Source: Candidatus Bathyarchaeota archaeon
GTDB lineage: Archaea; Thermoproteota; Bathyarchaeia; Bathyarchaeales; Bathycorpusculaceae
Assembly: GCA_963720565.1 (NCBI GenBank)
Contig: CAVRFW010000013.1
Coordinates: 74,419 to 138,418 of the forward strand
Direction: 5' to 3'
DNA length: 64,000 nucleotides
The notes under the pieces are model-generated. The model saw only the letters and a list, made by a program, of their open reading frames with translations, ran no database searches and had not been told where the DNA came from. This document shows positions 1 through 64,000 of this stretch, one piece after another; positions within the stretch are counted from its first letter, which is position 1; every line of letters starts with the position of its first letter. The position numbers and the translations under genes were made by a program.

Positions 1-1
1 C

Positions 2-466
2 AACCTGGTTTCCGTCCCTGAATACTATGCCTCTTACACTCTGTAGGTTTCTATTATTAGCAATAGAGTCAATCAATTCCACAACAGTTTCTTCGCCATC
101 ACCTATTACGCCAAAATCAATCCCGAATTCCGCGAATACTAATTTAGGCATTGTTGTAAGTATCGGTCCTCCCAAGATTATCTTGGGTTTTGTGGTATGA
201 TTTTTTGCGGTATCGATAATCTTTTCTATCACAGAATAAGCAAGTGCATTGCCACCTGTGCACACAAAATCATATTTTTTCCGGTTTAGCTTGCTGTTCA
301 AAATATCCTTAATATTTCCAGGGTAATGGTTTAGGTTCAGAGCATCAACATTATGGTTCGCTTTTTTTAGGACAACAGATATGTAACTTAAACCTATGGG
401 GAATAAGTAGTCAAAATTTTCCGTCAATTTGTCAGAGTATCTGGGTACTACTAGCAGTATTTCCAT
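2..466 (-). CDS. B12-binding domain radical SAM protein, N-terminal part (runs off the window edge)
   Basis: Manual translation MEILLVVPRY...FPIGLSYISVVLKKANHNV...KIILGGPILT...DFGVIGDGEETVVELI...VRGIVFRD matches the cobalamin-binding N-terminus of class B radical SAM enzymes. Absent from the ORF track. The region is AT-rich. Confidence 0.8.
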   Translation of the reverse strand, partial: MEILLVVPRYSDKLTENFDYLFPIGLSYISVVLKKANHNVDALNLNHYPGNIKDILNSKLNRKKYDFVCTGGNALAYSVIEKIIDTAKNHTTKPKIILGGPILTTMPKLVFAEFGIDFGVIGDGEETVVELIDSIANNRNLQSVRGIVFRDGNQV

Positions 467-708
467 CAATCTTTACTCCAACCCGCAAAACGGGAGATGT
501 TAGATAGGTCAACAACGACATTCTTCGAAGCATTGAGTGATGCTTTAGGCATAAGAATTTTGAGAATCTTGAGTAAAGTTTATCACTCTTCATTTTCAAT
601 TGGCTCTCTCCCGAATGTTAGGTAGTTGCGCGTGCTTATGACTGAGAACCCAAATCCGACTACCCTATGAACAGTATAAGTTTTTCGAAAGCGCACTTGA
701 CTACGTGT

Positions 709-1224
709 CTATTTTCTGTATGTTGCGTCTCCTTTGAAGATTACCTGCTTGAACTTCCAGCCCGAGTCTTCCACGATTTTTTTTATCGGGTTGCGCACCT
801 TGCTCACGTCAAAAGAGTAATCGTAGATTTTGCCCCCAGATGTCGGCTCTTCGGTTTTCTTGACGCCCCATTCCTTCGCAAACTGCTTTGACCCGATAAC
901 TTTTCCACGGAAAAACTTTTTTTCTCCTGAAAAGTCCGCCCCACCTATTGAAACGGCTGCCTCTCCCGAAGTCTCCGCCATTTCCTCGTTGTATCTCGCC
1001 TCGTGCGTCTTCTCGTCCAATAGGAGGAAAGCCTTGTAGCTCTTCTTCAATTTTTCAACTTTGTCTATTTCATATTCTGTTGCGTCCACTATCTTTCGTT
1101 CCACGACAAAATCAGTTTCAGGCGAAGCAACAAACCTGAACTGATCGCTTTTCTGTCCCAACTCGATCAGCTTCGCCGACAAATCAATCTTAGACAAAAC
1201 ATTCTTTCTTCCAAACAAAGGCAT
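709..1224 (-). CDS. hypothetical protein
   Basis: 171-aa ORF with GGAGG upstream of the ATG; no recognised motif. Confidence 0.7.
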   Translation of the reverse strand: MPLFGRKNVLSKIDLSAKLIELGQKSDQFRFVASPETDFVVERKIVDATEYEIDKVEKLKKSYKAFLLLDEKTHEARYNEEMAETSGEAAVSIGGADFSGEKKFFRGKVIGSKQFAKEWGVKKTEEPTSGGKIYDYSFDVSKVRNPIKKIVEDSGWKFKQVIFKGDATYRK

Positions 1225-1483
1225 ATGTGAACCTCCAAAAACAAAAATAATTCACTTGCGATTTATCGTTTGCGGTTCCACCATTGCAAGCCACGCGCGC
1301 TCTGTAATTTCTTGCCAAGATTAATGAAAGAATAACAAAAGCAAAGCAGAATTTTCTGTGATGATTATGAAAGCTCCATATGGCAAGAATTACCCTCACA
1401 CCCTCTGACAATCATTATCGAGATAATCCCAAAATTCAGAAAAGGAAAAGTGCGTTCTTTCAATAATTTTATAAGCAATTCCA

Positions 1484-4228
1484 ATGCACAGTAGCAAATG
1501 CGTTCTTGCGTGCCTTACTCGCGAGAACAGCAAAAGAAAGGAGAAAAGAAATTACTTGAAAATACACAAAAACGCAGCAGCGATAATTTTGCTTTCTACG
1601 TTACTAATGCTTTCGATGGAAGTTTCAGTACTAGGACAAGTCACTTTTCCACCAGGAACCAAAATACCAACATACGCCTTCATCAACGTTGCACCTAACC
1701 CAATAGGCGTCGGTCAATCAGTAACCGTTAACTTCTTCCTTGCAACACCCATGGAAAACAACGAAAGACCCACAAACATGAATGTTAAGATAACCAAGCC
1801 TGACGGAACAACCCAAACACTGGGACCATTCACAGGAGACACAACCGGAGGATCATTCACCACATTCGTTCCCAGCCAAACTGGCACCTACTCGTTCCAG
1901 TTCCTCTATGGCGGACAAACACTAGCGCCAGGCGGAGGCTACGGAGGCCTCGTTAACCAGCCTAAGCGAAAGTGCTGTAGTAATGCTCACAGTGCAAGAA
2001 GAACCGATATACGAAAGCGCGTATCCAGCCTCTCCGCTTCCAAGCAACTATTGGCAAACACCGGTTTCATCAATGAACGTCGAGAACTGGTACAAGATCA
2101 TGGGACCATGGCTTGGAACTGGCTCAGTCACCTTTGCGCAAACCGGAGGCTACAACGTCAGCTCCATGTGCAATCCATACACTGAATCAGTATTGTCCGG
2201 TCACGTTCTCTGGACAAAAGTCTGGGGTACCGGAGGCGTAGTCGGCGGCGATGCGGGCGGAGGTCAAGAATCGGGTCACTACTGGTCAACCAGACAGTAC
2301 TGGCCTCAATACGCACCGGTCATAATAAACGGCATAATGTATTCTACCTACTACCCGGAAACCACGGGCTACTCAAATGGCATTCTCGCAACAGACCTCT
2401 ACACAGGCGAAACCCTCTGGACAATAAACACCACTAACGCGTTGCGATGCGGCATGACCATGGACGTTAAAACAGCCAACGCTTACGGCGCTGTCGGTCC
2501 ATACATCTGGACCACCGGCACTCTCCCAGCAGCAGACACAGGCGGAAGGCAAATCGGAGGTGGACCCTCGTCGTATATGAACACGACAGGAACACAATGG
2601 AACATGTATTCCGGCTTAACTGGACAATACGTCCTCAGCGTAGTCAACGGCACAACCATGACGCTTAGGCCAGACGAAAACGGAAACTTGATAGGCTACT
2701 ACATCAACAGCACCGCCGGCCCACAAAATGTCTATTCCTTTGGAGAGGGAGGCGGATTCTTCGGACCCTCACTAGTCCCACGATGGTGAATATTACTGGT
2801 CCTCGCATGTGCGCTTTCAACATGACACAATTGATAGGCAGTTCTTGGGGATGGGGTCCCTCGGTTAACGGCGTCTATGACTTTGCGCTAGGTGTAATGT
2901 GGTCAAAGCCAGTACCTACCACCATTTCAGGTGTGCCTATAACTCCGGGTCTTGCTTTGAACTCGATAACCGGCGATGCACTAGTTCTAAGCGGCGGATA
3001 TGTTCACGGACAAGGAGTCGGAGGAGAAACGGCAGGCTGGCTCGTCATAGCAAGCATGGATCAAAACACAGGCAACGTGTTGATGGTAAAGAACCTAACA
3101 TACCCATCAACAATCTCGTTGTTACCTTTCACAAGAACAACCAGCTCGTTCGGTGACGGCCTGATCGCTATCGCAAACGACGTCAACAAAAACGTAGTTG
3201 CCTACGATGTGCATACAGGCAACAAGGTATGGGAAACAGCTCTTCAAACCGACAGCACTGACGGAAACCAAACGATTACGACCTATTCAGCCTAAAGTCA
3301 TGGGTAGCAAACGGCGTGATGTACTGGTTTGGCTTAGGAGGAGACATCTGGGCTCTTGAAACCAGACAACGGAAACGTAAGATGGTACACAAACACGACA
3401 AGACTCATCGGCGACCCAGGAATTGAGACTCCCTACGGAATTTGGCCACTATGGGTTTTCAACAGCATGGGCCTCACAAACGATGTGGCTTACTTCACTA
3501 TCGGCCACGAATACAACCCACCACTCTTCCACGGCGCACAGATGCTAGCCGTAAACGCAACTAACGGAGAATTGATATGGAGCGAACTGGGCACCTACAT
3601 CAGATCCACAGCCATTGCCTACGGAGTCATGTTGTCTCTGAACGCCTACGATAACCAGATATACGCATTCGCCAAGGGACCAAGCGCAACCACCGTCACG
3701 GCTCCCAGCGTAGGAGTCGCAACCGACACCCCAATAACGATAACAGGCACGGTAATGGACGTTTCAGCTGGCACTCAACAAAGCGAAGTCGCAAAGAACT
3801 TCCCCAACGGCCTCCCATGCGTCTCTGACGAAAGCATGAGCAGCTGGATGGAATACGTCTACCAAAACCAGCCATGTCCAGCAGACTTTACAGGCGTCAA
3901 AGTTACCCTAAACGTCCTTGACTCAAACGGCAACTTCAGACCAATCGGCACCGCCACAACCGATGCTTCGGGCACATTCGGCTACACTTGGACCCCTGAC
4001 ATACCAGGCAACTACCGAGTCATCGCCAACTTTGAAGGAACAAACGGCTACTATCCATCCTCTGCCACAACATACTTCTACGCCAGCGAAGCTCAACAAC
4101 CCACTCCTGAACCAACTCAGGCTCCCACATCTTTAGCTGACCAGTATCTGCTGCCTGCAACAGGCGGAATCATCGCTGCAATCGCAATAGTCGGCGTCGC
4201 GCTAGCACTATTGCTCAGAAAACGGTAA
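1484..4228 (+). CDS. large secreted PQQ-like beta-propeller surface protein with C-terminal TM anchor (split over 4 ORFs by frameshifts near 1960, 2785 and 3290)
   Basis: Signal peptide, YAFINVAPNPIGVGQ start, Trp-docking repeats (TGETLWT, TGNKVWET, TNGELIWS), C-terminal TITGTVMDVSAGT...PCVSDESMSSWMEY and TM + LLRKR. Confidence 0.85.
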
Positions 4229-4235
4229 ACATCTT

Positions 4236-4262
4236 GAAGGCAAAGCCTTCACCCCCCTTTTT
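4236..4262 (+). terminator. hairpin plus C/T tract after the surface-protein gene
   Basis: tgaaggc-aaa-gccttca followed by cccccctttttt. Confidence 0.45.
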
Positions 4263-4499
4263 AGTCAACAAAACAAATTAACCAGTTGCTGCCACGCGTC
4301 GCACGCCTTTTTCAACAAAGGTTTGTTTCTAAAACACTCCTAAAGTTTATCTGTAGATATTGCAGACTTTTAGTGTCGAGATGCGGAAAAATGGTTGGAA
4401 CCGTAGCAAACGCGTTTGCGCAGGTAACGCTTCACGTGTGGGGGCATAACTATTAAGAATGTCCTTCTTAGGCAGAATCAAGAAGGCAAGAGGATAGTC

Positions 4500-5450
4500 A
4501 TGAGTGAAATTTCTAGGCTCTACGATAGTTGCGGGCGCCCAACAATCAATTTCCGGGTTTCTCTGACCCAGCGTTGCAATCTGAAATGTCCCTACTGCCA
4601 CCGCGAAGGCCAGCTCAGAGGCTCCAGCCCCCGAGAAATGACCGCGGACGAAGTTGAACGCCTCGTCAAAATCGCTGTTTCTCTGGGCATAACGTATGTC
4701 AAGATTACTGGGGGCGAACCGCTCCTGCGCGAAGACATAGTCGACATCGTAGGCAGAATAGCAGAGATTGAGGGTTTGCAAGACGTATCCTTAACCACAA
4801 ACGGCACTCGTTTAGCCACTTTCGCCAAGCCTCTTCATGAGGCAGGCTTAAAACGTGTTAACATAAACATTGCATCTCTGAACGCCAAAACCTACCACAA
4901 ACTGAACGGAGGCAACTTGAACGATGCCCTAGAAGGTGTGCAGGCAGCTGTTAAGGCAGGTTTTAACCCCGTCAAGCTGAACTATTTGCTTCTTAGAGGC
5001 GTCAACGAAAATGAAGTCAATGATATGATGGCGTTCGCTGAAAAAAACAACATAATCCTGCAGATGCTAGAACTTGAACCTGTTAATACGGAGGACTCAT
5101 ACTTCAAGAAGCACTACTACCCTCTAAATGAGATCGAAGAAACCCTCAAAGAGAAAGCCATTTCAGTAAATCAACGCAAAGAAATGCAGAACCGACGGAT
5201 CTACACCCTGCCCAAACTGAAGGTTGAAGTCGTTAACTCGCTGGAAAACAGCGCGTTTTGCGCTCGATGCGCACGTTTGCGGTTAACCAGCAACGGCTTC
5301 CTCAAACCCTGCCTAATGGTGCTTGACAATCTCGTTGACGTGCTAACGCCGCTCAGAAACGGAGCCGATGACACCGAACTAAAAAAATGCTTCATGGAAG
5401 CAGTAAGGAGAAGAAAACCATTTTTTCAGCCCTCAAAAACTGAGTCCTGA
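4500..5450 (+). CDS. moaA: GTP 3',8-cyclase MoaA
   Basis: LYDSCGRP..FRVSLTQRCNLKCPYC (CxxxCxxC), TGGEPLLR, C-terminal FCARCARLRLTSNGFLKPCL. Confidence 0.92.
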   Translation: MSEISRLYDSCGRPTINFRVSLTQRCNLKCPYCHREGQLRGSSPREMTADEVERLVKIAVSLGITYVKITGGEPLLREDIVDIVGRIAEIEGLQDVSLTTNGTRLATFAKPLHEAGLKRVNINIASLNAKTYHKLNGGNLNDALEGVQAAVKAGFNPVKLNYLLLRGVNENEVNDMMAFAEKNNIILQMLELEPVNTEDSYFKKHYYPLNEIEETLKEKAISVNQRKEMQNRRIYTLPKLKVEVVNSLENSAFCARCARLRLTSNGFLKPCLMVLDNLVDVLTPLRNGADDTELKKCFMEAVRRRKPFFQPSKTES

Positions 5451-5460
5451 CTCTACCACT

Positions 5461-6408
5461 TCATGGTCTGTAGCCGTTTAGAACGCATAAAGCCAGGGTT
5501 GCAGCGGTTATGTCGGCTGTTGTTCCGGGGTTATGTCGGCTTCCCGATTCTCTGAGTCTTTTATCAAACTCTAGAATGGCTATTTTTCCCTCTGGAGTTT
5601 CCAGTCCGCCTTTCTCGAGCATCTTGAATGCGTCAAACGATATTTCGCGCGCCTTCTCGACGCCGGCTTTTCTGGCTATGAAAGTGTCTGGGTGCTTTGA
5701 GAGAATGTTAAGGAAAGTGTGGATGATTGACGTGTTCAAGTCTCTGCTTTTAAGCTGCTCCATAATGTAGGGATAAGCCAGGTCGAAGGTTATGGGGTAG
5801 TTGTTTACCCACTCCGAGCAGATGTCATCGTAACCCGCGGCTAACTTGAAAACCTCGTAAAGCGAAACCTTGTCTTGCAGAATCCGCGATTTCGAAGCTG
5901 GGTTGCTTACGTCCAGATCTGGCGCTTCGCCAAGACCGCTGGGCTTCGCTATGTCAATGGCCTCGTAAAGGTGAACCGCGTCTTTGGGAGTCGTTGACTC
6001 AACAGCCAACCTCAGGTTTTCCCTCAACAGTCCAAAATCAAAAACAAAATTCCTCTCGGTTCGGGTCATTCCAGCCGCAACAGCAAGGGGAACAAACAAC
6101 ATCACGGTGCCAAGCAACGTGTTTCCACCTTTCTGCCAAACACTAATGTCGCTTGCGCATTCCTTCATGATTTTGCCCATTCCAACCTTGCCTACGCCAA
6201 GCCTGCCTTCTGACACGGCGACACCCCTCTCAGCTGCTTTTTCGAAAGACGGCCGTGCAGCCACTGCAGAGGCGAGAAAATGCTCAACTCGCGTACCGTG
6301 AAAACCAACCGAGAAATTCACGTTTCCGGGCTTGTTAGCGCTGACCTCAAGAAGAATCGCCAACTCCAAACACTTGGCAATATGCTTTGCTTTTTCACTT
6401 TTAGGCAT
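5461..6408 (-). CDS. citG: CitG/MdcB-like triphosphoribosyl-dephospho-CoA synthase family protein
   Basis: LLEVSANKPGNV, GGNTLLG, PDTFIARK and NPGTTAD motifs. Confidence 0.85.
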   Translation of the reverse strand: MPKSEKAKHIAKCLELAILLEVSANKPGNVNFSVGFHGTRVEHFLASAVAARPSFEKAAERGVAVSEGRLGVGKVGMGKIMKECASDISVWQKGGNTLLGTVMLFVPLAVAAGMTRTERNFVFDFGLLRENLRLAVESTTPKDAVHLYEAIDIAKPSGLGEAPDLDVSNPASKSRILQDKVSLYEVFKLAAGYDDICSEWVNNYPITFDLAYPYIMEQLKSRDLNTSIIHTFLNILSKHPDTFIARKAGVEKAREISFDAFKMLEKGGLETPEGKIAILEFDKRLRESGSRHNPGTTADITAATLALCVLNGYRP

Positions 6409-6521
6409 CTGGGAAAACCCGCTTGAGTCTATACTGGCTCAAAAAAAGTTTATTAACGTTATGTAAAAAGGTACAACCAATTGAACCAATACAACACCGT
6501 GGAAAAAAGGGAGGTTTTTGG

Positions 6522-7541
6522 TTGCGCGCTCGCGAGGGTGATTTGATTGAAACGGGAAACAACGTGGTTTTTGACGTGAAGGGGCTGGTGCATCCTCCCG
6601 GCAAAGTCGTTGCTTTTCCTCGTTTCATACCGTCGCCGACAGGCACCCGCAAAACCCGAAAAGGCTTATACGGGAAAGTCTACAACCTGGCTGAACGCTT
6701 CAAATACCTCCAGGAAAACATGCCAAACCTCATAGTTCATGACCCGGTCTTCGACGAAAATCTCTGCGAAGTCCCGGACACTTCAATAACGCAGCATTAT
6801 AAGCCAGCTGAAGGCCTCAGAAAACTCCGCTTCTCCCGCAAGCTAACCGAGCTAGAAAGCAAGGCACTTCGCTTCGCTGGGTCGTTGAAAGATGCTGCAG
6901 GCATCCCCTGGAACGCTGTTGGAATCTCCGGTTCCGTCCTGGTTGGTCTCTCAACTTCAGGCTCTGACATTGACCCAGTAGTCTACGGCATCGACAACGC
7001 CCGCAAGGCCTACGAGGCACTTGAAAAACTGTTAAAAACTCGGGGTTCAGGCTTTAAACCCTACAGCAATGAGGAGCTGCAAACGCTCTTCGAGTTCCGT
7101 TCGAAAGACACTGAAATGAGCTTCGAAGACTTCGCCCGGGTCGAATCCCGAAAAGCCTTCCAGGGAAAGTTTGACGGCGTCGACTACTTCGTGCGTTTCA
7201 TGAAAGACTGGCGCGAAATAAACGAGGAGTACGGAGATTTGTGCTACAAGAACAGCGGTCACTCAAAAATAACGGCAACAGTGAAAGATGATTCAGAAGC
7301 CCTCTTCACACCATGCACGTACACACTCGAGAACGTCGAGGTTGTTGACGGTTCAAGGCTGAAGCCAATATCCGAAATTGCCTCGTTCCGCGGAAGATTC
7401 TGCCAGCAAGCTCGAATTGGCGAAACTGTAGTGGCTCAAGGAAAAATAGAGCACGTAATCAACAAGAAACAAAACACTGAGCACTACAGAATGATAATCG
7501 GCAACAAACCCTCAGACTACATGGCACTCTCATACGTCTAA
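6522..7541 (+). CDS. Pol-beta superfamily nucleotidyltransferase (COG1665-like), paralog 1
   Basis: GISGSVLVG...SDIDPVVYG motif. Likely TTG start at 6522 after GGAGGT; the ORF track starts at 6423. Confidence 0.8.
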   Translation: MRAREGDLIETGNNVVFDVKGLVHPPGKVVAFPRFIPSPTGTRKTRKGLYGKVYNLAERFKYLQENMPNLIVHDPVFDENLCEVPDTSITQHYKPAEGLRKLRFSRKLTELESKALRFAGSLKDAAGIPWNAVGISGSVLVGLSTSGSDIDPVVYGIDNARKAYEALEKLLKTRGSGFKPYSNEELQTLFEFRSKDTEMSFEDFARVESRKAFQGKFDGVDYFVRFMKDWREINEEYGDLCYKNSGHSKITATVKDDSEALFTPCTYTLENVEVVDGSRLKPISEIASFRGRFCQQARIGETVVAQGKIEHVINKKQNTEHYRMIIGNKPSDYMALSYV

Positions 7542-8609
7542 CGCCGAAACTTTCAAAACCTGCTCATAATAACGCGGACAATAAGTCAAAGTGACCTGGC
7601 GAAAACTGCCCCCTGGCGAAACCACTTCTTCAAGATTGCCCTCCACGATAACGGTCTCGTCTTTCTGGACTTGCTGGCGAAACTCCTCCATGTACGAGAA
7701 CACACGCGCCGCCTCCAGGGATTCTCCATTTCCCTCAAGAACCTCCAAGGGCTCAATGCCATAGACTGAGGGTATAAACGGCGCATCGGAATCATCAACT
7801 ACTCGGGCTTTGATTCTTGTCCACCCTTTCGGTATGATGCGGCTCTTCGGATTATACTCTGAGACAATTTCGCTCCAGGCCTTCACCGGCTCAAACTCTG
7901 CCTTCGTGATCCTGCCGCTTTTCTTGTCATCGAATAACCCGTAGATCATTTTCCGCTTCTGATGCCACACGAACTCTTTGACACTCAAATTTTTGAGTCG
8001 CCAACGTTTCCCCTCCATAGCCTCTTCCGACTCGAACTCGTTTCTGAACCCTGAATCAGACTCGTCATAAAGTGCCTCCAACGTTTCGCGCACCGCAATG
8101 TTTTGTTTTCTCCCGTAGACTGTCAGGTCAATGTCTGAAAAGTCAGGGTTATGAAAACCTTGAAGCATTGAACCGAACACGCCAAAACACTTTGCTGGCA
8201 CGCCTGAATTTTGGGTCACCTTGTTTAGGACACGCACGGTAGCGTCAACAAGCTTGTCTTTAGACTCAATTTTCAACAAAGCCTGTAACCGTTTTTCCGG
8301 CTTTCTCGCCTCCAGAATATCTTCATGTTTCACTCCCAAAACTTTCTGGTTGAGCATTTTGTGGAGAACGGTGTACTGCGGATATTTGTCGAAGACGAGT
8401 TTCATGCCTTCGTCGTTGTAGAACTTGTAGAAGAGCTGTTTGCCTCCAGTTCTTGGGGCGCGGGGGTCGGTTGACGAGAAAATGTTGGCTGAGGCATATT
8501 CAGCGTCGCAGATGTAGGCTTTCTTGGGATGGGAGTAGCCAAATACTCTGAAGATTAAGCCTTCCTTGGTGATTATTCCATCGCGGTCTCTTAGGTTTGC
8601 ACGGGCCAA
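7530..8609 (-). CDS. Pol-beta superfamily nucleotidyltransferase (COG1665-like), paralog 2
   Basis: GVFGSMLQG...[10 protein letters not shown]-terminal [22 protein letters not shown]. Likely TTG start at 8609. Confidence 0.8.
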
Positions 8610-9631
8610 ATGTTCTCTTCCTCTGAGGTAGCGGTTCCAACGACGACTTGATGATGGATTTCGCCAGTCTTGACACATTCAACCTGCTCTAGCTGCCCCG
8701 AAACTTTGATTTCATTGCCTTCCCGAGCCACGTTTCTGTAGCATCCAATATTAGAAACCACGAGCTCAGGTATCTTATCCAAGGGCAGCTCCGATGCTGC
8801 GTCTAAGGGTTTGTACTTGGCGATTTTGTATGTTGCTGGGCGAAACATGGCTTCTGAGTCATCGCTGACTACGCAGTTGAAGCGAACTGGCTTGATGGGA
8901 GAAAACCGGAATTGACCGTACGTGGTGTTTATTTCTTCAGGTTTTCTTGTGGCGTTGTACATGAATATCTTCTTTTTGTATCGGCCTTGGAATTTCCGGG
9001 CGGCGTCCAACCGGTTGCCGATTATGTAGCTTAGCTTGCCAGCTTCCACGAGTCGAGAAATCGTTTTTTCCACGATTCGAAAGTTCTTTGAACCATAGAC
9101 AACGAAGTCTATATCCGACTCCGGCGCATGCATATTTAGGGCAATGGAACCGTGAATCCCAAAATCCTTCAGGCTAACACCTGACTCTTCCGACAGGGAT
9201 AGGACAAGATCCAACGCCATTCTCTGGAGTTTGTCCGGGTTTTTCAAACGGATTAAAGCTTCTAAACGATCCCTTGGCACAAAAACCAGCTCAATCCTGC
9301 CCAAGGGAGCGATAATCAGCTCCTTTTTGCGCAGATAACAATAGTAAATGTACTCAGGGAAGTGTGCACGTAGAGTCTCGATGAAAGACTTGTAGTTCTT
9401 GGCCGTGTAGAGTTTTTCTGCACGGAAAAGCTTTCTGCCCTTGTAATTCCATGTCCGCTCCAGCATCTCAACATGAAAAAGCTCTCTAAAATCAGAGGGA
9501 ATGTACTTGAGAAACGCAAAAACCCGGTCTATCGGGTGTTCATATCCAAAAGTGTTAAGGATGAAACCGTCTTTTGTTACGAATGTATCTCCATCGGCTG
9601 GAATCCAATCAGTAACCTCCACTCTTCTCAC
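8591..9631 (-). CDS. Pol-beta superfamily nucleotidyltransferase (COG1665-like), paralog 3
   Basis: GIHGSIALN...[10 protein letters not shown]-terminal [21 protein letters not shown]. Confidence 0.8.
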
Positions 9632-9787
9632 ACCGCGAATATGGTTATGCCATTAACTAAAAAAGCTATTGCACCTCGCCGTTTCGGAACAATGATACAA
9701 CGCGATTTGGCTAAACAATCTGACTCTGCGCAGTTGGCAATGAACCGCTTCGTTAGAATTAGCATTCTCTATAGAAAGTAACTCTGA

Positions 9788-10135
9788 TCAGACGAGTTTG
9801 TTACAGTCTGTCTCGACCTTTTCTAGCCATTCGTTAAACTCGCTTATGTCGAGTCCTCCTCCAAGGTCCGCGTCAAGTCGTCTCTGCACCTTTCCCTCAA
9901 CCAGAAAAATTGCTGTTGGCACAGCTTCAATATTGTAGTCTTCCCACAATGGATTACTGTAATCATCGATTCGCACCATCAGAAAAGCGGCGAACTTGGA
10001 TTCTGAAGAGGCTCTTTTGAAAACCGGCAAAAATCGAGTGCAGAAAGGACACCAAGAAGCGTAGAATAGTGCCAGAACCTTTTTCTCCTTAAAAAGCTGG
10101 CTTTCCAGATCCTTCCTGCTGGTGACTTCAATCAT
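9788..10135 (-). CDS. thioredoxin family protein
   Basis: FYASWCPFC active site and cis-Pro motif IEAVPT. Confidence 0.85.
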   Translation of the reverse strand: MIEVTSRKDLESQLFKEKKVLALFYASWCPFCTRFLPVFKRASSESKFAAFLMVRIDDYSNPLWEDYNIEAVPTAIFLVEGKVQRRLDADLGGGLDISEFNEWLEKVETDCNKLV

Positions 10136-10285
10136 AAGTTCAATCTGAACTTCTTACGTCATTCTTAAACATGTCGTCTGCTAAGGCAACATAAGAAGCC
10201 ATTTTGTCAATGGCAAATCTGTAAATTTGCAGAGTAGAGAAGGCTCTCCGAAACAAGAAACAGGTTTAGGCAACATCCTATATAC

Positions 10286-11051
10286 ATGATTTCACAGTCA
10301 TTTACAAAAGCCAAAGTGAATTTTTTGAAACCAAAGACAAAGTACAAACGCGGATATGCTGTAGCAACACTGATAGGTATTGAAGAGACCAACGGGGTAG
10401 TGTGGAAGGTCTTTAGTCACGTCGCCAAACATGAGAGAACAATAACCCTGAACGAATCAAGAGACAGCCTGAAATCCTTATACAATTTTCACGAAGCAAT
10501 AATTAACACTCTCAGACCTATTCTAAGAGAGGGTGTTAGGAGCATAATCTTGGCGTCACCTCCCAGGACCAACTACTCGCAAGAATTCGTTAGGCATGTT
10601 CGCCAACACCACGCTTGGCTTAATCAAGGACCCAGCAAAGCAATGCTGTCTGAAATTACAGGGTCAGCAAGTACCCAGTCTCAAGTAGCTGCATTGACAA
10701 GAACCGCAGCGTTCCATGAACTTGTTGACAAAACCACTCTGGAAGAAACAGAAAACCTGCTCGATCTGCTGGAGAAACGACTCAACACCTCAGACAACAA
10801 ATACGCTGTGCTGTTTTCGCTAGAAGAAGCAGAAGGCATAATACTAAAACATCAGACAACCGAGCGAACCTGAACCTGAGTATCTTCTGCTCACGGACAC
10901 GTACCTGGCAAACACCCGCCAGAAAAACCGTTTGCATCGACTAATGCAGATTGCCGCAAACAGAAACGTCAAAACCAGAATCGTGAACGCTGAATCTCAA
11001 GCCGGAAAACGCATCACACAGTTGGGCGGACTCGTATGCCTAGTGCATTAG
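10286..11051 (+). CDS. pelota/eRF1 domain 2-3-like protein lacking the N-terminal domain (frameshift near 10865)
   Basis: IILASP in domain 2. The shifted frame continues PEYLLLTDTYL...RNVKTRIVNAESQAGKRITQLGGLVCLVH*, matching the pelota C-terminus KIVLADTLL...VVSTEHEAGSKLLALGGIAALL. Confidence 0.7.
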
Positions 11052-11774
11052 TCCAGAACGTTTCAGTTCTTCAATTGAAATCTTTCCAGAGTGCAGAGCC
11101 GTCGCAGCCAAAACACCATAAACGCCTATTTTCTTCATCTCAAGCAAATCTCCCAAGTCCCGAACTCCACCGCCTACAAACAACTTTACCATGGAATTTG
11201 TAAGGGCTGTTTTCAGAATCTGGGAATTTATTCCTTCCCCGCTACCAACTCTTGCCAAGTCCAACACGATAAAACTCTCAACACCAACTCTCTGAAATTC
11301 ACTAAGCAAAGCCAACGGTTCAGCGAACTCGCCCGACGGAAGTTGGCTGAGCAACTTGTTTCCCATCAAATCAATACTCACGATGACCCTTTCGCTGCCG
11401 AAAGTCTCAACAGCTTTCGCGACGAAGTCCATGCTTCGCAGAGTTTCTGTTCCAATAACAACCTTCGACGCGTGACTTTCCAAGACTTTTTCTGCTTGTT
11501 CAATATTCGCCACGCCGGCATCCACCATCAACTCGAGCCCTGTTTTCTCAGCAATGCGTCTGTATATGGCGTAGTTTGCCTTGTTTCCAATAATAGCGTC
11601 CAGATCTGCGAGGTAAAGATCTTGAAAACCGCACTCTTTGAAGGCAGATGCAACCTCTAAGGGGTCAGCAGAAGAACACAGCACGCTCTTGACTGGCTGA
11701 TAATATTTTCTTCGACCCCTAACCGCGTGAACAACAATGCCGCCAAGAATGTCGATGACGGGTACTATCTTCAA
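11040..11774 (-). CDS. HisA/HisF-like TIM-barrel protein of C1-cofactor clusters
   Basis: IVPVIDILGGIVVHAVRG, LYLADLDAI, VDAGV, LDLARVGSGEG, VGGGVR; divergent from mfnB. Confidence 0.8.
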   Translation of the reverse strand: MKIVPVIDILGGIVVHAVRGRRKYYQPVKSVLCSSADPLEVASAFKECGFQDLYLADLDAIIGNKANYAIYRRIAEKTGLELMVDAGVANIEQAEKVLESHASKVVIGTETLRSMDFVAKAVETFGSERVIVSIDLMGNKLLSQLPSGEFAEPLALLSEFQRVGVESFIVLDLARVGSGEGINSQILKTALTNSMVKLFVGGGVRDLGDLLEMKKIGVYGVLAATALHSGKISIEELKRSGLMH

Positions 11775-11915
11775 TCGTTTCTACCCCTCTTGGAAAATAA
11801 AAGCGCTCATAGAAAAGAGTATTGCCGACAAGACTTGCATGGCTCAAAACGGAAAGACGAGTTGTCTAATCAAAAACTTTAAAGGCACTGGTAAACCGCA
11901 TCATTATGACCTAGA

Positions 11916-12647
11916 TTGAAGCTACTCATAAGTCCCGTTAACGAAAGTGAAGCCATGGAAGCAATCGCTGGAAAAGCAGACATCATAGACGTTAAAAACC
12001 CAAGAGAAGGCGCGTTAGGCGCGAACTACCCTTGGGTAATTTCGAGGATCAGGCAGCTCGCTCCAAAAGACATTGAAGTGAGCTGCACCATAGGCGAAGC
12101 GCCTAGCCTCCCAGCTACCATGTCGCTGGCTGCTTTAGGAGCGGCATCAACGGGTGTGAACTACATCAAAGCCGGTCTTTGGGGTTTAAAAACAACCAAA
12201 GAAGCCGTTAGCCTATTGCAGAATATTTCCAAGGCAGTCAAGGAATCACACCCGACGATCAACGTGGTTGCAACAGGGTACGCGGACGCCGAAAGAGTAG
12301 ACACAGTAAACCCTATGTGCATCCCGGAGATAGCCTACAAGGCCAATGCGGACTTTGCCATGCTCGACACTGCAATCAAGGACGGGAAAAGCCTCTTCAC
12401 CTTCCTCGAGAAAGAGCAACTTAAAACTTTCATCTCCAAAGCTCGGGATTTCGGCCTCAAAACAGCATTAGCCGGCTCGCTCAGCAAAGAGGATTTAGTT
12501 ACAATCAAAGAGTTAGGGCCGGATGTTGTGGGTTTAAGAGGTGCAGCTTGCGCCAACGGAGATAGGGCAAACGGTCAAATCACAAGGGAAAAAGTGCAAG
12601 AACTCACTAGCATCCTCAAGCACGCAGCCAAAGAAAGCCCCACTTGA
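11916..12647 (+). CDS. mfnB: (5-formylfuran-3-yl)methyl phosphate synthase
   Basis: KLLISP..EA.EA..G.ADIIDVKNPREGALGANYPW, MLDTAIKDGKSLF, ALAGSL, GLRGAAC. Confidence 0.92.
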   Translation: MKLLISPVNESEAMEAIAGKADIIDVKNPREGALGANYPWVISRIRQLAPKDIEVSCTIGEAPSLPATMSLAALGAASTGVNYIKAGLWGLKTTKEAVSLLQNISKAVKESHPTINVVATGYADAERVDTVNPMCIPEIAYKANADFAMLDTAIKDGKSLFTFLEKEQLKTFISKARDFGLKTALAGSLSKEDLVTIKELGPDVVGLRGAACANGDRANGQITREKVQELTSILKHAAKESPT

Positions 12648-12659
12648 ACTAGGTGAAAT

Positions 12660-13809
12660 ATGCCGTTGCGAACCAAAGGGCTAACAAAAAAAGCCGTCGT
12701 GGTCGAACTGAAGAAAGCCCTAGAGCAAGACTCGAAATACTCTGATGGAAAAATTTTGTGCTCAATGTGCACCCGACCCCATCCCATCGCTAAGATTGCT
12801 AATCGCCTGTTTTTGGAGTCAAACCTGGGAGACCCCGGATTATTTCTTGGAAGCCTTAGGCTGGAAAGAGAAGCCATTAAGAAGTTGGCAACTTTTCTGA
12901 ATGGAGAAGGCAGTGTCGGCTTCCTTGTTTCAGGAGGAACGGAGGCAAATCTGATGGCGCTGCTGGCAGCAAGAAACATGAAAAACATTGGCAACCCAGA
13001 AGTCGTATTGCCCAGAATCAGCGCATTTTTCCTTCACGAAAATCTGTGGTTTGCTTGGATTGAAACCAGTCTATGCGAGTCTAGACGACTCGTACAGGGT
13101 TGACGATGCGTCGGTGGAGAAGTGTTTGACATCCAAAACCGTGGCGATGGTTGGCACGGCTGGGACAGCTGAGCTGGGTGTGGTTGACCCGATTGCTAAG
13201 CTCTCAGAAATCGCGGTTAAAAACGAAATTTACCTTCATGTAGACGCCGCTCTAGGCGGCCTCATAATTCCGTTTCTAGAACCCTCAGACCGTAGCAGTT
13301 TAGCCTTCGATTTTCGGTTGGAAGGGGTAAAATCAGTTACTGTTGACCCTCATAAGATGGGAATGACGACACTCCCGGCTGGCGGGATTCTGTTCCGAAA
13401 CAACAATTACCTAGACTGCATTAAGACAGAGACGCCTTATTTAACAGAAAAACATCAGCACACGATAGTTGGAACAAGAACCGGAGCAGCCGCAGCAGCA
13501 ACATGGGCCGTCTTTGAAACCTTAGGCCGCGAAGGATTCCAAAAGATTACTAGACAATGCATAAAGCTGACCCGGCTACTAGCAACGAAACTTGATGCGT
13601 TTGGCTATGGCCTTGTTGTCCAACCGACGTTGAACATAGTTGCTTTCCGCAGTTCAAATTCAAGTTTGCTTCACAAGAAGTTATTGCAGCGTGGCTGGTT
13701 TGTCTCCTATGTTCCACGTCTAGACTGCGTGAGAATCGTGATAATGCCTCACACCAAGAAGAATCATATCCATGCTTTCCTGCGGGATCTGCGCAACGTT
13801 GATAGGTAA
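12660..13809 (+). CDS. mfnA: tyrosine decarboxylase (PLP), frameshift near 13015
   Basis: ILCSMCT, SNLGDPGLF, SGGTEAN, SAHFSF, HVDAALGG, VDPHKMG (PLP lysine). Confidence 0.9.
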
Positions 13810-13863
13810 TTAGGAAAAAGCTTTTAGACTCAACCTTTTCTCTTCGACTTTGAGAGAACACCT

Positions 13864-15091
13864 TTGCGGATTCTGGTCTACGAGTACCTGTCAGGAGGAG
13901 GCGCAGCCAAAGAACCGATTCCTCCAGACATGTTAAGCGAAGGCTTCGGAATGCTGAGAACGCTAATCTCAGATTTCAAAGCAGCAGGAAACAACGTAAC
14001 AACTTTCCTGGACAAGCGACTTACAGTTTTCAGTCCGCCCTTAAACGCCGACAACGTTATCCCGGCCTCTTCGTGGCAACAAGCAAAAAACACAATTGAA
14101 AATATCTCTGGTGCCTTCGATGCAGCATACATTATTGGACCAGAAACAAACCACATCACTCCAATCCATTGTCGAAACCATTGAACAAACATCCTTGACC
14201 TCGCTAAACTGCCCCGCCAGCGCGATTGAGCAAGCATCAAACAAAATGAACCTCTACAAACGCCTCAAACAAAGAGGAATAAGCACACCAAAAACGATAA
14301 TGCTCGACGTTTCAAACAAGAAAGAAGAGAGTTTGCAGCTTACAGAATGCCAACTCGAGTTTCCATTGATGTTTAAACCTCTGGACGGAGTAAGCTGTAG
14401 TGGGTCAAGCATCGTTCATGACAAGACTCAAGTGGCCGCTGCTGTCTCCAAGATACGAAAGGAATCAACAGACAAACATTTTCTCATTCAAGAGTATTTG
14501 AAGGGAACTGCCGCCAGTGTTAGCTTGATTGTTTCAAATCAAGGAGTGCGGCCTATCAGTTTGAACAAGCAAGATTTGACCATATCAAAGCCTGGAGGCA
14601 CCTCTAGTTATGACGGAGGCTTGGTTCCGTTTGATGATCCGCTGAGGCAGGAAGCCTTTGCTGTTGCAGCGAAAGCGGTAGAATCCTTCGAAAACCTGAA
14701 AGGCTACGTTGGAGTTGATTTAGTCTTAACGGAAAAGGAAGCTGTGGTAATAGAAGTTAATCCTCGCCTAACTACGTCGTATGTGGGTTTGAAACAAACT
14801 GCAGATTTCAGCGTCGCCCAGGCCATTGCTCACTCTGTTTTGGAAAACCGCCTGCCCGACGATGTTCAACTTCGCGGTTATTCATGTTTTGGAAAAGTTA
14901 AAACACGCAAACCAGCAGCTAGTGTTCTTCAGAAAACCTACAAACTTGAGGATCTCGTGTCTCCTCCTTTTCCCACGAGCACCGCCGGCGCATGTGCCCT
15001 CCTTCAGCACCATGGATCAACTATTGATGAAAGCGTGGCAGGACTAATTAAAGCGAGGAAGCATCTTCACAGAATATTGAGGGGAGGCTGA
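13864..15091 (+). CDS. mfnD: tyramine--L-glutamate ligase (ATP-grasp), frameshift near 14160
   Basis: ILVYEYLSGG..EGFGML, KPLDGVSC, QEYLKG..ASVSLI, GYVGVD, IEVNPRLTTSY; operon context. Confidence 0.85.
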
Positions 15092-15094
15092 ACA

Positions 15095-16177
15095 CTGGCG
15101 AACTATGTCGGCTTAGATATTGGAGGCGCAAATACAAAAGCCGTATTCATAAGCGTAGACCAGGGTCAGTTACGCGGAACTAAAGTCAAAATTGAATATT
15201 TTCCGATATGGAAAGACCCTGAAAAGCTTGTGTCGACGCTTCGTAAACTTCGAGAGTGGCTAGGCAAAGTCGAAATCACCGGTTTAGGTGTAACCATGAC
15301 GGCTGAACTCTCTGATGCTTACCAAACAAAACGAGAGGGTGTTAATCACATATTGGCGTGTGTTGCCAAAGTCTTTCCCGACATTCCCGTTGTCGTCTTG
15401 AATGTGGACGTGGCTCTGCGGCCTTTGAGTAATGCGCTGTCGGAACCGTTGAAGGTTGCGTCGGCTAACTGGGCAGCAACTGGCTGGCTAATTTCTCGGC
15501 TGGTCAAGGACTGTGTCGTGGTTGATGTTGGAAGCACGAGCACCAGCATAATTCCCGTTGTCGGAGGGCGTGTATCATGCGATGGAAAGACGGATTTAGA
15601 GAAACTGGCTAATGGAGAACTCGTGTACACGGGCGTCTTGCGTACGAATGTGGCAGCCATGGTCAATGATGTTCCAGTTGGGGAAACGTGCTCGAGGGTT
15701 TCTTCTGAACTGTTCGCTCTGTCCGGTGATGTGCATCTGATTCTGGGAAACATAAAGCCGGAAGAATACACGGTGGAAACTGCAGACGGTCGGGGAAAAA
15801 CTCGTTATGAAGCCTTGGCTCGACTTGCCCGAGTTGTGTGCGCTGACACTGACATGCTCAGCGAACAAGAGCTTTTGCCCATGGCACAATACATCTACAA
15901 CAGTCAACTCGAACAAGTAGCCAATGCCTTAAAGCAAGTTCTTGAAAGAACGGAACTGGCTGCAAAAAAGAGAGTCACGGTTGTTGTTACGGGAATCGGA
16001 AAGGAATCTGTCGCTCGAAGAGCAGCAGAGAAATCTGGCTTCCGCGAGATCGTTGACTTGGAAGATCTGATACACAACGTCGAAGCAGCTAGGGCTTCGC
16101 CCGCCTTCGGCGTTGCTCTTTTAGCCGCAGAAAAGTTGGAAGAGAGGACATTTCAATGGACGCCGTTGTCAAAGTAG
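15095..16177 (+). CDS. mfnF: MfnF, hydantoinase/oxoprolinase family
   Basis: In-frame upstream extension gives YVGLDIGGANTK; also GVTMTAELSD, ASANW, DVGSTST, ELVYTGVLRT, RLARVVCAD. Probable CTG start at 15095. Confidence 0.88.
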   Translation: MANYVGLDIGGANTKAVFISVDQGQLRGTKVKIEYFPIWKDPEKLVSTLRKLREWLGKVEITGLGVTMTAELSDAYQTKREGVNHILACVAKVFPDIPVVVLNVDVALRPLSNALSEPLKVASANWAATGWLISRLVKDCVVVDVGSTSTSIIPVVGGRVSCDGKTDLEKLANGELVYTGVLRTNVAAMVNDVPVGETCSRVSSELFALSGDVHLILGNIKPEEYTVETADGRGKTRYEALARLARVVCADTDMLSEQELLPMAQYIYNSQLEQVANALKQVLERTELAAKKRVTVVVTGIGKESVARRAAEKSGFREIVDLEDLIHNVEAARASPAFGVALLAAEKLEERTFQWTPLSK

Positions 16178-16968
16178 GCGGTAGCTTAGCCCAAAACCCT
16201 GCAATACTTCGAGGCTTATGCAGCAGACTGAGTGAATACGCTAGGGATTACAAGATAGTCGTTGTGCCCGGAGGAGGAAGGTTCGCCGATGTTGTACGAG
16301 AATTTGACGAGAGCTTTAGCCTGTCTCAAACAACGTCCCACAAGATGGCTATTCTGGGCATGGACCAGTATGCTATAATGCTAGCAGAAATCACGCCCGG
16401 ATCGCGTTTGGTTAGCACCGTCAAAGAGATTGGAGAGTTTTCCAAAATTGGGGCTGCACAGATTCTTCTGCCATCCCGCTTGATGTTCGAGGAAAATCCT
16501 TTGGAAAATTCATGGGACGTTACGTCAGATTCGATCGCGGCCTACGTTGCAAACCGGTTAGGAGCCGCCAAACTCGTCTTAGTAACTAATGTTGATGGAG
16601 TTTTCACGAAGAATCCCCAAGAACATTCGGATGCCAAACTGATTAAAAAGATAACCGCCAAAGAATTGCTTGCGGGAAGCCAAAGAACAAGCGTCGATAA
16701 GTTTCTTCCAAAACTGCTCTTGAAATACCCTTTTCATTGTTACGTGGTCAATGGCAAGCATCCTGAAAGGGTCAGGTCTGTTTTGGCGGGAAAACTGACG
16801 ATCTGCACGGAAATACTGCTTCTTCTTCGAAGTAACCTTTCCCTTCCGAAAAAAATATTCCACAGCATATTTCTATCTCACCACACATTCAATTTAGTTG
16901 TTGAGATGCAAAACCGTGAAGATAATCGAGAAGAACTTGCAGCAGGGCTTTGTGAAGGTGGTTCCTGA
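16156..16968 (+). CDS. mfnE: MfnE amino-acid-kinase family protein
   Basis: VVKVGGSL, VVPGGGRFAD, H.MAILGMDQY, SWDVTSDSIA, TNVDG. The 3' end may be over-extended by an indel. Confidence 0.85.
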   Translation: MDAVVKVGGSLAQNPAILRGLCSRLSEYARDYKIVVVPGGGRFADVVREFDESFSLSQTTSHKMAILGMDQYAIMLAEITPGSRLVSTVKEIGEFSKIGAAQILLPSRLMFEENPLENSWDVTSDSIAAYVANRLGAAKLVLVTNVDGVFTKNPQEHSDAKLIKKITAKELLAGSQRTSVDKFLPKLLLKYPFHCYVVNGKHPERVRSVLAGKLTICTEILLLLRSNLSLPKKIFHSIFLSHHTFNLVVEMQNREDNREELAAGLCEGGS

Positions 16969-18004
16969 TTCGGCAGATGATCTCTGGCACCTTTACAACG
17001 TCATCTACAAGGATGATGAAGTTTACGCTTTCTCTTCAAGAGCCATCAAGTCTGACGTAGAGTATTCAAGACCTAAGAGCGCCGAACGAGTTTCTGCGTT
17101 TATGGGAGTCACAGTCGAATCGGTTAGCTGGGACAAGTTTCTGGGAAGGCTTCGCGTTCACGGTCTCATCTGTCATGCTCCCGACATTATTCCAACAGGT
17201 GCTCATCACACGCTTAGCATAGCGTTGAATCAGCCCTTGACAATAGTGAAGAAATCATGGGCTAAGCACCTGCTGGACCGGATTACGAGAGCCAGCCAAA
17301 CCGAGAAGACAATGCTGATTCTTGCCATTGACGACGAAAGCTACGCCATAGCCGAAACCAAGCAGTACGGCGTGGAAGTTAAAGTGGAAGAACGCATGAA
17401 ATTGCCAGGAAAACTGGAAGCTGAAAAAAGGTCTTTGGCCACGCGGGATTACTTTCGCCGAGTACTTAGCAGCCTAAACCAACTCTGGACACCTGCTCAC
17501 AATCCAATAATGATCGTGGGCGTGGGATTCATAAAAACCGACTTCACAAAGTTTTTGGCTGAAGAAGCACCTGAAGTATCCAAGTCTGTCGTTGACATAA
17601 AAAGCGTCAACAACGGTGGCGTAGCTGGAATTCACGAAGCACTGCGCTCAGGCGTGCTTTTGACGGCCGCCCACAAGCTGCGCATATTTGACGAAACCGA
17701 AATCATGGAGGAAATCTTGAAAAGACTCGGGAAAGGCGAAGGCACTGTGACTTACGGGCTTGGCCAGGTCGAAAGCGCAGTTAAGCTGGGAGCAGTTGAG
17801 AAAATTGTGTTAGCCGACACACTTTTGCGGGATGCAACTGAAGAGCAGCGGTTACATCTTGAAGAGACTATGCGCGAAGTAGAATATCGAAGAGGAAGCG
17901 TCACGGTCGTCAGCACAGAACACGAGGCAGGCTCCAAACTCCTCGCGCTGGGAGGAATTGCAGCACTCCTCAGATTTCCGATTTTCATCAACAGCTCAAA
18001 ATAG
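16916..18004 (+). CDS. pelA: mRNA surveillance protein pelota
   Basis: VVPDSADDLWHLYN, RLRVHG, GAHHTL, TYGL..V..A...GAVE, STEHEAG..L..LGGIAALLRF. Confidence 0.92.
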   Translation: MKIIEKNLQQGFVKVVPDSADDLWHLYNVIYKDDEVYAFSSRAIKSDVEYSRPKSAERVSAFMGVTVESVSWDKFLGRLRVHGLICHAPDIIPTGAHHTLSIALNQPLTIVKKSWAKHLLDRITRASQTEKTMLILAIDDESYAIAETKQYGVEVKVEERMKLPGKLEAEKRSLATRDYFRRVLSSLNQLWTPAHNPIMIVGVGFIKTDFTKFLAEEAPEVSKSVVDIKSVNNGGVAGIHEALRSGVLLTAAHKLRIFDETEIMEEILKRLGKGEGTVTYGLGQVESAVKLGAVEKIVLADTLLRDATEEQRLHLEETMREVEYRRGSVTVVSTEHEAGSKLLALGGIAALLRFPIFINSSK

Positions 18005-18167
18005 GGTAATTCGAGTTTCGATAGGAGTGCAGTTTCCTGCCCGAAGAGCACATTGCAGTTTGCTAGATTCCTTGTTTTCTATCTTCTAGAAGTGCAAGAT
18101 TCAACCTGTGTTTCCTTTATAAATAGATGATGTTATATACTCGTGCTCTTTTAAATAGACAAGAAAC

Positions 18168-18740
18168 GTGAGTCGAATGAGCAAACGAAAGCCAATAATT
18201 CACATTCAAAACATTGTAGCTTCAGTTTCCTTGAATCAAAAGATTGATTTACAGAAGATCGTTGAAAAGTTTCCGCAAACCGAATACAATCCCAGCGTGT
18301 TTCCAGGCTTGGTCTTTCGCTTGAAAAAGCCCAAGACTGCCACTTTGATTTTCGGAACAGGCAAGATGGTTTGTACAGGTGCAAAGTCGGAGAAAGAATC
18401 GCGGAGCGCGGTGGAAAAAGTTGTGAAGGAACTCAGAAGCGAGGGGATTCAGATAACAGAAAAGCCTGTTGTGATGATTCAGAACATTGTTGCTTCTGCG
18501 GAGTTGGGCGGAGAAATAGACTTGGAAAGCCTCGTTTACAAGCTTAGTAGGGTCATGTACGAGCCAGAACAGTTCCCAGGCGCTGTCTTCAGAATGGACG
18601 AGCCAAAGGTCGTGTTCCTCATCTTCTCAGCCGGAAAGCTTGTCTGCGTTGGCGCCAAGAAAGAAGAGCAAGTCTACGAAGCTGTTGACAAAATACAAAA
18701 ACTGCTCGAAGAGAAAGAACTAATCTTCTATCCCGCATAA
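18168..18740 (+). CDS. tbp: TATA-box binding protein
   Basis: Two repeats: IQNIVAS...YNPSVFPGLVFR..LIFGTGKMVCTGAK and YEPEQFPG..FSAGKLVCVGAK. Confidence 0.96.
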   Translation: MSRMSKRKPIIHIQNIVASVSLNQKIDLQKIVEKFPQTEYNPSVFPGLVFRLKKPKTATLIFGTGKMVCTGAKSEKESRSAVEKVVKELRSEGIQITEKPVVMIQNIVASAELGGEIDLESLVYKLSRVMYEPEQFPGAVFRMDEPKVVFLIFSAGKLVCVGAKKEEQVYEAVDKIQKLLEEKELIFYPA

Positions 18741-19457
18741 GCCATCTTTTTCATTTTTCTACGCAACGCCGGATTCTCATCAGACAATTTCTTAAGCGCC
18801 ATCTCAAAAGTTTCTTCGCTGCTTACTTCTTTTTTGATGAACACGCCTGTTCTGCCAACATTGTCTCGCTTCGTAAGAGCCCGAACGCGGTCTCGAACCG
18901 TCTCTGTTGATATTCCCAGAATTCTCGCGGTCTGCTCTTCACAGCCCATGATGCTGCTTTCAACATGTCCCCTCTCTGTTGGTTCAATCAGCATCAAACG
19001 CTTGTTGACTCCTGCCACACGCTTGTCTGCCTCTAGTTGGCTTAGGGTTGCTTCGCCTCCGAACTTGTAGAATTCGGTTTCTACCTTGCGCATGCGGGTC
19101 AGAGAAATAGAAACGCTGGTTTTGGGGTCTATTTCGATGTAAGCTTTCACCGCATAAGTTGGGGTCGCCTGAACCAGCAAGCGATTATTAACAGTAATTT
19201 GGGCTTTTTCCAGCGCTGTTTCTACGAGGAACGATGATGCCTGTTCGCGTCAAGTGAATATCCACGTCGCTGTTCTTGGTTACGTCTCCGCGGGCAAGGC
19301 TCCCATGAACAAGCGTTCGCAGGCAACTGCTTTCCAGTGCCTTCATTATGTGTTTGGCTTTTTCCCGATGTTCTCGAAGGAGAGCCCAACGGGCATCGCT
19401 GTAGACTATTTCTCTGAAGTCTGCACGTCTCACTGGTTTAGCCGCCATCAACATCAA
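18728..19457 (-). CDS. predicted nucleotidyltransferase (COG2413-like), frameshifted near 19190-19250
   Basis: VHGSLARGDV...SDVDI in the 5' ORF; QATP..AVKAYIE..EFYKFGG..RVAGVNKRL..RD.VGRTGVF in the 3' ORF. Confidence 0.75.
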
Positions 19458-19612
19458 TCCATCATAAGTTGTTAATGTTCAATGCTTATTTAGTTAACAC
19501 TACCCGAGAGAATCCACTGTTATGGTCCAAGTTCGCACTTTTTCTCCATTTGAGTTTGATTGCATAGCAATTCATATGGGAGGAAGTTTTATTCTGAAGT
19601 GGTAGCTGAAAA

Positions 19613-20704
19613 ATGAATAAGACCAAGTTAGTCGCAGTAGTAGCCGTTGTTGTATGTATCAGTTTGGCTGCGAGCCTCGTCTATGCAAACAATCAGTACA
19701 CTTTAGTGCTTGAGGGAAAAGACAGGGACATAGATGACCTGCACAAACTCGAAGCTGTCTTGATAGCGGAAAGGGATGAAGCGAGGAAACAGCGTGATGA
19801 GCTTTCATTCGATGTTCAGCGTTACATGAACTTGACTCAGGAATTGCAGGGAATAATTGACGAGCTGAACAAGACAAATGCGGACCTGAGAGACATCTTA
19901 GTCGGGGGCGATAGTGACCTCGAAACCATTATCTTTCACGTTTGCGAGAAAGGCGAAACCAGCGATTTTGGTCGCCTTCCAAACGCAACCTACGTCCTCA
20001 ATCAAATCAAGAACCTCACTGATTCATATGAGGTTCTGTTCCTTCCCGAATATGTGGGCAATCTTAACTGGACCGAAACTTACGCTTGGCTCTTAGAGAA
20101 CTTTGGCAACGAAGAAATTGTGTTGTCCACGTTTGAAGGTGGAGAAGATGAGATTCCAAACGTGATGCTTGAAATCACCCAGCTTAGCCAAGCAGTCCAA
20201 ACACTCAACGTTAAGATGCTTAGGATTGCTGAAATCCAGAGTTTTTACATGAACATTAGTCAACCTTTGCCTTTAGAATGGATTAGAGAAGTTCTGTATT
20301 TCGCCAGAGCAAACAATCTTAGAGTTGTCTGGAGCGAATGGAAACTTGGCGACGACGTTTACCCAAACATCACCAGAGCCATCGAAGGCTTTGAGGATAT
20401 TGTGACTTTCACATTCCAGACAAATGATGAATACCATGAACCTTTCGAGGGATACTTGGACGCGAGCAACACGTTTGTACACTGGGGTGCCTCGGTGCAA
20501 CCTTGGTACTATGTTGACCATGACCTTGGAGACTTGATGGATATGCCGCCTATGTTGATGGTTGAGCATTTGGTTCAGGCTCTTAACAGGGGCGCGGAGA
20601 TTGTCCAGTTTGAGCCGTACTGGTACTTCTTTGACAATTACGGGGAACCCTATGAAGCTTTTAACTTGCTAAAAGAAGTTTTTAGCAACCACCGCTATTA
20701 CTAA
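19613..20704 (+). CDS. secreted hypothetical protein (signal/TM, coiled coil, acidic alpha/beta domain)
   Basis: 363-aa ORF, hydrophobic N-terminus, heptad-like segment at about aa 35-95. Confidence 0.7.
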   Translation: MNKTKLVAVVAVVVCISLAASLVYANNQYTLVLEGKDRDIDDLHKLEAVLIAERDEARKQRDELSFDVQRYMNLTQELQGIIDELNKTNADLRDILVGGDSDLETIIFHVCEKGETSDFGRLPNATYVLNQIKNLTDSYEVLFLPEYVGNLNWTETYAWLLENFGNEEIVLSTFEGGEDEIPNVMLEITQLSQAVQTLNVKMLRIAEIQSFYMNISQPLPLEWIREVLYFARANNLRVVWSEWKLGDDVYPNITRAIEGFEDIVTFTFQTNDEYHEPFEGYLDASNTFVHWGASVQPWYYVDHDLGDLMDMPPMLMVEHLVQALNRGAEIVQFEPYWYFFDNYGEPYEAFNLLKEVFSNHRYY

Positions 20705-20736
20705 CTGAGCGTGCTCACAAGACGGTAGCGCCAAAA

Positions 20737-21690
20737 GTGATTAAATTGAAGACTGACGCTGATTCCTGCAGGGCTTGCAAACGAAGAGCAGCATTCTTTT
20801 TTAGGCCATACTCTGGAGAAAAGCTCTGTAAGAAATGTTTTGCCGAGTCAATCGAAGCGAAGGTCAGAGCAACAATCGCCAAACATCACATGTTCAACTA
20901 CAGCGACAAGATAGCCGTGGCCGTCTCCGGGGGTAAGGACAGCCTAAGCCTCCTGCACATTCTAGCGAAGATGGAGCGGCGTCATCCCAAGTCTTCTCTT
21001 GTGGCTATCACAGTGGATGAGGGAATAAGCGGCTACAGAGATGAAGCCCTAAAGCTCACAGTGGAAAGCTGTGAGAAGCTGGGGATAGCGCAGCACACTG
21101 TCTCTTTCAAGGAAATCTACGGTTTAACACTGGACGAGGTAGTGGCTCGATCGAGAAAGAAGAGCGATCACGAGTTAACTTCCTGCTCGTATTGCGGAGT
21201 TCTGCGGAGAAGAGCCCTCAACGTGGCAGCCCGTGAGGTTGGAGCAGACAAGATTGCTACAGCGCACACTCTGGATGATGAGGTCCAGACTGTTCTCATG
21301 AACATTTTCCGAGGCGACATCTCGCGTTTGGTGAAGGAAAAACCGGTGACGGATAATGTTCATCAGCGTTTAGTGCAGAAAGTTAAGCCGTTCTGCGAAA
21401 TTCCAGAGAAAGAAAGTGCCTTGTACGCATACATCAAGAAAATCAGGTTCCAGGATACGCCGTGCCCTTACGCTTCTGAAGCGTTGAGGAACGATATCCG
21501 CTTCGTGCTTAATCATATGGAAGCGAAGCACGCGGGAACAAAATTCACGGTTTCAAAGGCTATGGAACGCATGCGCCCCGTCTTAGATGAATTAGGAAAG
21601 AAAGAGGGTTTTCGCGAATGCGCTGAATGCGGCGAGCCCGCCTCAGCACAACTATGCAAAGTATGTGAAATGTTAAAGAACTTGAGCTAG
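20737..21690 (+). CDS. tRNA 2-thiolation protein, TtuA/Ncs6 (TIGR00269-type)
   Basis: PP-loop AVSGGKDS, CSYCGVLRR, AHTLDD, CPY, Zn fingers at both ends. Confidence 0.9.
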   Translation: MIKLKTDADSCRACKRRAAFFFRPYSGEKLCKKCFAESIEAKVRATIAKHHMFNYSDKIAVAVSGGKDSLSLLHILAKMERRHPKSSLVAITVDEGISGYRDEALKLTVESCEKLGIAQHTVSFKEIYGLTLDEVVARSRKKSDHELTSCSYCGVLRRRALNVAAREVGADKIATAHTLDDEVQTVLMNIFRGDISRLVKEKPVTDNVHQRLVQKVKPFCEIPEKESALYAYIKKIRFQDTPCPYASEALRNDIRFVLNHMEAKHAGTKFTVSKAMERMRPVLDELGKKEGFRECAECGEPASAQLCKVCEMLKNLS

Positions 21691-21905
21691 CAGGTTGATA
21701 GGCTATCGCGCCTGAATTTCTTCTGTTCTTTTAGTTCACGCAAGACTTTTGAAGCCGTGAAAGCATCCTCTGCAGCTGCCAACACGAGCGCTCTTCTTGC
21801 TTCGACGCGAGTACCGCAGTAAGGGCAGGCTCGAGATTTCTGAGTGTCAGCAATTAGCATCAAGTTCCCGCATTTGGAGCATTCTATTATTTTTGTTGGT
21901 GCCAT
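21687..21905 (-). CDS. small Zn-ribbon protein (DUF1922-like)
   Basis: MAPTKIIECSKCG...QKSRACPYCG. Confidence 0.7.
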   Translation of the reverse strand: MAPTKIIECSKCGNLMLIADTQKSRACPYCGTRVEARRALVLAAAEDAFTASKVLRELKEQKKFRRDSLSTC

Positions 21906-21977
21906 TTCATCCTGCCTTTCCGAAAGACTTTTCCACATACACTTAGATAACACTTGGGGAGGGAAAGGTGAGGTGCA

Positions 21978-22337
21978 ATGACGGGAGAGGGCGATAGAGA
22001 ATCGCCGAGCTTGATGGATTTGGCTGCCAGGTACTTCAAAAAGGAAGGTTACAAAATTAACCAAGAGAACACAGTCCTTGAAGGATACAGCGGCATATCA
22101 AGAACGTTCAATCTAATAGTCCAAAAAGGCCGGGTTGAGCAGGGTGTTTGGATACGTGATTGGAACAGGACAATAGGTGTCAACATAATCATAGGATTAG
22201 ACACTTCTTCAGACGATGTGGGCTTGTCGAGTCCGATTATGATAGGTGAAAAATTCAGCGACCACGCCAAATCCTACGCTAACAGGCGAAAAGTAATGCT
22301 CTTGACAAGACACAAAATTGCACAGAGCCTCAGGTAA
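21978..22337 (+). CDS. small Mrr-like/PD-(D/E)XK-fold protein, probably catalytically degenerate
   Basis: ARYFKKEGYKI..VLEGYSGISRTFNLIV...FSDHAKSYA..KVMLL; strong SD GGTGAGGTG. Confidence 0.6.
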   Translation: MTGEGDRESPSLMDLAARYFKKEGYKINQENTVLEGYSGISRTFNLIVQKGRVEQGVWIRDWNRTIGVNIIIGLDTSSDDVGLSSPIMIGEKFSDHAKSYANRRKVMLLTRHKIAQSLR

Positions 22338-22343
22338 ACCCCG

Positions 22344-22931
22344 CTAAATTCTCAAGTACTCGTCCGTTAAACCTTCTCTTTCAAGCGTGCCTAACCAGTC
22401 CACACAGCCAACGGTGCACTTCAAGTTTTCATTCAAGATAAGGCAGATTCGATCCACAACAGCCTCAACTGTTTTGCCCGTAACGTCCAATTCACAAACC
22501 TTCTCGTTATCCTGCTCCTGCAAAGCTTCAACCAGGCAGACATCAAGAATCTCTGACGCAAGGTTCTCCCAAAGCTTAGAGCCCGTGTACCCGCAGGCTT
22601 CCATGAACCTGCGAAGCTCCACTGGATTTCTTCGCATCACAAAAACCCTAGTCACAAGGTTCCTCGGAACAACAGCCGCTGCATAGTGCCCGTCAACAAT
22701 AACAGTCTTTTCGTCCGTAGCGTCTATGGCTTTCCCAATTTCGCTAAGCATCATCTGCTCGTCCACTATCGTCGTCTTCCGTTCTTTGTCTTCGCGCAGT
22801 GACAGGTTGTGAGTTTTGGCGAACTCGGTTAGGTTTATGTAGCAAGCGTTAAGTCGCGCGGCAAGATGCTGCGCTGTTGCAGTTTTGCCAACGCAGGGTG
22901 TACCGGTAACGAGCAGGACGATTTTGTTCAT
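22344..22931 (-). CDS. adenylate kinase AK6/Fap7 family
   Basis: VTGTPCVGKT, IVDGHY, RRNP, KLWENLASEILD. Confidence 0.88.
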   Translation of the reverse strand: MNKIVLLVTGTPCVGKTATAQHLAARLNACYINLTEFAKTHNLSLREDKERKTTIVDEQMMLSEIGKAIDATDEKTVIVDGHYAAAVVPRNLVTRVFVMRRNPVELRRFMEACGYTGSKLWENLASEILDVCLVEALQEQDNEKVCELDVTGKTVEAVVDRICLILNENLKCTVGCVDWLGTLEREGLTDEYLRI

Positions 22932-22987
22932 CGCCGATAAATGGATCAGAGGAAATTCTTATTGCTTACGGCTAAGCATTGAATAAG

Positions 22988-23309
22988 TGGGCTGGCGAGT
23001 TGGTGTGTGGCTTTCGGACCCTCAAAAACTGAAGGGTCTGAGGAAACTCCGCCCACGCGTAGAATTGCAGTCCCTCAGGGACAGGGCGAGAGCCTTGGCT
23101 CCGGAGCAGAAACGAAACGTCCACTTGGCGCGTGACGATGACGCATACTAAGATGCCGACTTATGCCTTGTGGAAACGATGAAACGGCCGTCCTGCAAGT
23201 GGAAAGGGCAAACAGTCGCCGATGAGGAATCTACCTGAAAGGCGCGGGTAGCCCGATTAGCCGAATGCCACAACAACAGAAGGCGGGTTACGGCCAACAC
23301 ACCAGCCCA
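22988..23309 (+). ncRNA. rnpB: archaeal RNase P RNA
   Basis: GAGGAAACUCCGCCC (5' P4) and AACAGAAGGCGGGUUA (3' P4), GCAGAAACG and GAUGAAAC loops, terminal helix ugggcuggcgaguugg/ccaacacaccagccca. Confidence 0.93.
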
Positions 23310-23311
23310 AT
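23280..23311 (+). repeat. attL-like repeat (rnpB 3' end)
   Basis: aaggcgggttacggccaacacaccagcccaat. Confidence 0.85.
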
Positions 23312-23352
23312 TCAACTGCACACCACCCATTTTCGAGAAAGGAGGGAAACGA

Positions 23353-23742
23353 GTGGATTTTAAGTGCAAACGCCCAGTGATAACGCCGTGCCAAATAGAC
23401 CAGAACCTAATACCTGACGAATCAAAGCAGATAAACGTACTAATCCAAATGAAGAACGACAACAAAAGCGAAGACACAATAAGATTCACTCGCAAAGCCC
23501 TGAGCCTACTCTCAAGACACTCAAGCCTTGCAGAACCAGAATCAGTCAAAGCCTTCTTAGCACAAATGCAGGGTTCAGACAGCTACAAGAGAAACTTGGC
23601 AATAGCCTACAACAAGTACTGCAAGTTCTACGGAATAGAATGGAAAATGCCAACAAAAGAGGAAGCTATGAGCTTGATCGAAGGAGGATTCCAGTACGTC
23701 ACAACGATGGAAGGAGTACAACTCTTCAAAAAACGCAGATAA
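23353..23742 (+). pseudogene. tyrosine integrase remnant: N-terminal domain fused to C-terminal tail, catalytic core deleted
   Basis: KSEDTIRF..ALSLL..PESVKAFLA...YNKYCKFYGIEWKMP joined directly to TKEEAMSLIEGGFQYVTTMEGVQLFKKRR; no R-H-R-Y core. Confidence 0.7.
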
Positions 23743-23917
23743 GCCCACTTTCCCACTTTTCCGATAGAAAAGACAACGAAAAAGCGCCTTATCATGGTAT
23801 GGAGAAGAAACTAGCGTGTGCTCAAGAAAATTTGACAAAGCATTTTCCAGAGTTAGTCAAGGTTTCTTGACGAAAATCGCTTTAAGGCTGCAGAGTCACT
23901 GCAGTATTCGATGAAAT

Positions 23918-24586
23918 ATGAAAGCATTTACCGCTTTAATTTTGGCAAGCATTATAGTCTGTGTTTCAGTTATAGTCTTACCCACGCTTACTTATGGCGA
24001 GACTTCGGTTGGTGTCAAGAAAGGAGATTGGATTGAATATACTATTACCATGACGGGACCACCTTTAGATCCAATACGCAATCTTACTTGGTATAGGACA
24101 GAGATTTTAGAGGTTGATGGTGCATGGTTCCAAGCAAACAAGACTGCCCTATCGGTAAATGGCACCCTCTCGAGTTCTATTTGGAACTTTAACTTAGCTG
24201 AAGGTCAAGTTCGAGGGTGGGTAATAATTCCTGCAAACCTTGGCACGGGAGACACATTTTTTGATGCCGCAAAGTCGCTTAACATAACTATTGAAGGGGA
24301 AGAGCAAAAAACACTGCTAGGCGCAAGCCGAACCGTAACGCATGCAAGCGACCCTGGAAAGGTCTATATGGAATGGGACAAAGCTACTGGCATTTACGTA
24401 CACTCCATAGCCCACACCAGCAACTATACCGTTGTAATGAACGCTTTTGCTACAAACATGTGGAGTCCTCAGCGTGTGCCTTTCCCAACAGCATTAGTTG
24501 TAGTTTCTGTAAGCATAATGGCTATTGTTGGAATAGGTTTGTTTGTTTGCTTCAAGAAACGCGTGCTTAATACGTCAAATCAATAG
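23918..24586 (+). CDS. membrane-anchored surface protein
   Basis: Signal peptide, VGVKKGDWIEY, WDKATGI, C-terminal TM + FKKR. Confidence 0.75.
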   Translation: MKAFTALILASIIVCVSVIVLPTLTYGETSVGVKKGDWIEYTITMTGPPLDPIRNLTWYRTEILEVDGAWFQANKTALSVNGTLSSSIWNFNLAEGQVRGWVIIPANLGTGDTFFDAAKSLNITIEGEEQKTLLGASRTVTHASDPGKVYMEWDKATGIYVHSIAHTSNYTVVMNAFATNMWSPQRVPFPTALVVVSVSIMAIVGIGLFVCFKKRVLNTSNQ

Positions 24587-24618
24587 AAGGAATACAGCTC
24601 TTCAAAAAACGCAAATAA
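24586..24618 (+). repeat. second copy of the integrase 3' end (EGIQLFKKRK*)
   Basis: gaaggaatacagctcttcaaaaaacgcaaataa vs 23710-23742 gaaggagtacaactcttcaaaaaacgcagataa (29/33). Confidence 0.75.
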
Positions 24619-24843
24619 CACGCAAAAGGGGTGTGAGGTGGGGGTTCTTCGGACGAAGATCATTCCAGGCATATGGGTTAAGGCAAATAAAACGCCGTCT
24701 TTTCTTGCCCTCAACCCCTGCTTCGCCGGGGGGCTTCGGGCAAAGCAGTGAAGGGCAGCCATAAAAAAATCCGCCGCCTTTATGTTCGTGTATTAAATTT
24801 TATTTTCTTTGTAATATTCCCGCGCGCGCCATAAGAGATATTA

Positions 24844-26994
24844 ATGTTTTGCATTAATACAAGCCATCAAATGATGGAGAGGGCAGGTTTGTTAAACAAA
24901 GTAGTGCTAACTGTAATGTTAGTATTTTCTTTGGTTTCAGTTTTATTGTTTAGTGCTCCCCAAGTCTTTGGCTTAATATCTGACGGATCAATGGAATGGA
25001 ACAAAACATACGGAGGGAGCTACTCTGACCTGGCTCAGTCGATGGTTTTGACTAGTGACGGTGGATATGCTCTTGCAGGTTACACTGCGTCTTTTGGTGC
25101 TCGCTACAATGATTTTTGGTTGGTTAGGACTGATTCGTCTGGTAATGAATTGTGGAGCAAGATGTACGGAGGAACAGGCGATGATCAAGCTTGGTCTTTG
25201 GTTCAGACTGGTGATGGTGGATATGCACTAGCAGGTTACACGAACTCTTCTGGTGCTGGTGACTATGATTTTTGGTTGGTTAGGACTGATTCGTCTGGTA
25301 ATGAATTGTGGAGCAAAACCTACGGAGGGGCACGCTATGACGGGGCTGAGTCGATGGTTATAACTAGTGATGGTGGATTCGCTCTCGTAGGTTACACTAT
25401 ATCTATTGGTGCTGGCAACAATGATTTTTGGTTGGTTAGGACTGATTCGTCTGGTAATGAATTGTGGAGCAAAACCTACGGAGGAACAGGTTATGACTAT
25501 GCTTTTTCTGTGGTTCAGACTAGTGATGGTGGATTCGCAATAGCAGGTTTCACAAACTCTTTTGGTAGTGTCACGCCTGATTTCTTGTTGGTTAAGACTG
25601 ATTCGTCTGGGAACCAGTTGTGGAGCAAGACGTACGGAGGAACAGGCGATGATGAATGTGTTTCTGTGATTCAGACTAGTGATGGCGGATATGCACTAGG
25701 CGGTTGCACAACCTCTTTTGGTGCTGGCGATAGAGACTTTTGGTTGGTTAAAACAGATTCTGCTGGCAACCAATTATGGAGCAAGACAATCGGAGGAGTA
25801 TACTCTGACGGGATTGAATCGATGGTTCAGACTAGAGATGGTGGTTACGCTCTTGCATGTTACACTTTGTCTTATGGTGCTGGCAGATATGATGGTTGGT
25901 TGGTTAAGACTGATTCGTCTGGTAACGAATTGTGGAGCGAAACCTACGGAGGAACAATAAATGACTATGCCTCTTCTATTGTTTTGGCTAGCGATGGTGG
26001 ATACGCCTTAGCAGGTTTCGCAAGCTCTTTTGGTGCTGGCATCTATGATTTTTGGTTGATTAAGGTTGCATCTGTTGTTGTTCAGCCTCCAACGTTTAGT
26101 CCTGTGGGTGGTAGTTATGGTTCGGTTCAGACTGTGACTATCGGTTGTTCTACTGGTGGCGCGACCGTGAGGTATACTACTGATGGTTCTGAGCCTTCGG
26201 CGACGTCAACGTTGTATTCGGGTCCATTCGTGGTGAGTTCTTCGATGACGATTAAGGCTAAGGCTTTTAAGAGCGAGATGATGGACAGTGACACGGCCAC
26301 GGCAACATACGCCATCAATCTTCAGGAGAAAGTTGCTACTCCAACGTTTAGTCCTGTGGGTGGTAGTTATGGTTCGGTTCAGACTGTGACTATCGGTTGT
26401 TCTACTGGTGGCGCGACCGTGAGGTATACTACTGATGGTTCTGAGCCTTCGGCGACGTCAACATCGTATTTGGGTTCTATCGCAATTAACGTTACGACTA
26501 CGGTTAAGGCTAAGGCTTTTAAGGATGGGATGGTTGACAGTGAGACAGCTGCGGCAACATACACAATTAATCTTCCTGTGAAGATTCCAGCTCTAACATT
26601 TTTCCCTGTGGGTGGTAGTTATGGTTCGGTTCAGACTGTGACTATCGGTTGTTCTACTGGTGGCGCGACCGTGAGGTATACTACTGATGGTTCTGAGCCT
26701 TCGGCGACGTCAACGTTGTATTCGGGTCCATTCGTGGTGAGTTCTTCGATGACGATTAAGGCTAAGGCTTTTAAGAGCGAGATGATGGACAGTGACACGG
26801 CCACGGCAACATACACAATTAATATTGTAACGCCGTCTCCAAATGGAGGTGCTGTATCTTCAGCAGTAATTTATGCTGCCATTATCATAGTGGTAGCAGC
26901 CATAGTGGGAGTAGTGATACTGTTGCTCAGAGAAATGAAACCCAAAATGTCATTGAAGCAGTACACAACGAAACCGAAACTGAAAAAAGATTGA
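24844..26994 (+). CDS. surface protein: 52-aa beta-propeller repeats, 3 chitobiase/Fn3-associated domains, TM anchor
   Basis: WSKTYGG...TSDGGYALAG...DFWLVRTDSSGN repeats (156-bp period) and PTFSPVGGSY...VRYTTDGSEP repeats (252-bp period). Confidence 0.88.
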   Translation: MFCINTSHQMMERAGLLNKVVLTVMLVFSLVSVLLFSAPQVFGLISDGSMEWNKTYGGSYSDLAQSMVLTSDGGYALAGYTASFGARYNDFWLVRTDSSGNELWSKMYGGTGDDQAWSLVQTGDGGYALAGYTNSSGAGDYDFWLVRTDSSGNELWSKTYGGARYDGAESMVITSDGGFALVGYTISIGAGNNDFWLVRTDSSGNELWSKTYGGTGYDYAFSVVQTSDGGFAIAGFTNSFGSVTPDFLLVKTDSSGNQLWSKTYGGTGDDECVSVIQTSDGGYALGGCTTSFGAGDRDFWLVKTDSAGNQLWSKTIGGVYSDGIESMVQTRDGGYALACYTLSYGAGRYDGWLVKTDSSGNELWSETYGGTINDYASSIVLASDGGYALAGFASSFGAGIYDFWLIKVASVVVQPPTFSPVGGSYGSVQTVTIGCSTGGATVRYTTDGSEPSATSTLYSGPFVVSSSMTIKAKAFKSEMMDSDTATATYAINLQEKVATPTFSPVGGSYGSVQTVTIGCSTGGATVRYTTDGSEPSATSTSYLGSIAINVTTTVKAKAFKDGMVDSETAAATYTINLPVKIPALTFFPVGGSYGSVQTVTIGCSTGGATVRYTTDGSEPSATSTLYSGPFVVSSSMTIKAKAFKSEMMDSDTATATYTINIVTPSPNGGAVSSAVIYAAIIIVVAAIVGVVILLLREMKPKMSLKQYTTKPKLKKD

Positions 26995-27072
26995 AAACAG
27001 GTCCAACAGCGTGCGCTATGGACGTTCGTATATCTGAGAATTCACAATTTGTGACAATAGTGTGCTTTACAG

Positions 27073-28402
27073 TCATCTCCATATGGTGTGGGGTCCCCTA
27101 ATGCGAGCGATAGGCGTGCGTTCTGGTATTGGCTTTGGCTCCACTGTTGGCGTTAGCGTCGACGTTGGAGTGGGAGAATTTATCCATACTTCAACGGGAG
27201 GTTTCAAGTAACCGCGTGACCCTATTATGTCCAAGTCTCCGTCGTTTGCGATGTCGCCCAGTACTCCCTTGTAGAGTCCAAAATCAGAAACAGCCGTTTC
27301 GTTCCAGCTCAGGCTGTTACCATTATTATAGTAGACCTTTATCGGAAAGGGAGGTGGAAACAAACCGTCGGATCTTTCGAATTTGGCTGCTACAACGTCC
27401 AAGTAGCCATCGAGATTCATGTCACCAACAAGAAGTGTATGGCAATAGTCCACATATCCTATGACGTGTTCAATCCAGGGTCCACTCCTCGGATTCGAGG
27501 TTTCATACCAAGAGATTGGATAACCAGGTTTTTCTGAGTGAGAGAGCAGGATGTTCTAGTAGGCCATCTTCGTTCAAATCAACCACAACTGTTCTCGCGT
27601 TGTTATCTGCCCAGCAGTCTTCAACTTTTGCTGTATACTGATTATACCATTTGCTGTCGATGTTGTGCTCACTCCAAGTGCCAGAAATATCTGGGTAGGG
27701 GTTTTCCAGCCAAAACCCGTTAAGCACAATATCCGCATCTAGGTCTCCATCAAGATCGCCAACGTCTAATCCATCATGGCTGCGAGTGGGCACAGTCTTA
27801 ACAGTGCTCCAAGAAGATTGATTCTGAACAAATATAGAGGTCTCTCCCTTGCCGAAATAGGCATCAGCACGTGCCACTACATCCAACTTTCCGTCCTTGT
27901 TAAAATCCGCAACTCCAAAACCGATAACATCATAACTACAATTGCCAATGTAATGACTCGCCCATACGCCCTTCGGGCTTCCATTCGGCCTCGGGTTCTC
28001 AAACCAGTACACTTTGTTGTTACTGTCCTGTGCTCCCACAACATCCAAGTCACCATCAGCGTCGATATCCACGCATTTAATGTCCTCAGACCGCCAATCA
28101 AACGACCCAATAGAGTATTCGTTCCAGTTGGGATATCTGAACCAACTCAACCCAGCCCCATTCTTTGCTGCAATCACGTCAGTAAAACCGTCACCATCAA
28201 CATCACCAGCCGACACAACACTCGCATAATCAATGCTGTCAGCAATGACATTTTCGAAAATCCGAACCGACCCTGCCTGGACTATTAAGTGTGCTGAATC
28301 TACACTTATGATTGCAAAATGCGAAACCAGTAAAAACACTATGAAAACGAAGGTAACCAGAGCCGTCTTGTTGGTTTTCAATCCAGATTCACCCACGCCC
28401 AA
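27073..28402 (-). CDS. FG-GAP/VCBS repeat secreted protein (frameshifted near 27460-27550)
   Basis: Repeated GDVDGDGFTDVI, DIDADGDLDVV, ADFNKDGKLDVV, GDMNLDGYLDVV and WFENP. Confidence 0.82.
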
Positions 28403-28950
28403 ACGATTGCGTTAGAAATATTGAATAGTTTGAATAGCTTTATCTTGATCCTGACCGACACGCCCTATTCATGATGCTGTATCTAATACAGCTTTCTGAA
28501 ACTTCGAGCATTTACAGAAATTTGATAGAGGAGTTTAAGTGTTCCCAATGATTCAAACGAAACCTAGAATAACGGTTGGTACTGCGGGTAGATGTTCAGA
28601 CAGCTCACAGCACGAGCAAACCCATTCCGAGGGGGCTCGCCGCTTTTGTTTGAAACTTGTTGCCCTTTGTAGCTGGAGGGCAACGAGGTCAAGACCGCAA
28701 AACAAATCTTATTCTTTTTTGCAATGACCCCAAGAATGAACTGTTAACACAACCCTTCAAGCGTTTGAGCCTTCGTCCTGCGTGATTTTGCTTTTTTCAG
28801 CAAAGCAAAAGGTTTGTTGTTGCCAGCTCGCCAGAAGGGACAAGCATCATCCCCCAAATTTTAATGCACGAAGAAGGAATGAATATGAACAAAGAAAACA
28901 AGACAGAAGATAAATCAAAACAGGAGGAGAGTGAGAAATTACTAAGGCCA

Positions 28951-28982
28951 AAGGCGGGTTACGGCCAGCACACCAGACCAAT
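28951..28982 (+). repeat. attR-like duplicate of the rnpB 3' end
   Basis: aaggcgggttacggccagcacaccagaccaat, 2 mismatches to 23280-23311. Confidence 0.85.
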
Positions 28983-29113
28983 CTATTAATCCCACTAGCT
29001 GTTTGCATTATCTCTTCACCTTCTTCGCTCGCTTAGTACACAGCCGCGCAGAGAGCGACTGGCAAAAATATATGTGGAAGTTCAAGGAATTAATACTCAG
29101 GTGAGATTCGACG

Positions 29114-29536
29114 TTGTTATTTGAGAAAATCTTGGTTCCCTTGGATGGCTCTGAACATTCGACGCGAGCTCTAGAAACAGCAGTTCAAATCGCAAAACAG
29201 ATCGATGGAAGAATTACGCTAATCCATGTGTATTTAGTCAGCCAATCTGCAATCACTCCTATGCAGGTCTCCAGATACGTCCAGGCAATTCGCAAGCAGG
29301 GTGAGATCGTGTTGGCAGAAGGTGAAAAGAGGGCTAATGCTGAAGGAGTTCAAGTTGAAAAGCTATTGATTATGGGGCATGCAGTTGAAGAGATACTAAG
29401 AACCGCGAAAAAAGGCAATTTCAATTTAGTTGTTATTGGTGCTAGGGGCATGAGCAAGATAAAGGAACTCATCATGGGAAGCGTAAGCGATGGAGTGACA
29501 AAACATGCACCTTGCCCAGTCTTGGTGGTAAGATAG
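29114..29536 (+). CDS. universal stress protein
   Basis: KILVPLDGSEHS..AL, VVIGARG...MGSVSDGVTKHAPCPVLVV. Confidence 0.92.
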   Translation: MLFEKILVPLDGSEHSTRALETAVQIAKQIDGRITLIHVYLVSQSAITPMQVSRYVQAIRKQGEIVLAEGEKRANAEGVQVEKLLIMGHAVEEILRTAKKGNFNLVVIGARGMSKIKELIMGSVSDGVTKHAPCPVLVVR

Positions 29537-29600
29537 CAAAACACGCGTTGCTCCTTAATCGTTACTCAACATGATTCAACGTGCGTTTACGCGGTACCCA

Positions 29601-29759
29601 TTACCTTTCAAACAGCAAGTAATGATTAGTGCCCATTGCCAAAGCAGCGTTTCCAGCGCAAACATATGTATGAAGCCTCCAGCCTAGCTTTTCAAACTCC
29701 TCGATTGTTTTACCGACATTGTCATGATGCCCCACAAGCACGCATTTCCATTCCGTCAA
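29601..29759 (-). CDS. 52-aa conserved small protein (DUF4177-like), copy 1
   Basis: MTEWKCVLVGHHDNVGKTIEEFEKLGWRLHTY...NHYLLFER; SD GGAGGTGA; paralog at 51284-51448. Confidence 0.75.
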   Translation of the reverse strand: MTEWKCVLVGHHDNVGKTIEEFEKLGWRLHTYVCAGNAALAMGTNHYLLFER

Positions 29760-29883
29760 CCTTAGCCTCACCTCCTTTGTCCAATCGCATTTCCAATACG
29801 CTATTCTATCAGTGCGAATTAATATTTTCAAGATGAAGTATACCAAAGATGTAAAGAGATTTCAAGAGGAGAAGCTGTGAGAA

Positions 29884-30361
29884 ATGGATTCCCTAACTGA
29901 TCAACAAGTTTGCGAGTATTTTCATCGTAGTTACAAAGCTGTGGATGGATTATGGTTTATGAAAGTGGAGGAAAAGCATGGTTTTAACGCTGCCTTGGAC
30001 ATTGATAAAGAAGTCTGGAAAGTTCTGCCCAAAATTCAGGCTCGCATGATTAAATCTATGTTAAGAAAAGGTGAAGCTCAATCTGCTCTTTTGGAAAGCC
30101 TTAGTTTGAAGTTGTCCTGGAAGGCTTCAATTAAGATGGAACAAGAAGAGAGTGGCTTTCGAATACGAATAAGCGAATGCCCGGGCATAATTTGATGGTG
30201 AAAAGTGGCAGAGAGAAATTCTCGGGGCAGTAGGAACAAACATGTGCGCTGTTGAATATTCTGTTTGGATTTCTGAATTTAATGAGAACATAGATTTCAC
30301 GCTTGAAATGCAGAAATGCAAAGGTTCAGAATACTGCATACTGAACTTCAAAAAATGCTGA
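29884..30361 (+). CDS. DUF6125/V4R-like protein, frameshifted
   Basis: YKAVDGLWFMKVEEKHG..ALDID..VW, ISECP, then MCAVEY...KCKGSEYCILNF in another frame. Confidence 0.6.
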
Positions 30362-30382
30362 TTCAACCAGCGCACTAAGTTC

Positions 30383-31660
30383 TTAGCCTTGTGTTTTATA
30401 TCGAAGCAAAGCAGCTATACCGCCAAACGCGTTTTTCAACATTTGGCCTTCTTCGGTTTCTGTTGAGATGACCTCAACATCAGTGTTTGAATACTCGGCT
30501 ATTTGTGCAAGGTCATCCACGATGTCTTCCTTTTCAGCTACGGCTAGGCTTGGGGCTTGACACTTCGGACAGGGTTTCCCTAAAAGGCTTTGTTCAAAGC
30601 TAACCTTTTCCGGGTTTTTAACGGTGTGTTTTTCCTCATAGCCACAAGCGCTGCATTTTATGGTCATTCGTGAAAGGTCAAGCGCTTCGGAGAGCAATAG
30701 CATGCGGACAGCACCTGCTTCCGTGGCTCTGCGGACTTCGGCTTCACCATAAGTAATCATTCCTGTGTCATGGCCGACTTCGTAAAGAAATTTTTGCATG
30801 ATTTGTTTTTCTTCAATATAGCGGACTTTCTTCATGATTTCTGGCGCTTTATCTACGACTTCTTTAACGCCCTGCTCCTCTACATAGGCGCTGTCGATAA
30901 CCTCAATAATCTTGTTTTTCAGCTGGTAATGAAGATAGTCGCCTTTTTGAAAATCAAATTTGGTTGGCCCTGGACCGCCAAGGATTATGCCTTTGAGGTT
31001 GTCTATTGGCAGAAATACATCATTGGCGTGTCCGCCCACACGATGGTAGTATTCATTTAATTGCGAGTCTCTTAGACGCTCGTATCGTCTGGCTGACTGG
31101 CCGCCTGCCCGAGTCTTGCCTGTTACGCCTGAATGCATTTGATGAACGATGTCGAGTTTTTTACCTTGCAGAGTGGCTATGGTGGCGTTTGAAGCGTCAA
31201 CTAAGAGTATGCCAAAAGTTTCTTTTTCACGCAGCATTTCCTGTAAGTGTTCTGTATGAAAACGTGAATCACAGCGGTAGAGGAAAATTTTGATGGGTTC
31301 AGGTGGCACAATTACGTAGGCTTCCATGCGTTCTGTTCCTGGTCCACCCCCTTCCTGAGGGAGGGCTCCGGCGAAGATTACTATGCCCTTTTCTCCAGGA
31401 TCCTTGAAAAGTTTGAGCTTCTGCTGGACTTTGACTATGGCGTCCAGAACGTTTTTTCGAGTTACGTTGGATTTGATGTTGCTGGCGGTTCCGTATTCAT
31501 TTCGCAGTAGGTTAACGGCATCGCTAATTTGCTTGTCTGGCGGAACGTATAGTGTAATGAGTTCAGTGTGGCTGCCTTCTTTGCTGCCTAGCAAAGTCAG
31601 TGTTCTTCGTAGCCTGAATAGTTCTAGGGATGTTTTTTTGTTAGTGCTCAATGTCTTCAC
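30383..31660 (-). CDS. prf1: peptide chain release factor aRF1
   Basis: TASNIKS (NIKS), YRCDSRF, AGGQSARR (GGQ), FGGIAALLRY. Confidence 0.96.
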   Translation of the reverse strand: MKTLSTNKKTSLELFRLRRTLTLLGSKEGSHTELITLYVPPDKQISDAVNLLRNEYGTASNIKSNVTRKNVLDAIVKVQQKLKLFKDPGEKGIVIFAGALPQEGGGPGTERMEAYVIVPPEPIKIFLYRCDSRFHTEHLQEMLREKETFGILLVDASNATIATLQGKKLDIVHQMHSGVTGKTRAGGQSARRYERLRDSQLNEYYHRVGGHANDVFLPIDNLKGIILGGPGPTKFDFQKGDYLHYQLKNKIIEVIDSAYVEEQGVKEVVDKAPEIMKKVRYIEEKQIMQKFLYEVGHDTGMITYGEAEVRRATEAGAVRMLLLSEALDLSRMTIKCSACGYEEKHTVKNPEKVSFEQSLLGKPCPKCQAPSLAVAEKEDIVDDLAQIAEYSNTDVEVISTETEEGQMLKNAFGGIAALLRYKTQG

Positions 31661-31804
31661 AAATTACAGGTTTAAGCTACAACTACGTGGCGGTTATTAA
31701 GATAAAAGTTTCGCAATGCAAACGGGAAATGGTTTGTCACACATCTAAACTCTATTGTGTCACTGTGAAATCTTTCTGACATAATCGGCAGACGCTTCTA
31801 TCTT

Positions 31805-33266
31805 TTACCGTTTGACGGTTGCCTGATATGGGTCCGGCCTTATCCCAAGAGGGTTGCTCTCATTCGTCTTTTGTTTCCTGCGCTCACTTGCTGTTTTCTG
31901 GGTGTCGTGGTCTGGTATGATGGTTTCGACGTCACGTACGGTGCGGATGGCGTAGACACTGAGGCTGAATGCTGCGCCGAGCAGTCCGGTTAAAATGAAT
32001 ATGAGAGCCATGCCTGAACCTTCTCCAGTTCCCACAAGCCATCCAAAAACCGGTGCCAGCGAGCCTCCGGGCTTCATAGCCGGCTCGAACACCGCATCGG
32101 CAAGCAGACCTGCGAGTACCATTGCCGGTGGAGCTGAGACTTGGGCTATCAGGCGTCTGGTGGCAAACACTCGGCCTTGCAGGTCTGGTACCACTTTGGA
32201 CTGCCAGATAGCCTGATTTGAGGCGTTGATCACTGGGCTGACGAACATTCCTGCAAAGGACACTGGGATCCAGACCGTGGCGTCAGCACCAAGTCCCATT
32301 AGCACAGTACCTATAAGGTGGGACAGGGTCCAGCCGAGTAGGACTCCGTGGATACGGCGTTTGGGTCCACCCCAAATGGTGAGCACGATGCTTCCGACCA
32401 TTCCGCCGATGGCGGCGGCTGACATGACGCTACCGTAGATTATTGAGTTGTCGCCGGTTCTAGAGGACCATAGGCGCCAGGAGCGTGAAGTACATGCTGC
32501 CGAGGAAGTTGTTTGCCAGAAACGTCAGCTGCAAGCCCAACAGGCTGGGGTATTTGATGATGTACCGGAAGCCGTACAGTGATTCTTTCCAGAGGCTTCC
32601 CATGCTGCGACGTCCCTCCTCAGTAATCGGAGGCTTAGGCACGTATACCAGCAGTAGCATGGCTAAGGCCACCGAGAGCGTTGTGATGTCAATCATCATT
32701 ATGCCCTCGATACCTATGATGGTCAGCAGCAGGGCAGCAGCTATAGGGGCGAAGAAACCTGATGCAAACTCAGCCGTGGCCAGCATGCTCTGCGCACGTG
32801 CGTAATGCTTCTTGTGCACCATCATGGTTACGGCGGCTGAGTAGGCTGGAAAGTGGAAGGACTGGAAAGTGCCCGATATGGCTCCGGTAATGTAGAGCAT
32901 CCAGATCTGCAGGTTGCCTGAGGAGTACAGTAAGAGCAGCGCCACTGTGGGCAGACCCGCCGCCAGGTCAGCAAGCATCATTATCTTCTTCCTGTCGTAT
33001 CGATCCACGATTGCGCCAGCTACCGGGCTGAAAAGCACAACAGGCGCGAAACTTGCGAACCCCACGAACGCCAAGACGGTAGCTTGACCCGTGACCTGCC
33101 ACGCCCAAATAGTCAAAGCAAAACCCGTCATAGTCGTGCCCAGCAGAGACAGCATCTGACCAATCCAGACGACCGTGAACCCGAGCATGCCTGACCGACC
33201 GTGCTCAGCAGGCGACTTCGCAGCTCCCTCTGCCTTCGACTGCATAAACAACCCCCCTGACTTCAA
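31805..33266 (-). CDS. MFS transporter (DHA3/MefA-like), frameshift near 32450
   Basis: WIGQMLSLLG, AGAIVDRYDRKKIM, QAIWQSKV.PDLQGRVFA; multiple TM segments. Confidence 0.85.
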
Positions 33267-33507
33267 CGCGATTCTCCCCTTCTTTTAGGTCACAACAAGT
33301 TGCGTCCCCAGTATCGTTTGAAACACTCTTATGCCTTGCGGGAGATTGCAGATGTGCCGTCTGTCAGTAGAGCGCGTCTGATAGAACGATAGTTTCGTTC
33401 GATCTGAATTGTAAAAGAAAATGGATTGCGGAGTGGTTGTTGTTGCTGTGGTTTGTAGCGTCTGTTTTAAACTTGTTTCCGTTGTATTATTCTTTCAGAC
33501 AGCATTC

Positions 33508-33660
33508 CTATTCAGAGTTAAGCCAAAGCACAGCGCCTGCAAGCGAAATAGCCATGCCAAACGGGTAGTTTAACTCGACATTATAGGCAAAACCCTCAAA
33601 CATTACCACAAGACCAATAATCACGAGGAAAAATCCAATCAATTTCCTGCTAATCCTCAT
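33508..33660 (-). CDS. 50-aa two-TM membrane protein
   Basis: Manual translation MRISRKLIGFFLVIIGLVVMFEGFAYNVELNYPFGMAISLAGAVLWLNSE*. Confidence 0.5.
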   Translation of the reverse strand: MRISRKLIGFFLVIIGLVVMFEGFAYNVELNYPFGMAISLAGAVLWLNSE

Positions 33661-33792
33661 CCCAAACGAAACCAGCTACTTCAGTTCGCTTCAAGAGCTA
33701 CTTAACATTTTCTGTAAAGGAAAATTGACTGGTTTTGCCAAGTACATTTCACTAACTCCTATCCTACCGATAGGGTTCCACTGCACTTTCAA

Positions 33793-35208
33793 CTAATGTT
33801 GCCGTGTCTTAAATTCTCTGAACTTGCGCGGTAGCTTAACTCTGGAAATCGCAGCTGAAAATAATTCTCTTACTGCTGGAAACTCTGTAGCTTTTAGTAT
33901 ACTTACAATTTCGACTCTGCCAATTATCATGGCTATAATGAGAAGCCATTTGTATCCTAGCGGAAGCGCAATTGTGGTTGCGCCCATACTGATACCGTTC
34001 GTGGTCAGCGCAGATCCCACCTCGAACAATGAGTCAAGAAAGCTAATTCCTATCGTCATGAAAACCAGGCTGAGAATAATCAACACAGCAACGAAACCAA
34101 TTATAGATTCAATTATAGATTTTACCTCATCACGATTTGGCGCATCGTCGCTTTTGCATACTGCACTGATGAGCTTGTACACGCGTTGAATTCTTATTCC
34201 ACCGGCCATACTGAAAGTGCAGCCTCCCACCAATCCTATTATTATGAAAACAATTTTTGCTGCAAGAGGCGTCCCGGACACACTCAGGTACTCGATGCCG
34301 CTTGATGACGACATTGTTATAACATGAAATAGGGCATCAAAAGGATTTATCCAAGCAAGGAGCGAGATGGCAACCGTGAAGATGGCGATTGCTGCGAGGT
34401 AAATTTTAATTTCTGGAGTCAAGAGCTCTCGAAGTCTCAACCGGAAGAGGTTGTAGTGAAAGCGGAAGTTAAATGATCCAATCAGCATGAGAACAATTAT
34501 GCTTATTTGGAACACACCGATCCCTGCTGTCACGTTTGGCTGATATCCTCCGGTCAACACGTCTATTGCGGCGCAACTTGCAGTTACTAAGTTATTATCA
34601 TATGTGACATAGAAGATTCCAGTGAACGTAACAACAAAAAGGGTGTAAACCAATAGTATCGAGGCGAAGACTTTCTTGAGGTTGTCGCCAAGTATTTCAA
34701 TCCCGAAGGCTTCACCAAAGGCTCCAAGCTCATCTTTAGGATACAAGAAAGCCGCGAGAATGTAGATAAAACCTATTCCCCCTATAAATTCGATAAAACT
34801 GCGATAGAAAAACAATGAGACGGGTAAAAACTGAGGTTGCGCGATCATGCTGAAACCAGTTGTTGTGAAGCCGCTGACAACCTCGAAATAGGCATTCGTG
34901 AAAAGTTCAAACACGTTACTGCTGTTGAAAACATTGTTCCAAACATATGGAATCGCAAGCACAAGCGGAATGACCATGAAAGTCAAGAGCAGCAGCCAAA
35001 GAGATGTTTTTTCATCTAGGTCTTTGCGTTCACAAAATGAATTGAAGACAAAGCCAGCTCCGAACGCGAGGAAACATGTAGTTACTAAACTTGCGACAGC
35101 TGTTAATTCGCCGTGTTGGAAGCCTATACCGATTGGCAGGAACAATAACAAGCCTACTATTTGGAGAAGAAAACCGATATTCGCAACAATTCGGCGCATG
35201 CCTTCCAA
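33793..35208 (-). CDS. trkH: TrkH-family potassium uptake membrane protein
   Basis: FEVVSGFTTTGFS, IGGIG, GGCTFSMAGGIR, SALTTNGISMG, IIGRVEI. Confidence 0.88.
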   Translation of the reverse strand: MEGMRRIVANIGFLLQIVGLLLFLPIGIGFQHGELTAVASLVTTCFLAFGAGFVFNSFCERKDLDEKTSLWLLLLTFMVIPLVLAIPYVWNNVFNSSNVFELFTNAYFEVVSGFTTTGFSMIAQPQFLPVSLFFYRSFIEFIGGIGFIYILAAFLYPKDELGAFGEAFGIEILGDNLKKVFASILLVYTLFVVTFTGIFYVTYDNNLVTASCAAIDVLTGGYQPNVTAGIGVFQISIIVLMLIGSFNFRFHYNLFRLRLRELLTPEIKIYLAAIAIFTVAISLLAWINPFDALFHVITMSSSSGIEYLSVSGTPLAAKIVFIIIGLVGGCTFSMAGGIRIQRVYKLISAVCKSDDAPNRDEVKSIIESIIGFVAVLIILSLVFMTIGISFLDSLFEVGSALTTNGISMGATTIALPLGYKWLLIIAMIIGRVEIVSILKATEFPAVRELFSAAISRVKLPRKFREFKTRQH

Positions 35209-35249
35209 AATTTATGCCCCAGTCTGTCAATTCCTACTTTGTTACTTTC

Positions 35250-36563
35250 TTAGGTTTCGAAGTAATGTTGAATTGCATTATAACCCTTTCTCAATGAAAG
35301 CGCGTGCTTTTTGGCTCTGTTTCTCAGCAGATACAAAACCGAACTGACGATAGTAACAACTGCGGCAACACCCCAAGATTCCGGCGGCAAAGAAAACATT
35401 AGAATTATGCAGCTGATAATACCGAGTGAAGGAATCAAAGGATGGTAAGGAACCTTGAATTTTGCAGGGGTCGGAATCTTCTTCCTCAATCGTATCGCAG
35501 AAAGGTTTACAATCAGATGGGTCGCAAGGATTGCGAAACTCGTTATTGCAACCGTCTGTCTTAAATCCAATGCAAAAGCTAAAACCGTTAATAGCGCACC
35601 CATTGCAAGAACAGAAATGTAGGGGGTCCCGAACTTTGATGAAACTCTCGCGATTGACTTCGGTAATTGACCATTCCTTGCCATCGCAAACGCGACCCTC
35701 GACGAACCAATGAGATTTGTCAAAAGAACGCTTGCGGTGGCGATCAATGCCCCAACAGAAACGGCGGCAACTAATGGGAGGTTTCCTGTTGCTTCTGCTG
35801 CAGTTGCAAGTGGCGAACCAGACTGTGCAAGGATTCTATAGTCTTGGAGCCCCGTCGCCGTAAGACCAGTCAAAACATACATTACGACAGACACTACCAG
35901 AGCAATTAAAACAGACAACGGCAAATTCCTTTCGGGATTCTTGACTTCTTCACCGAGCGTTGCTATTCTTCCAAAACCAAGGTAAGCAAAGAAGATGAAT
36001 CCTGCCCCTTGAAGAATCCCAGACAAACCGTTTGGGCTAAACTGAGAGAGATTCTGCGGATGGAAATGGAAAATTCCGAATCCAATAAAGAGACCGAGAA
36101 CCGCAATTTTCAACATGACCAAGACATTGTTGACTGTGGTAGATTGTTTTGTTCCGACGAGGTTCAAAAAGGTCAATGTTAATGCAGCTACGACCGCAAC
36201 AATCTTGAGAGAGAACATCGGAAAAATCGCCACAAAATAGCTTGCAAATCCCAAACTAATAGCTGCCCCCGCTACAATCTGAGCGAATAGCCACAAACAT
36301 CCAACGACGAAAGCCGCAAATGGGGAAATCAACTCGTATGCGTAAGTGTAGGAGCCGCCTTCTTTTGGAATTGCTGAACCCAATTCGGCAAAGCTGAAAG
36401 CAGTAAAAGAGGCAACTATACCAGCGACAATTATGGAAATGACGACGGCTGGTCCAGCATAACCAATAGCTAGACCTAGGACGACAAAAATTCCAGCGCC
36501 GATTATTGCTCCAATGCCTACTGCTGTAGCATCCAGAAGATTAAGGGTTCTTTTGAGTCCCAC
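35250..36563 (-). CDS. APC-family amino acid permease
   Basis: GIGAIIGAGIF, FAELGSAIP..GGSY, FFAYLGF..GEEVKNPERN. Confidence 0.92.
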   Translation of the reverse strand: MGLKRTLNLLDATAVGIGAIIGAGIFVVLGLAIGYAGPAVVISIIVAGIVASFTAFSFAELGSAIPKEGGSYTYAYELISPFAAFVVGCLWLFAQIVAGAAISLGFASYFVAIFPMFSLKIVAVVAALTLTFLNLVGTKQSTTVNNVLVMLKIAVLGLFIGFGIFHFHPQNLSQFSPNGLSGILQGAGFIFFAYLGFGRIATLGEEVKNPERNLPLSVLIALVVSVVMYVLTGLTATGLQDYRILAQSGSPLATAAEATGNLPLVAAVSVGALIATASVLLTNLIGSSRVAFAMARNGQLPKSIARVSSKFGTPYISVLAMGALLTVLAFALDLRQTVAITSFAILATHLIVNLSAIRLRKKIPTPAKFKVPYHPLIPSLGIISCIILMFSLPPESWGVAAVVTIVSSVLYLLRNRAKKHALSLRKGYNAIQHYFET

Positions 36564-36661
36564 GATTTATCACTTTTTGCACCAAGATCGATCTGAAAGG
36601 AATCACAACAAGTTCGCTCCAAACGTTGAGTCAAAATGCAAATATTCTACTAGCTTAACCA

Positions 36662-37027
36662 TCAAGGCTGGGATTTTGCCAGCTCCTGTTTCTCGTTGAG
36701 CTGGTCCAGCAAAACTTCACGCATCATATCACAGGCCTGATTGATTTTGGGATTGGCAGTTCGGTAGAAAATGCTTGACCCCTGTTTCCTTGTCTTCACA
36801 ATTCCTCTCTGTCTCAATAGAGCCAAGTGCTGAGAAAGGTTCGACTGGTGTGCACCAAATATTTCAGCAAGCTCGTTCACCGTTTTCTCCCCGTCTCTCA
36901 GAGAATGCAAAATGGCAAGCCGAAGAGGGTGAGCAAGAGTTTTAGAAATTTCAGCCTGCAACTCATAAATTGCCATATCAAACTTCCCTTTTTCCACAAC
37001 AGCCACTCCATGCGAATATTCTAACAT
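36662..37027 (-). CDS. ArsR/SmtB transcriptional regulator
   Basis: KTLAHPLRLAIL..GEKTVNEL..QSNLSQHLALLRQRGIV..RKQG; the true start is probably further in. Confidence 0.9.
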   Translation of the reverse strand: MLEYSHGVAVVEKGKFDMAIYELQAEISKTLAHPLRLAILHSLRDGEKTVNELAEIFGAHQSNLSQHLALLRQRGIVKTRKQGSSIFYRTANPKINQACDMMREVLLDQLNEKQELAKSQP

Positions 37028-37124
37028 TATTGCACTCTCTTAAGCCTTATCGGCTTGAAAACAAAACAAGGCAAAAAACTTTGGATATTCATTATTCTTT
37101 TATCGCATCTCAAATTGCTGCCGA

Positions 37125-37931
37125 TTATTGTATAAACATACCATGCCAAGTGTGATACCAGACCTGACCGGTCAAGTCGTTAACGCTTAGCATTCCGTAA
37201 GTCGTGCCGTTGCTGAGAACTTCGAATGTGTAGTATCCATAGAACGTTGTTGCGTCTCCGACTGTTGTGCCTTGCAGATAACTGTTTAGGTATTGCTGTG
37301 CATTGGTTTCGGCTTGTTCAACGGTAATTGTCGGAGTTGTTGTTGCGGATCCTTTGTACCAGTTGCAGTATCCCGTTTTAAAGGTGTATTTGGTGTTCCA
37401 CATCATGTTTGGACCCATTTCAGGTCTGACTACACCAGTGTTCTTGTTGATTAGCAGTTCAAAGGCACCGTATCCTGTGCTCTTCTCGCCGACTTGCACG
37501 TAGAAGTTTTCGGTGAACTCCTCGACTTCGTTAACAGTTAGATCAGGGTTGTTTAGCGAAGCGACGTAAGTGTTTGCTACTTCACTTGCTAGGCCTATCG
37601 TTAGAGGTGCTGTTGCCGTTCCGGTTGTCGGGTTGCCAAAGGGCCCATTGCCCCATCGTCCGAAGCATCCTCCCCATCCTCCGTTGAACCGATATCCGGG
37701 AGTAACGACTTGTGTGTTTGGCGCGTACAGTGTGGGTGTTTGTGTGTTTGTCTCCGTGACTGGGGGCAGGTATTTTGTTGGCGGCGTTGTCGGTGCAAAC
37801 GTTGGTCTTGTGAAGGGGCTGTTTGTTGCTGGTCTAAATCCCCACCAGCAAAATGCGTAAGCTGAAGCTGCAGTCAGCACTATTGCTGTCAATGCCAGAG
37901 CTGCGATTGTGCCTATTTTAAAAGTTTTCAT
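37125..37931 (-). CDS. secreted protein with PepSY-like domains
   Basis: Signal peptide; EVEEFTENFY..GAFELLI..GVVRPEMGPNMMWNTKY; FYGYYT..GMLSVN..TGQVWYHTWHG. Confidence 0.7.
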   Translation of the reverse strand: MKTFKIGTIAALALTAIVLTAASAYAFCWWGFRPATNSPFTRPTFAPTTPPTKYLPPVTETNTQTPTLYAPNTQVVTPGYRFNGGWGGCFGRWGNGPFGNPTTGTATAPLTIGLASEVANTYVASLNNPDLTVNEVEEFTENFYVQVGEKSTGYGAFELLINKNTGVVRPEMGPNMMWNTKYTFKTGYCNWYKGSATTTPTITVEQAETNAQQYLNSYLQGTTVGDATTFYGYYTFEVLSNGTTYGMLSVNDLTGQVWYHTWHGMFIQ

Positions 37932-38323
37932 TCCATTTCACCATATTCTAATATAATAACATTGAAGTATAACGGGCTTATAAATCTGCCTACCCTACGA
38001 CAGCAAATTACACATAACCATCCCAGAGCACGAAAAACTATCAATTAACTCCAAATCTGGTTAAATTAGACATGCTCTGCAAGGTAGTGGGCTTCTGAAA
38101 CCCAAGCTCTCCGCAAGGAGGCATTAATACTCATTAGGACGCCCGCAGAAAAATAGTGGAAGGAAAATTGAGAATGCAAATCTCAACAACTAATACCCTA
38201 TCAAGAATTTAGTTTAGAGACCTCTTTACCCCGAATCTCTTCCATCCAGCTTTCTCTGATTTATCCTTCACGTTCAATTTAAACAGTAATAGCGCCTTAA
38301 AAAAGGGGGTATTTGAAAGTTTA

Positions 38324-38386
38324 TTGCCTTCAAGCTGTTTAACGTTTTCTGAGCAGTAGCGCTAGTACAACACCGACTATTGCTAT
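38324..38386 (-). pseudogene. orphan 3' end (TM anchor, stop, terminator start) of a paralog of the 1484-4228 gene
   Basis: 54/63 nt identical to 4181-4243; reads IAIVGVVLALLLRKR*. Confidence 0.65.
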
Positions 38387-38467
38387 TACCACGAATAAGC
38401 CGATTAAAAAGGCTCGCGCGAAAATTATTAAAGGACTATTACACATACCATACTTATGGGAACATAA

Positions 38468-38560
38468 ATGCCAAAAAAAGAGAAACCGTTAACCAAGAAA
38501 GAGCGAGACGAGAAAAGAAAGAAACGCAAAGAAAAGCAAAGCAAAACGCAGACTTCTTAA
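38468..38560 (+). CDS. 30-aa Lys/Arg-rich small ORF
   Basis: MPKKEKPLTKKERDEKRKKRKEKQSKTQTS*. Confidence 0.4.
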   Translation: MPKKEKPLTKKERDEKRKKRKEKQSKTQTS

Positions 38561-38731
38561 GCCCCAACCAAGAGCTTTGCTATACCCTTTTTCTCTTTTA
38601 TCCATAATGTTGGATTCTTTACTGAATTGAAGAAAAGGCTGCTAGTTTCGGATATTATGGTATTTCTCAATTACTGGGAAGGAAAAGCGTTTTTAGCTTG
38701 ATTGTTTATTGAATATTTGTAGTTGATATTT

Positions 38732-38860
38732 ATGCCGAGTGTAGCGACACGTAAAGCAAAGAATACTCAGAAAGCACAACAGAAAAAAATGGAACGGGAA
38801 AAAGAAGCGAAAAAGAAACAGTTAAGACAGCAACTTCCTGCCAAGGGCAAGAAACGCTAA
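38732..38860 (+). CDS. 42-aa basic small ORF
   Basis: MPSVATRKAKNTQKAQQKKMEREKEAKKKQLRQQLPAKGKKR*. Confidence 0.45.
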   Translation: MPSVATRKAKNTQKAQQKKMEREKEAKKKQLRQQLPAKGKKR

Positions 38861-39019
38861 AGCTACAAACTGAGCTACGGTTACCAATTAAAAGCTTAGT
38901 GCGCGCGCGAACGTCCCCCTACGGGAACCTTGCTGGCAGTTTTCTGCATAGCACCCATTCTAACCCGCCCGGTTTCTTTTAATAGGATACTTTGCCAATT
39001 ATTGATGGGAGTAATAACT

Positions 39020-39226
39020 ATGGTCACAAGAGGTGCACGTAGGATAGGTAGGACGATAAGGAAGCTGGGTAACAGTGTAGAGCTCAGCTCGAAAGAAAGC
39101 ACGGCGAAGGAATCAGAGAAGAAATACCGAGAGAAAGCTCGAAAGCTCTCGGGATATGATGAGGACTCGCCGGTTCAAAGCATTCGCGACCCGCTCATTG
39201 ATAGCAGAGAATCAACAGTATCATAA
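39020..39226 (+). CDS. small hypothetical protein
   Basis: MVTRGARRIGRTIRKLG...; GGGAG upstream. Confidence 0.45.
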   Translation: MVTRGARRIGRTIRKLGNSVELSSKESTAKESEKKYREKARKLSGYDEDSPVQSIRDPLIDSRESTVS

Positions 39227-39375
39227 GCGTCTTGAAACCAATACGCCGGCTTCCTTGCATTCTCCATAGTTTTGAGGTATATGGTTAATTTCGATTTGGA
39301 ATTTTGACTTTTTTGTGCGTAACTTAAAATAGTGGCTGACTAAATTTATTGGACAAAATTTGACGTGGGAAACTA

Positions 39376-40050
39376 TTGCCGAAGACAGCCACAAAAAAAG
39401 AAAAAGCAATGGGACTCGGAGCTGTTGTATTGATTGGGTCTTTGGGTTTCATGATTCTGTTTGTCGGAAGCCTTAGACTTGGCACAGATATTATTCATGT
39501 GGCTTGCGTCGGTGATAGCATTACAGAGGGCTCAGGATATCCGTCAAACCTGCAGGCAATGCTTGGCAATGCCTATTTTGTTGGTAATTTCGGCGTTACT
39601 GGTTCCGCGGTGTCTTCAGATTCAGACACACCTTACATTAGTCAGTCTGCATTCCTTAGAGGGAAATCGTTCCAACCTTCGATCGTAATCATTATGCTAG
39701 GCACCAATGATGCTGCAGAAAGCTTGAACAGTTCAATCGCAGATTTCACAACTGATTACAGGAACTTGGTCAAGGAGTATCAGAGCCTCGAAAGCAACCC
39801 TGAAATTTGGCTTGTGAATCCTCCTCCGCTTTTTGAGAACAATCTCAATCTCAGCAACACGAATCTGCTGCGGAACATTATCCCGAGCATTGAACAAGTT
39901 GCAGTCGAGCTTGATTTGCAGGTGATCGACGTTAACGCGGCCTTGGAGGATTGTCCGGAATATTTTGGGGATGGCGTTCATCCTAACACTGAAGGCGCAG
40001 CACTCATCGCCAGAACTGTATGTCAAACCGTGGGTTCTGCCAAGGTGTGA
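39376..40050 (+). CDS. SGNH/GDSL hydrolase
   Basis: ACVGDSITEG, NFGVTG, MLGTND, DGVHPN. Confidence 0.9.
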   Translation: MPKTATKKEKAMGLGAVVLIGSLGFMILFVGSLRLGTDIIHVACVGDSITEGSGYPSNLQAMLGNAYFVGNFGVTGSAVSSDSDTPYISQSAFLRGKSFQPSIVIIMLGTNDAAESLNSSIADFTTDYRNLVKEYQSLESNPEIWLVNPPPLFENNLNLSNTNLLRNIIPSIEQVAVELDLQVIDVNAALEDCPEYFGDGVHPNTEGAALIARTVCQTVGSAKV

Positions 40051-40347
40051 AGAAACGACAATTAATGGTTAATCGCCATTTTTCGCCAGAAGTTTTGAGG
40101 TTCCCATAATTGCAGCCGTTACGCTGATCTGTCTAGCAGTCATAATCCCTCTCAAGAAGGCACCCGCAATCAAAAGGCTAATTGGCTAACGATAAACGTG
40201 GGCACTTCAATCCTGTCTGACTCATATGGTCTTTCCGCTTTTTTCACTCGATCATGGAATCACATGTTTTATACATAGCGTCTAGTTTGTAGAACAAACC
40301 GTTCTGCAACATGGTATTTTATAGAAAGAGTTGCGAAACACAAACAG

Positions 40348-41145
40348 GTGGAGGTGAGACAAATGAGTTTTGATAATAATCGCCTAGCCTTGACAAAAAT
40401 TCAAGCAATCTTGTGCGTGATTGTTCTAGCGTCTTCAATTGTACTCGTCGCGTACGGTCTCAATGCTCTCAGCGCGGAGCCTGCACTTTTCTTCTTAACC
40501 ATAAAAAACAGACCTGCATCCTTCGGTGAGGCTTTTTATGCAGTTCCAAACCAAAAATTCCTTCTGCTGGTGACTGTTGGAGAGGAGGACCAAAGCAACA
40601 TCGAAGCCAAAACTGTTGCGATAACAGCTGCATCACCAGGCTGCGAGGTAACAGTCTATCCCCAAGCAATATCTCCCGGACAAGTTGGCGAGGTCACAGT
40701 TATACCCAACGAGGGTCAAGTGGGCAAGAATGTAACGGTAACGATTCAGGGAGAAAGAGGCGGAACCAGCCAGACAGAGACAATCACTTTTGAAGTCATA
40801 GAAGAGGAAGACAGAGAGGCAACTTTGGGTCCCGAAGCTATTCTGATGCGTGACAAGTTCGTTCAGTGGTTTGCACTGGAACATCAAGAGTTTGCCATTA
40901 CAAACGAGACTGTGTGGACTGGCACCGTAGTTAACCCCAGGGTCTTGGTGGTAATGCACTACATGTTTCTCTCCGAGGACTGGGAAATGTACGTCACATG
41001 GCACGTAATGATACCACCCTACGACTGGTCACGCGTTTACTTGAGACCGAGATACAACGCAACTGCGCCCACCTATGCTTTCGAGATATCTTCAATTCAG
41101 GGACAAGCTGAACCACAAGCAATCGAGATTCCCGACTGGGTATAA
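40348..41145 (+). CDS. membrane-anchored hypothetical protein
   Basis: ALTKIQAILCVIVLA N-terminus resembling a class III/pilin-like signal, followed by an Ig-like region. Confidence 0.65.
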   Translation: MEVRQMSFDNNRLALTKIQAILCVIVLASSIVLVAYGLNALSAEPALFFLTIKNRPASFGEAFYAVPNQKFLLLVTVGEEDQSNIEAKTVAITAASPGCEVTVYPQAISPGQVGEVTVIPNEGQVGKNVTVTIQGERGGTSQTETITFEVIEEEDREATLGPEAILMRDKFVQWFALEHQEFAITNETVWTGTVVNPRVLVVMHYMFLSEDWEMYVTWHVMIPPYDWSRVYLRPRYNATAPTYAFEISSIQGQAEPQAIEIPDWV

Positions 41146-41268
41146 AACAGAAATCAGTTTACTAGGGCTGCAACACCGTTTGCTGCCCATCATGTTTTAT
41201 TAGGCGTTGCCATAAGGCTTATCAGGTTGACCCTTGCTTCCTGCGGTAATTCGCAGGTTACGTGTCGT

Positions 41269-42234
41269 ATGGGAAATCTTATAGTTGCTGTGATAGGCGC
41301 ATCTGGTTACGCTGATAGTCTTGGCAAAAAAGGTACGGCCACGGACATAATTCTTTATGACTTGAAAAGAGGCACTGATTCCATCACGTTTATCGAACCC
41401 ACGAAATATCCGGAGAGAATTGCCCCGCTTTTCTATGCTGTAGCAATGGCCGATAAGGCAGTGGTTGTCGTGGACGAGTTGAACGCAACTTTTGGCGAAT
41501 GCTTGGTGATGCTCCAGTGCTCCAACATTAAAGGCGGCTGCTTCATTCTAAGAAACTATTTGACTCGAGACAAAATCGAACCTTTGATAAGGGGAACCTG
41601 CCTGGAAAAGTTTGAGTTTGCCGAGGACAACCCAGCGTTGTTGAGAGAGCGCTTCATAGCTGAAGCTGCCCAACAAGAGCCAGAAACCGAAGTCGAAAGC
41701 GGCGTTGGAACTGTGCCTGTGGATCACGCGTTTAACGTGAAGGGCGTCGGCCCCGTGATTCTCGGTACCGTAACAAGTGGCAGCGTCATGAAGCATGATG
41801 CAATGCAGGTTCTTCCTGGAGGAAAAACGGCGCAGGTCCGCTCGATTCAGAAGCAAGATGACGAGTTTGACTCGGCGTATGAAGGAGACCGGGTCGGTCT
41901 TGCATTGAGAAACGTTGAGGTTGCAGACCTGGACAGGGGAACAGTCTTAACGCGGGATCCCGCTGTTAAGTGTTCAAAGTTGTTGGATACGCATGCATTG
42001 CTGGTTAAGTATTGGCCGGCGAAAATCAAGACGGGTATGATTTTGCATGTGGGGCATTGGATGCAATTCATCAACGGCAGGGTTGAAGCCGTCAGCGACG
42101 AGGGAGACTGGCGCAAACCTATTCTAACAGTAGCCTTGGACAGGGAACTGATACATCGGCCAGGCGACCAAGCTGTGCTGATGCATTTGGAAGGCGGAAA
42201 ACTGCGCGTAGCCGGCACGATAGAGCTGCCCTAA
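41269..42234 (+). CDS. SelB/EF-Tu-like protein with a degenerate G domain (aSelBL-like)
   Basis: Domain II PVDHAFNVKGVGPVILG...VRSIQKQD...GDRVGLALRNV..LDRG; no GxxxxGKS/T, DxxG or NKxD. Confidence 0.8.
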   Translation: MGNLIVAVIGASGYADSLGKKGTATDIILYDLKRGTDSITFIEPTKYPERIAPLFYAVAMADKAVVVVDELNATFGECLVMLQCSNIKGGCFILRNYLTRDKIEPLIRGTCLEKFEFAEDNPALLRERFIAEAAQQEPETEVESGVGTVPVDHAFNVKGVGPVILGTVTSGSVMKHDAMQVLPGGKTAQVRSIQKQDDEFDSAYEGDRVGLALRNVEVADLDRGTVLTRDPAVKCSKLLDTHALLVKYWPAKIKTGMILHVGHWMQFINGRVEAVSDEGDWRKPILTVALDRELIHRPGDQAVLMHLEGGKLRVAGTIELP

Positions 42235-42270
42235 CTGCTTGCTCAAATCCATCTTGCTTTTTTGGTTAGT

Positions 42271-42684
42271 TTATGTGCCTATTTTTTCTCTGAGAGTCTG
42301 CAGGTAAGCTGCTAGGCTTTCGATGCATTGGATGTCTCTTCTCAGCAGGCCTTGAAGCTCCTTCCACAGTGTTATGTTCGGTGTTATGCCCGATCGTTCC
42401 AGACTCTGTTTTAGCTTCTTTGTTCCTTCTTTGCCTCGTCGGTCAAAATCAAGAAACAGTATGACCTCTCTTCTGCCCAATTGTTCAAGTTCTGTGACAA
42501 CGTCCAAGAATGATTTGCCGCCTGTTTTGGCCGCAAGCAATACGCCTTCAACACCTAGCGTGAGCAGGGTTTCGACGTCTTTTTTTCCCTCAACGATTAT
42601 GGGAGTGCCGTTTGCCGATTCTGCTTTTAATGCTTCCAGGATTTCTTGGATTCTTTCTTCTTTGTCCTTTAGGCGAGTTGACAA
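42271..42684 (-). CDS. small TOPRIM domain protein
   Basis: IIVEGKKD, ILFLDFDRRG. Confidence 0.85.
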   Translation of the reverse strand: MSTRLKDKEERIQEILEALKAESANGTPIIVEGKKDVETLLTLGVEGVLLAAKTGGKSFLDVVTELEQLGRREVILFLDFDRRGKEGTKKLKQSLERSGITPNITLWKELQGLLRRDIQCIESLAAYLQTLREKIGT

Positions 42685-42691
42685 TCGGGGT

Positions 42692-43768
42692 TTACCTTGT
42701 TATTTGGGCTTGCTTTACTATTTCCAGATGCTCCATGGCCTGCTTGTTGGTTTCAAAATATTCTCTGATTGGACGGATAATCTTGGAAATTTCATCTGCC
42801 ACTGCATTTTTGAGGTCTTGCGGGTGCAGGCTGCCCTGGCAATAGGCTTTCGCCAGTTCGCTGTAGCTTTGGAATTCGATTGTCCCGCCGAATTTTGCGG
42901 GTCTCTCGATCTTGAATGTTTTGTTCTCATGGAAAACCACGTGTTCAACCAATTCTAGGACGGGGTTCATGTCTGCCTGCCTTTCTGGACACCAGGCTTT
43001 GCGTAGTTTTTCTTTTATCTGCTTTTCCGTGTCATGGATGAAAATGGCGGTCCATGGTTTTGACTTACTCATCTTGCTCGCGATAACCTGCTCCAGCTTG
43101 TCTTGGGATTCAAGCTTGACTGGTTCAGCTATGCCCATTAGTACGTGGTGGTGAACGGCTATGGGTTTTTTCCATCCCATTTTCGGGTAAATCTCTCTAG
43201 CCAGCACGTGGGCTTTTCTTTGGTCCATTCCTCCGTGCGGCATTTCAGCCCCTATTTCTTTGACGTCAACAGCTTGCATTGAAGCGTAGAAGTACTGTGA
43301 CAGGTCTAGTTTGTCGTTTTCGCATCTTCCCATGATGGTCATGCAGCGCAGCGTACGGTGGAGAGTCATGTGTTTTGCGAAGCGCAAAAGGTTCCGCCAG
43401 TAATCATCGTTGTTGTGGTAGAGGTCTGACCCCAAGACTATTTTGGCGCCTGGGCAGAAAAACTTGAAGGCTTCCTCGTAGTATTTCGAGGCTGAAAGGA
43501 TTTTGTCCCAGTCTCCTGCGAACTTGTTGTTGATGAAGCTGTGCCAGTCCGCGAGGAAAACTTGGCAGTTTATTCCTGCCTTGAGGAAATCGTTTATTTT
43601 GAATCCTGACACAATCAGGTTTCCCAGGTGCAGCAGACCGGATATTTCGAATCCTTGATAGTGTCCGGGGTGCTCGTTTGTCTGCAGTAGCTCACGTAGT
43701 TCTTCCTCTACCAGAATTTCTTCAGTCGGAGGCTTCTTGATTAAGTCAATCTTGGTTTCCAAGTCCAA
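42692..43768 (-). CDS. tyrS: tyrosine--tRNA ligase
   Basis: YQGFEISGLLHLG (HIGH), LADWHSFINNK, MQAVD, GGMDQRKAH, KMSKS. Confidence 0.95.
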   Translation of the reverse strand: MDLETKIDLIKKPPTEEILVEEELRELLQTNEHPGHYQGFEISGLLHLGNLIVSGFKINDFLKAGINCQVFLADWHSFINNKFAGDWDKILSASKYYEEAFKFFCPGAKIVLGSDLYHNNDDYWRNLLRFAKHMTLHRTLRCMTIMGRCENDKLDLSQYFYASMQAVDVKEIGAEMPHGGMDQRKAHVLAREIYPKMGWKKPIAVHHHVLMGIAEPVKLESQDKLEQVIASKMSKSKPWTAIFIHDTEKQIKEKLRKAWCPERQADMNPVLELVEHVVFHENKTFKIERPAKFGGTIEFQSYSELAKAYCQGSLHPQDLKNAVADEISKIIRPIREYFETNKQAMEHLEIVKQAQITR

Positions 43769-43876
43769 TACAGGTCAACTTCTAAGCTTCTATATGGAGA
43801 CGTGATTTAAAAGTTGCTTTTCTAAGCTACGACTATTTTTCGCGCAGTCCTGTGTTCAACTCGCTTTTGCAGTGAT

Positions 43877-44601
43877 CTATTTTTTTCTGGCGAGGTAAGC
43901 TAGCAGGCCGAAACCTGCACCTAAAACTATCACAATTAGGGATAGCGCTGGGATTATTCTCCAGAGGTCTGTTTGTGGATGTTCTCCACTTGGCGTTGGC
44001 GGTGGCGTGTTCCGGGTGAAGTAGTCGGGTTCGGGTTCTCACCCACAGTAAGGGTGTATGTTTCGCTCCAGCCGCTTGTTTCACCGGTGAAATACTCCGT
44101 GCATTGACCCATGTCAACTATGTAGTATCCTATTCGCGCGTCAACTTGCATATCTAGTTTACCACCACTATGGACGTTACTCAGTATGGCAAGGTAGGCA
44201 GTGCGTCCAAAGGCGTAAGACTTCACTGTATACCCAGAGTCTGAAGGGTCGAAATGCCCAAGGTTTGTCCAATCATTCTCATAGTGCCCCTTGACGCGTA
44301 TGTTGAAGGTTAGGTTGACGTTATTGCCGTCTGTGTCGGTGTATGGAGTGAACGGTTGGTTCTTTATGGTGAAGACCAGGGATTGGTTTTCTGCCCAGTA
44401 GCCAAAGGAGGCCGTCACATTTTCCCCTGTATAGGGGTCAATGAGGTAAGTCTCTGGCACATAATACGGATTAGACTCGATTTTCACGGTGAATTCCGGA
44501 ACCGAAGGCTTGATGTAGGCTAACGCTGGCATAGCTTCAACGATTATTAAACTCGACACTGTTAGGAAGGCAATCAATAACAGAGTTGTTCGTTTGCTCA
44601 T
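43877..44601 (-). CDS. surface protein with C-terminal TM anchor (frameshift near 43970), paralog of the next gene
   Basis: KPSVPEFTVK..YYVP..DPYTG..FTIKNQPF..GETSGWS; the shifted frame ends IIPALSLIVIVLGAGFGLLAYLARKK*. Confidence 0.75.
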
Positions 44602-44740
44602 GCTGCACCGCGCCCCGTTTACTCCTGATCGCGTGCATGCTTCATTCTATCGAATTTATAACCTTTGATATAAACCCCATATCGATGGCAAGCGCATCTA
44701 GTTTCTGGTTTCATTCTATGCACCAGCGGCAATGCATGCG

Positions 44741-45487
44741 CTACTTTCTTTTGATGAGGTAGAACAGTAGACCTATACCTGCACCGAAAACAAAAGCTAT
44801 GATGGCAACAAAGACTATTTCGATTTGTCCTATTCCTGGCTGGATTCCTCCGCTAGGCGGCGGAGTTGCAGATTGGTAAGGCGTCGGCCATATTGTAGGT
44901 TGAGGTGTTGGCGTTGTATTCTCGCCAATAGTAAGGGTTAACGTCGGGCTCCACCCGCTTGTTTCACCAGTGAAAGTTTCAAAGCAGCCATTGTAGTTGT
45001 ATGTGTAATATCCTACTCGAGCCTCGACTTGATAATCAACTTTGCCGCCATTAGGAACATAGCCAATATTGGGAATGCTGTTTCCCTCATAAGGGAAAGA
45101 CTGCACTAAATATTCGGAGCCTGGGGAAACCTCGAAATGTCCAAATACTTTCCAGTCTGGTTCAAAATGCCCCTTACCCCGAATACTGCAGGAAAGGCTA
45201 ATCTCGTTTAAGCCATCTGTATCGATGTATGGCGTGAAATACTGGGTCTTTATTGTGAAAACCATTGATTCGTTCTTTACGGTGTAGCCCTGTCTGATTG
45301 TTATGTTCGCCCCCGTGTACGGGTCCGTTCCATATTCTGGCGGTACATAGTATGGGTAAGCTGCAAAATTCACAGTCAATTTCGGAATAGACGGTTTAAT
45401 GTAGGCTGATGCTGGCGCGATTTCAGCCACTATCAGGCTCGACATTACCAAGAAGGCAAAAAGAAACAGAGCTGTATTCCTAACCAT
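44741..45487 (-). CDS. surface protein with C-terminal TM anchor
   Basis: KPSIPKLTV..YYVP..DPYTG..FTIK..GETSGWS..GAGIGLLFYLIKRK. Confidence 0.8.
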   Translation of the reverse strand: MVRNTALFLFAFLVMSSLIVAEIAPASAYIKPSIPKLTVNFAAYPYYVPPEYGTDPYTGANITIRQGYTVKNESMVFTIKTQYFTPYIDTDGLNEISLSCSIRGKGHFEPDWKVFGHFEVSPGSEYLVQSFPYEGNSIPNIGYVPNGGKVDYQVEARVGYYTYNYNGCFETFTGETSGWSPTLTLTIGENTTPTPQPTIWPTPYQSATPPPSGGIQPGIGQIEIVFVAIIAFVFGAGIGLLFYLIKRK

Positions 45488-45912
45488 ACCGTTCTAAAAA
45501 ATAGGATATGTTTCCGCGATTAAAGCTTTTCATATGGTTGCTTGGTTGATGCCAGTTCCTATTGACACGAACTTGAAATGTCCATTTAAAACTGTCGGGC
45601 TTTTGTCTCCCATGTAACCTAACACTTAACTTCATTGCGGAGCCATTCGCTCTTCTAGGTTAAGCTCTCTCGGCATGGGAATTTGTGCCCGGTCTCACCT
45701 GTTCCACGATTGGGTAACACTCGCATTCACAGGTGCAAGGTTTGTAGGTCTTGCTCCTCGTTTGAGTCCGTCGTCGTGGGTTTATCTGTGAGCAAATAAA
45801 AAGGGCTGGTCGTGGCTTATTTGCATTTCCCGCAATTGTATTAGTTGCTTACTGTAACATGAACCAACGCAAAGTCAAATCCATAGGTCAGTAGCTGAAT
45901 TTAATAAGGAGG

Positions 45913-45986
45913 GGCCGAGGCTGGGATTTGAACCCAGGCAAAAGGCTCCACAGGCCTCTAGGCTACCAAGCTACCTCACCTCGGCC
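45913..45986 (-). tRNA. tRNA-His(GUG) with genomically encoded G-1
   Basis: G-GCCGAGG TG AGGT AGCTTGGTA GCCT A GAGGC CTGTGGA GCCTT TTGC CTGGG TTCAAAT CCCAG CCTCGGC C; all four stems pair. Confidence 0.93.
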
Positions 45987-46028
45987 ACTTTTCGAGTGGC
46001 TTGGTACACTTTTCCACGTTTTCGGGGG

Positions 46029-46690
46029 TTATTTACGTTTTCGGTATAATCTAACTCCGTCAACAACGTCAAAAGACTCAAAACCGTTTTCCCCCAGACT
46101 CAATCGCTTCTTGGCGTTCGCAGCGACTTTGATGATGAACTTGTCGTTGGTTCCGGGTCCAAAGATTGTGCGTGCTATAGTTATGTAGCGTTCAGTATTC
46201 CGCAGTTCCTTATGTCCCAAGAAATCTCTAACGTATAGAGTGTCAGGTTTTTCGTGGTAGAGCATCGTAGCTTTCCAATGGCGGAAAGTGTGAAAGCTGA
46301 TCTTTAGCAGACGCGGGTTTTGAAGTTTGATAGGCTAAGCCTTTGCGGGTTTTCGAGAAAGTTGATTTCATTGAGTCCAACGGGACCATCGCCGAAGACT
46401 CGCTCTTGGTGTATTGGGCAGAGCATTGATCATTCCAATGAGGGTTGGGGAAACTTGCCACATGCGAGGGTTAGAGCCTTTCTCAGGATTGTTCAGGCGT
46501 ATAGTGTTGGCTTTTCGTCTATGTCGGTCCAAAGTAGTCGTTTTGCTTCGCCGCTTCGCATGGCTGTTTCTTTTAGCAGTTGCAGAAACGCTGATAGTTT
46601 TTTTCCGCATCCAGCAATTAGTGAATCAAGTTCTTGCTCGGTTGGGATGAAGGGTACGGGTCGTACTGGTCGGCATTTAGGTTTTTGCAC
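46029..46690 (-). pseudogene. tyrosine recombinase/integrase remnant (5'-truncated, several frameshifts)
   Basis: PFIPTEQELDSLI..KETAMRSGEA (R), PEKGSNPR (K), ISFHTFRHWKATMLYH (HxxR), LGHKELRNTERY (H,Y), tail DGVRLYRKRK. Confidence 0.85.
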
Positions 46691-46732
46691 TCTGGTATGC
46701 TAAGAATCTTATAGCCAAACCGAACAATAGAT

Positions 46733-47122
46733 TTGAGGGCAATTGAAAAGAGGAGGATAGAACAGTTGTTCAAGGGCATGGTGGTTTTGGGAGCTGTTCT
46801 TCTCGTGATAGGAATAGCCCTTTATTCTTTGTGGGCGCTGTTTGGACTCATGCCCTTTCCTGTCGGAGAGGGACGACTGCCTTTTTCCCAGTATTTTAGC
46901 ATAGTCTTTGCTGCGTTCGGCATAATACTGGTGGCTTTCGGATTTTTGATTACGATACCGCGCTGTCCAAAGTGCAATACGCGTATGGAGTCGAAAAGAG
47001 GAGGGCTCACCGGTCGCGAGGGGGAGCGAGCCTATGTCTGCCCAAAATGTGGTTACGCTGAGCCGAGCGACACCTCCCCCTGGGACGACGCGTTGTTTTA
47101 CGGCGGGCACGGCTATGGCTAG
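46733..47122 (+). CDS. membrane protein with Zn-ribbon
   Basis: Two TM segments, then CPKC...CPKCG. Confidence 0.6.
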   Translation: MRAIEKRRIEQLFKGMVVLGAVLLVIGIALYSLWALFGLMPFPVGEGRLPFSQYFSIVFAAFGIILVAFGFLITIPRCPKCNTRMESKRGGLTGREGERAYVCPKCGYAEPSDTSPWDDALFYGGHGYG

Positions 47123-47661
47123 CTCCGCATGCGTTTTCTCGTTTGTCACTGCTCGTTCAAGATCGCCTTTAACTTGTTTATGAACTCTAATGCTAGCCAG
47201 GGGTTATACCAAACCATCTCGAAAGTCGGCGCGTTGTCAACTTGCTTCTTTATGCATGTACGTAGTAAATCATCATCACCTCATCCTATCTTTGTCCCTC
47301 CCAAATTGTGCAAAATGGATTCTTTCCGGATCACCAGGCTGATCTTGTAGGGTGTCTTGAACGGTGAAGTTTTACTGCGCATTGCCACTGTTGGAAGGCC
47401 ATTAACAGTCTTATCCAAATCTAAAACTATGACTTGGTTGTGCTGCTCGAACTCTTTCTGCTTGCTCAGCTTCCGGACACGCAAACCTTATAGTCGAGGC
47501 ACGAGACTAGACCGCAACGGGAAACCAAGTAGCCTTGTTCAAGCCCGAATTCCTCAAACCCATTATGGAAGGCAAGAAGACTCAGACGAGCGCGCGCTAT
47601 GCTTCTGCCAGTATGACATAGGTTTTTAATTTGCCAAAACTAACCTCTATCCAAGATAAGA

Positions 47662-48948
47662 TTGACAATAAGTTATGTTTGCAGAAAATGTGGCAAAAGC
47701 CACTCGAACCAGGAATATGATGAGAGTAGATTCTGCCAAACTTGTGGCTCATTCCTCCTTTCGAAATATGATGTGGACCGCAGCCAGACTCTCTCTAAAA
47801 ACAGAAGTTACGCAGAAGAAAACAAAATCTCGCAGGAAAGAACCGCAAAAACCAAAAAAGATGAGAAAAACGCTTCTGCATTAGTACGCGTAGCTCAGAG
47901 GTTAAGAGAGAGAGTTACAGGCTCAAGAGAGTACAAAGTAGTTTCGGATTCCGCAGCAAAACCCTCAGAACCAATAACCCCGCCAGTTGAGAGTTGGATA
48001 TGGAACTCAGAATATGACGACGCGCTAAAACTTGAACGCGAACTCATCAGCAAGTTCAAAGAGAAAAGCCTTGAAGAAGCAATACCCGGAAACACAATTT
48101 CAAACGAACAGGGCGAATGCTATTCAATCTCAACCACTTGCGTTGCCAGATTCAACCAGGCAAGCTACGAAAAAAGCAGACAACTCCTAATCTCCGACCT
48201 CAAGATAATCCCGGCATCGGTCCAGCAAGAGAACACGCCCTCAAGCAGCAAGGCTACACGACCATAGAAGCACTCACAAATCATCCGATTTGGAATAAAC
48301 CAGCACAGAAATTCATGCAGCTAATAGACTCGAAAGAAATCGGATCAGCGCAAGACTGGTTGTGGCATCGCCTTCCAAAATCCCACCCATTAGCTCACTA
48401 TTTGGCAGGCTTATGCAGCTGCGAAGATTTCGCCATAATTGACATCGAAACCCTCGGGCTCTCCGAAAGACCCATAATCCTAATGGGAATAGCCAAACCA
48501 ACAGGGAAGAGCATATGCACAAGTCAGTTTCTGCTTCGCGACATACCCGATGAGCCAAGCGCAATATGGGCTTTAATATCCAAGCTGGAGCCACATTCTT
48601 CTCTCATTACCTTTAACGGAAGAAGCTTTCGACATACCGTACATAAAACAAAGACTCGCCTACTACGGCATGGACGCATCCTTCAATAACCCACACTTCG
48701 ACGTTCTCCATTTCACCAGAAGAGCACTGGGCAAGAAACTAACCGACTGCCGTCTCGAAACAGTCGAAAAATACCTAAACATCGAAAGAGAAATAAACAT
48801 ACCTGGCGCAATGGTTCCCCACTTCTATGACACCTACCTAAAAACCAGAAACGTTGGACCTCTCGTCGCCATTGTCGAGCACAACAAGCAAGATCTCATC
48901 ACCCTCGGAAATTTGTTCTCACGACTCTACGAGGAATGGGACTTATGA
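47662..48948 (+). CDS. YprB/MrfB-like DEDD (RNase H-like) exonuclease with N-terminal Zn ribbon; frameshifts near 48210 and 48630
   Basis: CRKC..CQTC; PGIGP HhH-like motif; IIDIETLGL, ITFNGRSF(D), HFDVLH, HNKQDL. Confidence 0.8.
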
Positions 48949-51217
48949 TTGACGAATTCATCAGAAACATCAAGAGAAGTAGTTCCTACAAAAAGCAAAT
49001 TGCACATTTAGAAGTAATCCCTCCCCAAGAAGCAAACTACGGCGAATTAGAAAAAGCCTTACCGGCAAATATTCAAAACTGCCTTATCGACAGAAAAATC
49101 CAGATTATACTCGCACCAAGCCGAAGCGATAAACAAAGCCCGACAAGGAAAAAACATCGCAATAGTCACCCCAACCGCTTCTGGAAAGACTTTAGCTTTC
49201 AACATTCCTGTCTTAGAAGCCATCAACAAAGACCCAAAAGCGACTGCGCTCTACCTCTATCCCACAAAAGCCCTCACAAACGACCAGCTGAAAGTTCTCA
49301 AAGAAATGGAAGAAGAAACAGGTCTTGAAGTCTGCCCAAATGTCTACGACGGAGACACCCCGACAAGCCAGAGATCATAGCATACGGGAAAACTCCAAAA
49401 TCATCCTCACCAACCCATACGGTCTCCACCAATATCTCCCATGGCACTACAAATGGCGAACCTTCTTTCAAAACCTCAAATTCATAGTAATCGACGAAGC
49501 GCATGTTTACCGAGGAGTATTCGGCTCCAACGTAGCAATGCTCCTAAGACGCCTATTAAGAATCTGCAATCACTATGGCTCAGACCCGAAGAATCATACT
49601 GTCATCAGCAACCATAGCAAATCCAGAAGAACACGCCAAGAAACTCACGGGAAAAGACTTTGAAATCATCTCAACCGACGGTGCCCCACGAGGAAAAAAG
49701 ACCTTCATGTTCTGGAATCCGCCCTTCATCGATGACGCCAACACCATTCGCCGCTCCACTCACCAAGAAACCAAAGACCTGCTGGAACTCAATATCCTAA
49801 ACAACCTTCAGACTCTATGCTTCACCACTTCGAGGCAAATGGCAGAACTAATCACAAGATGGACAAAAGAAGATTTCCGCAAGAAATCGCCAAGACTGGC
49901 AGACTCGGTGACAGCTTATCGAGCAGGTTACCTGCCCCAAGAAAGAAGAGAAATCGAGAACAGACTGAAAAACAAAAACCTGATCGGAGTCGTATCCACA
50001 AACGCCCTGGAACTAGGCATCGACATAGGCTCTTTAGACTCAGTCATTATCTCAGGATATCCAGGCACAGTCATCTCAACTTGGCAACAAGCTGGAAGAG
50101 CAGGCAGAGGCAAAACCGACTCCCTCGTTACCATGGTAGCCTTCCAAAACCCCCTTGACCAATACTTCATGAAAAACCCAAAAGACTTCTTCGGCAGACC
50201 ACACGAACAGGCCATAATAGACTTGCATAATCGCTACATTTCCTTAGGGCACCTAATGTGCGCTGCATGCGAACTGCCAATCACAGAAGACGACCGCAAA
50301 TATTTCCCTGAACTCTTCCATGAAAGCCTCAAAGCACTCGAAGAGCAAACCCTCGTTCGCAAGACTCCCAGAGGCTGGGTCTATTCCGGAACAGCAAGAC
50401 CAGTTGAAATCGTAAATCTGGAAAGCATATCTGACAAAACCGTGACAGTCATCTGTGACGGAAACATACTTGAGACTTTAGCGCTAACCAAGGCCTACGA
50501 AGAAGTACATGAAGGCGCAGTCTTGCTCCACCAAGGCGAAACATACATCTCCGAAGAACTGAACCTGAAGAGCCTAACAGCAAGAGTCAGAAAAGAAGAT
50601 GTCAACTACCACACCGAAGCCATGAAAACCGTGGACATATCAGTGAAAAAGGTTCTGGAAGAAAAGCAGAATGGAATCAGAGTGGGAATTGGGGAATTAG
50701 ACATAACAGAGATCTACCACGAGTTCTTGGTCATGACATACGATGAAATCACAGGACGGCATCCTCTTGATTTGCCGCCGCTGAACTTTTCCAACCGTGG
50801 GCATGTGGTTCATAATTCCCGACGAAATCAGAGACGAAATAGACAGCAAAGGACTCGATTTCGAGGGAGGAATTACACGCCGTTGAGCATGCGATGATCG
50901 CGATGTCACCAATCTACGCAATGTGCGACAGATGGGATATTGGCGGTCTCTCAACACCAATGCATCCAGACACTGGGCACCCTACTATTTTCATTTACGA
51001 TGGCTTTGAGGGTGGAATCGGAATTTCAGAAACCCTCTATGCCAAGATTGAAGAACTTTGGGAAAAAACACTGCAGCTAATCAGCAATTGTGAATGCAAA
51101 GACGGCTGCCCCTCTTGCATTTATTCACCAAAATGCGGAAACGAGAACGAACCATTAGACAAAAGAGCGGCGATTGACATACTGCAAAAACTGCTAAAAA
51201 TTATTGAGGAAAGATAG
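48945..51217 (+). CDS. DEAD/DEAH helicase with DUF1998 (YprA/MrfA/Hrq1 family); several frameshifts
   Basis: [74 protein letters not shown] overlap with the exonuclease. Confidence 0.9.
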
Positions 51218-51283
51218 CATAGGACACGCAGTTTTGCCTGGAACAACGCGCGCGCTTGGTTGGTTGGACTAAAATTTTACCTT

Positions 51284-51448
51284 TTACTCCCCTTTCTCAA
51301 ATAGCAGATAATGATTAGTGCCCAAGGCTGGTGCCGCATTTCCAGCACAAGCATATGTATGCAGATGCCAACCTTCTTTTTCCCAATCCTTGATTACTTT
51401 GCCAATATTGTCATGATGCCCAACTAACACACACTTCCACTCTTTCAA
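51284..51448 (-). CDS. 54-aa conserved small protein (DUF4177-like), copy 2
   Basis: MKEWKCVLVGHHDNIGKVIKDWEKEGWHLHTYACAGNAAPALGTNHYLLFEKGE*; SD GAGGTGA; not in the ORF track. Confidence 0.75.
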   Translation of the reverse strand: MKEWKCVLVGHHDNIGKVIKDWEKEGWHLHTYACAGNAAPALGTNHYLLFEKGE

Positions 51449-51725
51449 AACAATCACCTCTCAAACAATCTTTGGAACGCAAAATTTTGTTATATTGTTC
51501 TTAGCTTAAATCACTTGTGATGAAACGTGAGCTTCAAAGAGCGTATACTCGATTCCGACTATACCTATACCCCATATTGATATTGAATTGAACTTGTATC
51601 TACGGATAGCCTACATCTTGACAATACCATAGTTATCACCTGTATAGCCTGAATCCTGTATACACTCTAAATCAACGCTGTTTTCTGCAAACTCACACAA
51701 TAGTTGTACGTTCAGTTGTTGGTTG

Positions 51726-51756
51726 GTTGGTTGGACTAAAATTTAATCCAACCAAC
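51726..51756. promoter_or_regulatory. 31-bp near-perfect palindrome upstream of osmC
   Basis: gttggttggactaaa-a-tttaatccaaccaac, 14/15 arm match; the left part is repeated at 51256-51277. Confidence 0.5.
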
Positions 51757-51836
51757 GTGGTTTTATTTCAACGTATATCTTGTTACTGTGTGACGACAAT
51801 CACATTGCTTTATAGTCTTGATTCAAAATAGTGTAA

Positions 51837-52415
51837 ATGGTGATTATTTTGGAAAAGAAAATTGTTAATGGGATATCAGTGGAACAGATTCAAGGAATGA
51901 TTGACGCAGTCAAAAAGCAACCGCAGATGGCACAGGGTAAATTGTTCGCCAAAACCGTGTGGAAAAGTGGTTTCAATAACGAGGCTTCGATAAAGGACTT
52001 TATGCTTGGAGGAGCAATGAACACAACTAGTAGAACAAGCCCATTCATTGTTGCGGGAGACCATCCACCTGAGCTTCTGGGCACTAATAAGGGAGCTGCT
52101 TCGGTGGAAGTGCTTTTAGCTGCTCTTGGACACTGCATATCTAACGGGTTCGCAATGTATGGAGCTGCTATGGGAATCACAGTAGAATCCGTCACTATTG
52201 ATGTAGAGGGAGACATAGACTTGCAAGGACTGCTTATGTTGCCTGAACCTGGAAAAGTGCGACCTGGCTTCCAAGAGATTCGAGCTACATACTATGTTAA
52301 GAGTAACGCACCAAGAGACCAGCTTGAGAAGCTGGCAAAGATGTCAGAAGACTTTTCGCCAGTAAGAGACTCGTTGAGAGCAGTCAAGTTCTCCTCGAAA
52401 CTAATAGTGCAGTAG
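51837..52415 (+). CDS. OsmC family protein
   Basis: VNGIS..., DHPPELLGTNKG..VEVLLAALGHC, VEGDIDL.G, RPGFQEI, SPVRD. Confidence 0.88.
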   Translation: MVIILEKKIVNGISVEQIQGMIDAVKKQPQMAQGKLFAKTVWKSGFNNEASIKDFMLGGAMNTTSRTSPFIVAGDHPPELLGTNKGAASVEVLLAALGHCISNGFAMYGAAMGITVESVTIDVEGDIDLQGLLMLPEPGKVRPGFQEIRATYYVKSNAPRDQLEKLAKMSEDFSPVRDSLRAVKFSSKLIVQ

Positions 52416-52425
52416 GGGAAGAAAA

Positions 52426-52770
52426 TTGGTTCTACAAAAAAAGAATTTTCAGAATCCTGATGAGACTCAGACTCCTCCAAATGCAAAGGTAGAGAACATC
52501 AGAATAGGAGACATGACGGTATTGAAGGTAACTTATCAACCCGGATGGCAATGGTCAAAACACCAGAAAGCCCTTGCTGGAACAAATTCCTGTCAAGTGC
52601 ACCATTTCGGAGTCCTAGTCTCAGGTAGATTGCGTGTGAGAGCGGACGATGGCCAAGACATGGAATTCAGCCCTGGAGATGTAGCTGACATTCCACCAGG
52701 ACATGACGGCTGGACCATCGGAAACGAACCTGCAATCTTCTATTGGTTCAGCAAAACAAACCCAAAGTAA
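52426..52770 (+). CDS. cupin domain protein
   Basis: PDET..., QPGWQWS, SCQVHH.G..VSGRL, PGDV..IPPGHDGW. Confidence 0.88.
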   Translation: MVLQKKNFQNPDETQTPPNAKVENIRIGDMTVLKVTYQPGWQWSKHQKALAGTNSCQVHHFGVLVSGRLRVRADDGQDMEFSPGDVADIPPGHDGWTIGNEPAIFYWFSKTNPK

Positions 52771-52774
52771 ACTA

Positions 52775-52803
52775 CTCGCCCAGTAAGGGGCGAGCATCTT
52801 TTT
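52775..52803 (+). terminator. hairpin plus U-tract terminator
   Basis: ctcgccc-agtaag-gggcgag followed by a T run. Confidence 0.5.
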
Positions 52804-53090
52804 CTAAAATTTTAGAATATATTTTCTTGTTCATTTTATTTGCGTGTGTTTTTTGTTTGTGTGTTTTTTGTAGATAGAGGGTTAGTAGGAGAGTAGGAGA
52901 TAGTTAGAGTTAGTTTGGGTTTGGAGCGCGCGCTGTCCATGCTACTAATGAAAGAATAGACCGCAACGCAGAGGATATAGCAGAGGGCTCCTCGAAGGCG
53001 CAACGGAGTACAAAGAAAACCAGCTTTTTGCGAACTATGGAAATGTTCTCCTCCGCGGGAATAATGTTCTCTACATTGTTTTAGACGTAA

Positions 53091-53996
53091 CTAAGCACTA
53101 TACTCAAACCTGCGGGTTTTTCCGGTTACATAATCCAAAACTTCACTGCTCTCAGTCTTGATGCTGAACCTTCGAGCAAAGAACTTTAACACACAATTCA
53201 CGTCTCGCGCTAGCAACTCCTTAGCGTTCGGATGATCCGTACGCACAGCCTGAGGCCAGTCAATAATCAAGATTTTCATATTGGGTTCAACGATAATATT
53301 GTACTCGCTTAGGTCTGCATGAACCACCCCTGCTTTTATGTAAGCTTTGCGCACGTTCAACATCACCTGCCTCAAGACCCTCGCTGGCGTAACGAGTTTT
53401 TTCCAGCGCGTCAGCTCTCCGCCTTCGATCATGCCCATCACAACCACATGGCGATTCTGGCTTAAAGGCTCAGGTACTGCAACTCCTACGCTATAGACGA
53501 GTCTCATGACGTCATACTCTTTCTCCGCAGCCACACGCGACTGAAAAAGCCAACTCGCGTGCTCAGCAACATAGCCGCGTTTGCGTCTTGTCTGCCTGAA
53601 ACTCGGTCTGCCCAGCCTGTGAAACTTTACCGCCACTCGCTTGCCCTCGGAGGTCAGTGCGTCGTAGACATCAGCTTCTTTTCCAACGCCAAGTTTATGT
53701 CCGAACCCCTCGATTAACCCTGCCTTGACAAATGCGTTGATTGCTAAACAATCATACCCTACGTAATTCAGCGTGTAGCCCAGATAAGGGCGTCTCATTT
53801 GCCGAATCAAGCCAAGTTTTTCAAGTTCCGCGAGCGCAAAGGTGACTCTATCCGAGGGCAACGCGGCAAACTTGACGATTTGTTCTTTAGGGACAAACTC
53901 GCGTTCGCTCATTGCTGTTTCAACGACTTGCAACACCCTCAAATCTTCGCTTCTCAGCTGACGAAAAACCTGAACAGCTTTTTCAGCAAACGACAT
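53091..53996 (-). CDS. rio2: RIO2 family serine/threonine kinase
   Basis: N-terminal wHTH, GVGKEADVY, VKFHRLGR.SF, VHADLSEYNI, IIDWPQ. Confidence 0.92.
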   Translation of the reverse strand: MSFAEKAVQVFRQLRSEDLRVLQVVETAMSEREFVPKEQIVKFAALPSDRVTFALAELEKLGLIRQMRRPYLGYTLNYVGYDCLAINAFVKAGLIEGFGHKLGVGKEADVYDALTSEGKRVAVKFHRLGRPSFRQTRRKRGYVAEHASWLFQSRVAAEKEYDVMRLVYSVGVAVPEPLSQNRHVVVMGMIEGGELTRWKKLVTPARVLRQVMLNVRKAYIKAGVVHADLSEYNIIVEPNMKILIIDWPQAVRTDHPNAKELLARDVNCVLKFFARRFSIKTESSEVLDYVTGKTRRFEYSA

Positions 53997-54442
53997 TTGA
54001 CAACAATAACGTGCCAATTACTAATAAGAGTTAGAGTTATCCAAGAGAGCCCCCTTTGAGCTCAGTTTGCTTGTAGCCGTCATCGTACTCCAAAGCATGC
54101 TTGATGTCACGTTTGTCTAAGGCATTTGATAGTTTTAATGCAAGCACGCTGTGTGGGTGTGCACGCACCAATCTATACGCACACTAGCGCGCGCTCTGTT
54201 CTGCGACTTAGCACGCGCTTCAGTATCTATCTTCTGCAAAATGTAGCATTCTCTTCAAGCGCGCTAATGTACAAAAAAGTTTATTAGAACCGCACAGCAT
54301 GTGTGTGTTGCTCTTAAAAATTGGAGACTATTTTTCGAGTTGGATGATCCAACATCAGGGGAACTGAAAAGTTTGAGAAGATTCCCATTCGAAAAGCGCA
54401 TTCACATGAATATCGTTTCGTAATTAAACTTGCGGGGGATAA

Positions 54443-57400
54443 ATGACTTTGACTGAACTTTCGAAAGAAGATACCCGTATATTATTGAAGACTTTCTTCA
54501 ACGAGAAAGGATTAGTTAGACAGCACCTCGACTCCTATAACGAGTTCATCGACCATGGCTTGCAGGAGGTAGTGGATGAGGTTGGCGAAATCAATATTGA
54601 AGTTCCTGAAAGTCCGTACAAGGTGAAGTTTGGACAGATCTGGGTGATAGATCCTCAATCGAGGATAACAGGGTCGTACGTGGCAGAAGTGGATGGCACT
54701 AAACACGAGATTTACCCCATGGAGGCCAGGCTCAGGAACCTTGCATACGCCGCGCCAGTGGCGCTTGAAATGACGCCCGTGATAAATGGGAGAGAGCAGG
54801 ACACTGAGCTTGTTTACATTGGAAAGATTCCTGTTATGCTCAAATCGAAACTTTGCTTTTTGGGGCAACTCTCGAAAGAAGAGCTCAGGGCTGCTGGGGA
54901 AGATCCCGACGATCAGGGCGGCTACTTCGTGGTCAACGGTTCTGAACGAGTAATAGTGGCTATGGAAGACCTGGCACCCAACCGCATACTTTGCGATATA
55001 GACGAGAAAGGAACTTCGCCTGTTTATCAGTCTAAAATATTCTCAACTACGGTGGGTTTCAGGGCAAGAATCGAGTTGAAATTGAAGCCTGACGATGCGA
55101 TATACGTTTCCATGCCAGGGGTGCCAACAGAAATTCCCCTCGTAGTTATTATGCGCGCGTTATCCGTGGAAAAAGACAAAGACATAGCTGAAGCCGTTTC
55201 ATTCGACCCAAATATCCAAACTGAATTGGGTTCGTCTTTTGAAAAAGCCCTCGGCGTAGATACCCCCAACGACGCCATACTATTCATCGGGAACCGCGTA
55301 GCCCATGGACAAGTTGAAGAATACCGCATTAAGAGGGCAGAGACATCTCTTGACAACAACTTTTTGCCGCATGTGGGCAGAAGCGAGAAAAACAGGAAAG
55401 ACAAAGCCATCTTCCTGGGCGAGATGGCCTGCAGAGCCATCCAACTTAAGCTCGGAAGGAGACAACCAGACCGATAAAGATCATTTCAGGAACAAACGTT
55501 TGAGATTGGCTGGTCCTCTCCTCGCAGACCTGTTTAGGGTAGCATTCAGAAACTTGACTCGCGACATGAAATACCAACTTGAACGCATAGGCGTGAAGGG
55601 TCCCGTACTATCTGTCTCCGTGGCGGTGCGTCAGGGAATAATTACGGACCGATTCCAGCATGCGTTGGCGACTGGGAACTGGGGAAGAGGCAGAATAGGC
55701 ATAACCCAACTCTTGGACCGGACAAACTACATTTCTACTCTTAGCCACTTGCGCAGGCTTCAGTCACCGTTAAGCAGAAGCCAACCCAACTTCGAAGCAC
55801 GAGACCTTCACTCCACTCATTGGGGTCGTTTATGTCCAAATGAAACACCTGAGGGATCAAACTGCGGTCTGGTCAAGAACTTAGCCTTGTCCGCATCGAT
55901 CTCCATAGGCGTGAACCCTGAAAAGATAAAGCAGCTTCTTTTCGAAATGGGTACTGTTCCAGCATACGAGGCTAATCAGACCTTAAAGGTTTCGGGAGCC
56001 AAAGTCTTCGTCGACGGAAACATTGTAGGCTACTGCAGCTCGGCTAATGAGCTTGTGAGAATCTTCAGAGAAAAAAGAAGAGCCGGGGAAATCTCGACAG
56101 AAGTCAACATAACCTACTTCTCGAAACTGCAGGCTGAGGCGGAAGAGCTCCACGCCAACTGCGATGAAGGAAGAGTGAGAAGACCGCTTATAATCATTGA
56201 AAACGGAATTTCAAAGCTCCAACCCGAACATCTTGAGAAAATAGCTTTGGGCGAGTGGACCTGGGAGGACCTAGTCAAAAATGGATTGATAGAGTATCTG
56301 GACGCGGAAGAAGAAGAAAATGCCTATGTGGTCGTATCACTCGAGGGCGCCACGCTCAAACACACGCATGCGGAAATTGCAGCATTCACGATTCTCGGAA
56401 TCTGCGCTTCAACAATTCCCTACCCTGAACACAACCAGTCACCACGCAACTCTTACCAATCTGCAATGGCTAAGCAAGCAATCGGCGTTTACGGAACAAA
56501 CTTCCACAACCGCGTGGACTCACGGTCGCACATTCTGCATTACTCACAAGCGCCGTTGGTTGAAACGGAACCAATGGAAGTAATGGGCTACAAACAACGA
56601 CCAACAGGACAAAACTGCGTAGTTGCCGTCTTGTCATTTGAAGGCTACAACATGGAAGACGCCATAATCTTCAACAAAGCATCGATAGAAAGAGGCCTAG
56701 GGCGTTCCACCTTTTACAGGATATATGAAGCTGAATGCCGCCAGTACTTGGGAGGACTCAAAGACAAATTCATCGTTCCAGAACCTGGGACACGCGGATA
56801 TCGAGGAGAACAATATTATCGGCTTCTGGAGCCAGACGGCATTATTGGCTTGGAATCCACAGTTGCCGGGGGAGACGTCTTAATAGGTCGAGTCAGCCCG
56901 CCAAGATTCCTCGAAGAATACAAAGAATTCGAAGTCAAGGGACCCTCAATGCGAGACACTTCAACAGACATGCGACCCTCAGAAAACGGCGTCGTAGACG
57001 CGATATTCATCACGACATCTGGGGAAGGTAGCAAACTTGTCAAAGTTCGCGTCCGTGATCAACGCATTCCAGAATTAGGCGATAAATTTGCTTCACGACA
57101 TGGACAGAAAGGAGTAATAGGCTTAATCGTTCCTCAAGAAGATTTACCCTTTACAGAAGACGGCGTGGTTCCAGACTTAATAATTAACCCGCATGCAATC
57201 CCCTCAAGAATGACCATCGGCCAGTTCATCGAGTCACTCGCAGGGAAATGCGCGGCTGCAAGAGGCAAGCCAGTAGATGGCACAGCTTTCAGTAATGAAG
57301 GTCCAGATGAAGTACGCAAGAACCTCATAAAGCTGGGATTTAGCCATACTGGCGGCGAAGTATTTTACAGCGGCTCATCAGGAGAGAAATTTGTAGCTGA

Positions 57401-57815
57401 CGTCTTCGTAGGAATGGTTTACTATCAGAAACTTCACCACATGGTCGCCGACAAAATCCATGCTAGGGCTCGTGGACAAGTTCAAATGCTCACAAGGCAG
57501 CCAACTGAAGGTAGGGCTCGCGGTGGCGGTCTCAGATTCGGGGAAATGGAACGAGACTGCCTGATTGGACACGGCGCAGCTATGCTTCTAAGAGATAGGC
57601 TTCTTGAAGAGTCCGACAAATACACGCTTTGCATTTGCGAGAACTGCGGCCAGATTGCTTACTACGATATGAAGCAACGCAAGTACTTCTGTAAAATATG
57701 CGACGAGAAAGCCAAGGTTGCACAGGTAATAGTTTCGTATGCGTTTAAGCTTTTGTTGCAGGAGCTCCAGAGCTTATGCATTACACTTAAGATACGGCTT
57801 AAAGAGAGGGCTTAG
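54443..57815 (+). CDS. rpoB: DNA-directed RNA polymerase subunit B (unsplit Rpo2); +1 indel near 55471
   Basis: LVRQHLDSYN, GGYFVVNGSERV, CPNETPEG.NCGLVKNLA, NQSPRN.YQSAM.KQ, GYNMEDA, GDKFASRHGQKG, RFGEMERDC. Confidence 0.96.
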
Positions 57816-58105
57816 ACTGACTGAGGAACTAATCAAAGGTAGTTGACGCACGCGCTAGTGAAAAAGAAAGTATAGTTCCATCTTAGGAAATGTTTCAGGA
57901 TTGCGTGTTGAACATGGGACTGGAAATCATCATGTCCGCTGTCGCCCTGTTGCAAGCCGTCGGTATATTGTACAGGACAGCGCGCGCGGGTTCCTGTTAC
58001 GTTCCATATTTGGGTGAACCATTCGTCACGCTCTTTCTTTGTGAAGGCCCTGATAAGGCTGAATCGCCGTCAGCGTAAATTGACGTTTATCTGTCCCTTC
58101 CGGAA

Positions 58106-60274
58106 TTACACTACAAAAGGTGCAGGCTTCGGTAGCCTTCGAACCTGATTCATGAAGCTCCTGTACCAATTCTCAATTTCTGGCGATATGCTCGGCGGAA
58201 CCTCCTCCATAGCTTTCTCAAAATCGCTGAAGGTAACCTCTTTTGCGTTGATGTCTCTTCTCAAAGCGTTCATGGCGGCCTCCCTGCATACGGAGGATAT
58301 ATCGGCGCCGGAGTAACCTTTCGTCATGCGATGCTCCTTAATGTCTACATCATTTGATAGTGGCATGTTCTTCGTATGAATCTTAAAGATTTCAAGCCTG
58401 GCAGCTTCGTCGGGTTCTGGAACATAGATTAGCCGATCGAATCTGCCTGGCCTTAATGCAGCTGAGTCGACGATATCGGGCCTATTTGTCGCAGCTATAA
58501 CTATGATGTCTTCTAAGGGTATTATTCCATCCATTTCTGTTAAAAGCTGGCTGATGACGCGTTCAGTTACGCCGCTGTCGCCGTAACCCAGCCCCCTCCT
58601 TGGAACAAGAGAGTCAACCTCATCGAAGAATATGACCGCTGGCGAAGCCATTCTAGCCTTCCTGAAGACCTCTCGAATAGCCTTTTCAGACTCCCCAACC
58701 CACTTAGAGAAAACCTCCGGACCCTTAATCGAAATGAAGTTTGCCTCGCTCTCAGTTGCAACAGCCCTAGCCAGCATTGTCTTCCCACACCCGGGCGGGC
58801 CTATTAACAGTATACCCTTAGGCGGCTGAATCCCCAATCTCTTGAAGACTTCAGGATTTTTCAGTGGCCACTCAACAGCCTCCTTTAACTTTTCTTTAAC
58901 CTCCTCCAAGCCTCCCACTTCATCCCAATGAACAACCGGAACTTCCACAGCAACCTCCCTCATAGCTGTAGGCGTAATCTCCTTGAAGGCGTTCATGAAA
59001 TCATCCATCCGAACCTCCATCTTCTCCAGGACGAAGGGAGGTATTCGCTCTTCCTTCAGATTTATCTCGGGAAGATACCTACGTAGAGCTTTCATAGCTG
59101 CCTCTCTACACAAGGCGGCCAAGTCAGCACCCGTGTAACCGTGCGTCCGCTCAGCAAGCACCTTTAAGTCAGCATCACGGGCTAAGGGCATACCTCTGCT
59201 GTGAATCAACAATATTTCATGACGCCCCCGCTTGTCTGGGATCCCTATCTCTATCTCGCGATCAAACCTTCCAGGCCTCCTGAGAGCTGGATCCAAGGCA
59301 TTCGGCCTGTTTGTTGCACCTATTACTACGACATTTCCTCTACCAGTCAATCCGTCCATGAGAGATAGAAGCTGAGCGACAACCCTTTTCTCCACTTCAC
59401 CTGTAACCTCCTCACGTTTGGGTGCGATGGAGTCCAGCTCGTCTATGAGTATGATGCTCGGAGCGTTCTGATGAGCCTGTTGAAATATTTCTCGAAGCTT
59501 CGCCTCCGACTCCCCATAGAACTTACTTATTATCTCAGGCCCGTTTATTGAGGAGAAGTTTGCATCAGACTCATTCGCTACTGCTCTAGCTAGGAGTGTC
59601 TTTCCGCAGCCGGGTGGACCGAGCAGTAGAACCCCTTTCGGAGGATCTATTCCAAGCGTCTGGAAAATCTCGGGATGCCGCATTGGAAGTTCAACCATCT
59701 CCCTTATTCTTTGAATCTCCTCCTCCAAGCCTCCTAAGTCCTCATAGGTAGTACGCGGCACACTTTCAGCTTCCGCAACAGGGTCAGTCAATATCTGCAA
59801 TCTAGTATCGTGGGTCATCTTGACTATTCCTTGGGGCTGCATCTTCGCAACAGTGAACTGAACAGGATGACCAAGCATCATAACGAGCGTCTTGTCTCCC
59901 TCAACAAACGTCCTATCCATAAGTCTGTTCTTCACAAAATTTGCAAAGTCTTCGTCAACGTTCAATCGCGTATCCACTGGAGCAAGCACTATGCTCATAG
60001 CATTTTTAACTTCAGCCTTGCGAACTGCAACGTACTCGTTTATTGATACGCCGGCATTTTTACGTAAGAACCCATCGATTCGCATAACGTTTGGATCCTG
60101 GTCTTCAGAGTACGCTGGCCAAGCGATCGCCGACGTTTTTTTCTTCCCTGAGAACTCTATTACGTCTCCAGATGAAACCCCTAACTTTTGCATTGTTCTC
60201 TGGTCTATTCTAGCGATTCCTCTTGCCACATCTCTCTGTCTGGAATCCAGAACTTTCAGCTGAACTTCGCTCAA
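58106..60274 (-). CDS. cdc48: CDC48/VAT AAA+ ATPase
   Basis: N domain (RGIARID, MRIDG) and two AAA modules: [23 protein letters not shown]. Confidence 0.95.
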
Positions 60275-60615
60275 TCTTCAACGCTCCATTAAACATATTT
60301 CTGATAGAAGCATCAGAATCCTTTTTCCCCTAATCTTTCTCGTGGGCGGAAAACGCGCGCGTCTCGAACTCATAAGATTTGTCAGCTGAAATTCTACTGC
60401 CATAACTAGCGCGTGCTAGGACCTAATAGGGCGATATCTCCCGCAAACACTAGACTTAATCGGGGTTTCGCAACAAATGATGTACGCAGGCAAGTATTTA
60501 GGACTTCTTCAGTTGATAGACGAACTTCTTCTTTCTCACAGGCTTCTCGCTGATAACGACTCCGAGCGGCGAAAGATTGTGTTCAGGGGGTACGGTTCGG
60601 CGCACAAAAGCTAAG

Positions 60616-60852
60616 TTAAACTTGGGGGATAACCAGCAAGGTTAGAGTTGCACGTACATTGGGAATCATCCTTATTTTGTAAGTAATGATGTGCGTGAGT
60701 TTGTCCATGGTTTCTGCTTTCACCTTTGCCACAATATCGTAGACTCCGTACACCATTTCAGCTTCTTCCATGCCCTCAATTGCTTTTACTTTGTTCAACG
60801 CCTCTTGCAACGCCGCAGGTTCAGTGTTTATGAAGACAAAGGCTGACTCCAT
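60616..60852 (-). CDS. stand-alone Lrp/AsnC ligand-binding (RAM) domain
   Basis: AFVFINTE..., VYGVYDIVAKVKAETMDKL..I...IR....V..TLTL; SD GAGGTGA. Confidence 0.85.
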   Translation of the reverse strand: MESAFVFINTEPAALQEALNKVKAIEGMEEAEMVYGVYDIVAKVKAETMDKLTHIITYKIRMIPNVRATLTLLVIPQV

Positions 60853-61208
60853 TTTTTCACCTCTTTTGCTTATTTTTTCCCTCAACTGTTTCTTAGATTC
60901 ACAGACAGGCAAACGGACACACGCCGTTTAGCGCGGTACTCGGCAATTGTCAACAATGACGGGGCGAGGTTAGTACGAACCGTCACTATTTGTTCATCTG
61001 CCTGTCTTTTGTGCTTCCTCACAATTTCTTATTTTCTGGATGAGTTGCTTTCCAGACATTCTCGACCATTTCCGTTAAGACTGTCGTTGGGTCTTTGCCT
61101 GTGCACAGCAAACAGAACTTCTCCCAAACTTCCTTCGACACATCTACTTGTATTTGCATTATCTCACCTCTCTTCGCTTTTCTTTCGTGTTCCTCGTGGC
61201 GCGCGCGC

Positions 61209-61742
61209 TCACAGGTAAATGTTTAGTGCTTTGCTTTTTTGCATAATTCTAATCACGATTGCACACACTATCATGCTTGGTATGAGGTAGGTTCCGTTGT
61301 AGATTGCCGAGTAGACCACGGGATTCATTCCAGCGGGTGTATAATCGGCAAAGTAAACTATGCCTGAAACGAAATGGCTCATGAAACGTCCCGTGACGCC
61401 CACAACAACGCCGATGACTGGGTACTTCGGAAACAGACCTGCGAGTCCAAGAACTGCAAAAGCTAAAGGATAATCCAATATCAACTGAAAAGGATTAACA
61501 ATGAAAGCTCCGATTGCGAGGTCAACTACTCCGAATACCGCGCCTCCGAAGACACCTATTTTCCATCCTCTCCTAAGCGCCAGCCAAATGATCGGAACCA
61601 TTCCGAGATTGATAGAGCCTCCTTGTTGTAGTCTGAAAAAGCTATGGCTGATGAGGCTTAAGGCTCCTGCCAACGCCACTAAAACTATTATCTCTGCGAG
61701 TGTCTTGGTTGATAAAAACGGTTTTTGGATTGATTGGTTCAC
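61209..61742 (-). CDS. thiT: ECF-type thiamine transporter S component
   Basis: QGGSI..MVPI..ALRRG..G, Q.ILDYPLAF..LGLAG, RFMSHFVSGIVYF..Y.P.GMNP..YS.IYN. Confidence 0.9.
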   Translation of the reverse strand: MNQSIQKPFLSTKTLAEIIVLVALAGALSLISHSFFRLQQGGSINLGMVPIIWLALRRGWKIGVFGGAVFGVVDLAIGAFIVNPFQLILDYPLAFAVLGLAGLFPKYPVIGVVVGVTGRFMSHFVSGIVYFADYTPAGMNPVVYSAIYNGTYLIPSMIVCAIVIRIMQKSKALNIYL

Positions 61743-61748
61743 TGTTTT

Positions 61749-61845
61749 TTCCCTCCGCCAGTATTACCTGGTTCAGGTTCATTGGGTCGACGGCACCTTT
61801 CAGCCGTCCTCTCAGCCAGGTCGCGCAGTCCCAGCTCCCCGTTAA
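61749..61845 (-). ncRNA. TPP riboswitch
   Basis: Minus strand GGGGAGC...GCUGAGAGGACGGC..GCCGUCGACCCAAUGAACCUGAACCAGGUAAUACUGGCGGAGGGA fits the THI-box consensus, directly upstream of thiT. Confidence 0.92.
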
Positions 61846-62382
61846 CCTTGAATTAGAATATGTTATTCAGGCGTATTAGTTTTCCTATCCTCCTCCACCT
61901 TCAATCAGCACTCATCTTTTCCTACTCCTTCAACTGGAACGCGAATTGCTTCCACCGCTGACATACGTATGATACTTGACGTTAAAGACGATCTATAGGT
62001 TAAAACCTACGATGCTGATTTTGTACCCCAGGTTAGAGAGCATGCGCGTTGCCCTTTGAGAACTACGGCTTGCCTCTATCGATGAATTGTCACGTTAGCC
62101 TTGCTCCTGCCTAACCCTTTCCCCAAAGCAAGGCTCATTTCCCAGTCTCCCAGGCGACGTTTTTCGTCGTCGTCGACGCGCGCGCTATGAGATGGATGGG
62201 CAACAGGTGGAAGACCCGAGAAGGTAATTGTGTACTGTATTATTGAGCACTATTACTCTATTTCTGCAGTGGACGTTTTTGTTGCATTATTTTTGCGCTG
62301 ACTTGACTTCGCGCACGGGGCTGAAAAGGGCTCTGGATGGGAAAAAACACAGTAATTCCAAAGCGCGCTAGGAAACGAAAAA

Positions 62383-62700
62383 TCAATAGAGAATAGGCAC
62401 AGCGTTTCTGGCTTCTTCAACTATGGGCAACACTTGCTCGAGTTCTCTGAAGTACTTCAAGACTGTAATGCCCCTTTGTGTAATGGCGTAGACAACGCGT
62501 CTCTTTCCTACAGTTCTCTCTTCCACGAGGCCTTGCTTGATCAGGAAATCCAGATATTCTTCGAGCACGCTACAGTTGACGTTGGCTTTGTACATCACGT
62601 GAGTAAGTTTCAGCGGACCTCTCTGAGACAGTACCCTGAGGATGTCAACATACATTTCAAGTTTGGAGCGTCGCATATTGGATTCTTCTTTTTTAGGCAA
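62383..62700 (-). CDS. winged-helix DNA-binding protein
   Basis: RRSKLEMYVDIL..LKLTHVMYKANVN..L.EYLDFLIKQGLV..YAITQRG. Confidence 0.85.
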   Translation of the reverse strand: MPKKEESNMRRSKLEMYVDILRVLSQRGPLKLTHVMYKANVNCSVLEEYLDFLIKQGLVEERTVGKRRVVYAITQRGITVLKYFRELEQVLPIVEEARNAVPILY

Positions 62701-62905
62701 ATGTCAACAAGGCGTATTAACGATTTATGGATTTGGAATCCATGGCTTTCGCAACGCCTAGCAAAGAATTCGAGGGTTACTGACAATTCTTGGCACAGAT
62801 TCAATTCAATTCCATATAATCTGTCTTACAACATTTGAAGTTTTCTTCTCAATTTTGGAAAGAAAATAGCGCGCATGGTTGTTCCGAAATTTGGTCAAAA
62901 ATGAT

Positions 62906-63285
62906 TTATTCCCTGCTTCTATGCACCTGAGGACAGTACTGAAAGCTGCAGACTGTACTAGATTCTTTACAGTATCCGCCCTTCTCGAACCTGCACAAGT
63001 GTTTCAGTCGACTAAACGGCAAATGCACAAGCTCCATATACGGGTCTGAGAGGGCAACAGAAACCTGTTTCCTTAGCTTGGGCGGAATAGCGTAGGTGTA
63101 CTTTGGCCTTCCAGGCTCGTCAAGGGGAGACTTCTCCCGCACTAGAAAGCCCCCTTTTTCAGCAGTTTTTTGAGGTGTAGCTTGAGCGTGTTGTGAGAAA
63201 AACCCGCCTCGTCTAGAAGCTGGGTGAAAAGTTTAGGGTTTCCATCCTTGAGAACCGTGAGAATGCGCTCATCAAATACGTCCAT
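62906..63285 (-). CDS. HTH protein with C-terminal Cys cluster (frameshift near 63150)
   Basis: MDVFDERILTVLKDG..FSHNTLKLHL joined to GRPKYTY...LCRFEKGGYCK...CSFQYCP. Confidence 0.7.
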
Positions 63286-63462
63286 GGCTATTTGTATATT
63301 GGAACGGATTTAAAACCATTTTTAGCCATTTTTAGGAACAAGCACGCGCGCTACGTTAGTTTTTTTATGTTAAAGGCGTAATGTTCTATTCATGCCCAAT
63401 TATTCCAAGAAACCAATACTAACAGCTAATGATGAAGAATACACAATGCTAATTGAAGATCA

Positions 63463-64000
63463 GTGAAGAATTTCGAGAAACAAAAAATCGACAAAACAGC
63501 TCGGGAGAAATCTGGAAATGCAACGGAAATAGTCATACGCAATCACCTCTTAAGAAGAAACCTTAATCTTTCAATGAATCCAAACGTCACAATTCAAGGA
63601 TCTAAGATCAAAAATGATCTGCTACTTTTAAAGAACGGCGTAAACCCAAATCAAAAAACCTTCCCGTTTGACAACGTGAAAATGGTAATAGAGATTAAGA
63701 ACAACGCAGATCGGCGGCAAAACTATGGAAAACGGAAAGCGGGAAGACCCTAACAAGGTGCATACGCGCTGATTCAATGATCTTGAAGGAACTACTAATG
63801 TGAGGAATTTCGCTATTATCGTTCTTTCTGAAACGCTATTTCCACCCAGAACTCCTTACAAATGGCGATTTAAAGAAGAAGTTATAGGAAAAGAAAACTG
63901 CAAAGTCTTTACCTTAGTTGCCCGTCAGCTGTATCCTCCTGGGGGACTCTATATCAAGTCCAACATAGTGGAAATGCTTCAAAAGGAGCAGATGAAAAAA
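63463..64000 (+). CDS. hypothetical protein, possible PD-(D/E)XK nuclease; frameshifted and partial
   Basis: SGNATE...KNDLLLL...VIEIKNN pattern; coding-like sequence continues in another frame to the window end. Confidence 0.4.

Follow-up and report, generated by a model that had tools for sequence, protein, structure and literature searches.

Alternating (GC)n runs in this bathyarchaeal genome are joints between unrelated pieces of DNA and consist mostly of new sequence. Within the window (the whole stretch analysed, 64,000 nt), homology to paralogues and relatives stops at the runs, which supports recombination or gene capture among the explanations offered by the original prediction. The cassette-like mosaic envisioned there holds with respect to gene-capture junctions. 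However, no defined-site cassette system is involved, because the flanks are unconserved beyond an A beside the run, the parents are run-free, and the captured scraps are cut inside genes. The pieces joined include a foreign second rpoB, a second cdc48, and gene scraps of 50 to 125 bp.

All eight runs of at least 8 nt reported earlier for the right 16 kb of the window were recovered, at 47590 (8 nt), 51247 (9 nt), 52926 (8 nt), 54187 (8 nt), 57980 (9 nt), 60354 (8 nt), 61199 (10 nt), and 62177 (9 nt). Further runs lie at 24821 to 24829 and 38901 to 38909 (9 nt each, non-coding), 1294 and 63345 (7 nt each), and 38415, 54259, 62363, and 62869 (6 nt each), and the sites at 54211, 57848, and 60409 are one-transition variants. 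As predicted, runs inside the window's genes do not exceed 7 nt (5646 and 55153), and the region from 4.5 to 22 kb has none of at least 8 nt. The window has 10 copies of GCGCGCGC, whereas 100 dinucleotide shuffles gave 0.70 ± 0.86 and none reached 10. Across the whole genome, GCGCGCGC is the most over-represented 8-mer under both order-2 and order-4 models. By an HMM coding mask made for this analysis, 78 of 90 runs of at least 8 nt fall in the non-coding 22% of the genome, and the observed-to-expected ratio of the 8-mer is 12.3 in non-coding versus 0.87 in coding DNA, where the ratio for GCGCGC is 0.58. AT runs show no enrichment (0.7 to 0.9); transition variants of the run are enriched about 5-fold and ACACACAC 2.5-fold.

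The proposal that a run marks almost every unit border describes the right 16 kb, the densest bin of roughly 20 kb in the genome, but not the genome at large, where runs of at least 7 nt occur in 125 of 1959 spacers. Likewise, of the 936 GCGCGC sites in the genome, counted by strand, no more than 11 have the extended GGA(A)CA context, five of these being in the window, and the context was rejected as a motif; it is mainly the terminal repeat of one mobile element, together with parent-templated chance matches such as that at 57974. Run density per 10 kb is 3.3 in tandem, 3.2 in divergent, and 2.1 in convergent spacers, and no fixed distance to gene starts or stops was found in the whole genome. 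Since there is no orientation or spacing rule and so few spacers carry a run, the runs are not transcription-unit signals, and a promoter or terminator role was discarded.

The window's junctions illustrate how the pieces meet. The run at 47590 to 47597 forms the left edge of a second genomic copy of the mrfB-mrfA block (47591 to 51237, plus strand; Pfam domains RNase_H_2, Helicase_C, WHD_HRQ1, and MZB), whose 90% nucleotide match to contig C1 of G000 begins at 47591; both copies have the run, and the sequences differ beyond it. The next run (51247 to 51255) lies 10 nt beyond the end of this match, and its parent could not be traced because contig C1 stops there. Behind the osmC-cupin block, the scar at 52926 to 52933 shares no letter with its parent, a 96% homologue in G146 that is run-free and diverges at 52924. 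The run at 54187 to 54194 stands left of a 49-bp scrap (54199 to 54247; 94% to contig C7 of G000). The scar bounding the rpoB block on the left (54259 to 54264) takes one letter from its 92% parent, L012, which lacks the run; contigs from the sequencing runs X2 and X7 have other neighbours on that side. The sister contig L013 has GCGCGC at 54259 followed by an element terminal repeat, where the window has a bare scar; this observation counts against the end-joining reading set out below.

The block from 54264 to 57848 (plus strand) comprises a second, foreign rpoB and its promoter region; of rpoA, no more than the first ~30 nt is included. A degenerate run, GCACGCGC (57848 to 57855), fills the space between this rpoA stub and a 125-bp scrap of the 3′ end of a methylglyoxal synthase gene (57857 to 57981, minus strand; Pfam MGS; 83 to 87% to mgsA of G164). 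The left parent (96%) runs on into rpoA, the right parent (87%) lacks both the run and the flanking A, and the same junction is found in L013, X1, and X2. At the scar at 57980 to 57988, the left parent (G164, 87%) gives GC, the right parent (G211, 97%) gives GCG, and four letters are new. Thus, at 57848 and 57980, where both sides are resolved, the new letters are absent from both parents. In X7, 54264 is joined to 57980 on opposite strands, run to run. The second cdc48 block (57986 to 60352, minus strand) is 96% identical in nucleotides to G211, where it stands in tandem before an orphan rpoB, and 77% identical in amino acids to the native copy on C3. At its promoter edge lies the run at 60354 to 60361; in a contig from X9, the match ends at 60352 and different sequence follows. 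The scar at 61199 to 61208 abuts the thiT stop codon and takes one letter from its parent, and homologues (74 to 76%) continue run-free past this position. One parental letter is also found at 62177 to 62185, left of a 110-bp gene scrap (62185 to 62294), where paralogues (81 to 86%) and loose ends in X2 and X7 are run-free.

The displaced rpoB and cdc48 are both second copies; the native rpoB-rpoA operon lies on C6. The orphan rpoB clade joins genus g45 with support of 99/99. The split of its ORF at ~55470 is missing from four sequencing runs, and the ORF is intact (1123 aa) in L012 and L013.

Taken over the eight resolved half-junctions of the window, the parents, which are homologues of 74 to 97% identity and not the true donors, contribute 0, 0, 1, 1, 1, 1, 2, and 3 run letters, and none has the run. 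Parents were not recovered for 47590 (left), 52926 (right), 54187 (left), 60354, 60409, 24821, 38901, and 1294. In the whole-genome comparison, 14 of 181 non-coding self-BLAST ends (at least 85% identity) lie within 10 nt of a run of at least 8 nt, whereas shifted controls gave 1.5 and never more than 4 over 30 draws. Homology was one-sided at 65 of 353 examined runs of at least 7 nt, element ends included, and two-sided at 15; none of these 15 represents insertion of a run into an uninterrupted parent without one, since 10 had kept a run and 5 showed point differences. Independent contigs carry identical joints and also different arrangements of the blocks, which in other strains are found deleted, inverted, or differently neighboured. 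Restriction-site fill-in was rejected, as GCGC or CGCG cutter sites are missing from the parents, and so were hairpin P-nucleotides, as other palindromes are not enriched.

The same type of run occurs in G018, G021, G030, and G002, reaches 14 to 18 nt, and is absent from 9 of 41 genomes. In G018 (GC 0.40; GC values are from sampled stretches, not whole genomes), 44 runs of 8 to 14 nt were counted in the 421 kb read, with a length hump at 8 to 10 and few 7s. These 421 kb gave no transposase or winged-helix (wHTH) match and one weak terminal-repeat match, and a genome-wide profile search of G018 gave no match for the element proteins described below; G030 is similar. Insertion sequences (IS) are frequently unassembled in such genomes. 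G030 favours T rather than A beside the run. None of the enzyme families searched, most of them in five genomes only, tracks run density (Ku, PolX, RT, extra primase, Dpo4, second ligase, and exonuclease-less PolB). Ku, present in G000 and run-poor G040, was not found in the run-rich G018, G021, and G030, which removes Ku/LigD end joining from the candidates. The presence of LigD-type primase or RT, also considered as candidates, does not follow the runs, nor do Dpo4 or the counts of PolB; PolX was not found in the window's genome, and a second LigI-like ligase is near-universal. Exonuclease-less PolB occurs in run-rich G018, G030, G023, G024, and G039 but also in run-poor G012, G022, and G034, and was not found in G000, G021, and G002. 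A C5 methylase was likewise dismissed, none being found in the run-rich G000, G018, G021, and G030. Each of the five genomes searched for PriS contains it, whether run-rich or run-poor.

A 471-bp non-autonomous element (62875 to 63345, minus strand) with ~40-bp terminal inverted repeats lies between GCGCGC at 62869 to 62874, whose inner GCGC is the putative target duplication, and GCGCGC at 63346 to 63351; in a contig from X9, the right flank has a different neighbour left of 63352. Copies occur on C8 and C12 of G000 and in 6 of 40 relatives. Its end type is common to DDE-transposase IS in L105 and L107, and the element is part of an IS1182/IS5-related clade. The transposase (~335 aa, DUF772 + DDE_Tnp_1, in an element with terminal inverted repeats) falls far below the cut-offs of both families: its best NCBIfam match, IS1182 (NF033551), scores 63.5 bits against 270 with a 302-aa query, and IS5 models score 27 to 36 bits against 110 to 140. 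The miniature has the marks of a MITE (IS-shared terminal repeats, no transposase, dispersed copies, and an empty site). Its single ORF (~62906 to 63236, frameshifted in the assembly) encodes a winged helix with a Cys motif, of which there are 611 clusters, the best 120 mostly 122 aa, with 27 invariant columns over 48 sequences; the fold is predicted to be MarR/ArsR/Lrs14-like. The protein was rejected as a transposase (an ordinary regulator fold, a low-confidence C-terminus, and no natural longer form); no longer natural fusion appeared among 298 candidates except two partial chimeras, and viral contigs gave a single weak match.

Ends of the clade almost all adjoin GCGC. The empty site of the window's element is a single 8-nt run (X7 and X15, a skip of 475), a comparison compatible with either insertion or loss, and a second empty site likewise bears a run. 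Exact GCGC stands at both ends in 32 of 36 end pairings, from which empty runs of 6 to 12 nt (mode 8) are deduced; a direct repeat outside the runs was seen in 1 of 36. Other DDE_Tnp_1 elements in G018, G013, and G003 have ends without GC. Of the 145 non-coding runs in G000 of at least 7 nt, just 7 adjoin an element end. TA-duplicating IS630-type footprints were rejected, as the second base out from the run shows no excess of T.

We consider it fairly probable that the (GC)n filler, which is self-complementary, is added by host end-joining and that the IS1182/IS5-related clade, with its wHTH miniature, homes into the resulting scars with duplication of GCGC. A polymerase capable of terminal transfer and of annealing over short G:C stretches, possibly the replicative primase PriSL, would extend 3′ ends, often by an A and then by G and C in alternation. 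Each (GC)n tail could pair with every other in either orientation, and therefore any two ends could be sealed. Sealing would yield deletions, inversions, and capture of foreign fragments, persisting mainly in non-coding DNA, and older runs would be reused as microhomology in later shuffling. The IS would cut the run at its centre and duplicate GCGC, thereby turning an 8-nt scar into 6 + element + 6. PriSL has terminal transferase activity and anneals on 2 to 4 G:C pairs (PMC3333859), and its repair of breaks in vivo leaves C insertions beside G or C (PMC12019639). PriSL-mediated end joining in Saccharolobus resembles the proposed pathway in Ku-independent archaeal repair, terminal transfer, and 2–4 G:C annealing. 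However, its indels, which favour C beside G or C, are mostly of 1 to 2 bp at one break, and the portions of the two reports available to us show no alternating GC products or (GC)n linkers, foreign capture, or patchy lineage distribution (PMC12019639, PMC3333859).

In the main rival reading, elements instead make the runs, GCGC(GC) being the tip of the terminal repeat: a transposase would join it to weakly chosen targets, adjacent deletions and inversions would follow, and a departing element would leave a self-complementary footprint of 6 to 10 nt. Positions 1 to 5 outside the repeat body are 91 to 96% conserved over 124 ends (a figure inflated by the 4-of-6-match selection), transposases only 23 to 31% identical have a common flank, and A-G is the commonest outer flank for element ends and scars alike. 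About nine element ends adjoin sequence with a run-free homologue, two of them at one place inside another element's repeat; an element end lies within the ~2.5 kb separating the two 57848 parents in G164, and the difference between L013 and the window at 54259 fits as well. Furthermore, IS1272 of the IS1182 family deletes target DNA without duplication (PMC5678879). We nevertheless regard this origin as unlikely. Neither simple insertions nor pure footprints were seen in contiguous parents lacking a run, and a scar whose two parents are both run-free would require three events. The parts of G018 and G030 that were read are rich in runs yet hold no element remains, several element-bearing genomes show background run counts, and G030 prefers T to A beside the run. 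Against the end-joining reading, elements occur more often where runs are plentiful (7 of 11 run-rich versus 8 of 30 other genomes; Fisher p 0.06, with two doubtful matches and kin not independent), and element ends in run-poor genomes still have 5 to 7 GC letters.

An origin of the runs in fragile or Z-DNA-prone sites that existed beforehand, lengthened through slippage or repair, and became places of breakage and recombination appears improbable. The enriched transition variants and ACACACAC, the lengths of up to 14 to 18 nt, the run-to-run join in X7, and two element targets that are alternating purine-pyrimidine in the homologue would suit it, but parents are run-free at 8 of 8 resolved half-junctions, the G018 length hump is unlike a slippage tail, and ordinary decay also gives transitions. 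This origin is already weakened; reuse of runs as break sites may occur. Binding sites for chromatin or regulatory proteins, or insulators at unit borders, are a very improbable explanation: the non-coding enrichment, the coding depletion, and the 10 runs kept between strains agree with it, yet the runs follow no orientation or distance rule, vary in length, have flanks without consensus, are missing from ~94% of spacers and from 9 of 41 genomes, and flank gene scraps of 50 to 125 bp. Neither the nucleoid protein or histone sites nor the Z-DNA insulators suggested previously find support, as the run is new joint sequence, not a conserved site, and its density is alike across spacer types. An assembly or library artefact from chimeric long reads is refuted by the independent contigs. 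The assembly does contain single-base frameshift errors, but an independent metagenome contig has identical joints at 97.7%, contigs of X1 and X2 carry them as well, the same kind of run recurs in G018, G021, G030, and G002, and the runs avoid genes and decay by mutation.

NHEJ and Pol-theta joining add filler or N-nucleotides through TdT, Pol mu, or LigD Pol. Such filler is like the runs in its untemplated joint letters and little or no microhomology; in contrast, the runs follow a single fixed pattern that is self-complementary, and neither Ku in three run-rich genomes nor PolX in the window's genome was found. HIP1 of cyanobacteria is, like the run, an over-represented GC-rich palindromic octamer, but the runs are coding-depleted, length-variable, and located at joints, and no C5 methylase was found in four run-rich genomes. 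Integron cassette arrays are mosaics of single genes between short sites, as is the arrangement here. However, both gene orientations occur, pieces are cut inside genes, no attC-like hairpin or boxes and no flank family except element ends were found at the runs, and no integron integrase is among the window proteins scanned. MITEs and passenger IS derivatives are transposase-free, dispersed, and share terminal repeats with an IS, and conserved coding is atypical for them; the 471-bp element differs in its conserved 122-aa wHTH and Cys-motif ORF. IS1272, a palindrome-targeting DDE element, has extragenic targets (PMC5678879), and REP-homing IS land in extragenic palindromes (PMC1525189). The clade described here, with DUF772 + DDE_Tnp_1, probably also targets a palindrome. 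In contrast, those elements target a stem-loop or a REP family, and the target here would be a 6- to 12-nt alternating GC run of non-heritable origin; the evidence also fits GCGC duplication, which IS1272 lacks.

To our knowledge, Ku-free end joining in most archaea is an open question. More tentatively than the end-joining mechanism itself, we suggest that some Bathyarchaeia might possess a universal-linker pathway in which (GC)n tails on broken or incoming ends seal any fragment, with an old IS clade and its wHTH miniature specialised on the scars. Even a foreign RNA-polymerase gene could then enter the chromosome either way round, the scars would be safe landing sites, and the small wHTH protein would bind the element's own end repeats. 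An end-joining signature of this kind would be readable and countable in any genome and would date rearrangements. A transposase that required nothing beyond a short GC run would serve as a compact tool for targeting, and a large family now annotated as ArsR regulators would be recast as mobile-element cargo. Joining at runs would also explain core-gene exchange across genera, as for the second rpoB and cdc48, in abundant sediment archaea.

The alternating (GC)n runs listed in the original prediction were all recovered where it had placed them, and their excess in the window is clear, with GCGCGCGC occurring 10 times against 0.7 expected. It is also the top over-represented 8-mer of the whole genome (2.09 Mb in 13 contigs, the window being positions 74419-138418 of contig C13). 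The suggested intergenic enrichment holds genome-wide: a self-trained coding mask gives an observed/expected ratio of 12.3 for non-coding DNA against 0.87 for coding DNA, and 78 of the 90 runs of 8 nt or more are non-coding. Among 41 genomes the site count is uneven (0 to 439): eleven have at least 15 sites per Mb and nine have none. Within the stretches read, the runs are chiefly non-coding in the related genomes G018 (GC 0.40), G030, G021 and G002, and mostly coding in the GC-richer G003. At loci of G030, which belongs to another family (L128-L131 and L277-L281), the outer flank prefers T over A (22 TG vs 11 AG half-sites).

That the runs signal transcription-unit boundaries was not borne out, as they follow no orientation rule, keep no constant distance from genes and occupy few spacers. 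Run density per 10 kb was 3.3 in tandem, 3.2 in divergent and 2.1 in convergent spacers, no fixed run-to-gene distance was found across the spacers, and runs of 7 nt or more occur in 125 of 1959 spacers. The sole flank bias was an A before G (41% vs 20%). The runs are joints between DNA pieces, not boundary signals, and the junction option of the original prediction stood because homology ends at them: 14 of 181 self-BLAST ends fall at runs, against 1.5 expected. At eight half-junctions (single sides of a junction) in the window, the homologous parent (74-97% identity) has 0-3 run letters and then diverges. The run at 57980 has GC from its left parent, GCG from its right parent and four new letters; the 57848 run consists of eight new letters, its two parents lying ~2.5 kb apart in the related genome G164. 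Among 353 runs of 7 nt or more, 65 showed homology on one side only (element ends counted in), and none was a simple insertion into a parent sequence that is contiguous and lacks the run.

The window at 5.4-23 kb consists of long blocks matching same-genus genes at 66-87%, and its right part is a patchwork; cdc48, mrfBA, cupin and the wHTH gene at 62383 have paralogues elsewhere in the genome. The rio2 gene (53091-54017) has no close nucleotide match in four same-genus genomes, its best family matches reaching at most 75%, and was possibly also acquired. The gene at 18177-18740 and its paralogues at C3:89107 and C5:66787 (62-66% identical), which we take from their sequence to be TBP-like, form a set of three; the C5 paralogue has CG runs on its flanks.

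The genome has two rpoB genes. The copy on contig C6, like those of ten relatives read, lies inside an rpoB-rpoA operon; the window copy (54264-57848) includes just 30 nt of rpoA before breaking off at the 57848 run, and clusters with genus g45, not with the native gene (support 99/99). Metagenome contig L013 (97.7%) carries both the 57848 and 57980 joints with a different left neighbour. No runs are present where cdc48 sequence and rpoB lie in tandem in locus L012 and genome G211. Contigs of sequencing runs X1 and X2 bridge the 57848 joint, and an X7 contig links 54264 with 57980, the two lying on opposite strands. The base that splits the window rpoB is missing from four sequencing runs. The joints are real and mobile. 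An orphan rpoB, lacking rpoA, beside a second cdc48 (57986-60352 in the window) moves between genera, being present in the window, L012, L013, L026 and L027; the L012 and L013 copies are both intact and show a dN/dS of 0.13 relative to each other. G164 and G211 each have two rpoB genes.

Following up the GGAACA context of the runs revealed a non-autonomous mobile element at 62875-63345, of 471 bp, with ~40-bp inverted repeats and one ORF with a wHTH and a Cys motif. The element has twin 10-bp subterminal repeats, and its wHTH protein measures 122 aa. Two further full copies exist in the genome, 6 of 40 relatives carry homologues, and the neighbours differ for every copy. The protein family comprises 611 clusters and has an ordinary regulator fold. 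The end types are common to insertion sequences (IS) with a ~335-aa DUF772 + DDE_Tnp_1 transposase. This GC-flanked clade, whose transposases are 23-89% identical to the first member, is related to IS1182 and IS5 and scores under both family cut-offs; its profile matches 13 of 41 genomes, two of them doubtfully. The sole match in the window's own genome is a full-length IS with one internal stop (C9:335348-336625). Of 36 end pairings (two pairings have a left end in common), 32 have exact GCGC adjoining both ends, and the inferred empty runs, assuming a 4-bp duplication, measure 6-12 nt with a mode of 8. X7 and X15 show the window element's empty site, which is a single 8-nt run, and contig C9 has a run where locus L057 has an element. 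At L054, L057, L060 and L071, elements are nested or tip-to-tip, with as little as one GCGC in common. Repeats of a (TTGG)n family, which has an inverted arm and is possibly another miniature element, lie at 51256-51280 and 51718-51760; they recur in L148, in L231 and at the end of a G018 contig.

With modest confidence, we favour a reading in which host end-joining would add (GC)n filler at the joints and a palindrome-homing IS, coupled to them, would home into the resulting scars. It is favoured because a search for an element between contiguous run-free flanks found none, because only 7 of 145 runs in the window's genome touch an element end, and because run-rich stretches elsewhere lack element remains: in G018, roughly a quarter of the genome (421 kb) has 44 runs of 8-14 nt and no remains, and 189 kb of G030 also have runs but no remains. 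We think it unlikely that the elements themselves made the runs. In favour of that reading, 5-7 GC letters stand at element ends even in run-poor genomes, run-rich genomes carry elements somewhat more often (7 of 11 vs 8 of 30, p 0.06), an element end follows the 54259 run in L013, and IS are frequently lost from such assemblies.

For the filler enzyme, the best lead is the ordinary primase PriSL. Saccharolobus PriSL combines terminal transfer with annealing on 2-4 G:C pairs (PMC3333859), and C is inserted adjacent to G or C when it repairs breaks (PMC12019639). The portions of both papers available to us describe no alternating tails, so that PriSL could make them is our inference. Neither Ku, PolX, RT and Dpo4 nor an extra primase, a second ligase, an exonuclease-less PolB and a C5 methylase tracked the trait, in comparisons of mostly five genomes. 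A ~635-aa PolB1 paralogue without the proofreading exonuclease region, its polymerase motifs retained, is present in 8 of 15 genomes checked (L298:7352-9244 in G018; L278:13821-15752 in G030). A second full-size ATP-dependent DNA ligase (C5:243577-245248 and relatives) is near-universal in the 41 genomes, the search missing it in G020, G032 and G040 among others. At C3:159800-162600 (L299), a LigD-polymerase-like ORF and a short ATP-dependent ligase flank a Ku gene.

Two further features of the window were noted. In several sequencing runs, the short stretch 61745-61920 upstream of thiT shows numerous loose ends and a very high contig depth; it is probably a riboswitch common to many genomes. 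A surface-protein gene at 24997-26826 has internal repeats of 156 and 252 bp.

In the main texts of mostly non-subscription papers, no literature on these GC runs or elements was found. The closest known systems, from the portions of the sources available, are IS1272 (PMC5678879) and REP-homing IS (PMC1525189). The feature would, we judge with some but not strong confidence, represent filler end-joining coupled to a palindrome-homing IS, in a form previously undescribed as far as the literature was searched.
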